Shown here piece after piece: positions 1 to 58,101 of a stretch of 58,101 bases of DNA. The first letter of the stretch is position 1; every line of letters starts with the position of its first letter. The position numbers and the translations under genes are program-made. Source of the DNA: an uncultured delta proteobacterium (GTDB taxonomy: Bacteria > Desulfobacterota > Binatia > UBA9968). The notes below the pieces were generated by a model, which saw only the letters and a list, made by a program, of their open reading frames with translations, did not search any database and was not told the DNA's origin. The stretch is taken from the NCBI GenBank assembly GCA_963804165.1, contig CAWDPO010000018.1, positions 1 through 58,101 of the forward strand, in the 5' to 3' direction.

Positions 1-88
1 ATACCTCAGAGCAACTGACGTGGGTGGAGTCCGGTGATTACGTAACAATACTCCGGCTCGCGTGCTTCAGATTCCCGGTCCGGGGAAC

Positions 89-510
89 CTAGAGACGTAC
101 GTTTGGGGAATTAGAATCGAATCTTGCTGGAGTGGTCCGTCGCCGTCCGGATTGCGAACCGAGCTGTTGAAGGTCTTTCGCCGTAAACATTTGACTATCG
201 CGCTGGCCGAATCGCCGCGCGTAATTTACGGACGCCGAACGAGAACTCCAGGAAATCCGAAACGCGCCGGCCCCGGCTCGGTCAAGGTGATCGCCCAAAT
301 TACGTAAGAGTTGTGAGAGCCTATTTGCGTCTCGCGTGCGTGAAAAAGAACCATTTCGCCTTTGCTTTTGTCCCTGGGTGTCCAGCCGTGAGATATCGGC
401 TGGAGTGAAACGCATGAGTCAGCGAATTGCTGAGCACAAGATAGTCATCACCGGCATTTTCCAACTCAAAATCCGCGACCCTGGCGACTTCCAGCGACTG
501 TGCGATCGCA
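89..510 (-). CDS. Hypothetical protein, probably frameshifted or internally deleted near 415
   Basis: ORF 89..415 plus an upstream segment in another frame (AIAQSLEVARVADFELENAGDDYLVLSNSL). From memory it resembles a recurring hypothetical family; start uncertain. Confidence 0.4.
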
Positions 511-858
511 TGTATAAGTCACGGCTGCCAAAAACTCTTGCAGAAAGTGAGTGAGATCGCTTCAGAGGTATGAAACAAAATTAAATTTTGGAACGCGCGG
601 CGCACATTGTCTTTGCGGGCAAGGTTTAATCGTCCCCTACCCGACTGCGTCCGACAAAACATCTTACGGGTATATAGCCGAACTGGAACAGTTCGTGCAC
701 ATTTGCGGTAATCGAGATAGCCGTTGAAATCCGTGAACGGTTTAAAAGCGCCGTTTTTTTCACACTGGTTTTTTTGCGGCGGGATAAAGTATCCTTGGTT
801 TACACCGGTGTATACGCCGGTTGCTTTAATGGTCGCACGAGAATCGACGGAGGCTGTC

Positions 859-1627
859 TTGGTAGCAGTCAAAAAGCTTGGATATTTGTTCGGATGGCTA
901 TTTGTTTTGATAGCCTCAGGCGTGGCGTTTGCGCAACCAGCGACCGACTATTCCGATCCGCCCCCACGAAGCGACGGCATGGGACTAGTAATGCTCGCGG
1001 TGATTGTGTTGCTCGTCTTGAGTGCCGGGGCAATCATCGCCGGCGTCATTTATCTCTATAAGAGATCCACCAGAAACAGGAGTATCGAATCTAGTCGAAG
1101 CAGCCAGCCCCAGATGCAGGAATCAAAGGCGACCAGTACTCCGCCACCGTCCGCTGATCCACGTGGCAGCGTGTTTATCTCCTACCGTCGTGACGACAGC
1201 GCGGACATTACCGGTCGGATTTACGACCGACTTCTCCAACGCTTTGCGAGGGACGTGGTTTTTAAAGACGTGGACTCCATTCCCCTCGGCATCGACTTCC
1301 GACAACATCTGGAAAGCGCCCTGAGTCAGTGCCGCGTGTTGATAGCGGTGATCGGTGACGAATGGATTGAGCGGTGTTGCGAAAGGCAAACGACGGATCG
1401 ACGATCCCCGTGATCACTTGAGGCTGGAGTTAGAAGTCGCCCTGGGCCGGAATATACCCGTCATTCCCGTTCTGGTCCGAAAGGCGTCGATACCCCCGGA
1501 AGAAGAGCTACCGCCCACGCTGCAGTCACTCGCTTTTCGCAACGGCATTCACGTCCGGCCCGACCCCGATTTCCACGGCGACATGGACCGACTCATCAAG
1601 GGGATCGAGCCGCATTTGAACCGGTAG
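859..1627 (+). CDS. Signal peptide + single TM helix + C-terminal TIR (TIR_2) domain protein, frameshift near 1370
   Basis: GGAGG then TTG at 859; hydrophobic leader ending AFA-Q; TM LVMLAVIVLLVLSAGAIIAGVIYLY; TIR motifs VFISYRRDD, FKDVDSIPLG, then in ORF 1355..1627 RLELEVAL and IPVIPVLV. Confidence 0.8.
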
Positions 1628-1975
1628 CGCAGACGACGCGGATGCCTGTCCCAAGGGCCGATGAAACTGATCGATGAAGATATTTTTATCCTACGCGCGA
1701 CCAGCACTACGATGCAGGGCAAGAACTATGCAGTGCGATTCGGACCCGATTGGGGCCGCGACGTGCAGGCGAGAATCTGACCCGATCCTTTGTAAGACAG
1801 CTAGGTTTTTGCATCGTAAGCTGTAATCCACGCTCTGCCAGCTGAACGGCTCATAGAGTTAATGGAGTCAATGGATCATGAGTTTCTATTCTTGGGAATC
1901 ATCCAGGATTATCGAATTTGACGGTCACTGGTTTGTTTCTGTGGCGATAGGAGAGCTCCATAAACTTTCAGCTCT

Positions 1976-2179
1976 CTAACGCCCGCCCGCCTTTTCGATT
2001 GCCTTGATGATAATTTTTTTCGCTTCCTGGCCGGAGAGATTTGTAACGGTCAAATGCGCAATGGATTCTCGCCGGCGCGTTTTTGTTTTAGCATCGATGG
2101 AAATCTCGGTGATCTGTATTGCCACCCGCGGCGCGCTTCGATTAATAATTGTAATTTCTGTGTCTTTTTTCTTGGCCAA
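1976..2179 (-). CDS. Small basic hypothetical protein
   Basis: 67-aa ORF with GAGGT RBS-like sequence upstream; no motif recognised. Confidence 0.45.
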   Translation of the reverse strand: MAKKKDTEITIINRSAPRVAIQITEISIDAKTKTRRRESIAHLTVTNLSGQEAKKIIIKAIEKAGGR

Positions 2180-2443
2180 GATATCACCTCACAAAATATA
2201 GCCCGTTAAATGTAGAAACTGTGTGCTCGGTGTGTGTTGTTGCCGAGAAGCTGTCATCGACACGGCGATGTTATGTTTTATCCAGTATCATTGTGACAAA
2301 CACATGACAATAAAATAAAGAAAACAGTCCGGTGACATGATGATTTCAGGTTGTACACACCTGTGGATAAAACTGGTGATAACTTCGGTCTTAAGATTCG
2401 ACCACACAATTCAACGGCTTAGCAGATTATACTGAAGGCGAGA

Positions 2444-2471
2444 TTGACAAGGTGTAACGTATTCGTAACGT
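2444..2471 (+). promoter_or_regulatory. Possible sigma70 promoter for the TauE/SafE gene
   Basis: Perfect TTGACA at 2444 and TAACGT 16 bp later; overlaps a GTAACGT direct repeat. Confidence 0.3.
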
Positions 2472-2509
2472 AGCAAAAGATAGTGCAGCAGAATTTTATT
2501 TCCGAGAAT

Positions 2510-3269
2510 ATGCAAGACTTGACCGGCGCGGTGGCAGTGGATCGCAGGCACCTTTCTCCTTGCGGGTTTGGTGAAAGGCGTGGTCGGTATGGGGTTGCCG
2601 ACTGTGGCGATGGGATTGCTTGGACTCGTGATGCCACCTGTCCAGGCCGCAGCGCTTCTCGTTGTCCCTTCTCTGGTCACGAATGTGTGGCAACTCGTTG
2701 CCGGACCGCGGTTGACAGCCTTACTCAAACGATTTGCGACGATGATGTTGGGGGTGTGTCTAGGTACAGCCTTGGGGATCGGGCTGCTGATTGGTGACGC
2801 AACTACACTGGCGGCCACAGCACTCGGCGGCGTGCTTGCCGCTTACGGTGCGATCGGGCTCATCTCGGCTCGCTTTACTGTATCGGCGCGCTCGGAGGTA
2901 TGGCTCTCGCCAGTCATTGGCCTGGTCACGGGTGTCCTGACGGGAGCCACAGGCGTGTTCGTAGTTCCCGCTGTTCCGTATCTGAACTCGCTCGGGCTCG
3001 AGAAGGAGGAACTTGTCCAAACGCTCGGCCTCTCCTTTACTGTTTCAACAGTCGCGCTCGCCATTGCTTTGATGGCAAGCGGGCAGTTTCAAGCATCGGT
3101 GGCGGGCGTTTCGCTCTTGGCGCTCGTGCCTGCCCTTGGAGGCATGTTGCTTGGGCAAAGTATCCGGAACCGACTGCATCCAGAGGTATTTCGCCGCTGG
3201 TTTCTCGTGGGGCTACTCGCGCTGGGCACCTACATGGTCGTTCGTGCATTGAGTTCCGCATACGTCTAA
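2510..3269 (+). CDS. Sulfite exporter TauE/SafE family membrane protein (frameshift near 2540)
   Basis: KGVVGMGLPTVAMGLL and GVLTGATGVFVVPAVPYL motifs, multi-TM. ATG at 2510 joins the main frame after one indel. Confidence 0.85.
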
Positions 3270-3356
3270 TAACCGGTTGCAGCGTTGGGCGCTCGCTGCG
3301 CCGCTTCTGCAACCGGAGCGAGGGGCAGCGCGTAGAACAATTTACTCTGTATCGGG

Positions 3357-3803
3357 GTGCCTGTGGTTTTTTTGATTGTCGCTACGTTGGCTGCCGGCCT
3401 TTTTGCAGGCGCGGCTATCTATGTTAGCGCCGTCGAGCATCCGGCCCGTGTTGGTTGCGGTACGGATCTCGCTGTTCGAGAATTTGCGCCGAGCTATAAA
3501 CGCGGCGCAATTATGCAGGCTTCCCTGGCGCTAGTCGGATGTGTGACGGGCGTTATCGGCGGCTGGCAGCTTAACGACATAGCATCCATCGTCGCTGCCT
3601 TGCTCCTCGGCGCCGTCGTGCCGTTCACGCTGATCGTCATACTTCCGACGAACAAACGCCTGCTCGATCCAGCGTTGGACGCATATGGCGCGGAGGCGTC
3701 TCGCCTGTTGAATCGATGGGGTCGCCTGCATGCCATTCGGAGCGCATTATCCGGTGCGGCTTTTCTGATCTTAGTGTTACGACTGGTGCTCGGCGCTACT
3801 TAG
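3357..3803 (+). CDS. DUF1772 (anthrone oxygenase-like) membrane protein
   Basis: GLFAGAAIYVSAVEHPAR, PFTLIVILPTNKRL, WGRLHAIRS motifs. Confidence 0.8.
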   Translation: MPVVFLIVATLAAGLFAGAAIYVSAVEHPARVGCGTDLAVREFAPSYKRGAIMQASLALVGCVTGVIGGWQLNDIASIVAALLLGAVVPFTLIVILPTNKRLLDPALDAYGAEASRLLNRWGRLHAIRSALSGAAFLILVLRLVLGAT

Positions 3804-4011
3804 CAGCGAACTGCAATCGCCTCTGAAGTTTCCCGCCCCGTCGAGGCTTCCGCATCTGCTTGAACTGAATTAAATTCACCATGTAATCGAACTCGTGCCA
3901 CAGCAAACTGAAGCGGCGTACGGCACACTCTCAATGAGGGAGACGAATACCTGATCCGAATGGCAGCGATCGCTGTTTACCAGGATTCTATAATCAGTTA
4001 CCATTTGCCCT

Positions 4012-5962
4012 ATGGCGGGAAGATCAGATGATCATATTCGAGCGAAATGTTTCCATCCGAGCGGAACGTTCATCGAATTTTGCGAGGATGAGATCGAACA
4101 ATCCATCACGGAGCGGTTTGAAAAGATCGTGCGAAAGTTTCCGGATCGGACGGCGGTCGAAACTAGACGGCACCGTTTGACCTATCGCGAGCTCAATCGG
4201 ACCGCCAACAAAACGGCGCATGCGGTATTGTCGACATGCGGCGATAAAAATCGCTCCATCGCGGTGCTTATGGACCACGACGCGCCGGTCATTGGCGCCA
4301 TCATGGGTGCGCTGAAGGCAGGTAAGTTCTATGTGCCGTTGGATCCCTCGCTTCCCTCTGCCCGCAGCAAGTTCATTGTGGACGACGCCCAAGCGGAATC
4401 CATCATCACCAACTCGAAATATTTGTCGCTGGCAAAGACTTTAATGGAGTCGCCGAGCCGGCTGCTGAACATCGACGATCTTGACGATGTCCCCGATACG
4501 GATCCACTGGTGCGCGTGCGGCCTGACGACCTCAGCTGGGTAATCTACACGTCGGGTTCGACGGGAAGACCCAAAGGGGTAATGCAAAATCATCGCAACG
4601 TCCTCCATTTCATGATGACCTACACGAATGGGATTCATGTCTGCGCGGAGGACCGGTTGTCTCTGCTCTATTCATTCAGCGTCAATGGAGGCGCTCACGA
4701 TATGTTCGCCGCTCTCTTCAATGGCGCGACGCTTTGTCCGTACGACCTGAAGACGGAAGGTTTCGCCGAACTCGGACAATGGTTGATCGACGAGAGAATC
4801 ACGATCTACCATTCGGTTCCTACCGTCTTTCGACGGTTTGCCGACAGTATGACCGGCCGGGAGGATTTCCCGGAACTCCGCATCGTCCGGCTGGGCGGTG
4901 AACCGGTTTACAGGCGAGATGTCAACCTTTTCAAGAAACATTTTTCAACCGATTGTATACTCGTCAACCGCCTGGGAAGCACTGAGACGGGAAGTCTCAG
5001 GATGTTTTTTTTGGACAAGGAAACGGAGGTACAGAACAACTTGGTCCCAGTCGGTTACGCCGTTGCCGACAATGACGTTCTTCTCCTGGACGAGTCCGGA
5101 GCGCAGGCCTCCGGCGATGAAGGCGAAATCGCCGTCCGGACCCGCTACGTTTCCCCCGGATATTGGCGCAGGCCCGATCTCACGGCCGAGTCGTTCTTCG
5201 CCGATCCGGCGGATGAAAATCGAAAAATTTATCGCACCGGGGATTTAGGCCGCATCTTGCCGGACGGCTGTTTGTTGCACCTGGGACGTAAAGACTTTTT
5301 CGTAAAGATCCGCGGCTATCGCGTCGAACTCGACGAGATTGAAATGACGCTGATGGAATGTCCCGGCATTAAAGAAGTTGTCGTGACGGCTTTGAATAAT
5401 AACTCCGGCGACGAGCGCCTTGTGGCTTACGTCGTGCCCAAAACGGCTCCCGGACCCAACGTCAGCGAACTGCGGCGATTCTTGGAAGATAAGCTTCCCG
5501 ACTACATGATCCCGGCCACTTTCCTCACCCTGGATGCCTTGCCCCTAACCGATACTCTCAAAGTCGACCGAAAGGCGCTCCCGAAACCGAACCGGTTACG
5601 GCCGGAGATCGCGGTGCCTTTCGCGATGCCGGAAAACTCGATCGAGGAGGCACTGGTGAAGATCTGGGCCGAGATACTGGAACTCGATCGGGTCGGCATC
5701 AACGACAACTTCTTCGACCTAGGCGGGGACTCCCTAAGAGCTTCCCGAGTTATTTCTAGAGTGATTCAAACGTTTCAGTTGAAGTTGCCGATAATGATGC
5801 TCTTCGACTCGCCGACTGTGGCGCAGATGGCGTTGGTGATCGCCGGCCAAGCTGGCGACTCGTGACGAGTTGGAACGAAAGTTAAGCGAAGTTAAGGTGA
5901 TATCAGACGAGGAAACACAGCGGCGTGTCGAGGAAATTAATTCGAAAATCGCCAACAAGTAG
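4012..5962 (+). CDS. Standalone NRPS-like adenylation-thiolation didomain; short acidic tail shifted out of frame after ~5860
   Basis: A3 YTSGSTGRPKGV, A7 YRTGDLGR, A8 KIRGYRVELDEIE; carrier motif FFDLGGDSL. Tail DELERKLSEVKVISDEETQRR..K* lies in another frame and ends at 5962. Confidence 0.9.
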
Positions 5963-6225
5963 CTTGTCGTTGATTGCCGCCTCTTTTGTCCGTGTGTGCG
6001 ATTGACTCTTCGAGAGAATCGGCGAAAACACGCGCGTAGATGATGGGGCTCATGTCTCCATCCCAAGCCGAAATTTACTGGTATTCCCCTTCGTGCCATA
6101 GGCAGAGAATGATGCTATACCCGCTTCATTTAATGAATTTGACCGCGACTTATTAAAGAAATACTTTCAGGCGGCGCAATATGGCGTCGCTTGAGCGGCC
6201 CATCCACTCCTTGAGTAGCGGGCGC

Positions 6226-6306
6226 AACAATTTACGCTGCATCGGGGTACCCGTGGTGTTTCTGCTTATCGGTACGTTGGCCGCCGGCCCTTTGCAGGTG
6301 CGGCTA
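6226..6306 (+). pseudogene. Degenerate duplicate of the 5' end of the DUF1772 gene (3336-3417)
   Basis: AACAATTTAC.CTG.ATCGGGGT.CC.GTGGT...TACGTTGGC.GCCGGCC.TTTGCAGG.GCGGCTA is shared between both loci. Confidence 0.75.
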
Positions 6307-6419
6307 CTAGCTTCCGAGAACCTGCGTTAGCCGTGGAAGAACACAACACGGCCACGCCGCGGATGCATTTCTACCCCAGCACCCTCACATAACAATCACA
6401 CCCAGCGGCACTTTACAGC

Positions 6420-6740
6420 TCACCTCCTCCGGCGTTTTCGCTGGTCGGCTCTCTTCTTGCCAAAGGACGCAAGTCTCGCGCTCTCTTTGAGCGCCGCTAT
6501 CATCGCGATTACGCGGCCGGGCGCCGGATTGTAACCAGACCACGATTGACGGCCGAATCTCCAGAACCTGAGCCGGCAATCTCGGCAACGGAAGGGACGT
6601 ATCCCCACCCAGCTCGAGGCCCGCTCGCTCATATTCCTGCGGTAAGACGGCCGACAATCGTGGCCGTTGCAATTCGGGCAGATGATCTCCCGGCGGCGAA
6701 TGACCACCGATTTAACCTCTCGCAAACGTCGCTTGCTCAA
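6420..6740 (-). CDS. Small zinc-ribbon-like hypothetical protein
   Basis: CPNC...RCRDC Cys pairs followed by RFW. Confidence 0.5.
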   Translation of the reverse strand: MSKRRLREVKSVVIRRREIICPNCNGHDCRPSYRRNMSERASSWVGIRPFRCRDCRLRFWRFGRQSWSGYNPAPGRVIAMIAALKESARLASFGKKRADQRKRRRR

Positions 6741-6901
6741 TACCCGTGATATAGAAGCAATAATTTGGCCACACGGTTTCGGTTAAGCATGTTTTACTCG
6801 GAAAACGCGGATTGCCCCATTGGCAAAGATATCTTGAGTCTCTTCAGTGTATGTGGAAAACTTCTCCTGGGATAAAATAAACGCTCACAGGAGAAAAATC
6901 T

Positions 6902-7294
6902 ATGAAGTTTCTGGCCTTGACGATCGTGATGGGTTTGATTGCCGGCTGCGTTCACAGGTCTCCGCCGCAGCCCGTGGCAATGCAGCAGGCCACTGATGCC
7001 AACCTGAGCTGCGAGCAAATCTCGGTCGACTATACCGCCAACACGGAAATTGCTAAAGATAAGATCGCGAAGAACAAATCCACGGATGTCCACGATGCGC
7101 TGTGGATTATTTTTGTTTGGCCGGGACTGGCGGACTTTCAAAATGCCGACGGCAGTGAGGGGAACGCTTTGCTCGACCGTAATATCTACCTGCGCGGAAT
7201 GGCCAGAGCGAAAGGCTGCAAGGAAATGGAATCTTGGCCGCCTCAGCCTGAAAGGTACGCTCTTCGGACGACCGGCACTGACCTCGGTGCTTGA
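6902..7294 (+). CDS. Lipoprotein of unknown function
   Basis: GGAG RBS, signal peptide with lipobox LIAG-C, two further Cys. Confidence 0.75.
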   Translation: MKFLALTIVMGLIAGCVHRSPPQPVAMQQATDANLSCEQISVDYTANTEIAKDKIAKNKSTDVHDALWIIFVWPGLADFQNADGSEGNALLDRNIYLRGMARAKGCKEMESWPPQPERYALRTTGTDLGA

Positions 7295-7329
7295 GTCTCC
7301 ACATCCGGAAGTCTGAAGATGCGCCTGTC

Positions 7330-7481
7330 AGGGTGCTGAAAAACTCTCTGGGAGTTCTTCGACCGCCTCAGAGTCTGCTCTGAGTTTATCGAGGGGACGA
7401 ACGGAGTAGGATTGAAACCGCCGAGAAAGTTCCGTTCATGCTGAGCTCGTCGAAGCTTTCTTTGCCTTTTGTCGGCACCCT
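7330..7481. repeat. MITE/REP-like palindromic element, copy 1
   Basis: Ends AGGGTGCTGAAAAA / TTTGTCGGCACCCT (12/14 inverted); internal CTTCGAC..CTCAG / CTGAGCTCGTCGAAG arms. Confidence 0.65.
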
Positions 7482-7727
7482 ACTGGTGCCTCTCAAAAAA
7501 GATATTCTCGCCCGCCATTGAAATCATTTGCGGTGTCGCGCTCAAGAAGCTTTTGTTCATGCGATGCCATCAGCGTGACTAAGCGAGCGGATCAAACCTA
7601 AAGTCTTCTACCTAAGGCTCGATCGGTGCTAAGCGTTTTCCTGGCGAGAGACTTCTGATAATTTTGTCCGTTGGAGTGATACAATACTGACGCCGGCAGA
7701 GTAGCGCGCCAGCGAAGGAGGCAGCCA

Positions 7728-8003
7728 ATGGCGGAAGCCGCATCGAAGTTCAAAGGCAAGCAGGTTGAAGTCGAAATACTCACCGACACGTATAAGATAC
7801 GCGGCACGCTTTTTGTGCCCTTGGCGGGCAAGGACGGCTATAGCGCCCGGCTGTCGGACTTTTTGAACAATCCGGAGAAAGCTTTTATCGCGCTGACAAA
7901 CGTGTACGTGGAAGCATTACCCGATCCCGACATGAAATGGAACGCGCCCTTCCTGGCCGTCAACAAGAGCGTCGTGACGATGGTGCGGGCGATTAAGGAG
8001 TGA
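7728..8003 (+). CDS. Small conserved hypothetical protein (DUF6812-like)
   Basis: AAGGAGG RBS; I-RGTL...RLSDFLN...FIALTN...FLAVNK pattern. Confidence 0.7.
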   Translation: MAEAASKFKGKQVEVEILTDTYKIRGTLFVPLAGKDGYSARLSDFLNNPEKAFIALTNVYVEALPDPDMKWNAPFLAVNKSVVTMVRAIKE

Positions 8004-8301
8004 ACGTAGAGGTATTCGACTTGATCTACCGACGGTCATCAGACGGTTGAATCAATAATTCGATTTGCCCTGTCACTGATCGCGCAACGGGAGAATCTTG
8101 CCGGCTTTAATCTGCGGCGCGGCTTCGGGGCAAGATTCGGTAACAGTTTCGATGAGTCTCCGGGCCTGATCTGCGTCACAAATGAATTCAACAAATTTCG
8201 ACATTCCACACCCCGTGCAGGAGCGTGTCGTATAAAGACAGCTGTTCATGGTATGCACACAGGAAATCGGCCACCCGCTGCCCTTGTCGGTAATCAAGTA
8301 A

Positions 8302-8568
8302 TTAGATTCCGCACGAAATCAAAAGTAAAACATTACATGGCGAGGCGTATCGAGCGTACCAGTTTTCACGAAACAGCCGAAAACCCAAACTTCTAGTATT
8401 AGATTCGGTTAAATAAACCAAACCTTGAGATTGGAGAATTCGGTGGATTTCGCGGAAAATTGCTATCGGATGCGGCAAATATTCGATGACGTTCCTCAGG
8501 TGCACGACGTTGAAAAAATTCATCCTCGAACCGTGCGTTTTCCAGCACGCCCTTTCCGCACAAGGCAT
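8302..8568 (-). pseudogene. Remnant of a class I SAM-dependent methyltransferase C-terminal half
   Basis: FFNVVHLRNVIEYLPHP..FREIHRILQSQGLVYL..N..SLGFRLFRENWY; no SAM-binding N-terminus. Confidence 0.6.
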
Positions 8569-8730
8569 AGCGCTATCGCCGGATGCGAATAGCCACGGGT
8601 AAAGATCGAACGGTGCCCCGGGAAATGGGCCTGCGGTTTCTATCTAACGGCTTTCGATAGGGGTCCACCGAATAAAGCCCACGACCGACATCGATGGACA
8701 TTCTTGACACTCTGAGTTAGATCCTTCTCT

Positions 8731-9486
8731 ATGACGTCCGATGAATTTATCGCCGAACTTTGGCGCTACGCCGCCGAGGTGCCGATGGAGCAACATCCGT
8801 GGTTTGACGGCATCATCAAACACCGCTGGAGCCGGGAGCAAATTATACTCGGTGAAGTTCAGCATTATCTCCGCGTGCGCACCAATCCGATATTTTTCGG
8901 TTATATGGCGGTCAATGCGGTCAGCGCCAAGGAATACGCCGTGATGGACACCGTGCTGGAAAACTTCATGGAAGAGCTCGGCGGCAAACAAACCCACATG
9001 GACATCATGCTGCAGTTTCTTGAAGAAGGCGGTATCTCGCGCGAAGTGGCGGACAATGCCGAGCCGGCGCCAGGTACGCTGGCGGCGATCGAGATGATCA
9101 TCGGCTGCTGCCAGCGGCGATCCGCGCTCGAGGGTGTTGCGATGCTGGCCTTCGTCGAAAGCCAGCTCGGCGGAGCGGGTAAAATATCCGACAAAGTTTA
9201 TCGCGAGTTGACCGGATACTACGGCTTTTCGCCGCGCGCCGCGGAAACATACAAGCTGCACGCGGATGAAGACGAGGGCCACGGCAGCCGTCAGATCGAC
9301 GCGATTCGATTGTTAGCCACCGACGATAAGACTCAGGACAAGGTCCGAGCCGCGGTGAAGCTCGGTTTGACTGCGTTTACGCTCGAATGGGACGGCCACG
9401 TGCAGGCGATGACGGGCAAGAGAGAGTTTTGGGGCGGCGTGGCCGACTTGAACTTGCACCAACCGAAGGTGCGGTTGCCGAAATAA
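8731..9486 (+). CDS. Heme-oxygenase-like diiron enzyme (PqqC/TenA/CADD-like)
   Basis: Candidate metal ligands ENFMEELGGKQTH, VESQ, LHADEDEGH; N-terminal HPWF. Confidence 0.8.
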   Translation: MTSDEFIAELWRYAAEVPMEQHPWFDGIIKHRWSREQIILGEVQHYLRVRTNPIFFGYMAVNAVSAKEYAVMDTVLENFMEELGGKQTHMDIMLQFLEEGGISREVADNAEPAPGTLAAIEMIIGCCQRRSALEGVAMLAFVESQLGGAGKISDKVYRELTGYYGFSPRAAETYKLHADEDEGHGSRQIDAIRLLATDDKTQDKVRAAVKLGLTAFTLEWDGHVQAMTGKREFWGGVADLNLHQPKVRLPK

Positions 9487-9616
9487 AATTGCAGCTTGCG
9501 TCGAACGAGCACCCCCCATCTTCATCTTCCCCCGTCAAAGGGGGAAGAAACAGCTTCAATCTCTGTGGGGCGATTCCCCGCAGTTCGCTGCGTTAAGCAA
9601 ATTCTCTATCCGAAGT

Positions 9617-9771
9617 CCGTCATTCCCGCATGCTTTAAGCGGTGGTTCGACATGGCTCACCACAGGCGAGTTCGGAACTGGACCCCCGATAAAAACATCG
9701 GGAGTGACGCCTTTAAGATGAATCTCATCGCCGAGTTCTGATACCCCGGAGCTTGCTGCGGGGTCATTCAA
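9617..9771. repeat. Composite REP-like element, family 2 copy 1
   Basis: CCGTCATTCCCG.ATGCTT...CACAGGCGAG...GGAACTGG.CCCCCGAT...TTCTGATACCC...GGGGT; homologous to 17996-18156; lies between convergent genes. Confidence 0.75.
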
Positions 9772-9820
9772 TTGAAAAGAATTGGTCTCGGTGAATCGAC
9801 TCGATACCCGAGACTCTCTT

Positions 9821-10042
9821 TCAGATCGGCCATTCTTTGGGCAAATCTTTACGGAGCTTTTGGTACTCCGGATCGTCGCTGTGTTTTGCCTTCAGGCGCT
9901 TGAGCGCCGCGACGACTTCCTTCTGATCCATCTTCACCGCGTTGGAGACCATACCCGTGGTCTCTTCGAAGCCGACGCCTCAGTTGCGTCGTCAACCGCG
10001 CATGCGCGATAGTAGATAAAGATCCTTTTCCTTTGTCGTCAC
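9821..10042 (-). CDS. Candidate 73-aa selenoprotein with U-x-x-x-U motif
   Basis: AAGGA RBS, GTG start, MTTKEKDLYLLSRMRG*RRN*GVGFEETTGMVSNAVKMDQKEVVAALKRLKAKHSDDPEYQKLRKDLPKEWPI. Both internal stops are TGA (9992-9994, 9980-9982); SECIS-like hairpin follows. Confidence 0.65.
9945..9964 (-). promoter_or_regulatory. Candidate bacterial SECIS hairpin
   Basis: GAGACCA-CGGGUA-UGGUCUC, perfect 7-bp stem; loop begins 22 nt after the second UGA and 34 nt after the first. Confidence 0.55.
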
Positions 10043-10069
10043 TGTCGTTTCCTTGAAATTTGGCAACGA

Positions 10070-10495
10070 TTAAGAATCTATTCCGGAGAATCCGACTCTC
10101 TGGGTCGTGATCGATTGGGTTTCAGTCTCCGGTTTGCCGTCGACATTCATCGTAACGCGGATTCGGACAAAAATCCGCCATGGCTCGTCCGAGCATTTGA
10201 CGTGGAAGATCACGAAAGCATTCTCGGTAACGAGACCCGCGGGCTCGTCACAGCGAGCGAAGACCTGAAACATTTTTCGCTCTCCAGGCGCCAAAGCCAA
10301 AGCGGTGGCGAAGCGCAGTTCTTCCGACTTGAATTGCCCATGCGGAAGATGAGCAGACAAAATATCGAGCGCATCGGTACCTCGGTTTTCGATCCGCCAA
10401 GTAATTCTCCAAGGACCGGCCGCGCCTTCCGATTGTGCCGCCGTCTGAGTCAGTTCGATCTCCGGGCCCGGCTCACGATCAGGCTCAGCGCTCAT
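10070..10495 (-). CDS. Conserved hypothetical protein (beta-rich, possibly Ig-like)
   Basis: 141-aa ORF starting 3 bp after the SBP stop; LPHGQFK and ENAFVIF segments. Confidence 0.75.
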   Translation of the reverse strand: MSAEPDREPGPEIELTQTAAQSEGAAGPWRITWRIENRGTDALDILSAHLPHGQFKSEELRFATALALAPGERKMFQVFARCDEPAGLVTENAFVIFHVKCSDEPWRIFVRIRVTMNVDGKPETETQSITTQRVGFSGIDS

Positions 10496-10498
10496 CGG

Positions 10499-11506
10499 TT
10501 ATTTCAGCCGACCCTCGGCGCGCAATTCCTGCTGGGCAATTTTCAAGATGCGGTCGTTGATGGCGCGATCGAGGGTGAATTTGGCGTCGATCAAACCGTT
10601 GCGTTTGTCTTCGTCGAGCATGAATTGAAAGCCCGGAATGTTGAGCGACAAATCGCCCGAAAATACCGGCGCAAAAAGATCGTAGGCCTCGTTGACGATG
10701 TCCGGTTGCCCCTGAAGGCCGCCTTCGTAGCCGGCCTTTATCGCCTCGGCCTTGTTTGTTTTGGCGAGCTGCATGCCAAGGATCAATGCCTTGAGAAAGC
10801 GCTTGGCGGTATCCGGGAATTTTTCCAGCGCTTCATTTCGTGAGACGATGATGCTTTGCGGGATATTTAGCGTATCGCTCATGTTAGCGATCATCGGATA
10901 ACCGAGACGCACGAGTCTCACCGTGTCCTCCGGTGAAAAGGGCGCCGCGACGACGATCCCCTTCTCCAGCGCGCTCACGCGCATAGTGCTGCCGCCGACG
11001 GAGCGCAACATGACGTCCTTGTCCGGATCGATGCCTTTTCTGCGCAGAAAAGTTCGAACGGCAAAATCCGAGAATGCGCCGGCGCCGGTGACGCCGATGA
11101 TCTTGCCTTTGAGGTCTTCCAGACTGCGCGTCGATTTTGTCCCGACTAGTTGGAAAGTCGTCGCGTTGGCGATCGAGGCGATGATGGCGGCGTCCATTCC
11201 CCGCGACCGGCTGCGCATGACCGCCTGCGCCCCGCCGATCTCGGCAAACTCGACTTCACCGGAGGAAAGCGCCGCGAGCGCCATCGGGCCGCCACGAACG
11301 AAAATGGGCTGTACCTCCAAGCCTTGAGCTTTGAAAAAACCGCGCGCCAGCGAGACCCGAAATGGCAGCTCACTGTTCCATGCCAAACCGGTAAAGACGA
11401 CGCGCAGATTTTTCTTTTCCTGGGCGTGAGACGCGCCGGGATACACGGCCAATAGGACGTATACGATCAACGCGGAAACCCGAATACCGCAACTACCGGA
11501 CATCAC
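10499..11506 (-). CDS. ABC transporter substrate-binding protein, NMT1/SsuA/TauA type
   Basis: Signal peptide, GFFKAQGLEV, DLKGKIIGVTGAG; tandem paralog of 11514-12518. Confidence 0.9.
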   Translation of the reverse strand: MMSGSCGIRVSALIVYVLLAVYPGASHAQEKKNLRVVFTGLAWNSELPFRVSLARGFFKAQGLEVQPIFVRGGPMALAALSSGEVEFAEIGGAQAVMRSRSRGMDAAIIASIANATTFQLVGTKSTRSLEDLKGKIIGVTGAGAFSDFAVRTFLRRKGIDPDKDVMLRSVGGSTMRVSALEKGIVVAAPFSPEDTVRLVRLGYPMIANMSDTLNIPQSIIVSRNEALEKFPDTAKRFLKALILGMQLAKTNKAEAIKAGYEGGLQGQPDIVNEAYDLFAPVFSGDLSLNIPGFQFMLDEDKRNGLIDAKFTLDRAINDRILKIAQQELRAEGRLK

Positions 11507-11513
11507 GCACTCC

Positions 11514-12518
11514 TTACTGGCGGAGCTTTCCTTCGGCTCTCAGCTCCTGCTGAGCGATTCTTAGTAAGCGGTCGTTGATCACACGATCAACGGTGAAGCC
11601 CTTGTCGACGAAGCCGGCGCGGATGTCTTCGTCGAGCATCTGTTGGATACCCGGTACCGCGATGGACAAATCGGCGGTCAGTCCCGGCGAATAGAGATCC
11701 CACGCCGCGCTGACGACATCGGGTTCGCCCTGCATGCCGGAATCGTAGCCTGCTTTGATCGCTTCTTTCTTGTTGAACTTTGCGAGTTGCATGCCCTGAA
11801 TATACGCCTTGAGAATACGCTTGCTGGTTTCGGGATATTTCTCCAGCACTTCAGTGCGCGTGACGATGATGTTTTGCGGGATGCCCAACGACTCGTTCAT
11901 GTTGCTGATCACCGAATAGCCGGCACGAATCAGGCGCACCGCGTCTTCCGTCGAGAATGGCGCCGCCGCGATGATGCCTTTCTCGATCGCCGCCGCGCGC
12001 AACGCCGTGCCGCCGATCGAGCGCAGCATCACGTCCTTGTCGGGATTGATATTGTTCTTTTTCAGAAACGCCTTGACGGCAAATTCCGAGTAGGTCCCTG
12101 CCCCGGTGATGCCGATGGGCTTGCCTTTCAGCTCCTCGACGGTCCGCGTCTGCTTATTGCCGAGCAGAATGTAGTTAGTGGTGCTGGAAATGCAGCCGAT
12201 GATCGCCAAATCCAAGCCGCGTGCATTGGCGCGAAAGATCGCCTGCGCCCCGCCAATGCTCGCGAAGTCTGCCTCGCCTGAGACCAACGCGGCGATCGCC
12301 GCCGGGCCGCCGCGAATGAGGATAGGTTCGATCTGCAGACCCTGCGACTTGAAGTGGCCACGCGCCAATGCTGCGCGAAACGGTAGCTCGCTGTTCCACG
12401 CGAGGCTGACAAAGACCATGCGAAGGTTTTTCTTCTCCTGCGCCAACGACGGCGCAGCGATGCAGAGCACCACGACCATGGCTGCAATTGCCACGGCAGA
12501 TTTCAGATTCCGCATCAC
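11514..12518 (-). CDS. ABC transporter substrate-binding protein, NMT1/SsuA/TauA type
   Basis: Signal peptide, GHFKSQGLQI, ELKGKPIGITGAG. Confidence 0.9.
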   Translation of the reverse strand: MMRNLKSAVAIAAMVVVLCIAAPSLAQEKKNLRMVFVSLAWNSELPFRAALARGHFKSQGLQIEPILIRGGPAAIAALVSGEADFASIGGAQAIFRANARGLDLAIIGCISSTTNYILLGNKQTRTVEELKGKPIGITGAGTYSEFAVKAFLKKNNINPDKDVMLRSIGGTALRAAAIEKGIIAAAPFSTEDAVRLIRAGYSVISNMNESLGIPQNIIVTRTEVLEKYPETSKRILKAYIQGMQLAKFNKKEAIKAGYDSGMQGEPDVVSAAWDLYSPGLTADLSIAVPGIQQMLDEDIRAGFVDKGFTVDRVINDRLLRIAQQELRAEGKLRQ

Positions 12519-12520
12519 GC

Positions 12521-12550
12521 CATTACTCCAACACTCCAGTACTCCATTCT
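12521..12550. repeat. Short octamer tandem repeat (ACTCCA core)
   Basis: cattACTCCAacACTCCAgtACTCCAttct; same unit as 15600-15682. Confidence 0.6.
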
Positions 12551-12559
12551 TCTACGCTT

Positions 12560-13024
12560 CTACCGCTTCGCATACACAGTCGTCCGCCCGTTCTTGTCGA
12601 AGGTCAAGACTTCATAGGGCTCCGGCTTACCGCCTTCCATGCCCGGCGAGCCGACGGGCATGCCGGGGACGGCGAGGCCGAGCACCTGGGGTTTTTCTTT
12701 TAAAAGTTTGTAGATCAGGTCCGCCGGCACGTGCCCCTCGATAACGTAACCCTCGATCAACGCGGTGTGGCAAGCGGCCAGCCTTTCCGGCACGCCGTGC
12801 TTGCGCTTGAGTTCCGTGAAGCCTTTGCCAAAGACAACTTTCGTTTCGACTTTGAAGCCGTTCTTTTCGAGATGGCTCATCCAGCCATCACAACAGTCTC
12901 AGGTCGGCGTCTTGTAGACGGTGATCGCCGGACTGGGAGTTTTGGACTGCGCATAACTCACAGCCGGCGACAGCGCCAGGCTCAGAAAGACGAATGTCAC
13001 GCTAACCTTTAACAATTGCAGCAT
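12560..13024 (-). CDS. DUF411 (CopG-like) periplasmic metal-binding protein, candidate selenoprotein (U42)
   Basis: GGAGG RBS, signal peptide, VYKTPT-TGA-DCCDGW read in frame into ORF 12560..12880 (ACHTA, IEGHVPA, GLAVPGMPVGSPGME). TGA at 12899-12901 occupies the first Cys of the family CGCC motif. Confidence 0.85.
12871..12889 (-). promoter_or_regulatory. Candidate bacterial SECIS hairpin
   Basis: GAUGGCU-GGAUG-AGCCAUC, perfect 7-bp stem with a G-first loop beginning 16 nt after the UGA. Confidence 0.65.
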
Positions 13025-13168
13025 GGTAGTGCCTCCGGGGAACGCTGCTAATTTAACAAACGGACTGCCTTCAGGGAAGCGGACATTAAGATACACTTGC
13101 GATCAGCTTGACAGACGCGCCCCTTCATCTGTTAAGTAGGAACGATTCCAAGACAGAACGGAAATATC

Positions 13169-14380
13169 ATGGCCGAATCAAGCACAGGAAGAAAGTTAAG
13201 GCTCGGTATCGTCGGTATCGGCGTCGGCGCGTCGGAAATCCTCCCGGCGATGGAACAGATGCAGGAATTTGAACTGGTCGCCGCCGCGGACGTCAACCCG
13301 CGCGTGCTCGAAACATTCCGCCAGCGCTACGGGGCGAAGACTTACGACAGCGTCGAAAAACTCTGTGCCGACCCTGACGTAGAAGCGGTCTGGGTCTCGA
13401 CGCCGAACCGATTTCACGCGCCGCACACGATTAGCGCCGCCAACGCCGGAAAACATGTCGTCGTCGAAAAACCGATGGCCATTTCGCTTCAAGAAGCGGA
13501 GCAGATGATCGAGGCGTCGATAAAGAACAAGATCAAACTGCTGTGCGGCCACACGCAGAGCTTCGGCCCGCATATTCGCACCATGCGCAAGATCATTAGG
13601 TCGGGAGAACTAGGCAGACTTTGCGCGCTGCATGTGTGGGCCTACACGGACTGGATGCTGCGGCCGCGCACGGCGGAAGAGCTCGATATCAACCAGGGCG
13701 GCGGTGTCCCCTATCGCCAGGGACCGCATCAGATCGATACCCTGCGTTTGCTCGGCGGCGGCTTGGTGCGCAGCGTGCGCGGCTCCATCGGCCAATGGTT
13801 CAAGGGCCGGCCGATTCCGGGCTACTATTCCGGTTTTCTGGAATTCGAAGACGGCACACCAGCAAGTCTTATGCACAACGGCTATGGTTATTTTCTCGCG
13901 TCGGAACTGGTTCCGTGGGGCGGACAGAACAGCCGATATAGCGAAGCCGAGCGCGCCGCGATTCGCAAAGCATTACTCGACGGCACGCGCAACGAAAACG
14001 CCGACAAGGACGAGATGCGCATCGGCGGCGCGCACGAGCGAGAAGTCCGCGACCGCAGCAAAGCCAAGCCGTGGCTGCCCAACGACCTCGGCATTCTCGT
14101 CGCGACGTGCGAAAAAGGTGATATTCGCCAATCCCAATTCGGGCTGTTCGTCCACAGTGACGAGGGGACCAAAGATGTTCCCCTCATCGGCGGCGGCGGA
14201 CCATCGCGCCGCGGCGAGCTGATGGAGCTCTACAACGCGGTCGTCCTCGACAAACCGATCCGCCACACCGGACGCTGGGGCATGGCGACCTTGGAAGTGT
14301 GTCTGGCGCTGATTCAGTCGGCGCAGGAACGCAAGGAAATATATTTGAAACATCAGGTGCCCGCGCCGGAAGAGGACTAA
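13169..14380 (+). CDS. Gfo/Idh/MocA oxidoreductase, phthalate 4,5-dihydrodiol dehydrogenase-like
   Basis: GIVGIG, STPNRFH, GKHVVVEKPM, YTDWMLRPRTAEEL..QGGG...QGPHQID, GYGYF. Confidence 0.85.
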   Translation: MAESSTGRKLRLGIVGIGVGASEILPAMEQMQEFELVAAADVNPRVLETFRQRYGAKTYDSVEKLCADPDVEAVWVSTPNRFHAPHTISAANAGKHVVVEKPMAISLQEAEQMIEASIKNKIKLLCGHTQSFGPHIRTMRKIIRSGELGRLCALHVWAYTDWMLRPRTAEELDINQGGGVPYRQGPHQIDTLRLLGGGLVRSVRGSIGQWFKGRPIPGYYSGFLEFEDGTPASLMHNGYGYFLASELVPWGGQNSRYSEAERAAIRKALLDGTRNENADKDEMRIGGAHEREVRDRSKAKPWLPNDLGILVATCEKGDIRQSQFGLFVHSDEGTKDVPLIGGGGPSRRGELMELYNAVVLDKPIRHTGRWGMATLEVCLALIQSAQERKEIYLKHQVPAPEED

Positions 14381-14392
14381 TAAAAAAACACG

Positions 14393-14545
14393 AAGCACGA
14401 AATCCGAAATTCGAAACAAATTCAAGTAGTCCAAATTACAATGTTCCAAACAGTTTCGACTCGGCTTCCGCGTTTTGAACATTTTCGGTTTCTGATCTTG
14501 TGGGTATTTGTTTGTTTCGGATTTCGATATCAGGATTTCGAATTT
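14393..14545. repeat. Intergenic inverted element built from heptamer units (CGAAATY)
   Basis: aagcacgaaatccgaaattcgaaacaaa ... tttgtttcggatttcgatatcaggatttcgaattt. Confidence 0.7.
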
Positions 14546-14616
14546 TGTTGGTCGGTTAGCTAAGATCGACTGTCTTCTAGTCATTCTGTTTAATCATAAA
14601 AATCCAAGGAGGCTCT

Positions 14617-15597
14617 ATGCACAACGGACAAAAAATCGTCGACGTTCACGGTCACATGACCACGCCCGCACCCTTTCGCCAGTTTCTCGCCGAAACTGTG
14701 GCGCAAAACACCCCCGGGCGAAAACTCGATATGACGGATGAACAACTGGAAAATGCCCAACAGCGCCATCTCAAATTTATGGATGATCGCAATATCGACA
14801 TCCAACTCATCGGCCCGCGTCCGATCGCCATGTGGCACTGGATGCGCCCGTTTCTGCAGGACTTCTGGTGTCGAACCGTCAACGATGTCATTGCGCGCAT
14901 CGTCAAGCTTCACCCCGACCGGTTTCGCGGTATGGCGCAGTTGCCGCAATCGAAGGAAACGGACGGGCGTCATTGTGTCGCCGAGCTGGAACGCTGCGTC
15001 AAAGAATTGGGCTTCGTGGGCGCCTATCTCAATCCCGATCCCGCCGGTGACAAGCAGACGCCCGGCGTGCACGAAGAATACTGGTATCCCCTCTATGAAA
15101 AAGCCGTCCAACTCGACGTGCCGCTGATGATCCATCCATCCATTACGTACGACAAACGTCTGGAAATCATCCCGGCGAATTATCAGATGAATAATTATCT
15201 CGAAGAGTTCGTCGCCATGCAGCTCTATTCGCATAGCAAGGTCTTCGAAGCTTTTCCCAAACTGAAAATCGTTATCTGTCATTGCGGCGGCGGCTTGAAC
15301 CGCTTTATCCCCAGCGATCACCACGTCGGCAAGGCGGGTCTTAACAGCAATCTCTTTTATGACGCCTGCTGCTATGACGTTCACTATCTCGAAGCCGCCA
15401 TCAAACAGCGCGGCGTTGATCAGATGCTCTTCGGCAGCGAATCTCCAGGTTCCGGCGGCGCCGTGCGTCCGGAAACCGGCAAACCGTCGGACGACCTCGT
15501 TCCCGTGATCGACAGCCTGGGTTTCCTTAGCGCGGAAGATAAACTGAAAATCTTTCAGAAGAATCCCTTGAAGGTATTTACGAAAGTCAAAATCTAG
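14617..15597 (+). CDS. Amidohydrolase_2 family protein (LigJ 4-oxalomesaconate hydratase-like)
   Basis: DVHGH, AQLPQS, ELERCVKELGFVG..LNPDP, HCGGG, LFGSE.PG motifs. Confidence 0.8.
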   Translation: MHNGQKIVDVHGHMTTPAPFRQFLAETVAQNTPGRKLDMTDEQLENAQQRHLKFMDDRNIDIQLIGPRPIAMWHWMRPFLQDFWCRTVNDVIARIVKLHPDRFRGMAQLPQSKETDGRHCVAELERCVKELGFVGAYLNPDPAGDKQTPGVHEEYWYPLYEKAVQLDVPLMIHPSITYDKRLEIIPANYQMNNYLEEFVAMQLYSHSKVFEAFPKLKIVICHCGGGLNRFIPSDHHVGKAGLNSNLFYDACCYDVHYLEAAIKQRGVDQMLFGSESPGSGGAVRPETGKPSDDLVPVIDSLGFLSAEDKLKIFQKNPLKVFTKVKI

Positions 15598-15599
15598 AA

Positions 15600-15682
15600 G
15601 AATGGGGTAACGGAGTAGCGGAGTGCTGGAGTGTCGGGTTTCGGGACCCATCCCTCCAATACTCCACCACTCCAGTACTCCG
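15600..15682. repeat. Inverted octamer-repeat element (GGAGT.../...ACTCC)
   Basis: ggagtagcggagtgctggagt ... actccaccactccagtactcc. Confidence 0.65.
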
Positions 15683-15713
15683 ATCGCAGGAATAGACCCG
15701 TTGGAGGAGATAG

Positions 15714-17942
15714 ATGTCATTCAAATTCGTCGGCAAGGCGATTCCAAGACTAGAAGGCGCGGAAAAAGTTTCCGGCAAGCTGCGTTACGCGGCGGATTTT
15801 GAAATCCCCGGTTCTCTTGTCGCAAAAATTTTACGCGCTTCGCTGCCGCACGCGCGCATCGTTAAAATCGATAAGTCAAAGGCTGAGCAATTACCGGGTG
15901 TCCGCGCAATTATCACGGGTGCCGACGTTCCAGAGGTGATGGTCGGATTGCGCATGAAAGACATGCCGCTGCTCGCTCGCGAGCGCGTGCGTTTTGTCGG
16001 TGAACCGATCGCCGCTGTGGCGGCGGACAACGCTGAGATCGCCGAAGACGCGTTGAACCTGATCGACATTCAATACGAGGAGTTGCCCTACATCACCGAC
16101 CCCGTCGAGGCGATACGGCCTGGCGCTCCGGTGCTGCACGATAATCCCGGCGCATACAAGAACGCGCCGGAGCGGGCGACCGAGCTGCCGAACATTCAAT
16201 CCTACGGTCATTGGAGCAACGGCGACGTCGACGCAGGATTCAAAAAAGCCGCCCGCGTCTTCGAGCATACTTTTCGCACGCCGTTGGGATTTCACGGCTA
16301 TATCGAGCCGCACGCGTGCACCGTACAGGTGCAGAGCGACGGCCAGATCGAAATCTGGGCTTCCAATAAAGCGCCGTTCACGTTACGCGATCGCTTTGCG
16401 CGCGATCTCGGTCTCGACCCCGCGAAAGTCAAAGTGCACATTCTTCCCGTCGGCGGCGATTTCGGCGGTAAGACTTCCGTGGTCGAAGCGCCGGTTTGCT
16501 ATTTTCTGGCGCAGCGAACCGGCAAGCCCGTCAAGATGGTACTCGATTATACCGAGGAATTGACTGCGATCTCGCACCGCCACCCGGCCGTGATCACGCT
16601 GCGCACCGGCGTCGACAGCGAAGGCAAGCTCTGCGCGCTGCACGCGCGGGCAATTTTTAGCGGCGGCGGCTACGCGGCCCTCAAAGCAAATGCCGAAGTG
16701 ACCGTGCAAGGACCCCGGCGCGTCGCCAGCTACTACCGGATTCCGGCGATCCAGGTCGAGACGATCTGCGCCTATACCAATCAGGTTCCTTGTACACAAA
16801 CGCGCACTCCCGGCAGTCCTCAGACGACTTTTGCCATGGAATCGCAAATCGATATCATCGCGCGCGAATTGAGCATGGACCCCGTCGAGTTCCGCATGAA
16901 AAATCTGCTCAACGATGGCGACCCGACGCCCTTCGGTCAGAAGCTTAAAGGTATTGTCGTCAAGGATATATTAAAGAAAGCGCTCGATACTTCCGGCTGG
17001 AAAAAGCCCAAGGGAAAAAATATCGGTCGCGGGGTCGCCGTCTATGAGCGTCCCTCCGGCGCCGGAAAATCCGGGGCGGCGATCACCATTGAAACCGATG
17101 GCCGCGTTAACGTGCACCTAGGCGTGCCCGACGTCGGCCCCGGCATTCATACCGTAGTCCAGCAGATTGTCAGCGAAGTGCTGGATATCCCGATGGAGCG
17201 CGTCAACGTGCGCGTGGAAGACACTGACAAGTCGCCGTTTGATTCTGGGACAGGCGGTAGCAAGTCAACCAACAGCGTCGGAACCGCGGCTTATCAGGCC
17301 GTCGCCGAGATCAAAGATAAAATCGTTGCAACCGCCGCGGTCCGTTTGGGTTGCAAACCCGAGGACCTACGAGGCGTAAACGGCCGCTTCGCCGTTCCCG
17401 GGAAAAAACCGGTGCAGTTTGCTGATCTCATGCGGCTCGCCGTCGAGGAAAATCACGGAGCTATCACTCACCTGAGTGTGTATGAACCGTCGCGCGCCGC
17501 GATCACGTCGTTCGCGGCGCAGGTGGCAGAGGTCGAGGTCGATCCCGGCACCGGCCAAGTAAAGGTCAAGAAACTCACGACCGTCCACGACTCCGGCACC
17601 GTCTTGAATCATTTGAGCTACCAGGGACAGATCGACGGCGGCGTCGTCACCGGGTTGGGTTTCGCCTTGATGGAAGACAATTCCTTGGTCGATGGGAAAA
17701 TGGCTACGGCGAATCTCGGCGAGTTTAAAATGGCGACGATCGCGGATGTCCCTAGGCTCACGACTGTATTAATGCAGGACGCTACCGGCCCCACGCCGTA
17801 TCAGGGCAAGGCTATAGCCGAAATCCCCAACGTCCCTACAGCAGCGGCCATTGCCAACGCCATCGAGGATGCCGTCGGCGTGCGGTTGTATGATCTACCG
17901 CTGACGTCAGAAAAAATCTACGCGGCGCTTAACAAACGATAG
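15714..17942 (+). CDS. Xanthine dehydrogenase family molybdopterin-binding (large) subunit
   Basis: RASLPHARI, VRFVGEPIAAV, GGDFGGK, GQIDGGVVTGLG, AIANAIEDAVGVR. Confidence 0.92.
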   Translation: MSFKFVGKAIPRLEGAEKVSGKLRYAADFEIPGSLVAKILRASLPHARIVKIDKSKAEQLPGVRAIITGADVPEVMVGLRMKDMPLLARERVRFVGEPIAAVAADNAEIAEDALNLIDIQYEELPYITDPVEAIRPGAPVLHDNPGAYKNAPERATELPNIQSYGHWSNGDVDAGFKKAARVFEHTFRTPLGFHGYIEPHACTVQVQSDGQIEIWASNKAPFTLRDRFARDLGLDPAKVKVHILPVGGDFGGKTSVVEAPVCYFLAQRTGKPVKMVLDYTEELTAISHRHPAVITLRTGVDSEGKLCALHARAIFSGGGYAALKANAEVTVQGPRRVASYYRIPAIQVETICAYTNQVPCTQTRTPGSPQTTFAMESQIDIIARELSMDPVEFRMKNLLNDGDPTPFGQKLKGIVVKDILKKALDTSGWKKPKGKNIGRGVAVYERPSGAGKSGAAITIETDGRVNVHLGVPDVGPGIHTVVQQIVSEVLDIPMERVNVRVEDTDKSPFDSGTGGSKSTNSVGTAAYQAVAEIKDKIVATAAVRLGCKPEDLRGVNGRFAVPGKKPVQFADLMRLAVEENHGAITHLSVYEPSRAAITSFAAQVAEVEVDPGTGQVKVKKLTTVHDSGTVLNHLSYQGQIDGGVVTGLGFALMEDNSLVDGKMATANLGEFKMATIADVPRLTTVLMQDATGPTPYQGKAIAEIPNVPTAAAIANAIEDAVGVRLYDLPLTSEKIYAALNKR

Positions 17943-17995
17943 CAATATGCCGAGCGCTAAGAAGTACGAATCAGCTGTTCCAGCTCTATTAGAGT

Positions 17996-18156
17996 CCGTC
18001 ATTCCCGAATGCTTCTATCGGTGGCTCGACTGGGCTCGCCACAGGCGAGACCGGAACTGGCCCCCCGATTAAGAAATTCCGGCGGGTGACTTCTTCAGGA
18101 TACATTCTCGTCGTCACATTCTGATACCCTGTTAGCCTACGACGGGGTAGTTCATT
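17996..18156. repeat. Composite REP-like element, family 2 copy 2
   Basis: Collinear similarity with 9617-9771; again between convergent genes. Confidence 0.75.
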
Positions 18157-19151
18157 CATTTCCACACCGACTTGATGAAACCGGATTTCTCCAGCTCGTC
18201 CATGTAACTCGCGTCGATGAACTCCTCGACCTTGCGGTTTTTTGCTTTGGGATTATTCTCCGCGATCAAGCTCAGCGAGTTTTCCACGCCCTTGAGATTG
18301 ATCTTGGGAATCTTTTTGATGTAGCGCGACGTGAAGAGATCGTAAGTGTTCGCCAGCATATCGCGGTCGCTAATTCCGCCGTACTTGCGCAATGCCCTGA
18401 TGCCCAATTCGCGATCCGCAAACAACCGTTGCGTTCCTTCCATATAAGCCTTCAGGAAGCGTAGAACCTCGTCGCGATTGCTCTTGCCGTACTTGCGGCT
18501 GATCACGACGGTTGTCGCCGGCAAGCTATAGTCCGACTCGGCAAAGTCGTACAGCGTCTTGATATTCATCTTTTCCGCCTGAACGGACGTCGGAAAAGAG
18601 ATCACCCCGCCGTCCACCGATCGCTGTGCAATCGCTGTCGCAATGTCCGGCATTCTCCCGATCTGAATCAATTTCACGTCTTTCTGTGGTTCCAATCCCC
18701 AGTTCTTCAGTGCCGGCCGAATGAGCAGGTCCGTGAGCGAGCCGAAGCGCGTCACCGCCAGTGTTTTACCCTTGAGATCCTGCGGCTTGGTGATGGAAGG
18801 ATGAACCATTACTTTCATGAGTTGGCCATCGATGGAGCTAGCGACCTGGATCAGATCTGCGCCTTCGACGGACGCTTGCAGATAGACGACGGAAGAGATC
18901 GTCGAGACGTCAATTTGACCAGCGACGTGAACCTGCACCAACTGCACGCCTTGGACATAAATCATTTCCGTGTCGAAGCCGTACTTTTCAAAAAGGCCCG
19001 CCTCTTTGGTCGCGAAGAGCGGAAAAAAACTCGCGCTCGGAGACGGATAGCCCACGCGGATCCGCGGCGCATTCGCGCTTTTGCTCCGCATGGGCGCAAG
19101 CACACTGATCATCACCGAGAAAAATAGAACGGTTCGCGGCAGCAATCTCAT
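18156..19151 (-). CDS. ABC transporter substrate-binding protein, NMT1/SsuA type
   Basis: MRLLPRT signal peptide, GLFEKYGFD, DLKGKTLAVTRFGSLTD. Confidence 0.9.
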   Translation of the reverse strand: MRLLPRTVLFFSVMISVLAPMRSKSANAPRIRVGYPSPSASFFPLFATKEAGLFEKYGFDTEMIYVQGVQLVQVHVAGQIDVSTISSVVYLQASVEGADLIQVASSIDGQLMKVMVHPSITKPQDLKGKTLAVTRFGSLTDLLIRPALKNWGLEPQKDVKLIQIGRMPDIATAIAQRSVDGGVISFPTSVQAEKMNIKTLYDFAESDYSLPATTVVISRKYGKSNRDEVLRFLKAYMEGTQRLFADRELGIRALRKYGGISDRDMLANTYDLFTSRYIKKIPKINLKGVENSLSLIAENNPKAKNRKVEEFIDASYMDELEKSGFIKSVWK

Positions 19152-19214
19152 AGTTTGCCTCTGTTCCTTTATCGAAGCAGAAAACCGCGGCGCGCAAGTG
19201 TTCCGCGCAGTCTC

Positions 19215-19653
19215 GATGTCGTATCTGATCGCCCGTGGCAAGACGCAGCACTAAAGTCTGCGCCCCAGCTTCGGTGTGGGCTTGAATGTGATCCATTACT
19301 TGATTCCAACTGCCCATGACGCAGAGCATCGCCTTAGCTACGGCTGCCGAGATCAACGCGTCCGCGGCTAAGCCAGTCCGATCGTGGCGACCATGTGGGC
19401 GACGAGCAGCGGCCAGATACACCGCTGTGCCCAGCCTTTTGGCGACCAAATAATTCGACAATCACAATTCGCAGATATCGAACTTACCCTTCTGCAGCAT
19501 GCGCGCATGACGGTCCTGACCGTGCTTCAGTGGACTCCACTGGCCGACTTCCAAAACTTGAAGGTCAACTCCGTCAACCTGAACCGAGCCGTCGAAGAAC
19601 GGAATATGCCGGTCGTAGTGGGACAATGCCATCGATAATCGCAAATTAGCCAT
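19215..19653 (-). pseudogene. Chimeric remnant: 5' end of a 4,5-dihydroxyphthalate decarboxylase-like gene joined to a probable LLM-monooxygenase-like 3' end
   Basis: MANLRLSMALSHYDRHIPFFDGSV...FDICEL*LSNYL, then unrelated VMGSWNQVMDHIQAHTEAGAQTLVLRL. Confidence 0.55.
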
Positions 19654-19765
19654 AGTGGGTCCTCGACTGTTTTCCAATTTTGCTTACTTCATTTTCCGCC
19701 GGCTTTCTACTCCCAAACCGAACGGTCAAATCAATTCAAGGCGCTCCGCGGGACTTTGCAGCTCC

Positions 19766-19808
19766 GGAACGACTTGAACATTTTGAACGACTGGAACTAC
19801 TTGAACGG
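19766..19808. repeat. 9-bp period tandem repeat (TTGAAC core)
   Basis: ggaacgac ttgaacatt ttgaacgac tggaactac ttgaacgg; similar units at 30435-30450. Confidence 0.6.
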
Positions 19809-19820
19809 ATTTTTATCTTA

Positions 19821-21566
19821 TTATGCCATTGGTCGTGGCGGGATGATCGGGAGAAGGAGATATGCAGCGCGCTTGGGGCCGCTATGTAGCGCCGTCTTGC
19901 CCGCGAAAATCTCCAGCGGTCGGTCACGCGGGTCGTCATGAAGGAACGGCCCGCAGCCTTTCAGCTCGTTCTTGAAGCTAGCAATCCGTCCGCCACTTGG
20001 CCCCGGATACTCGTAATCTTTTCCGCGCACAGTGAGGCCGATCCGGTATCCGGTGGGCACCACGATGGAGGTCGGCCAGATCTCGACGTCAAGCTCGACG
20101 ATCTCACGCGGTTTTAGCGGCTGCTTCTCGTCGTGAGTGTGATACGGCCGGTAGGGCGTGCTCAACTCAGGATTGAGCTTGCGATGCGACGCTCGGAGCC
20201 AACCCTGACTGATGGGTGTATGGGGATCGATGGCGCCCTGGAACACGACCTCATTCCCTTCGGGAGAGAAGATGCGCAGCACGAGGAAGATGTCCGCGTC
20301 AGTCGTTGAAGATGAGACAAAGAGCCTAACCGCCGAAGGTCCCGTGATTTCGATCTCGCGCTCCAATGGTGGTGAAAGAAACGTGAGTCCGTCTCCAGTT
20401 GCGTCGAACTCGACGCACCCTTCGGCGGCGGGAATTGCGCTTAGACTTTGATCGGCAGGATTGAGATAGAGCTTCGTCCATCGAGTGCCAGCGATGGGCC
20501 ATTCGTTTTCCATGCGCTCGGCGAATCCTTCGATCGAACGAATCTGCAGTCGAACGCGCGGCTGGTTGACCCAGCCGTTGTCTATGCCTTTTAGAAAATA
20601 ATCGAAGAAGCGTTTCTGCAGCAGTCGCCCGTAATCCGTGTAGAAATGAGTCCAGTGCTCGAGGCCGTGCAGTTCGAGCCACTTCTGGTGTGATGCCGCG
20701 CGCACAAAGCCTTCAACATTTCCCCGCAAGTGTAGTCCTTGGCCGCCCCAATTCCCCGCGGAGAGAAATGGTATCGTCACCTTCGACCATACAGGCGAGC
20801 GGGCCTTGTGGTAATCGTCGTCGAGCGGATGGGCAAGGATTTCATTGCCGAGATCACAGCGATTTCCTGCCAGCTCTTTCCCCGAGAGCGTTTCGGATCC
20901 GCAGACAGGCACGCCGGTGACGCGGCTACGCGGGCCGCGCTCCCCTAGCCCATTCTGCACGGTCTTCACCTGCATGTCGTACCAGTTCGCCCAGAAGGTG
21001 CAGAGAATGCCGCCGTGGTGTGTCATGTCGCGGTACCAATCGGCGGCACCTTCCCAGATGCACATCGCCGCAAGGTGCGGCGGCTGAAGCGATGCCACGT
21101 GCCACTGGTTGATCGCATAATACGAGATGCCGTTGAGACCGACTTTTCCATTGCCCCACGGTTGGATACCTGCCCACTCGATGCAGTTGTAGAAATCTCT
21201 GGTCTCGCGCGGCGAGAAGTGGTCGATGTATCCTGGCGAGCAGCCGCAGCCGCGCGAGTCTACGCGGACACAGACGTAACCATCCGGCACCCACTTTTCC
21301 GGATCGACGACTTCTCAATTCTGATACTTGTTGCTTGAGCCTGCCGCCACGTCTGGGTGCTCTGCGGTCATGAACTGCCACTGGTTCGGGTAGCCATCCT
21401 GAAAGGCGAGCCCTTTCGCGTAGGGTCCGTAGCTGAGAATAACCGGGAATTTCCCGCCAGAGATCGGACGAAAGACGTCGGCGCGCAGGACCAGGCCGTC
21501 ATCCATCGTGATCGGCACGTTCCAGTCAATGCGCATGCCGTCGCGTGTTTCAGATCGATGCTGCAT
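19821..21566 (-). pseudogene. CocE/NonD (peptidase S15) hydrolase with an in-frame TGA at 21315-21317
   Basis: LRADVFRP, YGPYAK, VDSRG, nucleophile GISYYA, SQGWLRASHR. NKYQN*EVVDPE falls where W is expected (TGG>TGA; nonsense mutation or sequencing error). Confidence 0.85.
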
Positions 21567-21604
21567 CGCACCCTTCTAAGTTGGCATGCTTAATAACTGC
21601 CTAC

Positions 21605-22273
21605 TCAATCGACTTGAGCGAAGAAGCGAGCCGGCGCGCCTTCGGTTCCTTCGATTTTGTAAAACGGAGCATAGAATGGCACCCGCTGGCGAGGCAACGC
21701 TCCCAGGTTGGTAATCCCCTCCATGATCACGATTCCCGCACCGAGAATTACGCGGTGCATCGGGAAATCCTCCGAGGTGAAATCAGGGAGCCGTGCACAG
21801 TACTCTTCGAAGAAATCGAAGCCGATCGATTTGGGGCCTTTGGCCACCAGCCACTCGGCAGATTCCGGCGGGAAGAACGGCGACTGGGTGAAGTAGTCGG
21901 GCCACTGGCCGTACATCTTATCGGTCCAACCGGTGCGCAGAAGGGCGATGTCACCTTTTCTTACCTGGTCGGCTCCGCCGCGTTTGAGATCGTCGATGGT
22001 GATCTTATGATTGGCGTCAACAAACGAGAGATCGATCGTGATAGCCTCACCAATGACCTGATCCAAACTGATCTCGGCCGTGGTGATCCCGTCCTTGAAG
22101 ACGTGCAGCGGAGAATCGATGTGAGCCCCTGTGTGAAGCCCTTGATTGACACTCGAGACCTGCCAGAAGCCCGGCCCGCGCCGATGTGGCGTGATCTCCA
22201 CCCGGATGTTAGTTGAGGGAGGGCTCAGAGTATTGGTGTTCACAGCAACAGAAAGGTCTACGAGCCTAGCCAT
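21605..22273 (-). CDS. Cyclase / kynurenine formamidase family metallohydrolase
   Basis: HTGAHIDSPLH, LLRTGW, IMEGITNL, GTEGAPAR. Confidence 0.9.
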   Translation of the reverse strand: MARLVDLSVAVNTNTLSPPSTNIRVEITPHRRGPGFWQVSSVNQGLHTGAHIDSPLHVFKDGITTAEISLDQVIGEAITIDLSFVDANHKITIDDLKRGGADQVRKGDIALLRTGWTDKMYGQWPDYFTQSPFFPPESAEWLVAKGPKSIGFDFFEEYCARLPDFTSEDFPMHRVILGAGIVIMEGITNLGALPRQRVPFYAPFYKIEGTEGAPARFFAQVD

Positions 22274-22285
22274 CAACGCGCCTCC

Positions 22286-23519
22286 TTAACAATGCTTGCA
22301 GGACGGGTAGTCGCGGGAATAGACGGGATTCTTTAGATACTCCTCGGGCTTGTATGTCCAGAACTGCGAGACGTTTTGAAAAGTGTGAATCACGCTGTTC
22401 TGGAGCCGTCCTCCAACCCGCTCCACTTTCCGCACATAGATGTTCTGGATTGGGTTACCGTACTCGTCGAACCGAATCGGCCCTCGAGGAGTATCAGCGA
22501 GTTCTGCTTTGCGCAGGGCCCCCGCGAGCCGATCGGCATTCTCGGCTTCTCCGCTGATCGCTTCGAGCGCGCGCTTCAGCTGAAGCCCTCCCACGTATGT
22601 CCCCTCAGAGTAGTACGAGGGAATCTGCTTGAACCTTCCCTCGTAGGCCTGGGCGAACTTGCGATTTCCTGGAGTCGTCAGAGCCGCGGAATAGTGGAGC
22701 GCTGTGACGATGCCAAGGACCTCATCGCCCATCGTTCGAAGCACGTGCTCGTCAGTGAATGTCCCGCCTCCGATGAGTGGAATGCGCGCCTTGAGTCCGG
22801 TCTTCGTACTGCTTGGCAAAGCGCAGCGCGTCAGCCCCGGAGAAGACGGCGTAGACTGCGTCTACGTCGCGCTTGAGCTGGGCGAGATAGGGGCCGAAGT
22901 CTGAAGTGCCCAGGGGTGACCAGAGTTTTTGGACCACCTGACCTCCGGCCTCTTCGAACATGCGTTGGAATCCTCCTGCCACCTCCCAGCCAAAGGCGAA
23001 GTCGAAGCCGATCATGGCAATCCGGCGGTACTTGAGATTGTCATAAGCCCATTTACCGAACGGATGAGACGGCTGAGTACTCGCCCAACCGGTGCGGGTG
23101 ATGTAAGGGGTCCGCTTCCGCTGAGTGATATCCTCGCCCGAGACGATAGGATAAATGGCCGGGAACTTTTTGCTTTCGATGTAGTCGCGCAGAGCGTAAC
23201 CGACCGCGGCTGACAGCGGTCCCATGAGAACGTGAACTCCCTGGCCCTCTACCATCCCTCGCAGTTTGGTGAGACCAGTGGCCGGCTTTGATTCATCGTC
23301 CTCGATGAGAACCTTCACTTCCCGACCTGCTAGCTTTCCACCTTGCTCGTCCAGAAAGAGTTGAAAGCCGTTGACCATATCCTTGCCGTTGGCCGCTTGC
23401 GGCCCGGTGACGGGAAGCAGAAGACCAACTGTTATGGGTCCCTTTTGTGCCTCCGCCAGCGGGATACCCAGAAGAGAGATCACAGACAGAGCGATGGTGA
23501 CGATAAGTCCCTTACGCAT
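22286..23519 (-). CDS. Branched-chain amino acid-type ABC substrate-binding protein (frameshift near 22800)
   Basis: GLLLPVTGP, IEDDESKP, DFAFGWE, TPRGPIRFD; split over ORFs 22752..23519 and 22286..22819. Confidence 0.85.
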
Positions 23520-23534
23520 ACAAATCCTCCTTTC

Positions 23535-23721
23535 AGTTTCTGCTAAAAAACCAGCCCTTCATGCTTCGACACTTCGACTTGGCTCAGTGCAGGCTCCCTC
23601 GACTGGGCCTTTGGTCCCGAGCTCGTCGAGGGCTCAGCATAAACGAAAATTTTCAACGCTATCCCGGTAATTCCCGTTCGCCTTGCGTTGTCGAAGGAGA
23701 ACGAGTTTTTCAGGAAATCCT
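23535..23721. repeat. MITE/REP-like palindromic element, copy 2, with nested CTTCGAC..GGCTCAG units
   Basis: CTGCTAAAAAA...TTTTTCAGG ends and TCGAC/GTCGA arms, as in 7330-7481. Confidence 0.6.
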
Positions 23722-24627
23722 TTCAGTCTTTTTTTCTGATGGACGATCCTTTTCCAATCCGGCAAGCAATTCCCAGGTGGTCACGATGGCAGCCAGATCT
23801 TCCTCGCCTCGTCCCGCCGCGGCGGTGGCGGTGGTCAGCTGCTGCGTGACGCTTGTCAGGGGCAGCGGAACTCCGAGGCGAAGCCCTTCCTCCAACATGA
23901 GCTTAAAGTCTTTCAAGAAAAGATCGATCTTCATCTGCGGATCGAAGCGGTGGCTCGCCATGAGCGGGCCGCGCACGTCGACCATCTTGGACGCCCCAGC
24001 ACTCTCTTTGAGAATTTCAACCAGCACGCCAGGTGCCAAACCTCCTTTTGCGCCGAGGACGAGCGCCTCTGCAAGCGCGGCCGTGTTGAGCCCGACCAGT
24101 AGGTTCGTCGCGAGCTTCGCGAGGGAAGCCATGCCGGCATCGCCCACATAGTGAGTTTTCTTTGCAATCACGTCGAAGATAGGTTGGCAGGCCTCTGCCC
24201 GCGAGCGGTCACCGGCAACAAAGATCGCGCAGTCACCGCGCTCGACCATCGCGCTGGTCCCACTCATCGGTGCATCGAGAAACCCAAGCGATTTGGCCAC
24301 CGCGGCATTGCCGAGACGGCGAGTCAGATTTGGAGAGATGGTGCTCATCTGGATCACAGTGCAGTTGCGCGGCGCGCTCTCGATCAAGCCCCCCGTGCCG
24401 AGGATTGCGGCCTCGACGCTCTCAAGCGACGGCAGGATTGTGAAGACGGCGTCAGCTTCTACTGCGGCCTCGGCAATGCTCGCGGCTGCGATCAATCCCT
24501 GGGCCTGGAGTGATTTAATTTGTTCCGGGCGGGTGTCATAGCCTTTCACTTCAAATTTTTCTTGGAGAAGACGGGTAGCTACCGCGCTGCCGAGGAGCCC
24601 AACTCCGATGATGCCGATTCGTTTCAT
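23710..24627 (-). CDS. NAD(P)-dependent oxidoreductase, 3-hydroxyisobutyrate dehydrogenase family
   Basis: IGIIGVGLLG, MSTISP, FLDAPMSG, KLATN, KDF. Confidence 0.9.
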   Translation of the reverse strand: MKRIGIIGVGLLGSAVATRLLQEKFEVKGYDTRPEQIKSLQAQGLIAAASIAEAAVEADAVFTILPSLESVEAAILGTGGLIESAPRNCTVIQMSTISPNLTRRLGNAAVAKSLGFLDAPMSGTSAMVERGDCAIFVAGDRSRAEACQPIFDVIAKKTHYVGDAGMASLAKLATNLLVGLNTAALAEALVLGAKGGLAPGVLVEILKESAGASKMVDVRGPLMASHRFDPQMKIDLFLKDFKLMLEEGLRLGVPLPLTSVTQQLTTATAAAGRGEEDLAAIVTTWELLAGLEKDRPSEKKTERIS

Positions 24628-24650
24628 CTAGGCACTCTTCCTTAAAAATT

Positions 24651-25343
24651 CTAAAGGCCGAGATACTTGCTCTTAATCTCCTCGTTTTCCCAGAGCGCCT
24701 GCGGCGAGCAGGAGTGCACGATCCGGCCGCGCGAGAGCACGTGAACATAGTCAGACACGCGCAGCGCGAGTGGCAGATTCTGCTCTACGAGCAAGATCGA
24801 CAACCCTTGAGATTTCAGATTCTCAATGACGCGACCGACCTCGCGAACCAAGAGCGGCGCCAGCCCCTCGGTCGGCTCATCCATTAATAATAGCTCGGGA
24901 TTCGTCATGAGCGCGCGTGCGATCGCCAGCATCTGTTGCTCGCCGCCTGAAAGCTTGCCTGCCCGAATCGCACGACGCTCACGAAGACGCGGGAAGAGCT
25001 CCATCACACGCTCGAGATTCCATTGGCCGCCGTTCCGTTTATCAGCAACCGTGAGATTCTCGAAAACGCTGAGGGAGGGAAAGACCCGGCGACCCTGAGG
25101 CACCAAGCCGAGACCAAAATTGATCGCACGGTTCGAGGACCATGCGGTGATATCGTGATCCTTGAAGAGTACCTGTCCGCGGCGTGGCGGAGTAAAGCCG
25201 ACGATGGAACGGATCAGCGTTGTCTTGCCCATGCCGTTCCGTCCGAGAAGCCCCACCACCTTCCCCTTCTCCACCTCGAAAGATATCCCCTGGAGGATGT
25301 GGCTGTCACCATAATAGGTGTGAATATCGTGCACCTTCAACAT
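24651..25343 (-). CDS. livF: Branched-chain ABC ATP-binding protein
   Basis: GRNGMGKT, LSGGEQQM, LMDEPTEGLAP. Confidence 0.9.
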   Translation of the reverse strand: MLKVHDIHTYYGDSHILQGISFEVEKGKVVGLLGRNGMGKTTLIRSIVGFTPPRRGQVLFKDHDITAWSSNRAINFGLGLVPQGRRVFPSLSVFENLTVADKRNGGQWNLERVMELFPRLRERRAIRAGKLSGGEQQMLAIARALMTNPELLLMDEPTEGLAPLLVREVGRVIENLKSQGLSILLVEQNLPLALRVSDYVHVLSRGRIVHSCSPQALWENEEIKSKYLGL

Positions 25344-25500
25344 GGTGCCGTGCCGATAAGCTTCGTATCTCATCGTTCTCGGTCGTCGGGACTCCTCGAC
25401 GTACAACCGCGTACCCCTCCGGATCCCTCCTCCCTCGGGCCTCGATCTACTTGCTTCTCGCCACGGCACAGAGATGCTGTCACTCTACGTCTGTTCAACA

Positions 25501-26268
25501 TCACGCAGTCTCCATGGCGGCTCCGAGATAGATCTCTTGCACGACCGCGTTGGACTTCACCTCCTGACCGACGCCGTCGGCGATGACTTTACCGTAGTGC
25601 AGCACAGTGATTCGATTGGTCAGCTCGAACGCGACATCCATGTCGTGCTCGATTACGAGCAGGGTAATGGCGGGATCGAGCTTTTTGAGAAGGGCGACCA
25701 TCATGTGGGACTCGGCCGGCGATAGTCCGGCGGTAGGCTCATCCAACAAAAGGACTTTCGGCGCTCCCGCCAGCGCCAGCGCGATCTCAAGCTGGCGCTG
25801 CTCGCCGTGAGAAAGATTGCGGACAACCTCGTTCTCCTGTGCCCGAAGCCCCACGGCTCCCAGGGCAGAGCGAGCCTGATCAATATGATCAGTATAGCGG
25901 GATAGCGCGCGGTGAAGATGGAGCTTGGCAGCGGTTAGAGCTTGAACTGCGAGCAGAGAGTTCTCCAAAACGGTCAGGCGAGGGAAGAGATTGGTGATCT
26001 GATACGTCCGGGCGAGCCCCAGTGCAGCGCGCCGATGAGGCGGCAAGCGCGTCACGTCTCGACCGAAGAGATGAATTCTCCCTTCCGTCGGCTTGGTTTC
26101 TCCGCTGATCAGGCTGAAGAGCGTCGTCTTTCCGGCGCCGTTCGGCCCAATGATGGCTCGGCGCTCGCCGGGCGCGACGGCCAGGCTCACACCATCCACC
26201 GCGTGAAGGCCGTCGAAGGCTTTCGAGACGGTGGAAAGGCTCAGTGCAAGTGTGGACGACTCGGGCAT
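25501..26268 (-). CDS. livG: Branched-chain ABC ATP-binding protein
   Basis: GPNGAGKT, LSHGEQR, LLDEPTAG, IEHDM. Confidence 0.9.
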   Translation of the reverse strand: MPESSTLALSLSTVSKAFDGLHAVDGVSLAVAPGERRAIIGPNGAGKTTLFSLISGETKPTEGRIHLFGRDVTRLPPHRRAALGLARTYQITNLFPRLTVLENSLLAVQALTAAKLHLHRALSRYTDHIDQARSALGAVGLRAQENEVVRNLSHGEQRQLEIALALAGAPKVLLLDEPTAGLSPAESHMMVALLKKLDPAITLLVIEHDMDVAFELTNRITVLHYGKVIADGVGQEVKSNAVVQEIYLGAAMETA

Positions 26269-26363
26269 ACTTTAAGTTTTCTCACTCATGCCGCGCGACG
26301 AGCGCGGACGTGAGCAGTGAAGGGTAAAGCGTTGGGACAGCACTCCCCTGTCTTACGCCTTGC

Positions 26364-27604
26364 TTAACAATACTTGCATGCTGGATAGTTCCGGTCGTAG
26401 ACGGGTTGTTTGAGAAATTCCTCCGGCTTGTACTTCCAAAACTGAGAGACCCCTGGAAAGGTGTGGATCACTGTGTTCCAGAGCTACCGTCTTTCTTCTC
26501 CACTTTCCGGACATAGATGTTCTGGATCGGGTTGCCGTAAGCGTCCAGTTTGATCGCCCCTCGCGGCGCGTCGGGGATTTCCACCTTTCGGAGCGCGGCG
26601 AGAAATTTTTCCTTGTCCTCGACGTTTCTCCCCACAGTTTTGGCGGCCTCGTTGATCCAGCGCGCCGCTGTGTAGCAGGTTTCTGGGTAGTAGGAGGGAA
26701 CCTTGCCGTACTTCGTCCTATACTCTTTGACGAATCGCTTATTCACCGGCGTGTCGATCGCGGCGCTGTAGATGAGTGGCGTGATCGCCCCAATGGCCTC
26801 GTCGCCCAGCGAAGGAAGGACGAACTCGTCGAGCGTTGTACCGCCGCCAATGAGTGGCAACCGGGCTTTTAGCCCAGCGTCTTGGTATTGCTTGGGGAAC
26901 CTGAGCGCTGACGCCGCGACCATCACCGCGAAGACGGCGTCGGCGTCACGCTTGATCTGGGCCAGGAATGGGCCAAAGTCGGTGGTGCCGAGGGGTGGCC
27001 ACAGTTTTTGGACGAGCTGACCGCCGGCTTCTTCGAAGGTCCTTTGAAAGCCGCCAACCTGTTCCCAGCCAAACGCATAGTCCATCGCGATCGTCACGAT
27101 CCTCTTATAGCCAAGCGTCTTCACAGCGTACTCCCCGAACGGTTGGTTGGGCTGGCTTGAGGTCCAACCGGTTCGGACCAACCACTTGACCGGCTTGCGC
27201 TGCGTGAGGTCATCAGCCGACACCACGGGAAAAAGGGTGGGAATCCTATACTCATCTACCTTCGGCGCCAGCGCGTAGCCCTCGCTGGCGAGGAACGCGC
27301 CGGCCACGACCTGCACGTTGTCACTCTCCACCAGCTTGCGAAGTTTCGTTAGGGCTTGGGCCGGGTCTCCCTGAGTGTCCTCGATAATCACCTCCACCTT
27401 CCGTCCGGCGATCTGATAGCCGATCTCCTCGAGGTACATAGAGAAAGCGTTGGTCATGTCCTTTCCGACTGCGGCACCGCCACCAGTGACCGGAGCGAGG
27501 AATCCGATCTTGATCGGCCCTTTCTGTGCCGCCCATCCTAGGTTCGGTGCGGTTAGAACCAGAGTCACGATTGCTAGAAGCGCGACGATGAGTCGCTTCT
27601 TCAT
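26364..27604 (-). CDS. Branched-chain amino acid-type ABC substrate-binding protein (frameshift near 26480)
   Basis: MKKRLIV signal peptide after AGGAGG; paralog of 22286-23519; C-terminus YPACKYC*. Confidence 0.88.
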
Positions 27605-27660
27605 ACGATCCTCCTTTTGTTCTCCCGGTTGATCTTCAGGCCTCAGAACGCAACCGGCCG

Positions 27661-28608
27661 CTAGTTGCCCCGCCGCGTCCACTGCCTTACGGCTCCCACG
27701 ATGCCTTCGGGGGCATAAACGATCGTGCCGATGTAGACGACGCCAAGAATTAAAACCCAGCGATGGGTATAAACCGAGACGAGGTTCTTGAGAAAAACGA
27801 TGATGCTCGCTCCCAGCGCGGGTCCGAGCAGCGTTGCGCGGCCGCCCAAGGCGACCATGAGAAGCGCCTCCACCGAGGTCGCGAGCTGAAGATCCGTCGG
27901 GCCGACAAAGCCATTGTAGTAGGCCCACAGCACTCCGGCGAAGCCAGCGAAACCGCCCGCAATCACAAAGCCGATGTACTTATGAAGCCACACATGGTAG
28001 CCGAGAGTTCTCATGCGGGATTCGCTTTCTCTGATTCCCACGAGGCTGCGCCCGAACGGCGAGCGAACAATCACGCGAAGAATCCAGAAGGCGATGACAA
28101 ATCCTGCGAGCGCGAAGTAGTAAAAAGGTATGGAATGCGCAAGCGACCACGGCAGGCCAAGGTCCGGGCGAGGAATTGCGGAAATCCCGTTGTCACCTTG
28201 GGTCATCGTCACCCATCGATGGGCAAGTCCCCAAACGACCATGCCAAGGGCGAGCGTGATCATGAGGAAGTAGACACCTGTGGCGCGCAATGCCACCAAA
28301 CCGAAGATCGCGGCAACCGCCACGGCGAGCAAAACCCCGACCGGCAGCGTGATCCAAAAGCCGGCTCCGTGTCTCGTGGCCAGGATGCCCACGCTGTAGG
28401 CCCCAACGCCGAAGTACGCCGCATGCCCGAGCGAGGCCAAACCCGCATAGCCGAGGATGATGTCGAGACTCATAGCGAGAATTGCATAGATCAACGCCTG
28501 GGTCAGCAACGTGAGCAGGAACGAGGAGAGCAACGGCGGCGAGATGAGCAAAAGGAGAAAAATAATTGCGACCACCACACGCTGCCCGGAGAACAGAGCT
28601 GGACTCAT
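27661..28608 (-). CDS. livM: Branched-chain ABC permease
   Basis: GYAGLASLGHAAYFG, GVYFLMITLA, SPFGRSL.GIRE. Confidence 0.9.
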   Translation of the reverse strand: MSPALFSGQRVVVAIIFLLLLISPPLLSSFLLTLLTQALIYAILAMSLDIILGYAGLASLGHAAYFGVGAYSVGILATRHGAGFWITLPVGVLLAVAVAAIFGLVALRATGVYFLMITLALGMVVWGLAHRWVTMTQGDNGISAIPRPDLGLPWSLAHSIPFYYFALAGFVIAFWILRVIVRSPFGRSLVGIRESESRMRTLGYHVWLHKYIGFVIAGGFAGFAGVLWAYYNGFVGPTDLQLATSVEALLMVALGGRATLLGPALGASIIVFLKNLVSVYTHRWVLILGVVYIGTIVYAPEGIVGAVRQWTRRGN

Positions 28609-29462
28609 CATGCGCGACCATAGAGTCCGGTAGGCCGCACCGCCAGGATCGCGGCCATCGGAGCGAAAAGCGTAAAGTACGACAGTTCGGGGAAGAGCGC
28701 TTTGCCGAAGTTATCGAGGAGTCCGACGAGCAGGCTTCCAATCATAGCCCCCTTGAGGCTTCCCATGCCTCCAACGATGACCACCACGAACGCGTAGGGA
28801 AGGATCTCGAAGTCGGCGCCTGGATAGACTCCTACGAATCCTCCGGCAACGACTCCCGCCACAGCTGCCAGGAAAGCGCCGAGCGCAAACACCACCATCG
28901 AAATCCCGTGAACGTTGATCCCGACCCCACGCGCCATCTCCGGGTCATCCACCGTCGCGCGCATCATCGCTCCAACCCGTGTTTGCTCCAGGACCAACCA
29001 GAGGATCAAGGCCACAATTACGGCCACAGCAATGATAAAGATCCGATAGACGGGAAAATAAAGACCACCCATCTGATATGCGCCGGAGAGTACCGCCGGA
29101 GCCGGAATCGTGTAAGGATCACCGCCCCAAATGATCAGGGCGAGATCCTGGAAGATCAGGGCGAAACCCATCGTGGTGAGCACCTGTCCGAGCTCCTGAC
29201 CGCTGAGCCGTTTGAGAAAAGCGTTCCACTCGCACACGCCTATGAGAGCAATGGCTAGTGCCCCTGCGAGGATTGCCAAAGCGAAACTTCCGGTCCGCCA
29301 GATGACGGTGAGCCCGACGTACCCTCCCAGCAAGTAGTAAGAGCCGTGCGTCATGTTGACGATCCGCATCATCCCGAAAATGAGGGAGAGCCCTCCCGCA
29401 AGAAGGAAGAGAAGCGCGCCGTATGAGATACCATTGAATGCCTGCGTCACCCAGAATTCCAT
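28608..29462 (-). CDS. livH: Branched-chain ABC permease
   Basis: GLSLIFGMMRIVNMTHG, VVVIVGGMGS, RPTGLYG. Confidence 0.9.
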   Translation of the reverse strand: MEFWVTQAFNGISYGALLFLLAGGLSLIFGMMRIVNMTHGSYYLLGGYVGLTVIWRTGSFALAILAGALAIALIGVCEWNAFLKRLSGQELGQVLTTMGFALIFQDLALIIWGGDPYTIPAPAVLSGAYQMGGLYFPVYRIFIIAVAVIVALILWLVLEQTRVGAMMRATVDDPEMARGVGINVHGISMVVFALGAFLAAVAGVVAGGFVGVYPGADFEILPYAFVVVIVGGMGSLKGAMIGSLLVGLLDNFGKALFPELSYFTLFAPMAAILAVRPTGLYGRA

Positions 29463-29550
29463 GGCTCCTTTCGGCTACCACTCACTGCTTGCTCTTGTCA
29501 ATTGGCTCGTGCGTCGCATAGCATGACTCGAATTTTCAAGGAGGAGCATC

Positions 29551-30423
29551 ATGGCTTTCCCGCGCGACCAGATTCTTTACTCAGCGATCATCGATCGTCC
29601 GGCACTTCGTCTGCCAAAATCTGCTCGGGTCGTGGTATGGACCATCGTCAACGTAGAGGAATGGGACATTCAAGGTCCGATGCCGCGCACCGTGCTGCCG
29701 CCGCCGAGCGGAGTTCAGGTCATTCCTGACGTTCCTAACTTCGCCTGGTTTGAATATGGAATGCGCGTGGGTTTCTGGCGTCTGAAGTCAGTCCTCGACA
29801 AGCACAAGATCAAAGCAACCTTAGCGATCAACGCCTCGGTTTGCCTTTCTTATCCGAGAATCGCCGAAGCTTCGCGAGAGGCGGGCTGGGAGTTCATGGG
29901 ACACGGCTACATCCAAAAGCCTATGCATCAGCTAAAAGATCAACGCGATGCGATCCGCAAATCTGTCGAAGTGATTCGCAAGTTTATCGGAAAGGAACCG
30001 TCAGGATGGCTCGGCCCAGGGCTCACCGAAACCGAAGAGACTCTCGATTTTTTGGCTGAGGCCGGATTGCAATACGTCGCCGACTGGGTCAACGACGACC
30101 AACCCTACGAGATCAAGACGGCACATGGCCCGCTCGTTTCGCTCCCGTATTCTGTGGAGCTGAATGACATCCCGATGATGATTCTTCAGCACCACGAGGC
30201 GGAAGAATTTTTTCGCCGAGCCAAGGACCAGTTCGAGACTCTCTATGCCGAAGGAGCGAAAAGCGCTCGCGTGATGGCTATCGCGGTCCATCCGTATATC
30301 AGCGGAGTGCCGCATCGAATTAAATACTTCGAAAAGACTCTTGGTTATTTGAAAAAGCAGAAGGGTGTGCTCTTCTGGACGGGTGAAGAGATCCTGGAGT
30401 GGTACCGAGCGAGCCGAAGGTGA
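29551..30423 (+). CDS. Polysaccharide deacetylase family, PuuE allantoinase-like
   Basis: VNVEEW, EYGMRVGFWR, EFMGHG, GWLGPG, DDQPY, IAVHPY. Confidence 0.88.
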   Translation: MAFPRDQILYSAIIDRPALRLPKSARVVVWTIVNVEEWDIQGPMPRTVLPPPSGVQVIPDVPNFAWFEYGMRVGFWRLKSVLDKHKIKATLAINASVCLSYPRIAEASREAGWEFMGHGYIQKPMHQLKDQRDAIRKSVEVIRKFIGKEPSGWLGPGLTETEETLDFLAEAGLQYVADWVNDDQPYEIKTAHGPLVSLPYSVELNDIPMMILQHHEAEEFFRRAKDQFETLYAEGAKSARVMAIAVHPYISGVPHRIKYFEKTLGYLKKQKGVLFWTGEEILEWYRASRR

Positions 30424-30490
30424 CGGGTGGCGACTTGAACGGTTTGAACCGCTTCCAGAACGCTAAAATGGTTCAACACGGTGCGCATGA

Positions 30491-31471
30491 TCATGAGCCG
30501 TAGATTTCTGGGTTGAAGAGGTTGGGCGGCTGGCGCCCTTCGATCACGCTGATAACGTTTTCAACCACAATATCGGCGATCCGCGAACGCGTGTCCAATG
30601 CTGCGCTGCCGAGGTGAGGAGTTAACACCACGTTAGGCAAGTTGACGAGTCCAGGCTCGACCATCGGCTCATGCTCATAGACGTCAAGCGCTGCGCCCGC
30701 GATGCGCTTTTCTGCCAGCGCCCGCACCAGAGCCTTTTCGTCGACGATGGGACCGCGCGACGTGTTTATGAGATACGCAGAGGGACGCATGAGGCGCAGC
30801 TCTTGATCGCCGATGAGATGGATCGTCTCAGGGCTAAGCGCAGCATTTACCGACACGAAGTCCGACTCTGTCAGAAGTTGATCTAAGTTTCGGTATTCGA
30901 CTCCGAGCGCGGCTTCTCTCGTCTCGTCCAAGCGCCGACGCTTGGTGTAAAGGATCCGCATGCTGAATCCTCTGGCTCGTCGTGCCACGGCTTCGCCAAT
31001 GGCACCGAGCCCGATGATTCCCAAAGTTTTGCGGTTGACTTCGCCTCCGACAAAATGGATCGACTGGCTGCCGGGAAAAATCCCGGACCGGAGAGCGCGA
31101 TCTCCTTCCACGATCCTCCGCGCTACGGCCAAAAGAAGCGCCCAGTGGAGATCCGCGGTGGCTTCAGTAACGAAAGGCGGTATCGTGGTAACAGGAATGC
31201 GCCGTAATGTCGCCGCCGCTACGTCAACTCCAGCGGGCGCGATCGCCATCGAGGCGATCAGCTTGAGATCCGGGCTAGCGTTAATAATCTCCGCATCGAC
31301 ACGGTCATGCAGCAAGCACACAAGATAGTTGTTTCGCTTGAGCGCCGCTATCAATTCGGACTTCGTGACGATGTGAATTGAGTCAGGATTTAATTCGACT
31401 TCGGCGACCTCTCGGAGTCGAGACATCGCCTTCTCAGGAATCGGCTGTGTGGCAAAGACTTTTGCGGCCAT
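30491..31471 (-). CDS. D-2-hydroxyacid dehydrogenase (glyoxylate/hydroxypyruvate reductase-like)
   Basis: GIIGLGAIG, INTSRG, ALDVYEHEP, TPHLGS. Confidence 0.92.
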   Translation of the reverse strand: MAAKVFATQPIPEKAMSRLREVAEVELNPDSIHIVTKSELIAALKRNNYLVCLLHDRVDAEIINASPDLKLIASMAIAPAGVDVAAATLRRIPVTTIPPFVTEATADLHWALLLAVARRIVEGDRALRSGIFPGSQSIHFVGGEVNRKTLGIIGLGAIGEAVARRARGFSMRILYTKRRRLDETREAALGVEYRNLDQLLTESDFVSVNAALSPETIHLIGDQELRLMRPSAYLINTSRGPIVDEKALVRALAEKRIAGAALDVYEHEPMVEPGLVNLPNVVLTPHLGSAALDTRSRIADIVVENVISVIEGRQPPNLFNPEIYGS

Positions 31472-31643
31472 CGCGTGATGATCCGTGCGTCAGCAAGAAC
31501 GCTTATCCTTAGCTGCGGTGATCCTAACACGCACAGGACGGAACGAGAAGAGAAGAAGATTGACAATGATCGCTGAGATGACTTATCTGTCGGTATCTGC
31601 AACGAGATGTGAATCGCTTTACTCCTATAACTATGGAGGCTCT

Positions 31644-32894
31644 ATGGTAACCCGCAGCACCTCGAGTTTCGGCTTGGTCGGTACCGACTGGCAGCAGCGG
31701 ATCAACTGGGATCGGCTGAGGAAGTACCGCTTGGATCGTGCCCGAGAAGCGATGAAGAAAAATGGCTTGGGAGCGCTGCTCGCAATGTACGACGAAAACG
31801 TTCGTTACATCTCCAGCACCGTCACGCCGGGCTGGTGTCGGTTGAAACCCGGGTTACGTTACGCCCTGCTTTGCGAAGGTTCGGAGCCGATCCTTTTCGA
31901 ACAAGGAGACATCGGCATACAGATCAATCGCCACTGCCCGTGGATCCCGCGCGACAACGTGCGCTACGCCTACTCGTGGATCAAGGGAGCAGTAGGCGGC
32001 GCATCCCGGCAGCAAGTGAAAAAATTCACCGACGCGATCGTGGAAGAGCTGCGCAAGTATCATGTCGAGAAGGCCCCGGTGGGCGTCGACTTCATCGACC
32101 TCAACATGATCAACGCCTTCAAAGAGGCCGAAATAAATTACACCGACGGCGCGTCGCCCATGGTGGAAGCTCGCGCGATTAAAAACGAAGATGAGCTGGA
32201 AGCGATGCGCATCGTCGCCGCCATCTGCGATGGCTGCCATACAGCCATCTCAAATTTCATAAAACCGGGCATGCAGGAGCATCAGATCACTGCCTTCGCC
32301 ATGAACTTCCTGTACAACATTCCCGGGATCGAGGATGTCGAGGACATCATCGTCTCCTCGGGCCCCAACAGTTGGCCCAACTGGAGACACTTTTCAGATC
32401 GCATCATCCAGCCGGGGGACCTGGTGATCATCGACATGGCGGCGGTGACCTGGAACGGTTACAAGAGCTGCATGTATCGTACTTACTGTGTCGGCAAAAA
32501 ACCGACCCAGGAGCAAAAGGACTACTACAACATCGCTTACGAGTGGCTTTATCGAGCAATCGACAAAGTCACGCCGGGAGCGACGACTAAAGAGATCGCG
32601 GAGGTTTGGCCCTCGGCGATGGACACCTGGGGCTACAAGGAGGAAGATCAGGCCGCGGCGAATCTTTGGGGCCACGGACTCGGGCTCGCGCAATATGATA
32701 CTCCGGTCATCTCGCGGATCTATTCGCTCGACTTCCCCGTCGAGATTAAGCCGGGAATGAGCTTCGCGTTAGAAACACAGCACGGCAAGCCGCTTCAATG
32801 GGGCGTTAGGTTGGAAGAAATGATGGTCGTGACGGAAAAGGGTCCGGAAGTCACCACCCAGTTTCCCATAGAGGAAATTACCGTCATCGATTGA
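31644..32894 (+). CDS. M24 family (Xaa-Pro peptidase/creatinase-like) hydrolase
   Basis: GGAGG + ATG at 31644; RAIKNEDE, GHGLGL, ALET, GVRLEE. Confidence 0.88.
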   Translation: MVTRSTSSFGLVGTDWQQRINWDRLRKYRLDRAREAMKKNGLGALLAMYDENVRYISSTVTPGWCRLKPGLRYALLCEGSEPILFEQGDIGIQINRHCPWIPRDNVRYAYSWIKGAVGGASRQQVKKFTDAIVEELRKYHVEKAPVGVDFIDLNMINAFKEAEINYTDGASPMVEARAIKNEDELEAMRIVAAICDGCHTAISNFIKPGMQEHQITAFAMNFLYNIPGIEDVEDIIVSSGPNSWPNWRHFSDRIIQPGDLVIIDMAAVTWNGYKSCMYRTYCVGKKPTQEQKDYYNIAYEWLYRAIDKVTPGATTKEIAEVWPSAMDTWGYKEEDQAAANLWGHGLGLAQYDTPVISRIYSLDFPVEIKPGMSFALETQHGKPLQWGVRLEEMMVVTEKGPEVTTQFPIEEITVID

Positions 32895-32986
32895 ACTACA
32901 CCCGCGGAAAGTGACCACCACGAAGGACCTAGCGCGGCATAGCCACAACTAAAAATGGAAAAAGCGGGATTCACCGCAGAGGCACA

Positions 32987-34856
32987 GGACATGAGAAAAA
33001 ATACCCGGCGGCTCAGGGGCGTAGTATATATAGGAGCATACTGAAGTTCAGAGCAAGAGCCGGACTCTTATAATAGAAGTCAGACGTGAAGCGGAGCGGA
33101 CGAGGAGAAAAGAGAGTGGGGATTGAACAAGGGAGATTGGCGGGGTGTGAAGCGGCGGTTTTGAGTGAAGCTGAAGGGGAAGGCAGGCCGAAGTCTGAAG
33201 CCAGGTTTAGCAAGCCGCGCTACGAAGTGATCGACCGCGAGCAGCTGTGTTGGCGGCGGGTGGATGTAGAGCGGCTGATCGGGGAAGAGCATGCGGCGCG
33301 AGCGATCTGGGAATTTGTTGGGCGGCTGGATATGAGCGGGTACCGAGAAGAGGTTCGAGCGGTGGAGGGCAAAGCGGGACGGCCCGGGTGGGAGCCGCGG
33401 TTACTGATCAGCCTGTGGGTGTATGCGTACAGTCAAGGAGTCGGATCAGCGCGAGCGATCGAAGAGTTATGTGAATGGGAGCCGGCCTACCAGTGGCTGA
33501 CGGGATCAAGAGTGGTCAATGCCCATACGCTATCGGACTTTCGCGTCAAGCACGACAAGGCGCTCCAAGGATTGTTCGTCCAGATCCTGGGGCTGTTGAG
33601 TGCCGATGGACTGATCACGCTGGAACGGGTGATGCAGGACGGGACCAAGATTCGAGCGAAGGCGGCCCAGGATAGTTTTCGGAGAAAAGAGCGAGTCGAA
33701 CAAGCGCTCAAAGAAGCCAAGGAGCAAGTCGCCGCGCTCCAAGCGCAGAGCGAAGAGGAAACCAGCCGGCGCATGGCCACGGCACGCCAGCGAGCGGCCC
33801 GCGAACGCCAGGAGCGGTTGGAGCAGGTGCTTAAGGAATTTGAGCAACTGGAGAAAGAAGGCAAGGACAAAGAGCACAGACGAGTCAGCACGAGTGATCC
33901 TGAGGCGCGAGTGATGAAGCAACCTGACGGTGGCTTTGCGCCGAGCTACAACGTGCAGATCGACACCGATGCGAAGAACTGTGTGGTGGTGGCGGTGGGA
34001 GTGGTGCAAGCGGGCAATGACTTCGAGCAATTGGAGCCTGGGATTGACCGAGTGCAACGGAACCAAGGCGAGACCCCTAAAGAGGTGGTCACCGACGGAG
34101 GATTTGTCAGCCGAGATACGATCGTGGCGATGAAGCGGCAGGCCATAGAGTACATCGCCCCCTGTGTCGATGAGGCGGGCAAGGGACAGAGTTCCTATGA
34201 CAGCCGCGGCGTGAGCGCCGAGTATCAAAGTTCCCAGTTTATCTACGATGCCCAGAGCAATAGTGATCGCTGTCCGCAGGGAAAGATACTCTCGTACGAG
34301 GGCAAAGAAGAGCGCCACCTGCAGCTGAGCTAGCGGTATCGAGCGCAGAGATCGGACTGCGAGGGATGTCCGATGAAGAGCCAATGTTGTCCTGGGAATC
34401 GAGTGACGGGGCGATCGGTGCATCGCAGCGAAGAGTTGGCCGAAGTGGCTGAGTTTCGCCACAAGATGCAGAGCGAAAGAGCGCGCGAGATCTACAAAAC
34501 CAGAGCGCAGGTGGCCGAGACGCCCAATCTGTGGATCAAGGCGAAGTTTGGGCTACGCCAGTTCAGCGTGCGCGGGTTAGTCAAGGTGGGGATGGAGGCG
34601 TTGTGGGCTTGTCTAACTTATAACATCCGCATCTGGATTCGTCTGTGCTGGAGACAAGTGGCAACGGTACCCGCGTCCTGAAAAGGGAGAAGCAGCTCGT
34701 GTAGAGGGGAAAATCGCGAGTTGGGGCGGCTAATGAGCCCAACAGCGTGTCCGAATCGGCTCAACCACTGAGCACGGATGGTTTTTCTGCAACTGAGAAA
34801 ACCGCCGACATGCGAGAACGACTCACGTCGCCAAGTTTCGATTTTTTCTCACGACC
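32987..34856 (+). mobile_element. IS1182 family insertion sequence
   Basis: TIRs GGACATGAGAAAAAAT / ATTTTTTCTCACGACC; ACA repeated on both flanks. Confidence 0.85.
33086..34681 (+). pseudogene. IS1182 DDE transposase with premature in-frame TAG at 34331-34333
   Basis: GRPGWEP, SARAIE, DGTKIRA, SDPEARVMK, YNVQ, DGGF; continues in frame to C..CP.K..C and YKTRAQVAE. Confidence 0.88.
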
Positions 34857-34975
34857 ACAGAGCACGCAAGAGATTTTAGTTTTCAACTTTCCCCTCCGCG
34901 TCTCCGCGGTAAGTTTTTTTTCTTGATTCGGCAACTTTAATATCGGCGCGGGAATCCACAAGTGCGCCTAAACAA

Positions 34976-36034
34976 TTGTAGATTTTCGATTGCCGATTTT
35001 AGATTGAGCGATTCATGAGCAAAAAGGTTTTTTGTTTTGCGCTTAGCACCTGGCTCTTGGCGCTTAGCTTTCCCGTCGAGGCGCAGCAGCCGAAGAAAGT
35101 CCCCCGGATAGGATTTCTAGGTGCTTCCTCCGCTGCCGTTCTCGCGGCGCGCACCGAGGCATTCCGGCAGGGTCTGCGCGAGCTTGGGTACGTCGAGGGG
35201 AAAAACATTGTCATTGAGTGGCGATCTGCTGAGGGAAAACTCGATCGCCTCCCTGCGCTCGCGGCCGAGCTAGTGCGTCTCAAGGTGGACGTCATCGTCA
35301 CAACTGGTCCGGCACCGACCCGTCCCGCCAAGGAAGCAACTTCTATGATTCCCATTGTCATGGCGTTTGATAATGACCCGGTTGGAAACGGGTTCGTCGC
35401 CAGCCTCGCGCGACCGGGAGGAAACATTACTGGGTTGTCCACCCTTGCCCCGGAGATAAGCGGAAAACAACTGGAGCTTCTGAAGGAGGTCGTTCCTAGG
35501 CTCTCCCGCGTCGCCGTCCTAGGGTCTTCGACCACCCCGGGCAACGCACAATCGTTAAAAGAGACGGAACTCGCCGCTGGGTCGCTCGCGGTGCAGCTTC
35601 AATACCTAGACGTACGAGATCCCAAGGATATTGAGACTGCATTCCGAGCCGCAGGCAAGGGGCGTGCTGACTCCGTCATCGTGCTGACGAGCCCTGTCGT
35701 CAATCCTTATCGAACAGAGATTGCAGACCTCGCGGTAAAGAACCGGCTACCGGCGATATACTCGACCCCAGAATTTGTGGAAGACGGCGGGCTTATGACC
35801 TACGGCGTGAGCCTTACCGACTTGTACCGTCGCGCCGCCACGTATGTGGACAAGATCCTGAAAGGAGCCAAGCCCGCCGATCTGCCCGTGGAGCAGCCGA
35901 AGAAATTCGAGCTACTGATCAACTTGAAGGCCGCCAAGCAGATCGGTCTTACGATTCCGCCGAATTTCTTAGCTAAAGCAGATCGAGTAATCCGATGAAT
36001 GCCCAATCTAAAATCCGAAATCGAAAATCTAAAA
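34976..36034. repeat. 31-bp heptamer-built inverted repeat pair (34976-35006 / 36004-36034) enclosing the SBP gene
   Basis: TTGTAGATTTTCGATTGCCGATTTTAGATTG matches the reverse complement of CAATCTAAAATCCGAAATCGAAAATCTAAAA at 28/31. Confidence 0.7.
35015..35998 (+). CDS. ABC substrate-binding protein, PF04392 type (paralog 1)
   Basis: [48 protein letters not shown]. Confidence 0.92.
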   Translation: MSKKVFCFALSTWLLALSFPVEAQQPKKVPRIGFLGASSAAVLAARTEAFRQGLRELGYVEGKNIVIEWRSAEGKLDRLPALAAELVRLKVDVIVTTGPAPTRPAKEATSMIPIVMAFDNDPVGNGFVASLARPGGNITGLSTLAPEISGKQLELLKEVVPRLSRVAVLGSSTTPGNAQSLKETELAAGSLAVQLQYLDVRDPKDIETAFRAAGKGRADSVIVLTSPVVNPYRTEIADLAVKNRLPAIYSTPEFVEDGGLMTYGVSLTDLYRRAATYVDKILKGAKPADLPVEQPKKFELLINLKAAKQIGLTIPPNFLAKADRVIR

Positions 36035-37041
36035 TCGAAAGGCGCTCAAGCGCCTCGACCGTCGCAATCGACATTCACGCCCATTTTGTTCCTGAAGAAT
36101 ATCTCCGCCTCATTGAGGCGGAAGGAGAACCCTACGGCGTGCGACTCCGCCCAGGTCCGAATGGGCCGTTGATTGCCGTGGGCCAAGTCGCAATCGGTCC
36201 CATCACTCCTCACTACCACGATCTAAACCTGCGGCTCAAAGCAATGGACAGACTGGGCGTAACAGTTCATGCGCTTTCACTCATGCCGCCGATGGTTTAC
36301 TGGGCGGACGGCGCTCTCGGCGGCAGGCTCGCGTGTCTCGTCAACGACGCGATGGCCGAAGCTAGCCAGGCGCATCCGGGCCGCTTCGTATTTCTTGCCA
36401 CGCTCCCGATGCAAGATCCTGAAGCTGCAGTCAACGAAGTGAATCGCGCGGTGACGGAGCTTGGCTGCCGAGGGATATACTTGGGCACAAACGTTCGGGG
36501 AAAGGAACTGACTGATCCATCATTTGTTCCGGTCTTCGAGCGCATACACACACTAAACATTCCGATTTTTCTCCATCCGCTCAATGTCATCGGAGCCCAG
36601 CGTCTCACGAATTATTACCTGCAGAACCTTCTAGGAAATCCGTTCGACACTGCCGTCGCTGCTGCCAACATAATTTTTAGCGGACTCCTTGATCGATTTC
36701 CGAACCTTCAGGTGTGCCTCCCGCACGCCGGTGGAGCTCTTCCCTATCTCATCGGTCGTCTCAACCACGGTTGGAAAGTGCGGCAGGAGTGCAAGGCTTT
36801 GAAGAAGCCGCCCTCGAGCTATCTCAGACGCTTTACCTACGACACGATCAGCCACGCTCCAGAGTCACTTGATTACCTCGTCAAACTGGTTGGCGCTGAC
36901 CGTGTGATGATGGGAAGCGACTACTGCTTTGACATGGGCTACGACCGCCCGGTTAAAGTCGTCACCGCTCTCAAGCTGAGTCGTGCGGATCAAGAAAAAA
37001 TTCTTAGCGGGAACGCCGCGCGCTTGCTTCGGCTCGGCTAG
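35995..37041 (+). CDS. Amidohydrolase_2 family protein (ACMSD-like)
   Basis: DIHAH, TLPMQDP, IFLHP, PHAGG, MGSDYCFDMG; true start may lie slightly downstream. Confidence 0.88.
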   Translation: MNAQSKIRNRKSKIERRSSASTVAIDIHAHFVPEEYLRLIEAEGEPYGVRLRPGPNGPLIAVGQVAIGPITPHYHDLNLRLKAMDRLGVTVHALSLMPPMVYWADGALGGRLACLVNDAMAEASQAHPGRFVFLATLPMQDPEAAVNEVNRAVTELGCRGIYLGTNVRGKELTDPSFVPVFERIHTLNIPIFLHPLNVIGAQRLTNYYLQNLLGNPFDTAVAAANIIFSGLLDRFPNLQVCLPHAGGALPYLIGRLNHGWKVRQECKALKKPPSSYLRRFTYDTISHAPESLDYLVKLVGADRVMMGSDYCFDMGYDRPVKVVTALKLSRADQEKILSGNAARLLRLG

Positions 37042-37316
37042 GCGTCCCCTCGCCTCTTTGCGAGCAGCACATTCCCGAATTGTTCGGAGGAAACAAAACG
37101 CGGTCGACTAGAAATTTTGGCGATCACGGAAATTTTCCTCAACAACATAGAATTGAAGCGTCTTGGACTAAACCGCTTCGCGGTGGATGAGAGGGCGCTG
37201 TTATTGAAGCATTTTCGTAATCCAGCCGCAGTTCCTTTATCATCGATCTTTTCTTTGACTCGGTGCCTGAGCGCAGTGATAGCCTCGGTGAATCAAATTC
37301 ACTGAAGGAGGCAATC

Positions 37317-38153
37317 ATGGGAATTTTACGTGATCGAATGATCGAGGAGATGAAGCTACGGAACTTCTCTACGGCAACGCAGGAGTCCTACGTCTACGCG
37401 GTAAGCAGACTGGCTAGATATCACAACAAATCACCGGATCAGCTCGGCAAGGAAGACATCCGAGCTTTTCTTGTGCATCTCACGATAGAGCGGAAGTTAT
37501 CGCCGAATAGTCTGACTGGATACTGTTCGGGGTTGCGGTTTTTCTACAACGAAACCCTGGGGTGGGATGAGACCAAGCTGTTCATTGCACCGAGAAAGAA
37601 ATCTTCACTGTTGCTCGAAGTATTCAGTCCCGACGAAGTCGTGCGATTGATTGGTGCCACCCGCGGACTCCAGCAACGTGTGTTACTGATGACCGCCTAT
37701 TCGGCAGGACTCCGAGTCAGTGAGTTGGTAAACCTCAAGATCACAGACATCGATGCGCAGCGCATGACGCTGCGGGTGAAGCAAGGCAAGGGCGGGAAGG
37801 ACCGCTATGCGATCCTGTCTCAGAACCTGCTTGTGGAACTGCGTCAGTACTGGAAACGCTACCGGCCTTCTCTCTGGCTTTTCCCGAACCGGGCCAAGAA
37901 CGGTCCATTAAGCCGAGGGGAGGCCTGGCACATCTTTCGCTCGGCGAAGAAAAGAGCAGGGCTTAAAAAGGGCCGTGGCATTCACAGCCTTCGTGCCTGC
38001 TTCGCCACCCATCTTCTGGAGGCCGGTGTGGACTTGCGCTCGATCCAGTTTTTGATGGGGCACACCTCTCTTCTTTCCACCCAGCGTTATCTTAGGCTAC
38101 GGCCACAGAACGTGGACTTTGCCGTGAGTCCGCTCGACCGTCTCCAGTTATAG
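37317..38153 (+). CDS. Tyrosine recombinase / site-specific integrase (SAM-like N-terminus)
   Basis: AAGGAGG RBS; AGLRVSE, KGGKDR, HSLR..FATH, LMGH, TQRY catalytic set is complete. Confidence 0.92.
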   Translation: MGILRDRMIEEMKLRNFSTATQESYVYAVSRLARYHNKSPDQLGKEDIRAFLVHLTIERKLSPNSLTGYCSGLRFFYNETLGWDETKLFIAPRKKSSLLLEVFSPDEVVRLIGATRGLQQRVLLMTAYSAGLRVSELVNLKITDIDAQRMTLRVKQGKGGKDRYAILSQNLLVELRQYWKRYRPSLWLFPNRAKNGPLSRGEAWHIFRSAKKRAGLKKGRGIHSLRACFATHLLEAGVDLRSIQFLMGHTSLLSTQRYLRLRPQNVDFAVSPLDRLQL

Positions 38154-38166
38154 ATGGCCTAAAGCC

Positions 38167-39360
38167 ATGCTGCCGGCCAGTCAGCGGCTGGCAGCGGCAA
38201 GACGCGGCGTTGAACTGGCCGATATCTTTCGTGCCCATGGCGAGTCCTTTCGCCGCGCTCATCCGTTGCCGGTTTCGCATCTCAAGATCATGCAGGCCGT
38301 AGAACGCTGCCGCACAGCGGCCCTGGGAGGCCACCTCGAGGAGTGTGACTCCTGGGCTATGAGCGCCCCGCCTATAACTCCTGCCGCAATCGCCACTGCC
38401 CCAAATGCCAATCACTGGCCAAGGTAAAGTGGCTGGATAAACAAAAGTCCGAACTGTTGCCGGTGGGATACTTCCATCTGGTATTCACTTTGCCGCACGA
38501 ACTCAACGCTCTGATACTGACCAACAAAAAGATTCTGCTAAGTCATCTCTTTAAAACCGCGGGTGAAACGCTCGTTGATTTTGGCCGAACTCGTCTGGGC
38601 GGACAAATAGGTTTGATCACGGTGCTGCACACCTGGGAGCAAACTCTGTTAGATCATTTTCATCTCCACTGTCTGGTCCCTGCTGGAGCTCTGTCGTTCG
38701 ATCAAAAGCACTGGCGTCCTGCCCGTCAAAACTTTCTGTTCCCAGTTAAAGCCCTGAGCCTCGTTTTCCGTGGTAAGTTTCTCGACTTACTCAAAAAAGC
38801 TTTCGCTCGAAACAAGCTCCTCTTTGTCGGTCAAACCGCTTCCCTGGCTGATTCTGTAGCGTTCAACCTTCTGATCAACGCGTTACGAAAAAAAACCATG
38901 GATCGTCTATGCCAAAAAACCTTTCGGTTCTCCCGTCCATGTGCTGGACTACCTCGGCCGTTACATCCACCGCGTGGCGCTGTCCAATGATCGGATTGTT
39001 TCAGCCTACAACGGAGCCGTCACCTTTAGTTATCGGGACCGAAAAAATCACGACCGAAAAAAGACCATGACCCTCGATGCCCACGAATTCATCCGGCGCT
39101 TCTTGCTCCACGTGATCCCCAAGGGCTTTGTGCGGGTTCGTCACGCGGGCGTTTTGGCCAACCGATCCAAAGGCCTGCTGTCCAAGTGCCGTCAACTCCT
39201 AGACCTCAATCCCGCTGTGCCCAAGCTCGCGCAAAAATCAGTTCACGAGCTGATGCTTGAACTCACCGGCATCGATATTACTCGATGTCCTCTGTGCCAA
39301 AACGGAACGCTGGTCTTGTTTGTCGCGCCGCCCGTCCTCGCAGCATGGGATTCTTCGTGA
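38167..39360 (+). CDS. IS91-family (Y2 HUH) transposase, two frameshifts (~38355, ~38890)
   Basis: CRTAALGG, NSCRNRHCPKC zinc motif, HLVFTLP, HFHLHCLV, YLGRY, EFIRRFLLHV.PKGF. Confidence 0.88.
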
Positions 39361-39612
39361 TGATCGCTCAACGAACCAACACCCGAGTGCGTGCCCGGTT
39401 CTCTTCTAGAGCCAACGCATCGGTGCGCCTGGTTTCATCGTTTCTCTCTTCTTGGCTCGTTCTCACTTCGGAGGTGATAGCCAGTTGAGCTCACAAGTCA
39501 ACTTGAATGAGGCCTGCTTGTGACACGATCACAACCACAGCAATGTTTGGTCGGCGCGCTGCCTTCGTTCCAATCCCCATAGGCGACCGTCACTGCTTCA
39601 CCCAACGCTTTA

Positions 39613-39705
39613 ATCCAACGGGTTTTATCCTGAATGCGTCCACGTCCAACGGTACTCATCCAATCGCTCTGCCCTCGCATTCAGGTTAAAACCTATCCGT
39701 TCAGT
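39613..39705 (+). other. attC-like palindromic site
   Basis: ATCCAAC (RYYYAAC), arms GGTTTTATCCTGAATGCG / CGCATTCAGGTTAAAACC (17/18), then GTTCAGT. Confidence 0.6.
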
Positions 39706-39789
39706 TCAATCCTACGGGTCCGCGAGGACTTCTTATTTGACAAATCCGTTCGTTCGGCGGGATAAATAACGCTCGAATCGAGGTGCGGA

Positions 39790-40784
39790 ATGAAGAAAGC
39801 TGCGGGGCCGTCAATCCTGTGTGCGGTGATGCTGCTCGCCGTTGCGGTGATAGCCGACGCACAGCAGCCGAAGAAGGTCCCTCGGATAGGGCATCTGTCG
39901 CAGTTCGACGTAGCTGGTGAGTCCAGCCGTTCCGAGGCAATTCGGCTCGCTCTGCGCGACCTTGGCTACATAGATGGACAGAACATCGCCTTCGAGTACC
40001 GATATGCGGAAGGAAAGGCCGATCGCCTCCCAGAGCTTGCAGCCGAGCTGGTGCGTCTCAAGGTTGATATTATCGTAGCAGCAGGAGCGGACACGCTGGT
40101 CCGGGCGGCCAAGAATGCGACCAAGACGATTCCCATCGTTATGTCTGGCCAAGGGATCGATCCTATCGAGGCAGGGCTGGTTGAAAGCCTTGCCCGTCCC
40201 GGCGGCAACATCACCGGCCTTACAAACCTTACCGGAGAACTGGGCGGTAAGCGGCTGGAGCTGCTCAAAGAAGCCGTTCCCAAAGTTGCCCGAGTCGCGG
40301 CTCTCTACGATCGGGCCGCTCTGGGCAGTTTACGTCAGCTAAAAGAGGATCTCCCAGTTTCGGCGCGTGCGCTGGGGTTGACTATTCAGCTTTGGGAGGT
40401 ACGAGATGCGAACGGTTTCGAGAGTGTATTCGCCGCGCTGACTAAAGAGCGGCCGGATGGACTCTATGTGCTCGGGGGCACGCTACTGCGTGCTAACCAA
40501 AAACGGATTGTGGACTTTACGTTAAAGAGCCGGCTTCCGTCGATGTACTTCACCAAAGAATTCGTAGATGCCGGGGGGCTCATGTCCTACGGGGCGGACC
40601 GCGCGGACAGTTACCGGCGCGTTGCATATTACGTGGACAGAATTTTGAAGGGAGCCAAGCCCGCTGATTTACCGGGGAGCGGCCCACAAAGTTCGAGTTA
40701 GTGATAAATTTAAAGACGGCGAAGCAGATCGGCCTAACGATTCCTCAGAGAGTGCTCGGGCGGGCGGACAAGGTAATTCGATAG
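39790..40784 (+). CDS. ABC substrate-binding protein, PF04392 type (paralog 2, frameshift near 40675)
   Basis: Same motifs as paralog 1; tail [15 protein letters not shown]...ADKVIR* is in a shifted frame. Confidence 0.88.
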
Positions 40785-40829
40785 GCACAGGCGGTAGGCA
40801 ACACTTGGGAGAGAAAGACATGAGGCGGA

Positions 40830-41162
40830 TCAGGCATAATGTCCTTTGGCGTTCCCGTTTTTGGTTGTAAGTATTATTGCTTTGGCTTTCTGTGCCACCG
40901 TTTGAAAAGGGCCCATACCACCGCGCCCAATAGCGGCTTTACTCGAATACGCATATTCAGGATGATGATCGTCGATGAATCTTGATTCTTTCTCAGCGAG
41001 CCGTGTGACTTCGGTCAGGTGCTCGACATCCTTAAGTCTTTGTGCACACTGTAAAGCGACCAGGAGTACACAGTGGGCTATGTCGTACTCGCCGTCAGCA
41101 AACGTGTCGCGGTTCATTTCCAAGGAACTTTGATAAATCTCCCTAATCCGGTGCTCGTTCAT
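40830..41162 (-). CDS. Hypothetical helical protein
   Basis: AGGAG RBS, 110-aa ORF. Confidence 0.6.
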   Translation of the reverse strand: MNEHRIREIYQSSLEMNRDTFADGEYDIAHCVLLVALQCAQRLKDVEHLTEVTRLAEKESRFIDDHHPEYAYSSKAAIGRGGMGPFQTVAQKAKAIILTTKNGNAKGHYA

Positions 41163-42279
41163 AGCAAACTCTCCTAAACATCGATTTCGCATCGATGTTT
41201 ACTTATCCGCTAAGCGCGGATCTATGATTTGATCAGAGGCTAATCCAGCTGGCACACTCACTACAGACCAATCCGCCAAAGTCGGAAATTTTGACGGCTA
41301 CGTCAGAACGGCGCAGATAACATCAGGATTGGATCATCATCAACAACCCCGAGGAACCATAGAACCGGCAAATTTATAACTGCCGTGGCCCACAAAGCTG
41401 CCAGCACGCCGGTGGCTATGATGATCCTGTTGTACATACCTTGAGGCGATCTAGTTATCCCGTCCAGTTCTGCATTCGCAGAAGCCCCATTCGTCAGGCA
41501 GAGAACCGCAAGTGCCACAGGCAAACGCGATCAGATCCTCATAAGTTCTTCGATGCTGTAGAGTCTCGCGGAGCACCGTGGCAACGAGCTGAACCGATCG
41601 ATCACTACTCGGTTTTGGCCATTGTGGCATCTCGCACCTCTTTACGAGCCTGGCGGAGTCGGCATATCCAAGAGACCTAGGCTCATCTGCCAAAGACACC
41701 TAAATGGCAGTGAATATGCCGACTCCATAATTTTTTAATACTGAGTGCCGGGTGCTTTACCAAAGCAAATCCAGTTCCCACCCGGAATTTCAGTGATTTT
41801 TGTTTTTCACGGGCTTTTTCTATCTGCCAATTCCCGATAATCGAAGGATAAGCCTGTAGTAAAAACACTGACATCCATAGGTGCCAGATAAGCTGCGGCG
41901 AAAGAGAACACGACATTGACGATGCGACCGAGCGCATCGCGCATTCACATTCAAACTTTTTCATATTGCAATATTCGAAAGCACTCGCTTTTTTCAGGTC
42001 GCCGCTCGCTTCCTAAAATGTAGTAGTGACGCCTCGCCTCTATCTTTTTGCAGGAAATTGCCGAATGATCGATTAGGATTTCGCTTTGCGTAATAGAGCT
42101 CTCGCCTCAAGCTGCACATTTTTGGCCTACCTCTGCGTCGGGACAAATATCTTTGGTTTTCGCGGCCTCTCACACGCTTTTTCGAAACCTTAAGCGTCTG
42201 GCACATCATATGCTCTGCGCTAACTCTGTGCTTGTGGTTTCGGCGCAGTTGGTAGTTGATAGTAGGCCGGTTTTTTTCC

Positions 42280-42579
42280 ATGAAACTCCGCGATCACCGG
42301 TCAATGAGCTACTATGGACAGCGCAGCTGGCCACCGTTATGGACGCGCATTTCTGGAGCGAGCGCTACACCACTAACCGGTGAATTCGGCATTCTGATAG
42401 ACGCGCGTCTGTCCACGGTTGATGATAATCGCTGTTTTCTCTCCATGGACTATGGCGTAACGAGATATGTAACGTGTCTGTGGCTTGACGATAGCGCATT
42501 TTGCCGCGGTCTCGTTGATCTCTTGAAAAAACATTCTGGCGAGCCGATCAGTCAAATCGCCGAGCTAGATGTTCCGTAA
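42280..42579 (+). CDS. Small hypothetical protein
   Basis: MKLRDH..M...G..SWPP.W...IAELD pattern, 99 aa. Confidence 0.6.
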   Translation: MKLRDHRSMSYYGQRSWPPLWTRISGASATPLTGEFGILIDARLSTVDDNRCFLSMDYGVTRYVTCLWLDDSAFCRGLVDLLKKHSGEPISQIAELDVP

Positions 42580-42667
42580 AATTTCTTAAAGTAGCGGTCG
42601 TCTTTAATGGCAAAGTGCAACGCATTGCAGCTCTTTAGACTGCACAAAGCCGAGTTAGCCATGAAGT

Positions 42668-42835
42668 TCACAGTATACGCCGGGCGATGATCACCACCAC
42701 ATAGGCCGCGGCGAAAGAGAAAACCACATTGACGAACCGACCCAGCGGACCGAGCAGGCGGGCAAGAAAGAACGTGACCAACCAAGCGACTATCAGGTAG
42801 AGCGTGAATTTGAGCCAGTACGGCATCGCCCGCAT
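42668..42835 (-). CDS. 55-aa two-TM membrane microprotein (not in ORF track)
   Basis: MRAMPYWLKFTLYLIVAWLVTFFLARLLGPLGRFVNVVFSFAAAYVVVIIARRIL*; a degenerate paralogous segment LGRIVNVVFSFAAAY lies near 41888-41935. Confidence 0.55.
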   Translation of the reverse strand: MRAMPYWLKFTLYLIVAWLVTFFLARLLGPLGRFVNVVFSFAAAYVVVIIARRIL

Positions 42836-43311
42836 TTATTCTCGACTATTCAGTTTTGCAAGCTATTACCAGAGCCCGACCGATTCTTGATGACTGAGTT
42901 AATAACCGAAGACCGTGTCCCACACATCAATCCGCTTTTTTGAAACTTCCAGGCCGTAGTTTTCGGCTTCCGCCCGCATGGAAAACTCTGTAAGCGTAAA
43001 TATGTGATGACTCATTCCCTACTGTGCGGATCGCCATCGTCCTGGGTATCGTCGTCAGCCATAATCCCATAGACAAATGCCACGACGACTAAAACGAGAA
43101 AGCTAATCAATAGCGCTGCCGCGTAAAAAGTCACGTAAGCTCCGCCAACCGAGAGCTGGGAAAGGTCTGGTACGAGGAGATTCTGTAGCGAAGTTGCGGC
43201 TCCTTTGCTCCAGCGAAAGGACCAATAGAGCATGCACTGTGCCGTCATGCTCCATAAAACTTTGGAGTGATTGTGTCAGTGTCCGGGAGTCGCACACGCG
43301 TAATCGAGCGT

Positions 43312-43392
43312 CAACTTTGCCTGCTAAAACGCAGCCCAAGTGTAATCGGGTTAGAGTGTCGATTTCTCATTGCAAAAAAACGGGAGTGTTGT
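43312..43392 (+). repeat. ~80-bp direct repeat, copy 1
   Basis: Identical 25-bp core TGTAATCGGGTTAGAGTGTCGATTT plus TTGCAAAAAAA.GGGAG, shared with 45749-45829. Confidence 0.75.
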
Positions 43393-43490
43393 TGGGGCGC
43401 TGCGGGATAGGAACACGCGGGCCGAGTAGTTTTCGAAGGTGGGCTATGTTACGATCACTCGCTTTACCAAAGCAACCAGGAGGAAGTAGT

Positions 43491-43760
43491 ATGACACCCA
43501 CTGCATGGGATTTTCGTAACAAACTGACCGTTATTCTGAACACGGCGAAACATAGTGGCAAGCCTTACGTGGATGTAGAATCGGGTAATCTACACAAAGA
43601 GCTGGGAGGTGACTCAAACTCCCATCACAGGCTGCCTATTTTTCATGAAGTCATGACCAAGATGATGCGTCCCGGTGATTCAATTTTAAAGGAAGCTCGC
43701 AACACGGACGGCGCAACGATGCTGGTTCGTTACGTTTTCAATGCCAAGCTGACAACCTGA
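43491..43760 (+). CDS. Small hypothetical protein
   Basis: AGGAGG RBS; 89 aa MTPTAWDFRNKL...GNLHKELGG...MRPGD. Confidence 0.65.
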   Translation: MTPTAWDFRNKLTVILNTAKHSGKPYVDVESGNLHKELGGDSNSHHRLPIFHEVMTKMMRPGDSILKEARNTDGATMLVRYVFNAKLTT

Positions 43761-44272
43761 GAAAACGACCGGCCAGATACAATCCACTCTAAGAGACGTG
43801 GCAGTTCGATACCTCGCTAATATAATTCTCACATCTGTGATTCGCTTCGCTATCGTCGTGTAGCCGGTCGGGAGCAGACGACAACCGTGACTTTGCGGCA
43901 TTGTTGCCGCTGTCGAAGAGGTAGAAGCTGGCAAGTGTCATCCGCGCGGAAAGTGTCCCCAGTGCGAAGACAACTTGGCCGTTATCAAGCGAATCATTTT
44001 ATAATGACCGTCCGCTTCCTTCGTCGTAATCTTGACTTCATTATCGCCTGACGCGTCGGCTCCACGGCTTCGGCTGATTCTGCGGTAACGATCTTTGCGT
44101 TGTCGCGTACAGATTGAGATTCGTCGCAAACTTTCTTGCTCTGCTTCGAGATCAATTTCTGATCCTCATTCATCGCAGGATCCTCCCTGTTCAGGCTTGC
44201 AAAACAAATCCAGAATACCGTCAGACTTTTGATATGCACCCCTCACACATCCCATGTGAGCGGCAATATTCA

Positions 44273-45526
44273 TCACAGTTGCTCCCTGATCGGAAATTCG
44301 AAAAATTCAATGAATCGCTCGACAATACTTCGTGACCGCCACTGTTCGTAAGTTATTTCCTGGGAATGCTTCAAATCCTCTTGGAAGATTTGTTCGAGCC
44401 GATGAGCGAAACCGGTATCGTAGACCGTAAGATTGATTTCCTGGTTTAAGGCGAAAGATCGATTATCGAAGTTCGTACTTCCGATGGTTGACCAGACCCC
44501 GTCGATCACTATCGTCTTAGCGTGCATGAGAGAGACTTTGTACTCGTAAACCTGAATACCACCGAGAAGAAGAGAGCCGTAGTGGCTGCGGCTTGCTGTG
44601 TAAGTGAGATGACTGTCTGACTCGCCTGGTAAAAGTACGCTGACCTTTACACCGCGCTTGGCCGCTTTCACCAGAGCTTCGGTCATCACCTTGTCAGGGA
44701 TGAAGTAGGGATTGGTGATGAGAATCGATTTCTTAGCCGAATTGATCGAGAGCAGGAAGAGCATGTAATTTTGAAAGCTGCCACCGATGGGCGAACTCTT
44801 GACGATTTGTGCTTGCAGATTCCCGGTTGGCTCAAGGCGTGGGAAATAGCCGTCGCCACCGATGGCAATGCCGGTGGTTTCCAGCCAGCTTTCGGCGAAG
44901 GCGGCCTGCAGGAATCTCACCACTGGACCCTCAATTCGTGCGTTCGTATCGCGCCAATGTTCGGGCTTCCGACCATTGCCCGTCCAAGCTTCACTTATTC
45001 CGTACCCACCGGTAAATCCGATTCGACCATCGATCACCAATACGCGCCTGTGATTTCGATAATTGTACCGCAACAATTTCCAGGGAAAGATAATTCCCTC
45101 GGCGTCAACTCGGCGGAAGTATTCCACATGGCAACCCGCGTCCTTCATAATCGCGATGATCTCGGAAGGCACTTTACCCGATCCGTGACTATCTAGAAGA
45201 ATATCTGCCTTGACACCGGCTCGGCAGCGTTCGGAAAAAGCCTGGGCTAGCTCGCGAGCGATAGAACCGTCTTCATAGAGATACTGAGCGAATGTGATCG
45301 TGGATTTCGCTTTTCCAATGTCTCGCAGCATCACCGGAAAAGTCTCATCGCCGTTGAGTAAAACTTCGATCCGATTGCCGCTGATAATCGGCGCGTCAGT
45401 ATGAGCTTCAATGGTAGGAAAAAACGTCGCTTCGCCGAGTGTGATCTCAGGAATTTGCTTTACGGCTAAAACCTGTGTGCAACCCAAACACGCAAGAAGG
45501 GTAAAGAGCCAATATAATCGTTTCAT
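44273..45526 (-). CDS. cls: Phospholipase D family cardiolipin synthase-like protein
   Basis: LLNGDETFP, NHRRVLVIDG..GFTGG, WRDT, NPYFIP, HAKTIVIDG..STIGSTNFD.RSF.LN.E. Confidence 0.88.
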   Translation of the reverse strand: MKRLYWLFTLLACLGCTQVLAVKQIPEITLGEATFFPTIEAHTDAPIISGNRIEVLLNGDETFPVMLRDIGKAKSTITFAQYLYEDGSIARELAQAFSERCRAGVKADILLDSHGSGKVPSEIIAIMKDAGCHVEYFRRVDAEGIIFPWKLLRYNYRNHRRVLVIDGRIGFTGGYGISEAWTGNGRKPEHWRDTNARIEGPVVRFLQAAFAESWLETTGIAIGGDGYFPRLEPTGNLQAQIVKSSPIGGSFQNYMLFLLSINSAKKSILITNPYFIPDKVMTEALVKAAKRGVKVSVLLPGESDSHLTYTASRSHYGSLLLGGIQVYEYKVSLMHAKTIVIDGVWSTIGSTNFDNRSFALNQEINLTVYDTGFAHRLEQIFQEDLKHSQEITYEQWRSRSIVERFIEFFEFPIREQL

Positions 45527-45748
45527 CGGTTTGAAATCGGTTATGACGGTCGAGACTTCGCGACCATAGCGTTCTCCTAGTGACTTGGAGCCGGGGCAGG
45601 AATCAAGGTGTGGTATCCGGTTGCGGTTCCCTGCCCCGGCGACTGCAACCTTGAGCAAGGGCCGTACCCTAATTTTTGAACAGACGGTTGGTAATTTATA
45701 AAGGAATAAGATCCACCTGTGGGAATTTGATGCTCTTTGGCTGAGCGG

Positions 45749-45829
45749 CAACTTCGCCTGTTAAAGAGCAACGCCGATGTAATCGGGTTAGAGTGTCGAT
45801 TTATCTTTGCAAAAAAAGGGGAGCGTTGT
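45749..45829 (+). repeat. ~80-bp direct repeat, copy 2
   Basis: See 43312-43392. Confidence 0.75.
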
Positions 45830-46433
45830 CATGTTGAGGCGGGTCGATTGTTACTGCTGTTGGCTTGGTCGAAAGTGTTCTCCTTTTGTCGTTTGGATTT
45901 GATGGTCTTGAGCGGCGAGGATTTTTCACAACATGACAAAATTCCCCTCATTCGAAGAATCGTTAACATTGGTACAGGCCTTGCTCCAAGCTTTGGCTTA
46001 TCGATTCATGTTCTGAAAAAGTGGACAGTAGGGAGAGCGAAAATGAAGTCCATCGATGTAAATCTACATAAACCCAGTTACTGGCAGGTGGTATTTTTGC
46101 AGAGCAAAGTAAACGGCGCGACTTACAACGGTGAAGCTCTTCCACGGCGAAGGTGGGATTGGCCGAAAAAATACGTACCTGCAGCGCCGCTTGCGACCGG
46201 ATACGTATCTAGGTGCAGAAGCCTCAAAATTCAATTAACAACCAGCATCTCGCACGCCATTCACGGACGGATGAAGCAGGTTGGACGCTGGCATTGCCAG
46301 TAGAAAAGGCTAAGCCACGAATTCGTTACACGATTAAGCATCGGAAAGGCCGCGAAACAGATCGATTAGAGAACGAGGATATTGGAATGATTTGGGCGCG
46401 GCACTATCCTAAACGGACTGAGAGCGCATCGTC

Positions 46434-46490
46434 GAATTCTCCTACGACTAAATCTTGTGAGATTCGACTGACGCGTCGTTTAGTTCAATC
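46434..46490 (+). repeat. Repeated recombination-site-like element, copy A (outer left arm missing)
   Basis: GAATTCTCCTACGAC...GTGAGATTCGACTGACGCGTCGTTTAGTTCAATC. Confidence 0.75.
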
Positions 46491-46597
46491 TCAGGCTAAA
46501 TCGGTCTTCGCGTTCGCCGAATCCCTATCGCCTTCCTTCCTAAATCTCAGTTTCCTCTATTACCGTTTCCCGTGATACATAACGAATGATGTGTGCA

Positions 46598-47596
46598 ATG
46601 AGGAAAGCTGCCGTCTTATCGATCCTGTTTGTAGTGGTGCTGCTTGCTGTTGCAGTCATAGCCGACGCGCAGCAGCCGAAGAAAGTTCCTCGGATAGGGT
46701 ATCTAGTGTCGGGCGATGCAGCTACTGAGTCCACTCGTGCCGAGGGAATTCGGCTGGGTCTGCGCGAGCTTGGCTACATCGAAGGCCAGAACATCGCTAT
46801 TGAGTACCGATATGCGGAGGGAAAAAACGATCGGCATCCTAAGCTTGCGGCCGAGCTAGTGCGTCTCAAGGTCGATCTCATCGTGGTAGCAGGAGGGGTC
46901 GGGACGATCCGGGTGCTCATGAATGCGACCAAGACGATTCCCATCGTTATGGCGGGCGAAGGGGTCGATCCTGTCAAGGCAGGCCTAATTGAAAGCCTTG
47001 CCCGTCCCGGCGGCAACGTCACCGGCCCTACAACCCTTTCCAGAGAACTAGGCGGAAAGCGGCTGGAGCTGCTCAAAGAAGCCGTTCCCAAACTTGCCCA
47101 TGTCGCGGTTCTCTACGATCCAACGAGTCAGGCCGGTGTACTCCAGGTGAAAGAGGTTCTTCCAGTCGCGGCGCGCGCGCTGAAGTTGACTCTTCGGTCT
47201 TGGGAGGTACGAGATGCAGACGGTTTCGACAAGGTATTCGCCGCGCTGAGTAAGCAGCGCCCGGATGGCCTCTATGTGCCCGCCTCGGGCCCGCTAATGC
47301 GTGCTAACCAGAAACGGATCGTCGCCTTTGCGTTAAAGAGCCGGCTACCGTCGATATATTCCTACAGAGAATCTGTAGATGCCGGCGGGCTTATGTATTA
47401 CGGCGCGGACTTCGCGAACAGCTACCGGCGTGTAGCCGTCTACGTGGACAAGATCCTCAAGGGAGCCAAGCCTGCCGATCTGCCGGTGGAACAGCCGACG
47501 AAGTTCGAGTTGGTGATCAATCTGAAGACGGCGAAGCAGATCGGCGTGACCATTCCGCCGAATGTGCTGGCGAGAGCGGATAAAGTGATTAAATAA
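46598..47596 (+). CDS. ABC substrate-binding protein, PF04392 type (paralog 3)
   Basis: Intact; same family motifs. Confidence 0.92.
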   Translation: MRKAAVLSILFVVVLLAVAVIADAQQPKKVPRIGYLVSGDAATESTRAEGIRLGLRELGYIEGQNIAIEYRYAEGKNDRHPKLAAELVRLKVDLIVVAGGVGTIRVLMNATKTIPIVMAGEGVDPVKAGLIESLARPGGNVTGPTTLSRELGGKRLELLKEAVPKLAHVAVLYDPTSQAGVLQVKEVLPVAARALKLTLRSWEVRDADGFDKVFAALSKQRPDGLYVPASGPLMRANQKRIVAFALKSRLPSIYSYRESVDAGGLMYYGADFANSYRRVAVYVDKILKGAKPADLPVEQPTKFELVINLKTAKQIGVTIPPNVLARADKVIK

Positions 47597-47613
47597 ACAT
47601 GCGACGATGCCAT

Positions 47614-47653
47614 GATTGAACTGAATTCTCCAACAATCCAATAGTGCGTGAGA
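47614..47653 (+). repeat. Repeated site, copy B (left part only)
   Basis: GATTGAACTGAATTCTCCAACAATCC...GTGAGA, 17 bp after the SBP stop. Confidence 0.7.
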
Positions 47654-47752
47654 CCGCATCGAAAAGGTGCAAGCACATCATGAAGGTAGGCCCATCCCGG
47701 TGCCTACCCTTATCTGCCAGTGCCACGGCTTGTCTCGACGTTCGATCGGCGA

Positions 47753-48630
47753 CTAGGGGCCGCAGATTGCCGGGAAGGGAGTCGGTGGAAACTCGCCCGG
47801 AAATGCCGCCGGGAGACTTTCACCGATGAACTCGACTTTGACCGTCTTACCTTTCAGCTCTTCGATCAAAACGAGGCCGGCCGAGTTCCCCTGTGCATCG
47901 AAGCAGTAGAACTTGTGCTCTATCTCCCCAGGTGCAAGTGGCGTCCACTCTTTAGTCTTCAGGCACCGATTGAATTCGCCGATTGCGATCGACACCGAAG
48001 CGTTCACCCTCAGTACCGCAGCCATGTCCTCGGCGACATCTTCGGCGAGCTCTTGCCGGTATCGGAGCCCGGGGCGCGGACGGGCTAGCATGATGATCCC
48101 AGGTTCCGCCGCGGGCGTAGGAGCCCCTCCGGCCAGCCAGGAACCTCGCTGCTGCACTCCAAGGTTTCGGGGTCCAGTGCCCGGGTCGCTTCGCCGAAAT
48201 ACCAGATGTTGCCGAAGATGTCCTGCGCGTAATAGTCCTCGGTATCTTCCGTCAGTGTTGCCGTGGCCAAATTACAGGACCCGTCATCACTCACCTCGGT
48301 GACCCACTCCTGGTCCCGCACCACCCGAGTCTGCACCCCTAGCACTAACTTGGTGTTCGTAGTGACCGTCACCTTGTTAAAGCTGCACTCGTCCTCGGTT
48401 TGCGCGAAGTAGACGAAGGTGGCGCCGACTGGAAGCGGCCAGAATGGGTTGTTGATCACGGGAGAGAGTGGAAAATTTCCCGCGTCGAAGGGAAGCTTCA
48501 CCAATCGGCCACTCGCGGTGCCTGGAGCTAGAGCCACGACAGCAAAGCTCAGCAACATTAGCATTATTGGCACAAGCCCGATGAGGTTAGTCCGTGTTTT
48601 CTCTTGATTACGTGGTGACAAAAAATACAT
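47753..48630 (-). CDS. Secreted hypothetical protein (frameshift near 48140)
   Basis: Signal peptide; INNPFWPL, DYYAQD..GNIWYFGE, then SWLAG..AEPGIIM...YRQE...AED, EWTPL.PG..EHKFY. Confidence 0.75.
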
Positions 48631-48882
48631 GGCTTTATCTCCTTCCCTGTTACGTTAAACGAAACACTACGAACGCTTATTCTGTTGAAAGCATGACGTT
48701 TGATCCTAGTGAACCTCCTGGTTCGTTGCAATGACGAAGATTACGGGAAGATGACCTGAAGATTACAAATCGGTAAGCTTGGGAAGGCTTGAACGAGGGG
48801 ACTTACACAAGAGAGTAGCTCAAGCGCCTGTCAAGATGGCCGCCTGTTGTCATCCGCGTTTTGGTAGCAATCACGAGGTTAC

Positions 48883-48950
48883 GATTGAACTGATTTCTCC
48901 TACGATACAATTCTGCAGGAGATCGAACTGACGCGTCGTTCAGTTCAATC
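48883..48950 (+). repeat. Repeated site, copy C (complete, 68 bp)
   Basis: GATTGAACTGA...GATCGAACTGA-CGCGTCGT-TCAGTTCAATC. Confidence 0.8.
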
Positions 48951-49065
48951 CTGAGCTGAATTTAGCCTCTTTTTCCTCGACAAATCCGGTTTTCCTTCCG
49001 TCCGTAAATATTACTTTTCTCAGCTTCCATGTTCGTGATAAGTCTGCTCACGAACGAGGCGAGCA

Positions 49066-50049
49066 ATGAACAAAGCTGGTTGGTCATCGATCTTGGTTGC
49101 AACGTCAGTGCTTTTTTTTGGCGTCGCTGCCGAGGCGCAGCAGCCGGGGAAAGTCCCCCGGATTGGATACCTAACTGCTGCCTCCCCTTCCACTAACGCC
49201 GCCCGCACCGAGGCCTTCCGGCAGGGCCTGCGCGAGCTTGGGTACGTAGAGGGGAAAAACATTGTGATTGAGTGGCGATATGCAGAGGGAAAGTTTGATC
49301 GGCTGCCCGCGCTCGCAACTGAACTAGTGCGTCTCAAGGTTGACGTCATCGTCTCGGGTGGTCCGCAATCAACGCGACCCACCAAGGAAGCAACTTCTAC
49401 GATTCCCATCGTTATGGCGCAGGATACCGATCCTGTCGGCAATGGGTTCGTGGCCAGCCTGGCCGGCCGGGTAGTAACATCACGGGATTGTCCAACCTCT
49501 CCTCAGAGTTAAGCGGGAAACGACTGGAGCTTCTGAAGGAGACTGTTCCTAGACTCTCCCGCGTGGCTGTCCTCGGGAATTTGACCGAACCAGGCAACGA
49601 ACAAGTGTTACGAGAAATGGAACTGCCACTGAAGCGTTCAAGGTGCAGCTTCAATCCCTAGACATATAGGTCGCAAGAAATTGAGAGCGCATTACCGAGC
49701 CGCGAGCAAAGGACGTGCTGACGCAGTCCTCGTCGTCCTGAGTCCAATCCTAAATTCCTCATCGAACACAGGTTGTAGACCTCGCGTTAAAGAATCAATC
49801 GCCCGCCATTTATGCCACACGAATTTGTCGAAAACGGAAGGACTTATGAGCTACGGCCCGAATTTTAGCGACTTGTACCGGCGCGCTGCTACGTACGTGG
49901 ACAAGATTTTGAAAGGTGCCAAGCCCGCAGATCTTCCGGTCGAGCAGCCGAAGAAGTTCGAATTTGTCGTCAATTTAAAAACAGCGAAGCAGATCGGTCT
50001 CACGATTCCGCCGAATGTTTTGGCGCGGGCGGACAAGGTGATCAAATGA
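49066..50049 (+). pseudogene. ABC substrate-binding protein, PF04392 type (paralog 4, multiple frameshifts)
   Basis: Family motifs at both ends; several indels between 49460 and 49840. Confidence 0.85.
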
Positions 50050-50062
50050 TCGGCGATGCTAA

Positions 50063-50128
50063 GATTGAATTGAATTCTCCGACGACTCGATCCTGTGAGA
50101 TTTGTCCGTTGCGTTGTTCAGTTCAATC
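50063..50128 (+). repeat. Repeated site, copy D (66 bp)
   Basis: GATTGAATTGAATTCTCCGACGAC...GTGAGA...GCGTTGTTCAGTTCAATC, 13 bp after the SBP stop. Confidence 0.8.
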
Positions 50129-50321
50129 CCACAAAGGAATAATGAACTTCTTTCCTTTTTTCATGTACAAAAGCCACATCTTAAGCCGCCTGGAGCAGAG
50201 GTCAAAACTATCCGCGTAGTGCTGTAATCCCTTTTCAAGGCTATAGTTTTTCTGAAGGCTGTCCAATATTAGACAGCAATCCGTCACCCGTCCATTTATC
50301 GTCAGGCCCAAAGGAGTTCAT

Positions 50322-51889
50322 ATGAAAAACAGATCCGTGTTCTTTGCTTGTTTGATCGTTCTCGCGCTAACGCTGCCCTCTCTAGCGCAGGAAGATAAGC
50401 TCGGCAAGGTGAGCTTCCCGACCTCTTGCGATCCCAAGGTGCAGGCCCAGTTCGAGCGCGGCGTGGCCATGCTGCACTCTTTTTGGTACAACGCGGGCGA
50501 AAAGATCTTTAGCGACGTGCTGGCGCAGGACCCGTCGTGCGCCATCGCGACGTGGGGTATCGCAGACGCTTTTAATGTCCAATCCACTCGGCGACCGGTT
50601 CTTCGCCCTAGGGTGCGGCGCAGGCACAAGCAGCGATTGACCAGGGCCGCAAAATTGGTGCTAAGACCCAGCGCGAGCGCGACTACATCGAAGCGGTCGC
50701 CGCCTACTACGAGGATTGGACCAATCGCTATGAAAGCGACCGCCAAAAAGTCCCGGGCCAAGGCCTATGAGGCACTTGCCGCCCGTTACCCAGATGACGA
50801 CGAGCACAAATCTTTTACGCGCTTTATCTAGCCGGCACTCAGTCACAGGCTGAGCAGACTTTTGCAACCTATCTAAAGTCCGCCGCAATCTTGGAAAAAC
50901 AATTCACTAAATACCCTGACCACCCAGGCGTGGCGCACTATTTGATCCATAGCTACGACGCTCCGCCCATCGCGCAAAAAGGTCTGCCGGCAGCTCGACG
51001 TTACGCCAGTATTCACCCGCGGCGCCGCACGCCCTGCAATGCCGTCGCACATATTTACCCGGGTCGGGGCGTGGGCGGATTCGGCGGCGACCAACCGGCG
51101 CTCGGCGGAGGCCGCCAAGAAGGGCAACGATAAGGACGAGCAAATGCATGCCCTGGACTATATGGCCTATGCGTACCTGCAGCTCGCACGCGACAATGAC
51201 GCGCGCCTCGTTATGGAGGAAGCTGCCCAGGTATCCGGCTTCAATTCTTTCCCCCGGGGCCTGACGTGTTCGCGGCGATTCCTGCGCGCTATGCGATTGA
51301 GCGCGGCGACTGGAGTGGAGCGATGAAGCTGCAGCCAATCGCCAACGATCTCCATTACACCAAGCGTTGACCCGCTTTGCCCGCGCTTTGGTGCGGCTCG
51401 TAGTGGCGACTTGTGTCAGCCGAAACGGAAGTCGGACATCTTGCCCGGCTGCGGGACGCCTTAAAAGCCAGCGAAAAACGCATACTGGGTGACTGAAGTG
51501 GAGATAAGCCGGCTCGCGGCCAGTGCTTGGACAGCTCTCGCATTGGGAAAAAAGATGAGGCCGTCAAACTTATGCGCAGCGCGGCGGACATGGAAGACAA
51601 GAACGAAAAACATATCGTGACCCCGGGACGGATCGTTCCGCTGCGAGAGCTATTGGGGCAAATGCTGCTGGAACTCAAGCGGCCTGCCGAGGCGCTCAAA
51701 GAGTTCGAGGCGTCGCAGATCCGCGAGCCAAACCGTTTTCGTGGATTTGCCGGTGCCGCGCAGGCGGCGGCGCAAAGCGGAAACTCCGCCAAGGCCAAGC
51801 AGCACTATATCCGGCTCGTTGAACTGGTCGGCAAAGGCGGGCCGCGACCGGAACTCGCGCAGGCAAAGACATTCCTAGCACAGCGATGA
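50322..51889 (+). pseudogene. Secreted TPR-like helical protein, multiple frameshifts
   Basis: LGKVSFPTSC, LHSFWY, PDHPGVAHYLIHSYD, MPSHIFTR.G.W, HALDYM.YAYLQ, RELLG, PNRF spread over several ORF pieces. Confidence 0.8.
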
Positions 51890-51930
51890 GTCGCACTACC
51901 TGAGCGTGCGAGCTTGGGAAATGGAGTCGA

Positions 51931-52422
51931 ATGTTTTCGCGGCGGCGAGTGATTGTCACGCTTGCCGCCGCATTCGGGCTTGGCACGGGCTCGCCGTGCT
52001 TTTCGGACCCGGCGGAAACTACTCCTGAAGTTTCGGCGCAGGACCCTGATTACGTTACCGGCAGGAAAGCCCTTGAGGCAAAAAACTGGCCCTCCGCTAT
52101 TAGGTCATTTTCGTCGGCCGAAGAGCGCAACCCCCGAAACGCTGACATCCAGAATTACCTCGGATACTCTTACCGCAAATCAGGAAAGCTCGATCTCGCA
52201 TTCAAGCACTATAATCAAGCTCTCGCGCTAAATCCTCGGCACCGGGGTGCGCATGAATATATCGGGGAGGCTTACCTCATCAAAGGTGACCTAAAGAGCG
52301 CGCAGAAACACCTCGGTTCGCTGCGCGAGATCTGTTCGCTGCCGTGCGAAGAACTCACGAATCTTGAGCGCGAGATCGCGAAGCACATCAAGAAACCAGC
52401 CGCGAGCCGTTCACGCCGATAA
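51931..52422 (+). CDS. Secreted tetratricopeptide repeat protein
   Basis: NADIQNYLGYSYRK, ALALNPRHRGAHEYIGEAYL, C-x3-CEE. Confidence 0.85.
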   Translation: MFSRRRVIVTLAAAFGLGTGSPCFSDPAETTPEVSAQDPDYVTGRKALEAKNWPSAIRSFSSAEERNPRNADIQNYLGYSYRKSGKLDLAFKHYNQALALNPRHRGAHEYIGEAYLIKGDLKSAQKHLGSLREICSLPCEELTNLEREIAKHIKKPAASRSRR

Positions 52423-52688
52423 CATCGGATGCAAATCCCGTCGGGAACGCCAAATTTTCATCGGTTGTATAACCCGTAAAAGATTTCCAACTGGAATTCC
52501 GGATTTCAGATTCCAGAAAATTCTGGCGCAGGAAATTCGACCATTGACCAGAAAAGAAAGCCAGACCCCGCTGTCACCGACCCCGCTGCTTGTCCAATGC
52601 CTCGGGTGTGGCTATCAGTCTCGCTTGCATCATGATTCAATGACTTTACTGACGCGCGTACGCCGTCTTGTAATCCCTTGCTTAGGTC

Positions 52689-53399
52689 TTAGCTGGCAGG
52701 CATTTCACGGAAATACTTTTCGCTCAGCATGGCATATTCCAGCCATCGTAGGGTCAAGGAAATGAGTTTCTTAAGATCTTCAACATCATGGCTCTTCCAC
52801 TCACGAGAGTAGTGCGTTTCGTCATTGCCGAGCCAGACTGCCCTCCGGGCACATTCTCTGAGGTACTCTTCCTTCAGATACTCGTTGATGCAGGAGCCGA
52901 GAGGTTTTTTCTGGATGGCGTCTTGGTCCTCGGGATACCGGGAGATAGCATAGTCCTTAACAAGAAATTCGAGTGCTTTACGAAAACCAAGTCCGGTCAA
53001 TTGCGTCAGGCTTAGCGACTCTGCTACTAGCGTCTGCCTATAAATTGACAGAAAATTAGGCGACAAATTTGCAATCTCGGAGCTTACTTCTTTCGCTGGG
53101 AATTCCCTCGGCACTGCGACAAGTAAATCCACCAAATCATAATTCGTTGTATTACCCGTTTCCGCTCGCAACTTATAAACTGCAATATTAACGCGGTTAC
53201 ATGTACCAGTGCACTGGTATGCTTGGTAGACGGTCTCAAAGTTAATTTTTACTTTGTCAGTCGAGTCAGATAAAGCGACCGGATACGGCAATAGGCGAGA
53301 ACCACACAGAGCGCAAATGTCAGGTACAGGTAAAAAACCGGGGGCCTCTCTTCCTGATAGTCCGTGTATAGCAATCTGCTTTAAGGAATCTCTGAACAA
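52689..53399 (-). CDS. DUF4145 (HEPN-like) domain protein with N-terminal Cys pairs; native start (ATG 54581) separated by IS5
   Basis: GFRKALEFLVKDYA and WLGNDETHY motifs; CALC and CTGTC upstream. Confidence 0.8.
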   Translation of the reverse strand: MFRDSLKQIAIHGLSGREAPGFLPVPDICALCGSRLLPYPVALSDSTDKVKINFETVYQAYQCTGTCNRVNIAVYKLRAETGNTTNYDLVDLLVAVPREFPAKEVSSEIANLSPNFLSIYRQTLVAESLSLTQLTGLGFRKALEFLVKDYAISRYPEDQDAIQKKPLGSCINEYLKEEYLRECARRAVWLGNDETHYSREWKSHDVEDLKKLISLTLRWLEYAMLSEKYFREMPAS

Positions 53400-54571
53400 G
53401 CCCTTCAGTAATGTCGTCTAATATCGAAAAGCAGCAAGACCGACAATGGTAGAGGAGGAAACAGATTGAAGGAGCAGACAACGTTTGCGAGTTTAGCGTG
53501 GGCGGGAAAGAAAAAGCAGACCAAGCGAGAGAAGTTTTTGTCTGAGATGGATCAAGTGGTGCCGTGGGAGAAATTGCTGGCGTTGATCGAAGCGCACTAT
53601 CCCAAAGCCGGCAGTGGACGGCGACCGATGCCGTTGGAACGGATGCTACGGATATACTTTGTGCAGCAGTGGTACGGGTTGTCCGATCCCGGGATGGAAG
53701 AAGCGTTGTACGACATCGAGTCGGTGCGGCGATTTGCCGGGATAGAGTTGGGGGAAGAAGAAATTCCCGATGAGACCACGATTTTAAACTTTCGCCACTT
53801 ACTGGAAAAGCACCAGTTAACCGAGAAGCTGTTGGAAGAGGTCAACGGGTATTTGAGCGAGAAAAGGCTTTTGCTCAGACAAGGCACGATCGTAGACGCC
53901 ACGCTGATCGGTGCGCCGTCCTCGACCAAGAACAAGGACAAGAAACGCGACGGGGAGATGAGTTCGACCAAGAAGGGCAACAACTACCACTTCGGCATGA
54001 AGGTGCACACGGGAACGGACAGTCAGAGCGGTTTGGTGCACACGGTCAAAGTGACCACGGCCAGTGTGCATGACAAGCAGGAGATGGAAGCGCTCCTTCA
54101 TGGAGAAGAGCAAGCGGTGTTTGCCGACAAGGGTTACTTCAGCGACCAGGATAAGCGCTCAGCGAGAAAGACGGGACTATTCTGGGGCGTGTTGGACAAG
54201 GCCAAGAGCAAAAAGAGCTTGAGCCATAAGCAGCGGCGCAGAAACAGAAAACTGTCCAGTATACGGGCCAAGGTGGAGCATCCGTTTCGGGTGGTCAAGC
54301 GCCAGTTCGGCTACATCAAGACCCGGTATCGGGGATTGAAGAAAAACGCGGCACAGATCTACACGCTGTTTGCGCTGGCCAATCTGTATCGAGTGCGCCG
54401 TGCTTTGTTGGCGTAGTCCGATGGGGAGGAGCTTGGGCCGTCCACAAACGCATTGAGTGGCCAAGAAATCGAGGCAAACCCCATCCGATGTAATCACCGA
54501 GCCGCTTAGTCAACATGAAACAGTTTTAAATAATCGCCCCCTTCCAAATAACGTAGTTATTCAGAGGTTCC
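53385..54571 (+). mobile_element. IS5 family insertion sequence
   Basis: TIRs GGAATCTCTGAACAA / TTATTCAGAGGTTCC (13/15); TTAA duplicated at 53381-53384 and 54572-54575. Confidence 0.93.
53466..54416 (+). CDS. IS5 family DDE transposase, intact
   Basis: PDETTILNFRH, VDATLI.AP.STKN, FGMK.H, ADKGY, RAKVEHPF, RYRGL.KN. Confidence 0.95.
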   Translation: MKEQTTFASLAWAGKKKQTKREKFLSEMDQVVPWEKLLALIEAHYPKAGSGRRPMPLERMLRIYFVQQWYGLSDPGMEEALYDIESVRRFAGIELGEEEIPDETTILNFRHLLEKHQLTEKLLEEVNGYLSEKRLLLRQGTIVDATLIGAPSSTKNKDKKRDGEMSSTKKGNNYHFGMKVHTGTDSQSGLVHTVKVTTASVHDKQEMEALLHGEEQAVFADKGYFSDQDKRSARKTGLFWGVLDKAKSKKSLSHKQRRRNRKLSSIRAKVEHPFRVVKRQFGYIKTRYRGLKKNAAQIYTLFALANLYRVRRALLA

Positions 54572-55016
54572 TTAAATACATAAGTTCGTTCTCTAGTGGT
54601 GATAAATCATGAATGGAATATCCCCTGACGAGGCAAGACGTGTCAAGTCTGTGGCGAGCCATGGTTCGGAGTTCCTCGCAGTGCGCCGTTCTGAAGGCGA
54701 TATCCAAACTCTCCTGTCTCCACGCTTCCGGCTCCGTGCTGGCGGTTTCCGGTAGTCCGCTTCGCCGCTACCGATTCCGCGGGTCCATCGCTAAGTTTTT
54801 CGGCGTGTGATGTTGTTGCTCACGTGTGCGGAAATTATCCGACAAGGGGCCGGTAGCGGGCTCGTACTTTGATATCTTGCCAATTCTCGTAACCTGAAAC
54901 CTTAGAGTCATATCTCCGCATGCCGCGGCGAGCGTGAATTTCACGTATCCTATGACAGTCGCTGCCGTATAAATATTTTTCTCGACTGAGAGCCATACCG
55001 ATTTGTTGTCGATTCC

Positions 55017-55901
55017 TTACGGCGCATTAGTTGGATCCCAGGAGGTTCGCAGGTTCGCGTTGAATCCATCCAAGATTCGCATGTCCTCGTCGGTAATTTC
55101 AAAGTCGAAGACATCGGCGTTTTCGCGGATGCGATTGGGGTTGGCTGATTTGGGGATCACCACCAATTGGTGTTGGATCGCCCATCGAATCAGGATTTGC
55201 GCCGTGGACTTGTTTCCACGACCGCGGGAGTCGCGCGACAGAAAAGGAAGCTTCGCCTGACGTGCGGGCGGTTGTGGCGACGCTGTGCTGTATTTCTTAG
55301 CTACGGCAATCAGCTTCGGATCGTTCAGCCGCTGTCCCTGGGTCAGTGGACAATAGGCCTCGACGACGATCCCTCGGGCGACGCAGACATCTAATAGGTC
55401 CCGCTGATACAAGTAGGGATGAAACTCGACCTGATTCACCGCCGGGGTGATCTCCGTCTCGGCAAGCAATTCAGTCAAATGTCGGATGGTGAAGTTGCTG
55501 ACGCCGATCGAGCGTGCCCTGCCCTGCTGCTTTAATTTTTCGAAGACGCGCCAACTCTGTCGTCGTTCGCGCACCGGATAGTGGATCAGGTACAGATCGA
55601 CATAATCCAACTTGAGCTTGCGCAGGCTCGCTTCGAGAGCACGCTCAGGGCTTGCGTGATCGTTGTTCCATAATTTCGTGGTTACGAAAATATCCCTCCG
55701 GTCAATGCCGCTCGCCCTGACCGCGGCGCCGACGCTCCCCTCGTTGCCGTAGAAAGATGCCGTGTCGATATGGCGGTAGCCCGCTTCGAAAGCGGTGAGT
55801 ACCGCCGCTTCGCACTTCTTGCCCGCAGAGATCTGCCATACACCCAGGCCCAGTTGAGGGATCGCTCCGCCGTCATTCAATTTTATCTTGGCGCTAATCA
55901 C
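55017..55901 (-). CDS. Aldo/keto reductase
   Basis: GLGVW, GYRHIDTA.FY.NE, TTKLW, DLYLIHYP, IGVSNF, IPKS. Confidence 0.93.
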   Translation of the reverse strand: MISAKIKLNDGGAIPQLGLGVWQISAGKKCEAAVLTAFEAGYRHIDTASFYGNEGSVGAAVRASGIDRRDIFVTTKLWNNDHASPERALEASLRKLKLDYVDLYLIHYPVRERRQSWRVFEKLKQQGRARSIGVSNFTIRHLTELLAETEITPAVNQVEFHPYLYQRDLLDVCVARGIVVEAYCPLTQGQRLNDPKLIAVAKKYSTASPQPPARQAKLPFLSRDSRGRGNKSTAQILIRWAIQHQLVVIPKSANPNRIRENADVFDFEITDEDMRILDGFNANLRTSWDPTNAP

Positions 55902-56390
55902 CAGTCATTTTCCTGCTTATGGAGCGTCGCGCAATAAGGGTCACCGAATCCGATGGTATCAATGAAAACGAATAACAGTCTCAACTCGCGCCGAATGAAT
56001 GCGCTCCGATTCCAGCGGATTTTGCGCATCCAGGCGGGATACTTGCCACCCTTTGTCTTCCATCAAATATTTCACGCTTCGGACGAAGTCGAACGGCGCG
56101 ACCGAGAAATTCTTGGCAAATCTTTTCGCGCTCGCCCGAAACAAAACGCGCACAATGGATTCCCTGACTCGCTTATCATTGCCCGGCCAAGACACCGACC
56201 TTTCCCGCGGATAACACCGCTTCAAATTTCATTGGGGACGCTAAATTTATTTGATGATATTTTCAACCTCTTATACGGGCAAGATCAATAGCGGTTACCC
56301 CACCCGACTACAATTGACCAACCTCCTCGCGCGTCAATGTCTTTCTTGGGGATGGTTGAAATCTCTCGCCTTCAGGTGAAGTGAAAGTTC

Positions 56391-56471
56391 GTCATACCGA
56401 ATGCCGGCATCCGTATTTGATTGGAGTTCGAGGTCAAAAGCCGCCTGGATTCCAGCTTCCGCCGCAATGAC
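56391..56471. repeat. REP-like doublet (GTCAT...ATCC / GGAT...ATGAC)
   Basis: gtcataccgaatgccggcatcc ... ggattccagcttccgccgcaatgac. Confidence 0.6.
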
Positions 56472-56565
56472 CGGAACAATTAGAAAGGAAAGTCAGATCA
56501 TCCCGCTGGAAATTTCAAGGCGGCTGGAGCCGATTTTTCGGTGACTCTGCTTGTAGACCTCGATT

Positions 56566-57852
56566 TTAAGACTTCGCTGAAATTTTAGACCTCCGTATTT
56601 TCGTTTTAACGCACGATCTCGGACTGACCTTGGTCTTGGTATTGGCTTTTTCAGGGCGAATCTCATAGTCGCGTTCTTCTTTAAGCATCTTGTAGATGAT
56701 GCGCGTCAAGTGTCGCCCCAGAGCTCGAATCGCTTGGTTGTGCTTTTTCCCTCGGCTGCGTTTCTTTTCGTAGTATCTTTGCGACTCGGGGACACACTTT
56801 TGCGATGTCGATCCAAGCCGATCATCATCGCGGCTTTGGCTCGAGTGTTCACGTGCTTGGGGACCTTGGTTCCCTGGTATTTTCCCGAACGGTTGTCCAA
56901 CGTGGACATGCCAAGATACAAAGAAAGCTTCCCTCAGAGGCTAAACCGCTCGATGGTGCCGATCTCGCCGGCCAATTCTGAACTGCACACGGCACCAAAC
57001 CCCGGAATCGATCGTAAAATCTTGGCGATCTTGGAGTTCTCAGCAAGCCCTGCGATCTTCGCTTCCAACCGTTTGACCTTCTCATCGAGATCCAGACACC
57101 GCCGGGCATCTTCCTGGATCATCTCGCCGACCCAGTCGACCTCTTCACTAAAGTGAGCATGGCTTCTGCCAGCCCGCTATGATGGCGGCGGTTTTCACTC
57201 CCACGGCCGGGATCTTCAACAGCGTGCTGCCTCTGAGCTGGGCAATCTGTGTCAGACTCTCCGCACTGAGCAGGAAGTTTAAAAACCATTGGTTGCTGGC
57301 ATCGTTGGTGATCTCCAACAATCCTGGACACACCGCTTGCAGATCGGCCTGGAGATTGTTCACCACTCGTACCCGCTCGTTGACCAATCGTCGGCGTCGT
57401 CGAGTCAAGCGCTTGAGAACTTCATTCTCGGCCGGTGTTCCTTTAACTTCCTGCAATACTTCTTTGGCCAAGGGCAGGTGATCCCGTAGTTGAAATAGCT
57501 CCAGTCCCTTTCGGCGTCGATCCGATCGCTCTTGGCGGCTCCAGGGAAGATCTCTTTGAACCGGGCAAACTTTAAGTTGTTGAGATTATAGAGCCGGTAG
57601 CCCCGCCCGCGCACCAAACTGTCCAAGGGCCGGGCATAGCCGTTGTAGCCTTCCATGGCTACCGCTACTGGACTTGCTCTTGGTCTTGTGGTGCTTCTCA
57701 ATGCGGGAAAAGAATTCTTGAAACCCTTCGGGCCGGTGTTCGATCTCGAACTCTTCCAACACCTCGCCGCTCGATAGCCCTATCGCCACACTGTGACGGC
57801 GATAACCCACGTCCACACTGACTCGTAACTCTATAGCTTTTTCTTCTGACAC
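56566..57852 (-). pseudogene. IS110 family DEDD recombinase/transposase, several frameshifts
   Basis: VSVDVG, VAMEG, KSDRIDA, SIPGFG, EIG..RF, LYLG....RSGK, ALGRHL.RIIY across ORF pieces. Confidence 0.88.
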
Positions 57853-58101
57853 GTAGCTCCTCCTTGGTAGATCGAGATTTCATCATCCTTAGGTCTCGTC
57901 TACTTACAGAGCCACGTATTCTGGTGAGAATATGGCACCATCCCGGTCGACCCCTCGGATGATGCAGGTGACGAGGGCGGCATTTCAGACTGGGTGAGCC
58001 CGAATAAACAGGCCACTGACCCCAAGAGCCACACCCTCGTCAAATCTCTTTTACAAGAAACTTTCAGCGCTACCGCTACCTGCTAAATTCCGATGGTAGA
58101 C

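Follow-up and report, generated by a model that had tools for sequence, protein, structure and literature searches.

A probable selenoprotein with two selenocysteine codons, encoded next to a CADD-like oxygenase gene in an uncultured member of the Binatia

Introduction

The element of E. coli fdhF is an example of a bacterial SECIS. In the bSECISearch model, as quoted in PMC13188914, a bacterial SECIS has a stem of 4-16 bp and a loop of 3-9 nt, a G within the first two loop positions, a minimum free energy (MFE) of -7.5 kcal/mol or lower, and 16-37 nt between the UGA and the loop. Bacterial proteins with two closely spaced selenocysteine (Sec) residues have also been predicted; in Table 1 of PMC13188914, they include the metal-binding protein NF041115 and an FmdB-family protein, both with a UxxU motif, and the rhodanese/DsbD-like TsoB, with UxxxxU. 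The NF accessions in that table belong to the NCBIfam series that was searched in this study.

A second described system enters the comparison through a neighboring gene. According to passages of PMC9522330, CADD (CT610) of Chlamydia trachomatis (PDB 1rcw, 8va9) is a self-sacrificing Fe:Mn 4-aminobenzoate synthase that cleaves its own Tyr27, a Y27F mutant yields no product, and activity needs added Fe and Mn. Those passages mention no protein partner of CADD or its enzyme class, and none of the 12 literature matches listed, out of 99, linked selenocysteine to CADD or to heme-oxygenase-like diiron enzymes.

Here, we analyzed a DNA stretch of 58,101 nucleotides (contig CAWDPO010000018.1 of assembly GCA_963804165.1; hereafter, the window) from an uncultured delta proteobacterium placed in the class Binatia, in which a preliminary description had proposed a small protein carrying Sec at two in-frame UGA codons.

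Results

The arrangement of the small gene agreed with that proposal, in which a ribosome-binding site and a GTG codon, 27 nt past the stop of the upstream gene c1, opened a single frame holding two TGA codons. The frame ran from the GTG to the TGA at 9823..9821 and was interrupted solely by those two codons, and purine-rich stretches were present 5' of the aligned start in relatives. The coordinates of all features are collected in Table 1. Upstream gene c1 is probably co-transcribed with the putative selenoprotein gene; a scan of 9400..10700 returned 0 promoters and 0 terminators, which is consistent with co-transcription but is no proof of it.

Table 1. Features of the small gene, its RNA elements and its neighbors (positions are those of the window).
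Feature	Position	Strand	Basis or detail
Putative selenoprotein gene	9821..10042	minus	GTG 10042..10040, 73 sense codons, terminal TGA 9823..9821
First in-frame UGA (putative Sec17, codon 17)	9994..9992	minus	TGA at 49/49 loci; aligns to invariant Cys
Second in-frame UGA (putative Sec21, codon 21)	9982..9980	minus	TGA at 49/49 loci; aligns to second invariant Cys
Near-invariant synonymous zone, 12 codons after the second UGA (+5..+16)	9944..9979	minus	third-position entropy
Candidate SECIS hairpin, perfect 7-bp stem, 6-nt G-rich loop	9945..9964	minus	-9.2 kcal/mol
Small stem, 6 bp, 4-nt loop, 5' arm holds UGA2	9967..9982	minus	RNAalifold consensus
6-bp stem of the preliminary description, UGA2 in loop	9973..9991 (9991..9986 with 9978..9973)	minus	MFE fold of the window
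Shine-Dalgarno-like AAGGA	10050..10054	minus	7 nt 5' of GTG start
Stop of upstream gene c1	TAA 10072..10070	minus	read from sequence
Upstream gene c1, 141 aa, no family	10070..10495	minus	27-nt gap
CADD-like heme-oxygenase-like dimetal oxygenase (PF14518/PF03070), 251 aa	8731..9486	plus	convergent neighbor

Full-length matches with two TGA codons were found by tblastn at 49 loci in 48 genomes, with 44-84% identity; these genomes were the window's own and 47 of 60 relatives, from three families of one order. Both TGA codons were invariant at all 49 loci, while the terminal stop was TGA at 19, TAA at 11 and TAG at 19, and an aligned ATG or GTG start was present at 48 of 49. When two unpublished genomes were set aside, the TGA pair was kept at 46 of 46 loci and the terminal stop was TGA at 18, TAA at 11 and TAG at 17. 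As the loci belong to kin, they represent far fewer independent events than 49. It is this comparison that goes beyond chance: the pair was kept everywhere while the terminal stop varied among all three codons, and the start was retained at all loci except one.

Coding-type conservation was present on both sides of the UGA pair, with pS 0.609, pN 0.257 and pN/pS 0.42 in the codons before the first TGA, and pS 0.606, pN 0.275 and pN/pS 0.45 in those after the SECIS zone. The three codons between the UGAs varied in a codon-like manner and included one invariant Asn. The preliminary description had predicted this result, a conserved read-through with TGA at both codons and coding-type conservation upstream of them, and had named the patterns that would speak against it: conservation confined to the part from MVSNAVK onward, or Trp, Arg, TAA or TAG at the two codons. 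No homologue had TAA or TAG at codon 17 or 21, in none was conservation limited to the segment starting at the internal Met, and Trp occurred at the TGA positions in only two metagenome gene calls, evidently through translation of TGA as Trp. Outside the order but within the same phylum, 0 of 250 sampled genomes had a match at E ≤ 1e-6; with up to 23 candidates scored per genome, faint similarities may have escaped this count.

When 1.84 billion representatives were searched with a profile of the family, 124 matched. Cys had been expected at positions 17 and 21 of homologues, and all 22 full-length homologues that were called without a stop carried Cys at both (Cys-x3-Cys). Carriers of this form included archaea and Chloroflexi-labelled metagenome-assembled genomes (MAGs). 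Alignment of the Sec forms with the archaeal Cys forms by hhalign gave a probability of 99.5% and an E value of 2.3e-22 over 71 columns, matching U to C twice and including the part before the first UGA.

The family was absent from the collections that were searched. At E ≤ 1, NCBIfam release 20 gave 0 families both for the Sec form, with Cys substituted for Sec, and for the Chloroflexi-labelled Cys form; none of thirteen Cys forms exceeded a curated cut-off in NCBIfam and none of twelve did so in Pfam, which returned only sub-threshold noise for the window's protein. The table of 119 selenoprotein families in PMC13188914 has no entry with a U-x3-U motif, the core motifs of the family were absent from one (possibly incomplete) BSepDB supplementary text file, and a literature search for UXXXU and its variants as a protein motif found none. 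These results bore out the earlier impression that the protein fits no recognized selenoprotein family, and suggest from sequence that it is a selenoprotein family missed by the databases searched here.

Directly after the second UGA, synonymous variation nearly ceased. Third-position entropy was 0.20 bits in codons +5 to +16, compared with 1.29 bits on both flanks, and reached 1.25 bits at the equivalent codons of 55 archaeal genes of the Cys form. The hairpin at 9964..9945 was located as first reported, beginning 15 nt past UGA2 and 27 nt past UGA1, with a loop that begins 22 nt past the second TGA and 34 nt past the first and has G at loop positions 2-4; for both UGAs, it agrees on all four counts with the bSECIS model quoted in PMC13188914. 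Of 49 sequences, 48 formed this hairpin in their MFE fold, and all 7 pairs were kept in 45 of 46, the other sequence breaking one pair. None of the 13 predicted pairs showed a compensatory change; the stem does not vary, and its support is this invariance rather than covariation. Alone, the 70-nt stretch of the window had no better fold than its shuffled versions, with a z score of -1.14 and 26 of 200 shuffles folding as well.

The synonymous freeze also spanned codons +5 to +9, which the main hairpin does not account for. It would be explained by the small stem at 9967..9982, which was part of the MFE fold of 43 of 49 sequences but in most sequences departed from the bSECIS model in two respects; this stem may be either a SECIS-like second element for UGA1 or a spacer constraint. 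A different 6-bp stem, with UGA2 in its loop, had been put forward in the preliminary description. It does exist in the window and in its MFE fold, but it is lineage-specific, since most relatives have other codons where it would form, and it was rejected as a conserved element.

A regulatory role for the conserved RNA zone is conceivable in principle, and gene callers reported only a 43-residue ORF in 192 of the 241 proteins collected. Both observations would fit a gene that encodes no selenoprotein, in which the UGAs are stops and a conserved regulatory RNA lies between a leader ORF of 16 codons and an independent ORF of 43 residues, or in which read-through occurs without Sec. However, the homologues with two Cys are continuous ORFs across the 71 aligned columns, pre-UGA part included, and the leader part is under the same purifying selection as the remainder. 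Codons between the UGAs vary as codons do around an invariant Asn, TAA and TAG never take the place of either UGA although both occur as the true stop, and no Rfam family matched the stretch 9500..10300 at E ≤ 1. Taken with these observations, a gene without Sec is very improbable.

The genome holds all four of the Sec genes that the preliminary description had asked for. The tRNA-Sec (selC) scored 76 bits against a cut-off of 47, and selA, selB and selD, at 610, 357 and 385 bits, each scored above their curated cut-offs. The selD gene itself has an in-frame TGA, as does fdhA, where a hairpin starts 12 nt after the UGA, compared with 15 and 27 nt in the small gene. The conserved TGA pair, the Cys homologues, the hairpin and the Sec genes agree with the initial idea of a small di-selenocysteine protein with x3 spacing, and we estimate a probability of roughly 85% that the gene truly encodes a selenoprotein, one not yet filed, and that its UGA codons 17 and 21 are read as Sec. 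Among sequencing runs, no RNA run was listed as containing the locus, and the best DNA run had 0.26 of its words. Both codons would be decoded by the genome's own SelA, SelB, SelD and tRNA-Sec, under the direction of the in-gene hairpin, which is at SECIS distance from both UGAs, and the smaller conserved stem containing the second UGA may assist at the first.

The AlphaFold2 model of the small protein (pLDDT 90.1) had four helices and no beta-strand. Residues 17 and 21 fell within predicted helix 3-21 (helix 1), near its end, and by being four residues apart there, the Sec pair would share a face of the modelled helix, separated by a single turn. The Sec/Cys pair are the sole chemically reactive invariant residues of the family. 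An x3 spacing on a helix is no classical redox motif, which counts against a role as a redox partner. A thioredoxin-fold selenoprotein was considered and rejected, as the model has no beta-strand, the motif is U-x3-U with both residues Sec, and no Trx-family match was obtained.

Structure searches returned mostly helix-turn-helix (HTH) domains. Foldseek found nothing in the PDB at E ≤ 0.001 (best E 0.79), and the best match of a wide VIA-align search was a de novo designed helical protein (Z 8.8), followed by HTH domains at Z 5-6.2, scores that the tool itself counts as noise when proteins are helical. Structure neighbors in the Atlas were HTH-type domains at TM 0.55-0.65, and its feature search gave no usable match. 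Neighbors with these scores, of the sigma region 4, LysR, DeoR, MntR and GerE types, would suit a di-Sec protein acting as a small redox-sensing HTH regulator of the neighboring genes. According to both tools, however, such scores for short helical proteins may reflect a common arrangement only. Foldseek yielded no match at its threshold, no HTH family model matched, and net charge was not conserved, with a hand count of about +5 for the protein of the window and about -6 for that of the third family; we regard such a regulator as quite improbable.

Discussion

The small gene keeps the same company throughout its range. In the bacteria, an oxygenase gene is convergent with it and downstream, within 2.2 kb at 46 of 49 loci; of the remaining three, two are truncated at the end of a contig, and in one the oxygenase is 2.4 kb away. 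This convergent layout, as opposed to one operon, counts against a redox-partner role. Upstream gene c1 directly precedes the small gene at 48 of 49 loci, and all three genes were jointly missing in 10 relatives (82-99% complete). In archaeal MAGs, a locus search with an alignment of 8 closer rows showed the Cys form followed, at 58 of 58 loci, by a same-strand gene for a related oxygenase, in an operon that also has a Ta0938-family protein and in which the oxygenase bears a zinc-finger domain.

The oxygenase is 68-95% identical across the order and is matched by 1293 database proteins at E ≤ 1e-20. Its automatic annotation is "PQQ biosynthesis protein C", and it scored 59 bits against TIGR04305, for which the cut-off is 200. 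Among solved structures, CADD was its closest sequence relative (E 6.5e-12). Residues that we take, by comparison with the numbering of CADD, to be its dimetal ligands (a Glu near 81-82, His89, Glu143, His177, Asp181 and His184) were each conserved in 90% or more of the rows in the oxygenase alignment. At the position of the Tyr27 of CADD, the neighboring oxygenase has Phe25 in an alignment of low identity, and this Phe was invariant in 26 sequences; on this basis, the oxygenase would lack the sacrificial residue of a CADD-type 4-aminobenzoate synthase. The c1 protein was modelled by AlphaFold2 as a beta-sandwich (pLDDT 90.7) and has invariant His52 and Cys82. No Pfam or NCBIfam family was found for it, Foldseek returned only generic Ig-like sandwiches at TM 0.3-0.4, and its Atlas matches were unnamed clusters labelled Chloroflexota and Binatota.

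With somewhat less than even odds, we suggest that the small protein is a redox partner of the adjacent CADD-like Fe/Mn oxygenase. By cycling between diselenol and diselenide (dithiol and disulfide in the Cys form), the pair would serve the oxygenase, either returning its dimetal site to the reduced state with two electrons or accepting oxidizing equivalents generated there, and the third component would be the upstream beta-sandwich c1, in which a Cys and a His are invariant. The fuller proposal, in which the U-x3-U protein is a dedicated oxygenase partner in an electron or radical relay and a single hairpin directs two SelB-dependent insertions 12 nt apart, is doubtful. A complex prediction for the window's oxygenase with a Chloroflexi-labelled Cys form as stand-in, for which both proteins were supplied with database homologues, gave a score of 0.00 against a mark of 0.32, which is evidence neither way.

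The di-Sec protein could also handle metal, by delivering Fe or Mn to a labile dimetal site or by buffering soft metals. An i/i+4 pair on a predicted helix has a geometry fit for chelation, several double-Sec families in the PMC13188914 table are annotated as metal-binding, the activity of CADD depends on added Fe and Mn according to PMC9522330, and the archaeal operon brings a Ta0938-family protein and an oxygenase with a zinc-finger. However, each chain offers two ligands and has no other invariant set of Cys, His, Asp or Glu, and no known metal-binding family matched, leaving a metal handler rather unlikely, though no result here tells it apart from a redox partner.

The chemistry of CADD, the closest solved relative, which cleaves its own Tyr27, raises a further alternative, in which the di-Sec protein is the substrate or carrier of the oxygenase, with a protein-borne residue or a Sec/Cys-bound intermediate being modified. 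The invariant Phe at the Tyr27 position makes a substrate supplied in trans conceivable, and the archaeal small gene is directly 5' of the oxygenase gene at 58 of 58 loci. This alternative is improbable, as conservation covers all 73 residues and a fold is predicted, unlike a leader-core peptide, and a stoichiometric consumable with two costly Sec residues would be uneconomical; moreover, the low-identity alignment with CADD could be off by one residue.

As a probable selenoprotein, the small protein would add a well-supported family to the bacterial selenoproteome, one that annotation pipelines trim to a 43-residue fragment. With two UGAs four codons apart, the gene could serve as a compact natural test case of whether one SECIS is used twice or two elements are stacked. 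For an abundant and highly conserved CADD-like oxygenase that is without the defining residue of its only characterized relative, the locus also points to a partner protein. If the small protein is such a dedicated partner, no heme-oxygenase-like dimetal enzyme system would have had a selenoprotein component before it, and the module would be common to Thermoplasmata archaea, Chloroflexi-type bacteria and one order of bacteria.

Compared with the bacterial SECIS consensus, the candidate element is alike in being a coding-region hairpin whose second loop letter is G and is followed by G. It differs in that one hairpin is within range of two UGAs, and in that a second conserved stem includes UGA2 itself. 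The predicted double-Sec proteins NF041115, FmdB and TsoB resemble the small protein in having two Sec residues a few codons apart and a presumed metal-binding or redox role, and two such residues in one gene imply that two UGAs are recoded in quick succession near one coding-region SECIS. The small protein differs from them in its x3 spacing, which the table lists for no family, and in its all-helical predicted fold, which is not of the thioredoxin, rhodanese or zinc-ribbon type. With the thioredoxin-fold UxxC/CxxU selenoproteins, it shares the existence of Cys homologues and a chalcogen pair that presumably alternates between a reduced and a bridged form.

Conservation of the Two-TGA Reading Frame

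The anatomy given in the preliminary description (a GTG start 27 bp past the upstream stop, a ribosome-binding site, and two in-frame TGA codons four codons apart) was confirmed by the sequence. On the minus strand, a single frame ran from the GTG to the terminal TGA, broken only at codons 17 and 21, with a read-through product of 73 residues. The standard ORF listing of the locus held only a 43-codon ORF.

Features of the small selenoprotein gene and its surroundings in the window
Feature	Position	Strand	Basis or remark
TIR-domain protein	724..1413	+
Stand-alone adenylation and carrier-protein (NRPS-like) gene	4012..5865	+
Oxygenase (heme-oxygenase-like dimetal protein)	8731..9486	+	251 residues
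Terminal TGA	9823..9821	-	Frame end
43-codon ATG ORF	9952..9821	-	Standard ORF listing
Main hairpin, 7 bp, 6-nt loop	9964..9945	-	RNAalifold, MFE folds
Twelve codons after second TGA	9979..9944	-	Synonymous freeze
Small stem, 6 bp, 4-nt loop, 5' arm holding second UGA	9982..9967	-	RNAalifold
Second TGA, codon 21	9982..9980	-	Frame reading
6-bp stem of the preliminary description	9991..9986 with 9978..9973	-	Window's minimum-energy fold
First TGA, codon 17	9994..9992	-	Frame reading
GTG start	10042..10040	-	27 bases after c1 stop
Purine motif AAGGA	10054..10050	-	Sequence reading
TAA stop of c1 (gene 5' of the selenoprotein gene)	10072..10070	-	c1 of 141 codons
Paralogous NMT1/SsuA-like substrate-binding proteins (three)	10499..12518 and 18156..19241	-	Two in tandem directly 5' of c1
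Xanthine dehydrogenase-family molybdenum hydroxylase	15714..17942	+

A six-frame search of 60 relatives, with the homologous loci then aligned by codon, found the full-length frame at 49 loci, distributed over 48 genomes (the window's own genome and 47 relatives, one with two copies). These loci belonged to three families of one order, were 44-84% identical, and each contained exactly two in-frame TGA codons. No match was found in 12 of the 60 relatives, and one further relative carried a partial copy at a contig end (L039, G020:C559), the sole homolog whose two-TGA region lay out of view. That copy had an in-frame TAG at alignment codon 51, where the others had Lys or Arg, reflecting a pseudogene or an assembly error.

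Both TGA codons were unchanged at all 49 loci, so that neither TAA nor TAG, named in the preliminary description as contrary signs, occurred at these codons; the terminal stop was TGA at 19 loci, TAA at 11, and TAG at 19. Of the three codons between the TGAs, the first two were variable and the third always encoded Asn. An aligned start codon was present at 48 loci (ATG at 44, GTG at four), with purine-rich stretches ahead of it. Two genomes marked unpublished (G005 and G035) supplied three of the loci; without them, both TGAs were kept at 46/46 loci, terminal stops numbered 18, 11, and 17 (TGA, TAA, and TAG), and the entropies were unchanged. The pN/pS ratio before the first TGA, compared with that after the hairpin, indicated that the upstream segment was under protein-level selection equal to that on the part accepted by gene callers, and the coding-type conservation expected 5' of the TGAs was thereby found. 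Outside the order, no match was found in any of 250 genomes sampled from the same phylum, and the distribution of the family is patchy.

Variability of three segments of the aligned frame
Segment	Third-position entropy (bits)	Entropy at positions 1, 2 (bits)	pS	pN	pN/pS
13 codons before first TGA	1.29	0.74, 0.45	0.609	0.257	0.42
Codons +5..+16 (SECIS zone)	0.20		0.084	0.035	0.41
40 codons after hairpin	1.29		0.606	0.275	0.45

Cysteine Homologs and Apparent Novelty of the Family

A word-based protein search returned 171 proteins, most of them 43- or 51-residue fragments starting after the TGAs. It also returned two metagenome gene calls with Trp at both positions, evidently TGA called as Trp, and one 73-residue protein with Cys at both, from a MAG labelled Chloroflexi. 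In an exhaustive profile search of 1.84 billion representatives (124 hits), the full-length forms (~71 residues) were all Cys-x3-Cys. Among the 241 proteins pooled from both searches, 22 were full-length forms with the anticipated Cys at positions 17 and 21, two were the Trp/Trp calls, and 192 were the 43-residue fragment; none had a single Cys or another residue at the two positions. Profile-profile comparison of the Sec forms with the archaeal Cys forms gave 99.5% probability (E 2.3e-22) over 71 columns, each Sec falling on a Cys, and this alignment excluded a short leader ORF followed by a separate 43-residue ORF. The two Cys/Sec residues, Phe25, Thr28, Met31, Leu47, Arg64, Pro68, and Pro72 were invariant over both forms.

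Neither the 73-residue protein nor any of twelve Cys forms rose above noise in Pfam. In NCBIfam release 20, neither the Sec form, with Cys written for Sec, nor the Chloroflexi-labelled Cys form matched a family at E <= 1, and nothing came near the cut-off for twelve other Cys forms; accessions of its NF series are borne by the selenoprotein families tabulated in the accessible text of a 2026 review (PMC13188914). Table 1 of that text gives 119 families, a few of them with two or three Sec (motifs UxxU, UxxxxU, or CU), and its accessible entries include no U-x3-U. The core motifs of the family were absent from one, possibly truncated, BSepDB supplementary text file, nothing comparable appeared in the accessible text of the deep-Sep paper or of a 2007 paper on the Olavius symbiont, and a full-text literature search for the motif returned nothing on proteins. 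NCBI and JGI label the fragments "hypothetical protein." On the searches made, the family is not on file and is new to the selenoprotein catalogs, in keeping with the earlier remark that it resembled no recognized family.

RNA-Level Constraint and Predicted Selenocysteine Decoding

Third-position entropy and pS fell sharply in the 12 codons after the second TGA. In a control set of 55 archaeal Cys-form genes, the same 12 codons had 1.25 bits (flanks 1.10 and 1.58 bits), and several codons were used even for invariant residues of this zone, indicating that the synonymous freeze is a property of the genes with TGA rather than of the protein. RNAalifold recovered the main hairpin from 46 sequences, with all pairs intact in 45 and a single C-A mismatch in one; the closing A-U was G-U in 15. 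Compensatory double changes occurred at no hairpin pair in this alignment, and covariation therefore speaks neither for nor against the structure. The hairpin was present in the minimum-energy fold of 48 of the 49 sequences, and its loop varied at the fifth letter only. The window's own 70-nt stretch was unremarkable by itself (z -1.14; 26 of 200 shuffles folded as well), and no Rfam family matched the region.

The hairpin and its distances, as first described, were borne out: the loop starts 22 nt past the second UGA and 34 nt past the first. The bacterial SECIS model, in the accessible text of PMC13188914, calls for an apical loop of 3-9 nt, an upper stem of 4-16 bp, a G at loop position 1 or 2, a UGA-to-loop distance of 16-37 nt, and an energy of -7.5 kcal/mol or lower. 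With a 6-nt loop, a 7-bp stem, a G at loop position 2, and -9.2 kcal/mol for the hairpin alone, the element lies within this model on every point, and for both UGAs.

The freeze extended to codons +5..+9, outside the main hairpin, where a small stem was present in the minimum-energy fold of 43/49 sequences. The loop of this stem would be placed 15 nt beyond the first UGA, and its first two letters lack a G in 42/49 sequences, so that in most sequences the small stem departs from the SECIS model in two respects; it could act as a further, atypical element serving the first UGA, or it could reflect a spacer constraint. The observation as a whole was confirmed and the selenoprotein reading supported, but the second 6-bp stem of the preliminary description, which exists in the window's fold, was not conserved, as its codons differ in most relatives.

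The window's assembly (7.5 Mb, 46 contigs, 81% complete) contained all four Sec genes that the preliminary description had proposed looking for: tRNA-Sec (76 bits, gathering score 47) and selA, selB, and selD (610, 357, and 385 bits), all above curated cut-offs, the latter three clustered on one contig (G000:C16:139949-144339). The genome's selD has one in-frame TGA and encodes a selenoprotein in its own right. In a formate dehydrogenase alpha subunit gene (fdhA, G000:C35:23018-26293), an in-frame TGA precedes a 6-bp hairpin by 12 nt. The genome is able to make selenoproteins. We infer that SelB and Sec-tRNA would bind the main hairpin, which begins 15 nt ahead of a ribosome at the second UGA, close to the 12 nt of fdhA, and 27 nt ahead of one at the first, inside the range of the SECIS model. 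Either a single hairpin would act on both UGAs, four codons apart, or a second site would be provided by the small stem.

Gene Neighborhood and Predicted Function

The c1 gene was directly 5' on the same strand at 48/49 loci (45/46 without the unpublished genomes). At the exception, L053 (G051:C3, ~1384407-1384616), c1 lay 3.5 kb upstream and no ATG or GTG stood at the aligned start, suggesting an insertion between c1 and the small gene; both TGAs and the hairpin were intact. Of the three families, only the one to which the window belongs kept the NMT1/SsuA-like neighbor.

Downstream, the oxygenase gene was convergent and within 2.2 kb at 46/49 loci (44/46 without the unpublished genomes); two of the others were cut by contig ends and one had it 2.4 kb away. 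The small gene, c1, and the oxygenase were each found in 48 of 60 relatives, which are kin and not independent, with joint absences in several genera. All three were jointly absent from ten genomes that were 82-99% complete, four of these in one to seven contigs, and the few discordant cases were fragmented assemblies or contig ends. The oxygenase (PF14518, 2.9e-16; PF03070, 5e-8) was 68-95% identical across the three families, a level of conservation far exceeding that of the small protein, and was abundant, with 1293 database proteins at E <= 1e-20, metagenomes included. Automatic annotation named it "PQQ biosynthesis protein C" or, in MAGs labelled Binatia, Terriglobales, and Deltaproteobacteria, "iron-containing redox enzyme family protein."

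Scanning species genomes with the Cys-form pattern returned 58 archaeal loci (L065-L122), nearly all in MAGs labelled Thermoplasmata. At 58/58, a ~298-residue protein with a zinc-finger domain, TENA/THI-4/PQQC (1e-32), and Haem_oxygenas_2 (8e-18) followed on the same strand ~20 nt after the small gene; a Ta0938-family protein came next at 56, and the other two stopped at a contig end. The archaeal genes thus form a conserved three-gene operon. Because the bacterial and archaeal neighborhoods agree, the small protein's association with an oxygenase of the superfamily holds across two domains of life and the Sec/Cys divide. That one bacterial order and archaea share this small-protein/oxygenase module suggests that it was transferred across domains.

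An AlphaFold2 model of the small protein from a 41-row alignment (pLDDT 90.1, pTM 0.73) had helices at 3-21, 25-35, 40-54, and 58-65. Residues 17 and 21 both fell within the first, where helix geometry would set them on one face, separated by a single turn. Foldseek found no PDB match at E <= 0.001. In an exhaustive structural search, a designed helical protein scored Z 8.8 and many helix-turn-helix DNA-binding domains Z 5-6.2, a level the tool itself rates as possibly just a common arrangement; an Atlas structure search agreed (TM 0.55-0.65). These resemblances would fit a regulator, which we regard as highly improbable; the net charge, counted from the sequences, was not conserved between families, which argues against DNA binding.

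The pair of selenols, separated by one helical turn, is inferred to be the working part, as no other reactive residue is invariant. The oxygenase link puts most weight on a redox partnership, to which we tentatively assign a probability of roughly 40%: through diselenol/diselenide cycling, the Sec pair would re-reduce the dimetal site or take up oxidizing equivalents from it, and c1 would be a third component. The predicted c1 fold was a beta-sandwich (pLDDT 90.7) with invariant His52 and Cys82 and no informative structural neighbor. The residues that we take to be the dimetal ligands of the oxygenase, assigned against CADD numbering, were kept. The small protein might instead deliver metal, which seems unlikely, or act as a substrate or carrier, which seems more doubtful still.

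The closest solved relative of the oxygenase was CADD/CT610, a self-sacrificing 4-aminobenzoate synthase (E 6.5e-12). According to the accessible text of PMC9522330, CADD sacrifices Tyr27, and the Phe mutant is inactive; Tyr27 aligns to an invariant Phe in the oxygenase, and at this residue the oxygenase is thus no suicide enzyme of the CADD type. For the function of the small protein there is now a concrete, testable candidate partner, and decoding would follow the known mechanism, the two UGAs being unusually arranged.

Follow-up and report, generated by a model that had tools for sequence, protein, structure and literature searches.

The window analysed here, 58,101 nt of DNA from an uncultured delta proteobacterium, carries a short repeat that recurs between gene-sized units, and the question it raises is whether this repeat is a recombination site for gene cassettes or an element of another kind. 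The ~68-bp element is best read as a hairpin-forming site, specific to this lineage, that lies between the single-gene modules of co-oriented arrays. Five copies had been located in a preliminary description, and reading of the sequence confirmed all of them at their positions. They lie among the following features:

3857..3921, + strand: weak, isolated left-only copy (nhmmer E 2e-4)
37137..37162, + strand: copy A, left remainder, inner part ...GAATTGAAGCGTC
37163..39698, + strand: IS91-family insertion of 2,536 bp (Pfam PF00589/PF13495 and PF04986; ends mapped)
39699..39716, + strand: copy A, right end, consisting of G, arm 3 TTCAGTTCAATC (39700-39711) and outer bases
39790..40781, + strand: PF04392 SBP gene with a frameshift close to the 3' end (Pfam E 1.6e-35; tblastn locus in two pieces)
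46434..46496, + strand: copy B, profile positions 18-82, most of arm 1 missing (nhmmer E 2e-13)
46586..47596, + strand: PF04392 SBP gene, intact (Pfam)
47607..47662, + strand: left-only copy, profile positions 2-57 (nhmmer E 9e-8)
48876..48956, + strand: full copy C, core 48883-48950 (nhmmer E 5e-19; CM 85 bits)
49066..50049, + strand: PF04392 SBP pseudogene in two ORFs, 49066-49512 and 49681-50049
50056..50132, + strand: full copy D, core 50063-50128 (nhmmer E 1e-17)

Counted with at most one mismatch, the right-arm 12-mer occurs eight times in the window against 0.36 expected, a number that 0 of 100 shuffles reach. Copy C has the layout ascribed to it, with 11-bp arms: arm 2 (GATCGAACTGA, 48921-48931) and arm 3 (TCAGTTCAATC, 48940-48950) are inverted and complementary at 10 of 11 positions around the 8-bp spacer CGCGTCGT, and arm 1 lies 38 bp upstream of arm 2. 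The three SBP genes, said to start ~80-115 bp after the arm, start 78, 95 and 115 nt after it, and the two said to be soon followed by the left arm have their stops 17 and 13 nt before it; the SBP gene at 39790-40781 has no repeat after it. Left of copy B, the DNA at 45902-46435 shares 94% identity with a locus of contig C35 that has no repeat; unrelated minus-strand ORFs come after the left-only copy at 47607-47662; and the local array ends with copy D, synteny with the repeat-free relative G019 resuming at 50310. Of copy A only a right part had been described; this part does lie at 39699, though not as a stand-alone half but as the right end of a copy split by the IS91-family element. In-silico removal of 37163-39698 rebuilds the copy, with ...GAAGCGTC running directly into GTTCAGTTCAATCC, and the junction of 37162 with 39699 gives an nhmmer match at profile positions 39-82 (E 4e-11). 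Arm 1 of this copy, at about 37119-37136, is degenerate, as judged from the sequence and the in-silico junction.

The repeat is laid out as an outer stem of 12-14 bp (GGATTGAAYTGAA / TTCAGTTCAATCC), a conserved 5x5 internal loop (TTCTC / CGTCG), an inner stem of 4-6 bp and a variable terminal loop of 20-35 nt. Outer stem, internal loop and inner stem are seen on both strands in three of the four copies folded, and the DNA of copy C folds at -12.4 kcal/mol on the top strand (z -2.9) and -15.2 kcal/mol on the bottom strand (z -4.2). In a set of 80 distinct copies the paired share of cells is 80.3%, where shuffles give 79.3 +/- 0.4 and are as high in 12 of 500; for covariation the copies score 0.141 and the shuffles 0.129 (11 of 500 as high), a weak signal among related sequences. 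At column pair 32-72, 43 copies have U-A and 12 have A-U; pair 31-73 is mismatched in 47 of 80, with no bulge, and neither extrahelical bases nor a consistent bulge are evident in the folds. Pairing in the inner stem reaches only 70%, and the alignments show poor conservation of arm 2; the 23-bp right part is conserved.

With 13-bp terminal inverted repeats, a length of 66-70 bp, about 80 copies and minimal 32-bp forms, the element might be taken for a non-autonomous mobile element that prefers these islands, be it a MITE or a REPIN mobilised by a RAYT or by a different transposase. The genome does have 18 Y1_Tnp matches, and the one at C12 56011-56697 rates as a REP-associated tyrosine transposase, with 87.5 bits against a cut-off of 80. 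We nevertheless hold this explanation to be very improbable, for at 15 of the 18 Y1_Tnp genes there is no arm match within 2 kb, and inverted repeat copies flanking such genes, that at C12 56011-56697 included, were not found. The flanks carry no target-site duplication and extend the palindrome rather than forming direct repeats, both flanks can be aligned among copies, an empty-site polymorphism of the 68-bp element was not found, and the copies are clustered and co-oriented instead of dispersed; of the marks of a MITE, the inverted repeats are present.

The clustering extends over the whole genome, where the repeat profile yields 82 nhmmer matches at E<0.01 (36 full, 21 left-only and 25 right-only) and the 12-mer TTCAGTTCAATC occurs exactly 53 times in 7.5 Mb against ~0.9 expected. 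By the preliminary description, genome-wide copies in random orientation and never at synteny breakpoints would have spoken against the cassette idea and for a MITE or a transcription-factor operator; the copies are neither random in orientation nor evenly dispersed, for 52 of 61 same-contig neighbour pairs (~85%) lie <6 kb apart and that all 52 are co-oriented, with a usual spacing of ~0.9-1.2 kb, whereas a truly dispersed 207-bp element of the same genome gives 52 scattered matches. Of the 36 full copies, 29 share their strand with the upstream gene and 29 with the downstream gene. The intervals hold diverse, mostly single small genes (SBP, AurF-like, SnoaL/DUF4440, TENA, methyltransferases, cupin, lipocalin-like proteins and response regulators), many interval ORFs are without any Pfam match, and the units seem to bring their own 5' regions.

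In the main rival explanation the repeat is a palindrome of REP/BIME type with a structural or regulatory role, such as stabilising mRNA 3' ends, insulating or binding a protein, and is inherited with the units it flanks. Arrays would then arise through segmental duplication and island build-up, and their mosaic through IS insertions and RecA-type recombination in the 23-bp right parts, without a dedicated recombinase. We consider this unlikely overall, although a good deal fits it: the repeat is intergenic and oriented with the genes, 2-50 nt past stop codons and, in 12 of 29 cases, ~94-126 nt before the downstream start; its right flanks, the 5' regions, fall into conserved classes; 46 of the 82 copies are partial, with heterogeneous breakpoints; and REP elements are known IS targets. 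Like REP/BIME and REPIN-RAYT sequences, it is a short extragenic palindrome past stop codons, in many copies and a hot spot for IS, and RAYT-like genes are present in the genome, but the repeat flanks no RAYT gene. Its strong clustering, its strict co-orientation and its bounding of gene-sized units set it apart from those families. At the copies we found no Rfam family, RNAalifold consensus structure, or terminator or promoter prediction, and G-U versus A-C counts (128 vs 126) show no transcribed-strand bias. Most SBP genes also lack the repeat, which is flagged at only 16 of 113 SBP 3' ends (two further ends show a copy cut short or farther downstream), and the large tandem SBP arrays on contigs C6, C16, C37 and C38 hold no copies. 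This contradicts the earlier proposal that the repeat amplifies the PF04392 family; the repeat is not an SBP feature.

Units bounded by the repeat recur within and between genomes. C12 70827-71830 matches C20 5958-6957 at 97% identity, from profile position 53 to position 74 of the next repeat, with different neighbours, and C21 9954-11469 matches C23 at 99%, from positions 65 to 74. The relative G018 has three co-oriented arrays with units of 0.6-1.3 kb; there, a TENA unit common to C11 and C13 (96.6%) ends at positions 73-78, and a unit with a 150-aa ORF common to C13 and C6 (98%) starts at positions 48-53. The unit of right core, SBP gene 46586-47596 and left arm recurs in another species: with its flanking partial repeats this gene is 85% identical to G018:C6:5730-6884, in a different context. 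A solo unit of G044 is 96% identical to the C21 unit, with repeat parts at its bounds and a different context, and AurF-like and DUF4440 genes are 93% identical between G018 and G044. Single units are therefore common to different species at 93-96%, against ~80% for flanking genes (orthologues 79-83%), a disparity that counts against a palindrome merely inherited with its units. The expectation that breakpoints fall between G and TT holds in part: a frequent place for them is the repeat, and there mainly the right arm, which contains G|TT, or its vicinity, but many homology boundaries are at profile positions 18, 26 or 35 or outside repeats. The repeat is present in 16 of 24 congeners, in 3 of 5 genomes of a second family and in 0 of 11 of a third, a tally that takes in the unpublished G005. 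Those relatives that have a title go under 'uncultured delta proteobacterium' or 'Candidatus Binatia'.

The recombinase at 37317, earlier named as a candidate for acting on the site, belongs to the IS91-family element inserted into copy A and is not the integrase of an array. Besides the gene of this Xer-like tyrosine recombinase (37263-38153), the element has a Y2 HUH transposase gene with a frameshift (38457-38990 and 38941-39360, PF04986 in two frames); intact paralogues score 431 and 439 bits on the NCBIfam IS91 transposase model NF033538 (cut-off 125). The insertion point lies directly 5' of GTTC in the right arm (GCGTC^GTTCAG), without duplication, which we take to be the known IS91 target type, insertion 5' of GTTC or CTTG without duplication. 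In one IS subtype all four left ends and all four right ends adjoin TTCAGTTCAATC, and in-silico deletion of the IS restores full sites (E 6e-20 and 7e-23). The junction of the repeat is specifically parasitised by this separate element. Site-specific IS are known on attC (the IS1111-attC group) and on REP (IS110-family REP-targeting IS), and like these, the IS here inserts only within a repeated site and at one fixed position; it differs in its family (IS91, with a Y2 HUH transposase plus an Xer-like recombinase) and in its position at the arm edge, 5' of GTTC or ATTC.

Another reading to be considered is a cassette system that works without integron integrases, in which the arms are putative binding sites (an 11-8-11 core plus an accessory arm) of an Xer-like tyrosine recombinase, either host XerCD or the IS91-family-borne enzyme, and modules move between arrays and species. 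Arm 2, spacer and arm 3 form an inverted-repeat core, and about 13 of the 25 right-only copies start at profile positions 41-46, so that this core occurs alone. The association of one IS subtype with TTCAGTTCAATC, the Xer-like recombinase that the IS encodes (181 bits on the XerA/integron-integrase model, cut-off 220) and the full sites recovered on removal of the IS are in line with such a system, as is a recombinase pseudogene between repeat left part and right arm in G018. It is nonetheless improbable in our estimation. The HUH transposase alone can explain the IS junction, because that junction is the presumed IS91 target type; near kin of the IS-borne recombinase (E<=1e-60) occur in 7 of 31 genus genomes, far fewer than have the repeat; arm 2 shows little conservation; and for the G018 recombinase no near homologue turned up elsewhere (44% at best). 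A dif-type site is 28 bp long, 11-6-11, with a conserved XerD arm, whereas the core here is 11-8-11 and its arm 2 varies, which is not the dif arrangement. Short sites of the tyrosine-recombinase type, 11-6-11 and alternating in orientation, delimit the pdif (XerC/XerD) modules of Acinetobacter plasmids; they share with the repeat the bounding of gene modules by inverted arms around a spacer, the repeat being 11-8-11 with a third arm and in one orientation.

The reading we prefer, tentatively and at a little less than an even chance, is that the array is integron-like, or CALIN-like without an adjacent integrase, and that the site is a non-canonical relative of attC. The data establish clustering, co-orientation, unit size, diverse genes, genus-wide conservation and unit boundaries at the site. 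As we infer the mechanism, a tyrosine recombinase acting in trans would exchange strands at the right arm's inner edge or close to it, between GCGTCG and TTCAG, and genes with their downstream site would be excised, inserted and exchanged between arrays and species; the most plausible candidate enzyme is the integron integrase of congeners. In PMC8876359 the attC consensus is RYYYAAC/GTTRRRY, with integron crossover between G and TT of GTTRRRY; as we read the alignments, the repeat's ATTGAAC...GTTCAAT agrees at 6/7 each, AAC/GTT being kept, and the alternative inner 7-mers ACTGAAT...GTTCAGT agree at 5/7 and 6/7. CALIN, large ones included, are described in PMC4889954, as is the greater likeness of attC sites within than between integrons.

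Sites of sedentary chromosomal integrons and CALIN, such as the Vibrio cholerae repeats, are, like the repeat, imperfect palindromes of ~60-130 bp that are alike within a lineage, and both kinds of array place co-oriented sites between genes that are small, mostly single and of diverse or unknown function. Attack by specialised IS and a host genus with integron integrases are common to both, and stem ends of the form xxxxAAC...GTTxxxx and a fold of stem, internal loop, stem and variable loop may be so too. At least two co-oriented sites within 4 kb separating ORFs, by which CALIN are recognised, occur here, all 52 neighbour pairs <6 kb apart being co-oriented at a usual spacing of 0.9-1.2 kb. 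The repeat nevertheless belongs to a different sequence family; because its paired stem is 12-14 bp and not 7, the unpaired spacer/loop is displaced; its inner stem is weak, with no extrahelical bases seen; many sites are halves; and its units apparently carry their own 5' regions, unlike promoterless integron cassettes. No integrase lies near it in any genome examined, so the array is at most CALIN-like. In this genome (assembly 81% complete) the best match to IntI (TIGR02249) has 105 bits against a cut-off of 265, whereas congeners have true IntI (445-471 bits) and 9 of 41 relatives, G005 included, exceed the cut-off of 265. Around nine IntI loci of relatives the repeat CM has no match at E<4 in 81 kb, and the sites there are of the ordinary GTCTAAC...GTTAGAC kind. 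Integrase and recombinase searches of the genome and relatives identified no cognate recombinase, as a REP/BIME-like palindrome would have it. The 46 partial copies also speak against the integron reading, since a clean site-specific system would not leave them, neither circular junctions nor excision products were seen, and the conserved 23-bp right part could equally focus ordinary homologous recombination.

The sequence and stem geometry of the repeat differ visibly from textbook attC sites, and its recombination, if it occurs, would widen the notion of an attC-like site and provide a test case for the reading of folded DNA by an integrase or another tyrosine recombinase. For several genes of the arrays near-identical copies exist at ordinary loci of sister species, which would in that case make the arrays a test case for cassette birth as well. 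The IS91-family element, found at the arm edge only, is a clean example of structure- or sequence-targeted rolling-circle IS insertion and may serve as a marker for locating such sites. Were the Xer-like reading true, the integron principle would have been invented a second time, independently, in an uncultured lineage of soil bacteria. Recombination at the site, if it takes place, would mean that this uncultured, gene-rich soil lineage possesses a large cassette platform, with ~80 sites in several arrays in G000.

The repeat between genes of the window, a hairpin-forming element of about 68 bp, belongs to arrays that we tentatively read as cassette arrays of the CALIN kind (clusters of attC, the integron cassette site, without an integrase), built on a lineage-specific, non-canonical attC-like site; anatomy and distribution fit this reading, which we regard as plausible though somewhat short of probable. 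All five copies named in the preliminary description are present in the sequence, among them copies B (46434-46496), C (48876-48956) and D (50056-50132). The arm TTCAGTTCAATC occurs eight times in the window with at most one mismatch, where chance predicts 0.36 and none of 100 shuffles gives as many, and 53 times exactly in the genome (about 0.9 expected), an assembly of 7.5 Mb in 46 contigs that is 81% complete and of which the window is one entire contig (C18). Copy C has the anatomy first reported, with an 11-bp arm, an 8-bp spacer and an 11-bp inverted arm (10/11), plus a direct arm 38 bp upstream, and the distances reported between repeat copies and genes for PF04392 substrate-binding proteins (SBP) likewise hold on the sequence.

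The window itself contains many mobile elements and pseudogenes, with DDE (DUF772/DDE_Tnp_1) transposase genes on either side of the region (33086-34333 and 53466-54416). A 5.6-kb run of unrelated small ORFs, from the SBP gene at 39790 to copy B, includes a minus-strand gene (44273-45751) for a PLD-like protein with two HKD motifs and a signal-peptide-like N-terminus. Paralogous 188-aa ORFs with no Pfam match (43194-43760 and 45737-46303) are each preceded by the shared motif taatcgggttagagtgtcgattt, and the segment 45902-46435 is 94% identical to C35:38880-39414, the identity stopping exactly inside copy B. Upstream of the gene at 50322, the near-palindromic motif GTCCAATATTAGAC (50264-50281) has 16 occurrences in the genome (≤2 mismatches), 5' of genes and in a conserved context of about 45 nt (tTTTTcaAaattGTCCAATATTAGACaGcAATC); it is also present in the relative G018 (locus L030, about 13060) and is probably the operator or promoter of a regulon.

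The repeat had been proposed as a means of amplifying and shuffling the SBP family, a role that its distribution does not bear out: only 16 of the 113 SBP 3' ends found by tblastn were flagged with a repeat downstream (two more are visible with a copy that is truncated or more distant from the stop codon), and the large tandem SBP arrays (C6, C16, C37 and C38) lack the repeat and use other simple intergenic repeats. The family is much expanded in this genome, in these dense tandem arrays and, in the window, at 35015-35998 and 35998-36045; in the short spacers of the tandem arrays there are simple periodic repeats, of which AAAATC/GATTTT and CAGTGGTCAGT are the types.

With a profile that combines 29 different full copies (E<0.01, non-overlapping matches), we found 82 matches in the genome, of which 36 are full, 21 left-only and 25 right-only; three minimal forms of 32 bp consist of arm 1, TTCTCC and arm 3. 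Among 61 neighbour pairs on the same contig, 52 lie less than 6 kb apart, and all 52 of these are co-oriented. Spacing within arrays, which lie on C5, C8, C12, C21, C22, C23, C43, C18 and several contig ends, is typically 0.9-1.2 kb. Of the full copies, 29/36 share the strand of the ORF upstream and 29/36 that of the ORF downstream. The intervals contain SBP genes and SBP fragments, together with genes of AurF-like, SnoaL/DUF4440, TENA/THI-4, methyltransferase, cupin, lipocalin-like, MBL-fold, GNAT, TIR-methyltransferase and response-regulator types and many ORFs without a Pfam match. That so numerous a hairpin is a MITE or REPIN element we consider very unlikely: beside the uniform orientation within arrays, a link to RAYT genes was rejected, as the RAYT-like genes lack flanking repeats. 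Y1_Tnp matches fall at 18 loci (e.g., C12:56011-56697), one of them above the RAYT cut-off; several of these RAYT-like genes have open frames of about 320 aa. A true dispersed MITE-like family is also found in this genome, a 207-bp element with terminal inverted repeats (C12:48667-48873) that has 52 scattered BLAST matches, none in the window; one copy adjoins the right arm of a repeat.

In relatives, a covariance model of the repeat has matches in 16/24 congeners, 3/5 genomes of a second family and 0/11 of a third, a tally that takes in the unpublished G005. G018 carries three co-oriented arrays with units of 0.6-1.3 kb and similar gene content. A scan for the exact pattern, with one genome per species, returned 44 loci, 11 of which are chance matches with no profile match; among records with a title, most are MAGs named 'uncultured delta proteobacterium', 'Deltaproteobacteria' or 'Candidatus Binatia'. 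Where the bin is labelled Acidobacteriota or Verrucomicrobiia, the DNA flanking the locus is 70-92% identical to the present genome, so mis-binning is likelier than spread across phyla. We found no published account of the element in searches that covered Binatia and integrons, nor among the papers listed for IS91, tyrosine recombinases and palindromic targets.

As single-stranded DNA, three of the four copies fold on both strands into an outer stem of 12-14 bp, a 5x5 internal loop (TTCTC / CGTCG), an inner stem of 4-6 bp and a variable loop, with fold z-scores of -0.9 to -4.3 across all four. In 80 distinct copies from several genomes, 80.3% of cells pair against 79.3 ± 0.4 in shuffles (12/500 as high), and the covariation score is 0.141 against 0.129 (11/500 as high), a modest signal of a kind that kinship among sequences inflates; at pair 32-72, 43 copies have U-A and 12 have A-U. 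The hairpin has no strand preference (G-T and A-C cells, 128 and 126). This layout parallels the plan of R-box, spacer, L-box and variable structure in attC (PMC4889954), and the stem ends ATTGAAC...GTTCAAT each agree at 6/7 positions with the core RYYYAAC/GTTRRRY. Unlike attC, the repeat has a stem that exceeds 7 bp, and extrahelical bases were not seen in its folds. The inner edge of its right arm reads G|TTCAG; in integrons, the crossover falls between the G and TT of the core site (PMC8876359). Rfam has no match at E≤1 in 36000-52000, RNAalifold predicts no pairs, and a promoter and terminator scan of 39600-50500 gives nothing at the copies and no enrichment; -35/-10 candidates picked out by eye after arm 3 fail the rule of the promoter tool.

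Copy A (37137-39716), first described as a right part at 39699-39711, does have that right part, which is however the end of a copy split by an insertion sequence (IS). The IS and the further copies of its subtype in the genome are as follows.

37163-39698 (window): IS91-family element; its genes encode a Y2 transposase, frameshifted (PF04986, two frames), and a tyrosine recombinase of Xer-like type (PF00589 + PF13495)
C23:251687-254215: further copy
C23:259578-262106: further copy
C30:154971-157056: further copy, at a contig end
C24:174619: further copy, left end

Against a cut-off of 125, intact paralogues reach 431 and 439 bits with the IS91 transposase model of NCBIfam. When the IS is deleted in silico, ...GAAGCGTC meets GTTCAGTTCAATCC and the joined sequence matches the profile at E 4e-11; deletion of the two intact copies on C23 likewise restores full-length repeats (E 6e-20 and 7e-23). 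Within the genome the subtype occurs nowhere but at the arm edges of the repeat, and either arm of the palindrome is used. Since all mapped ends (4/4 left, 4/4 right) abut an arm, the recombinase at 37317, previously suggested for tests of binding and recombination, belongs to an IS91-family element that parasitises the site. Another IS91 subtype, with a recombinase 56-58% identical, has no tie to the repeat. IS91 elements insert 5' of GTTC. The IS lies at most one base from the G|TT point, a position that is not independent evidence of the crossover point because this target rule predicts it as well.

An integron integrase (IntI) was not found in this 81%-complete assembly, where the best match (105 bits, cut-off 265) corresponds to the IS-borne recombinases and lacks the IntI-specific segment. 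Nine of 41 relatives, counting G005, have IntI above the cut-off (299-471 bits).

L078-L087: IntI loci of relatives; 445-471 bits in G006, G012, G014, G015, G018 and G023, and 299-364 bits in three more genomes
G018 L030:11884-12903: frameshifted tyrosine-recombinase pseudogene, flanked by a degenerate left part and by a right arm of the repeat; it is the array's second unit

The G+C content of the IntI loci is that of the genus; the sites near them are ordinary attC-like GTCTAAC...GTTAGAC types, with no repeat in 81 kb around nine IntI loci. In the two families that have either, whether a genome has IntI does not predict whether it has the repeat. We think a cassette system of Xer type, independent of IntI, quite unlikely. 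The pseudogene in G018 was rejected as a cognate recombinase: none of 31 genomes of the genus has a close homologue of it (44% at best).

The boundaries of the units bear on whether they are modular. Comparison within the genome shows high-identity blocks with a limit inside the repeat, chiefly within the conserved right part (profile positions 53-79): C12 70827-71830 equals C20 5958-6957 at 97%, from position 53 of one repeat to 74 of the next, with differing upstream left halves and downstream flanks; C21 9954-11469 equals a block on C23 (99%, positions 65 to 74); and C5 21532-22722 equals a block on C8 at 97%, with its end at position 78. In G018, a TENA unit in two arrays (96.6%) ends at positions 73-78, and a 150-aa-ORF unit common to C13 and C6 (98%) starts at positions 48-53. 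Site-specific exchange alone would not predict that further boundaries lie at positions 18, 26 or 35 or outside repeats, or that 46/82 copies are partial; the minimal 32-bp forms and the C43 island described below count against it too. Such features could reflect the main rival, a palindrome of REP-like type with a structural or regulatory role, at whose conserved right part ordinary recombination and IS insertions concentrate; we rate it as possible but on balance unlikely. Pairing of the left outer bases with the upstream repeat's right side, as in a circular cassette, does not differ from that with their own (3.19 vs 3.21 of 6; random 2.37). Of 20 public soil and sediment runs, none contains more than 0.22 of the sampled words; in contigs from 4 of them, joints of 47631/47632 to 48919/48928 (up to 4 runs) have 16-28 additional letters at the junction and are therefore other repeat copies rather than excision products. 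Spanning 12 kb, the C43 array forms an island whose bordering genes are separated by 1.4 kb in G014. There the space between these conserved flanks holds unrelated genes and lacks the repeat, so that G014 demonstrates the island but not its mechanism and was rejected as an empty site.

Returning to the cassette-array reading, the unit in the window comprising positions 18-82, the SBP gene 46586-47596 and positions 2-57 is 85% identical to G018:C6:5730-6884, with unrelated flanks. Near relatives in other species are found for only the TENA unit (88-90%) and the IS in the C5 array, and the units of the C21 array are scattered across G044 and G018. One C21 unit is solo in G044, 96% identical and bounded by repeat parts; two others (AurF-like and DUF4440) are 93% identical at loci without the repeat, where homology stops within about 30 nt beyond both ends of the AurF-like ORF and runs from 24 nt inside the DUF4440 ORF to 31 nt past its stop. 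For the cassette movement that we propose, we infer recombination, crossover point and enzyme alike. These units are 93-96% identical, whereas for orthologous flanking genes in the same genomes the identity is 79-83%, which suggests that single units were exchanged recently.
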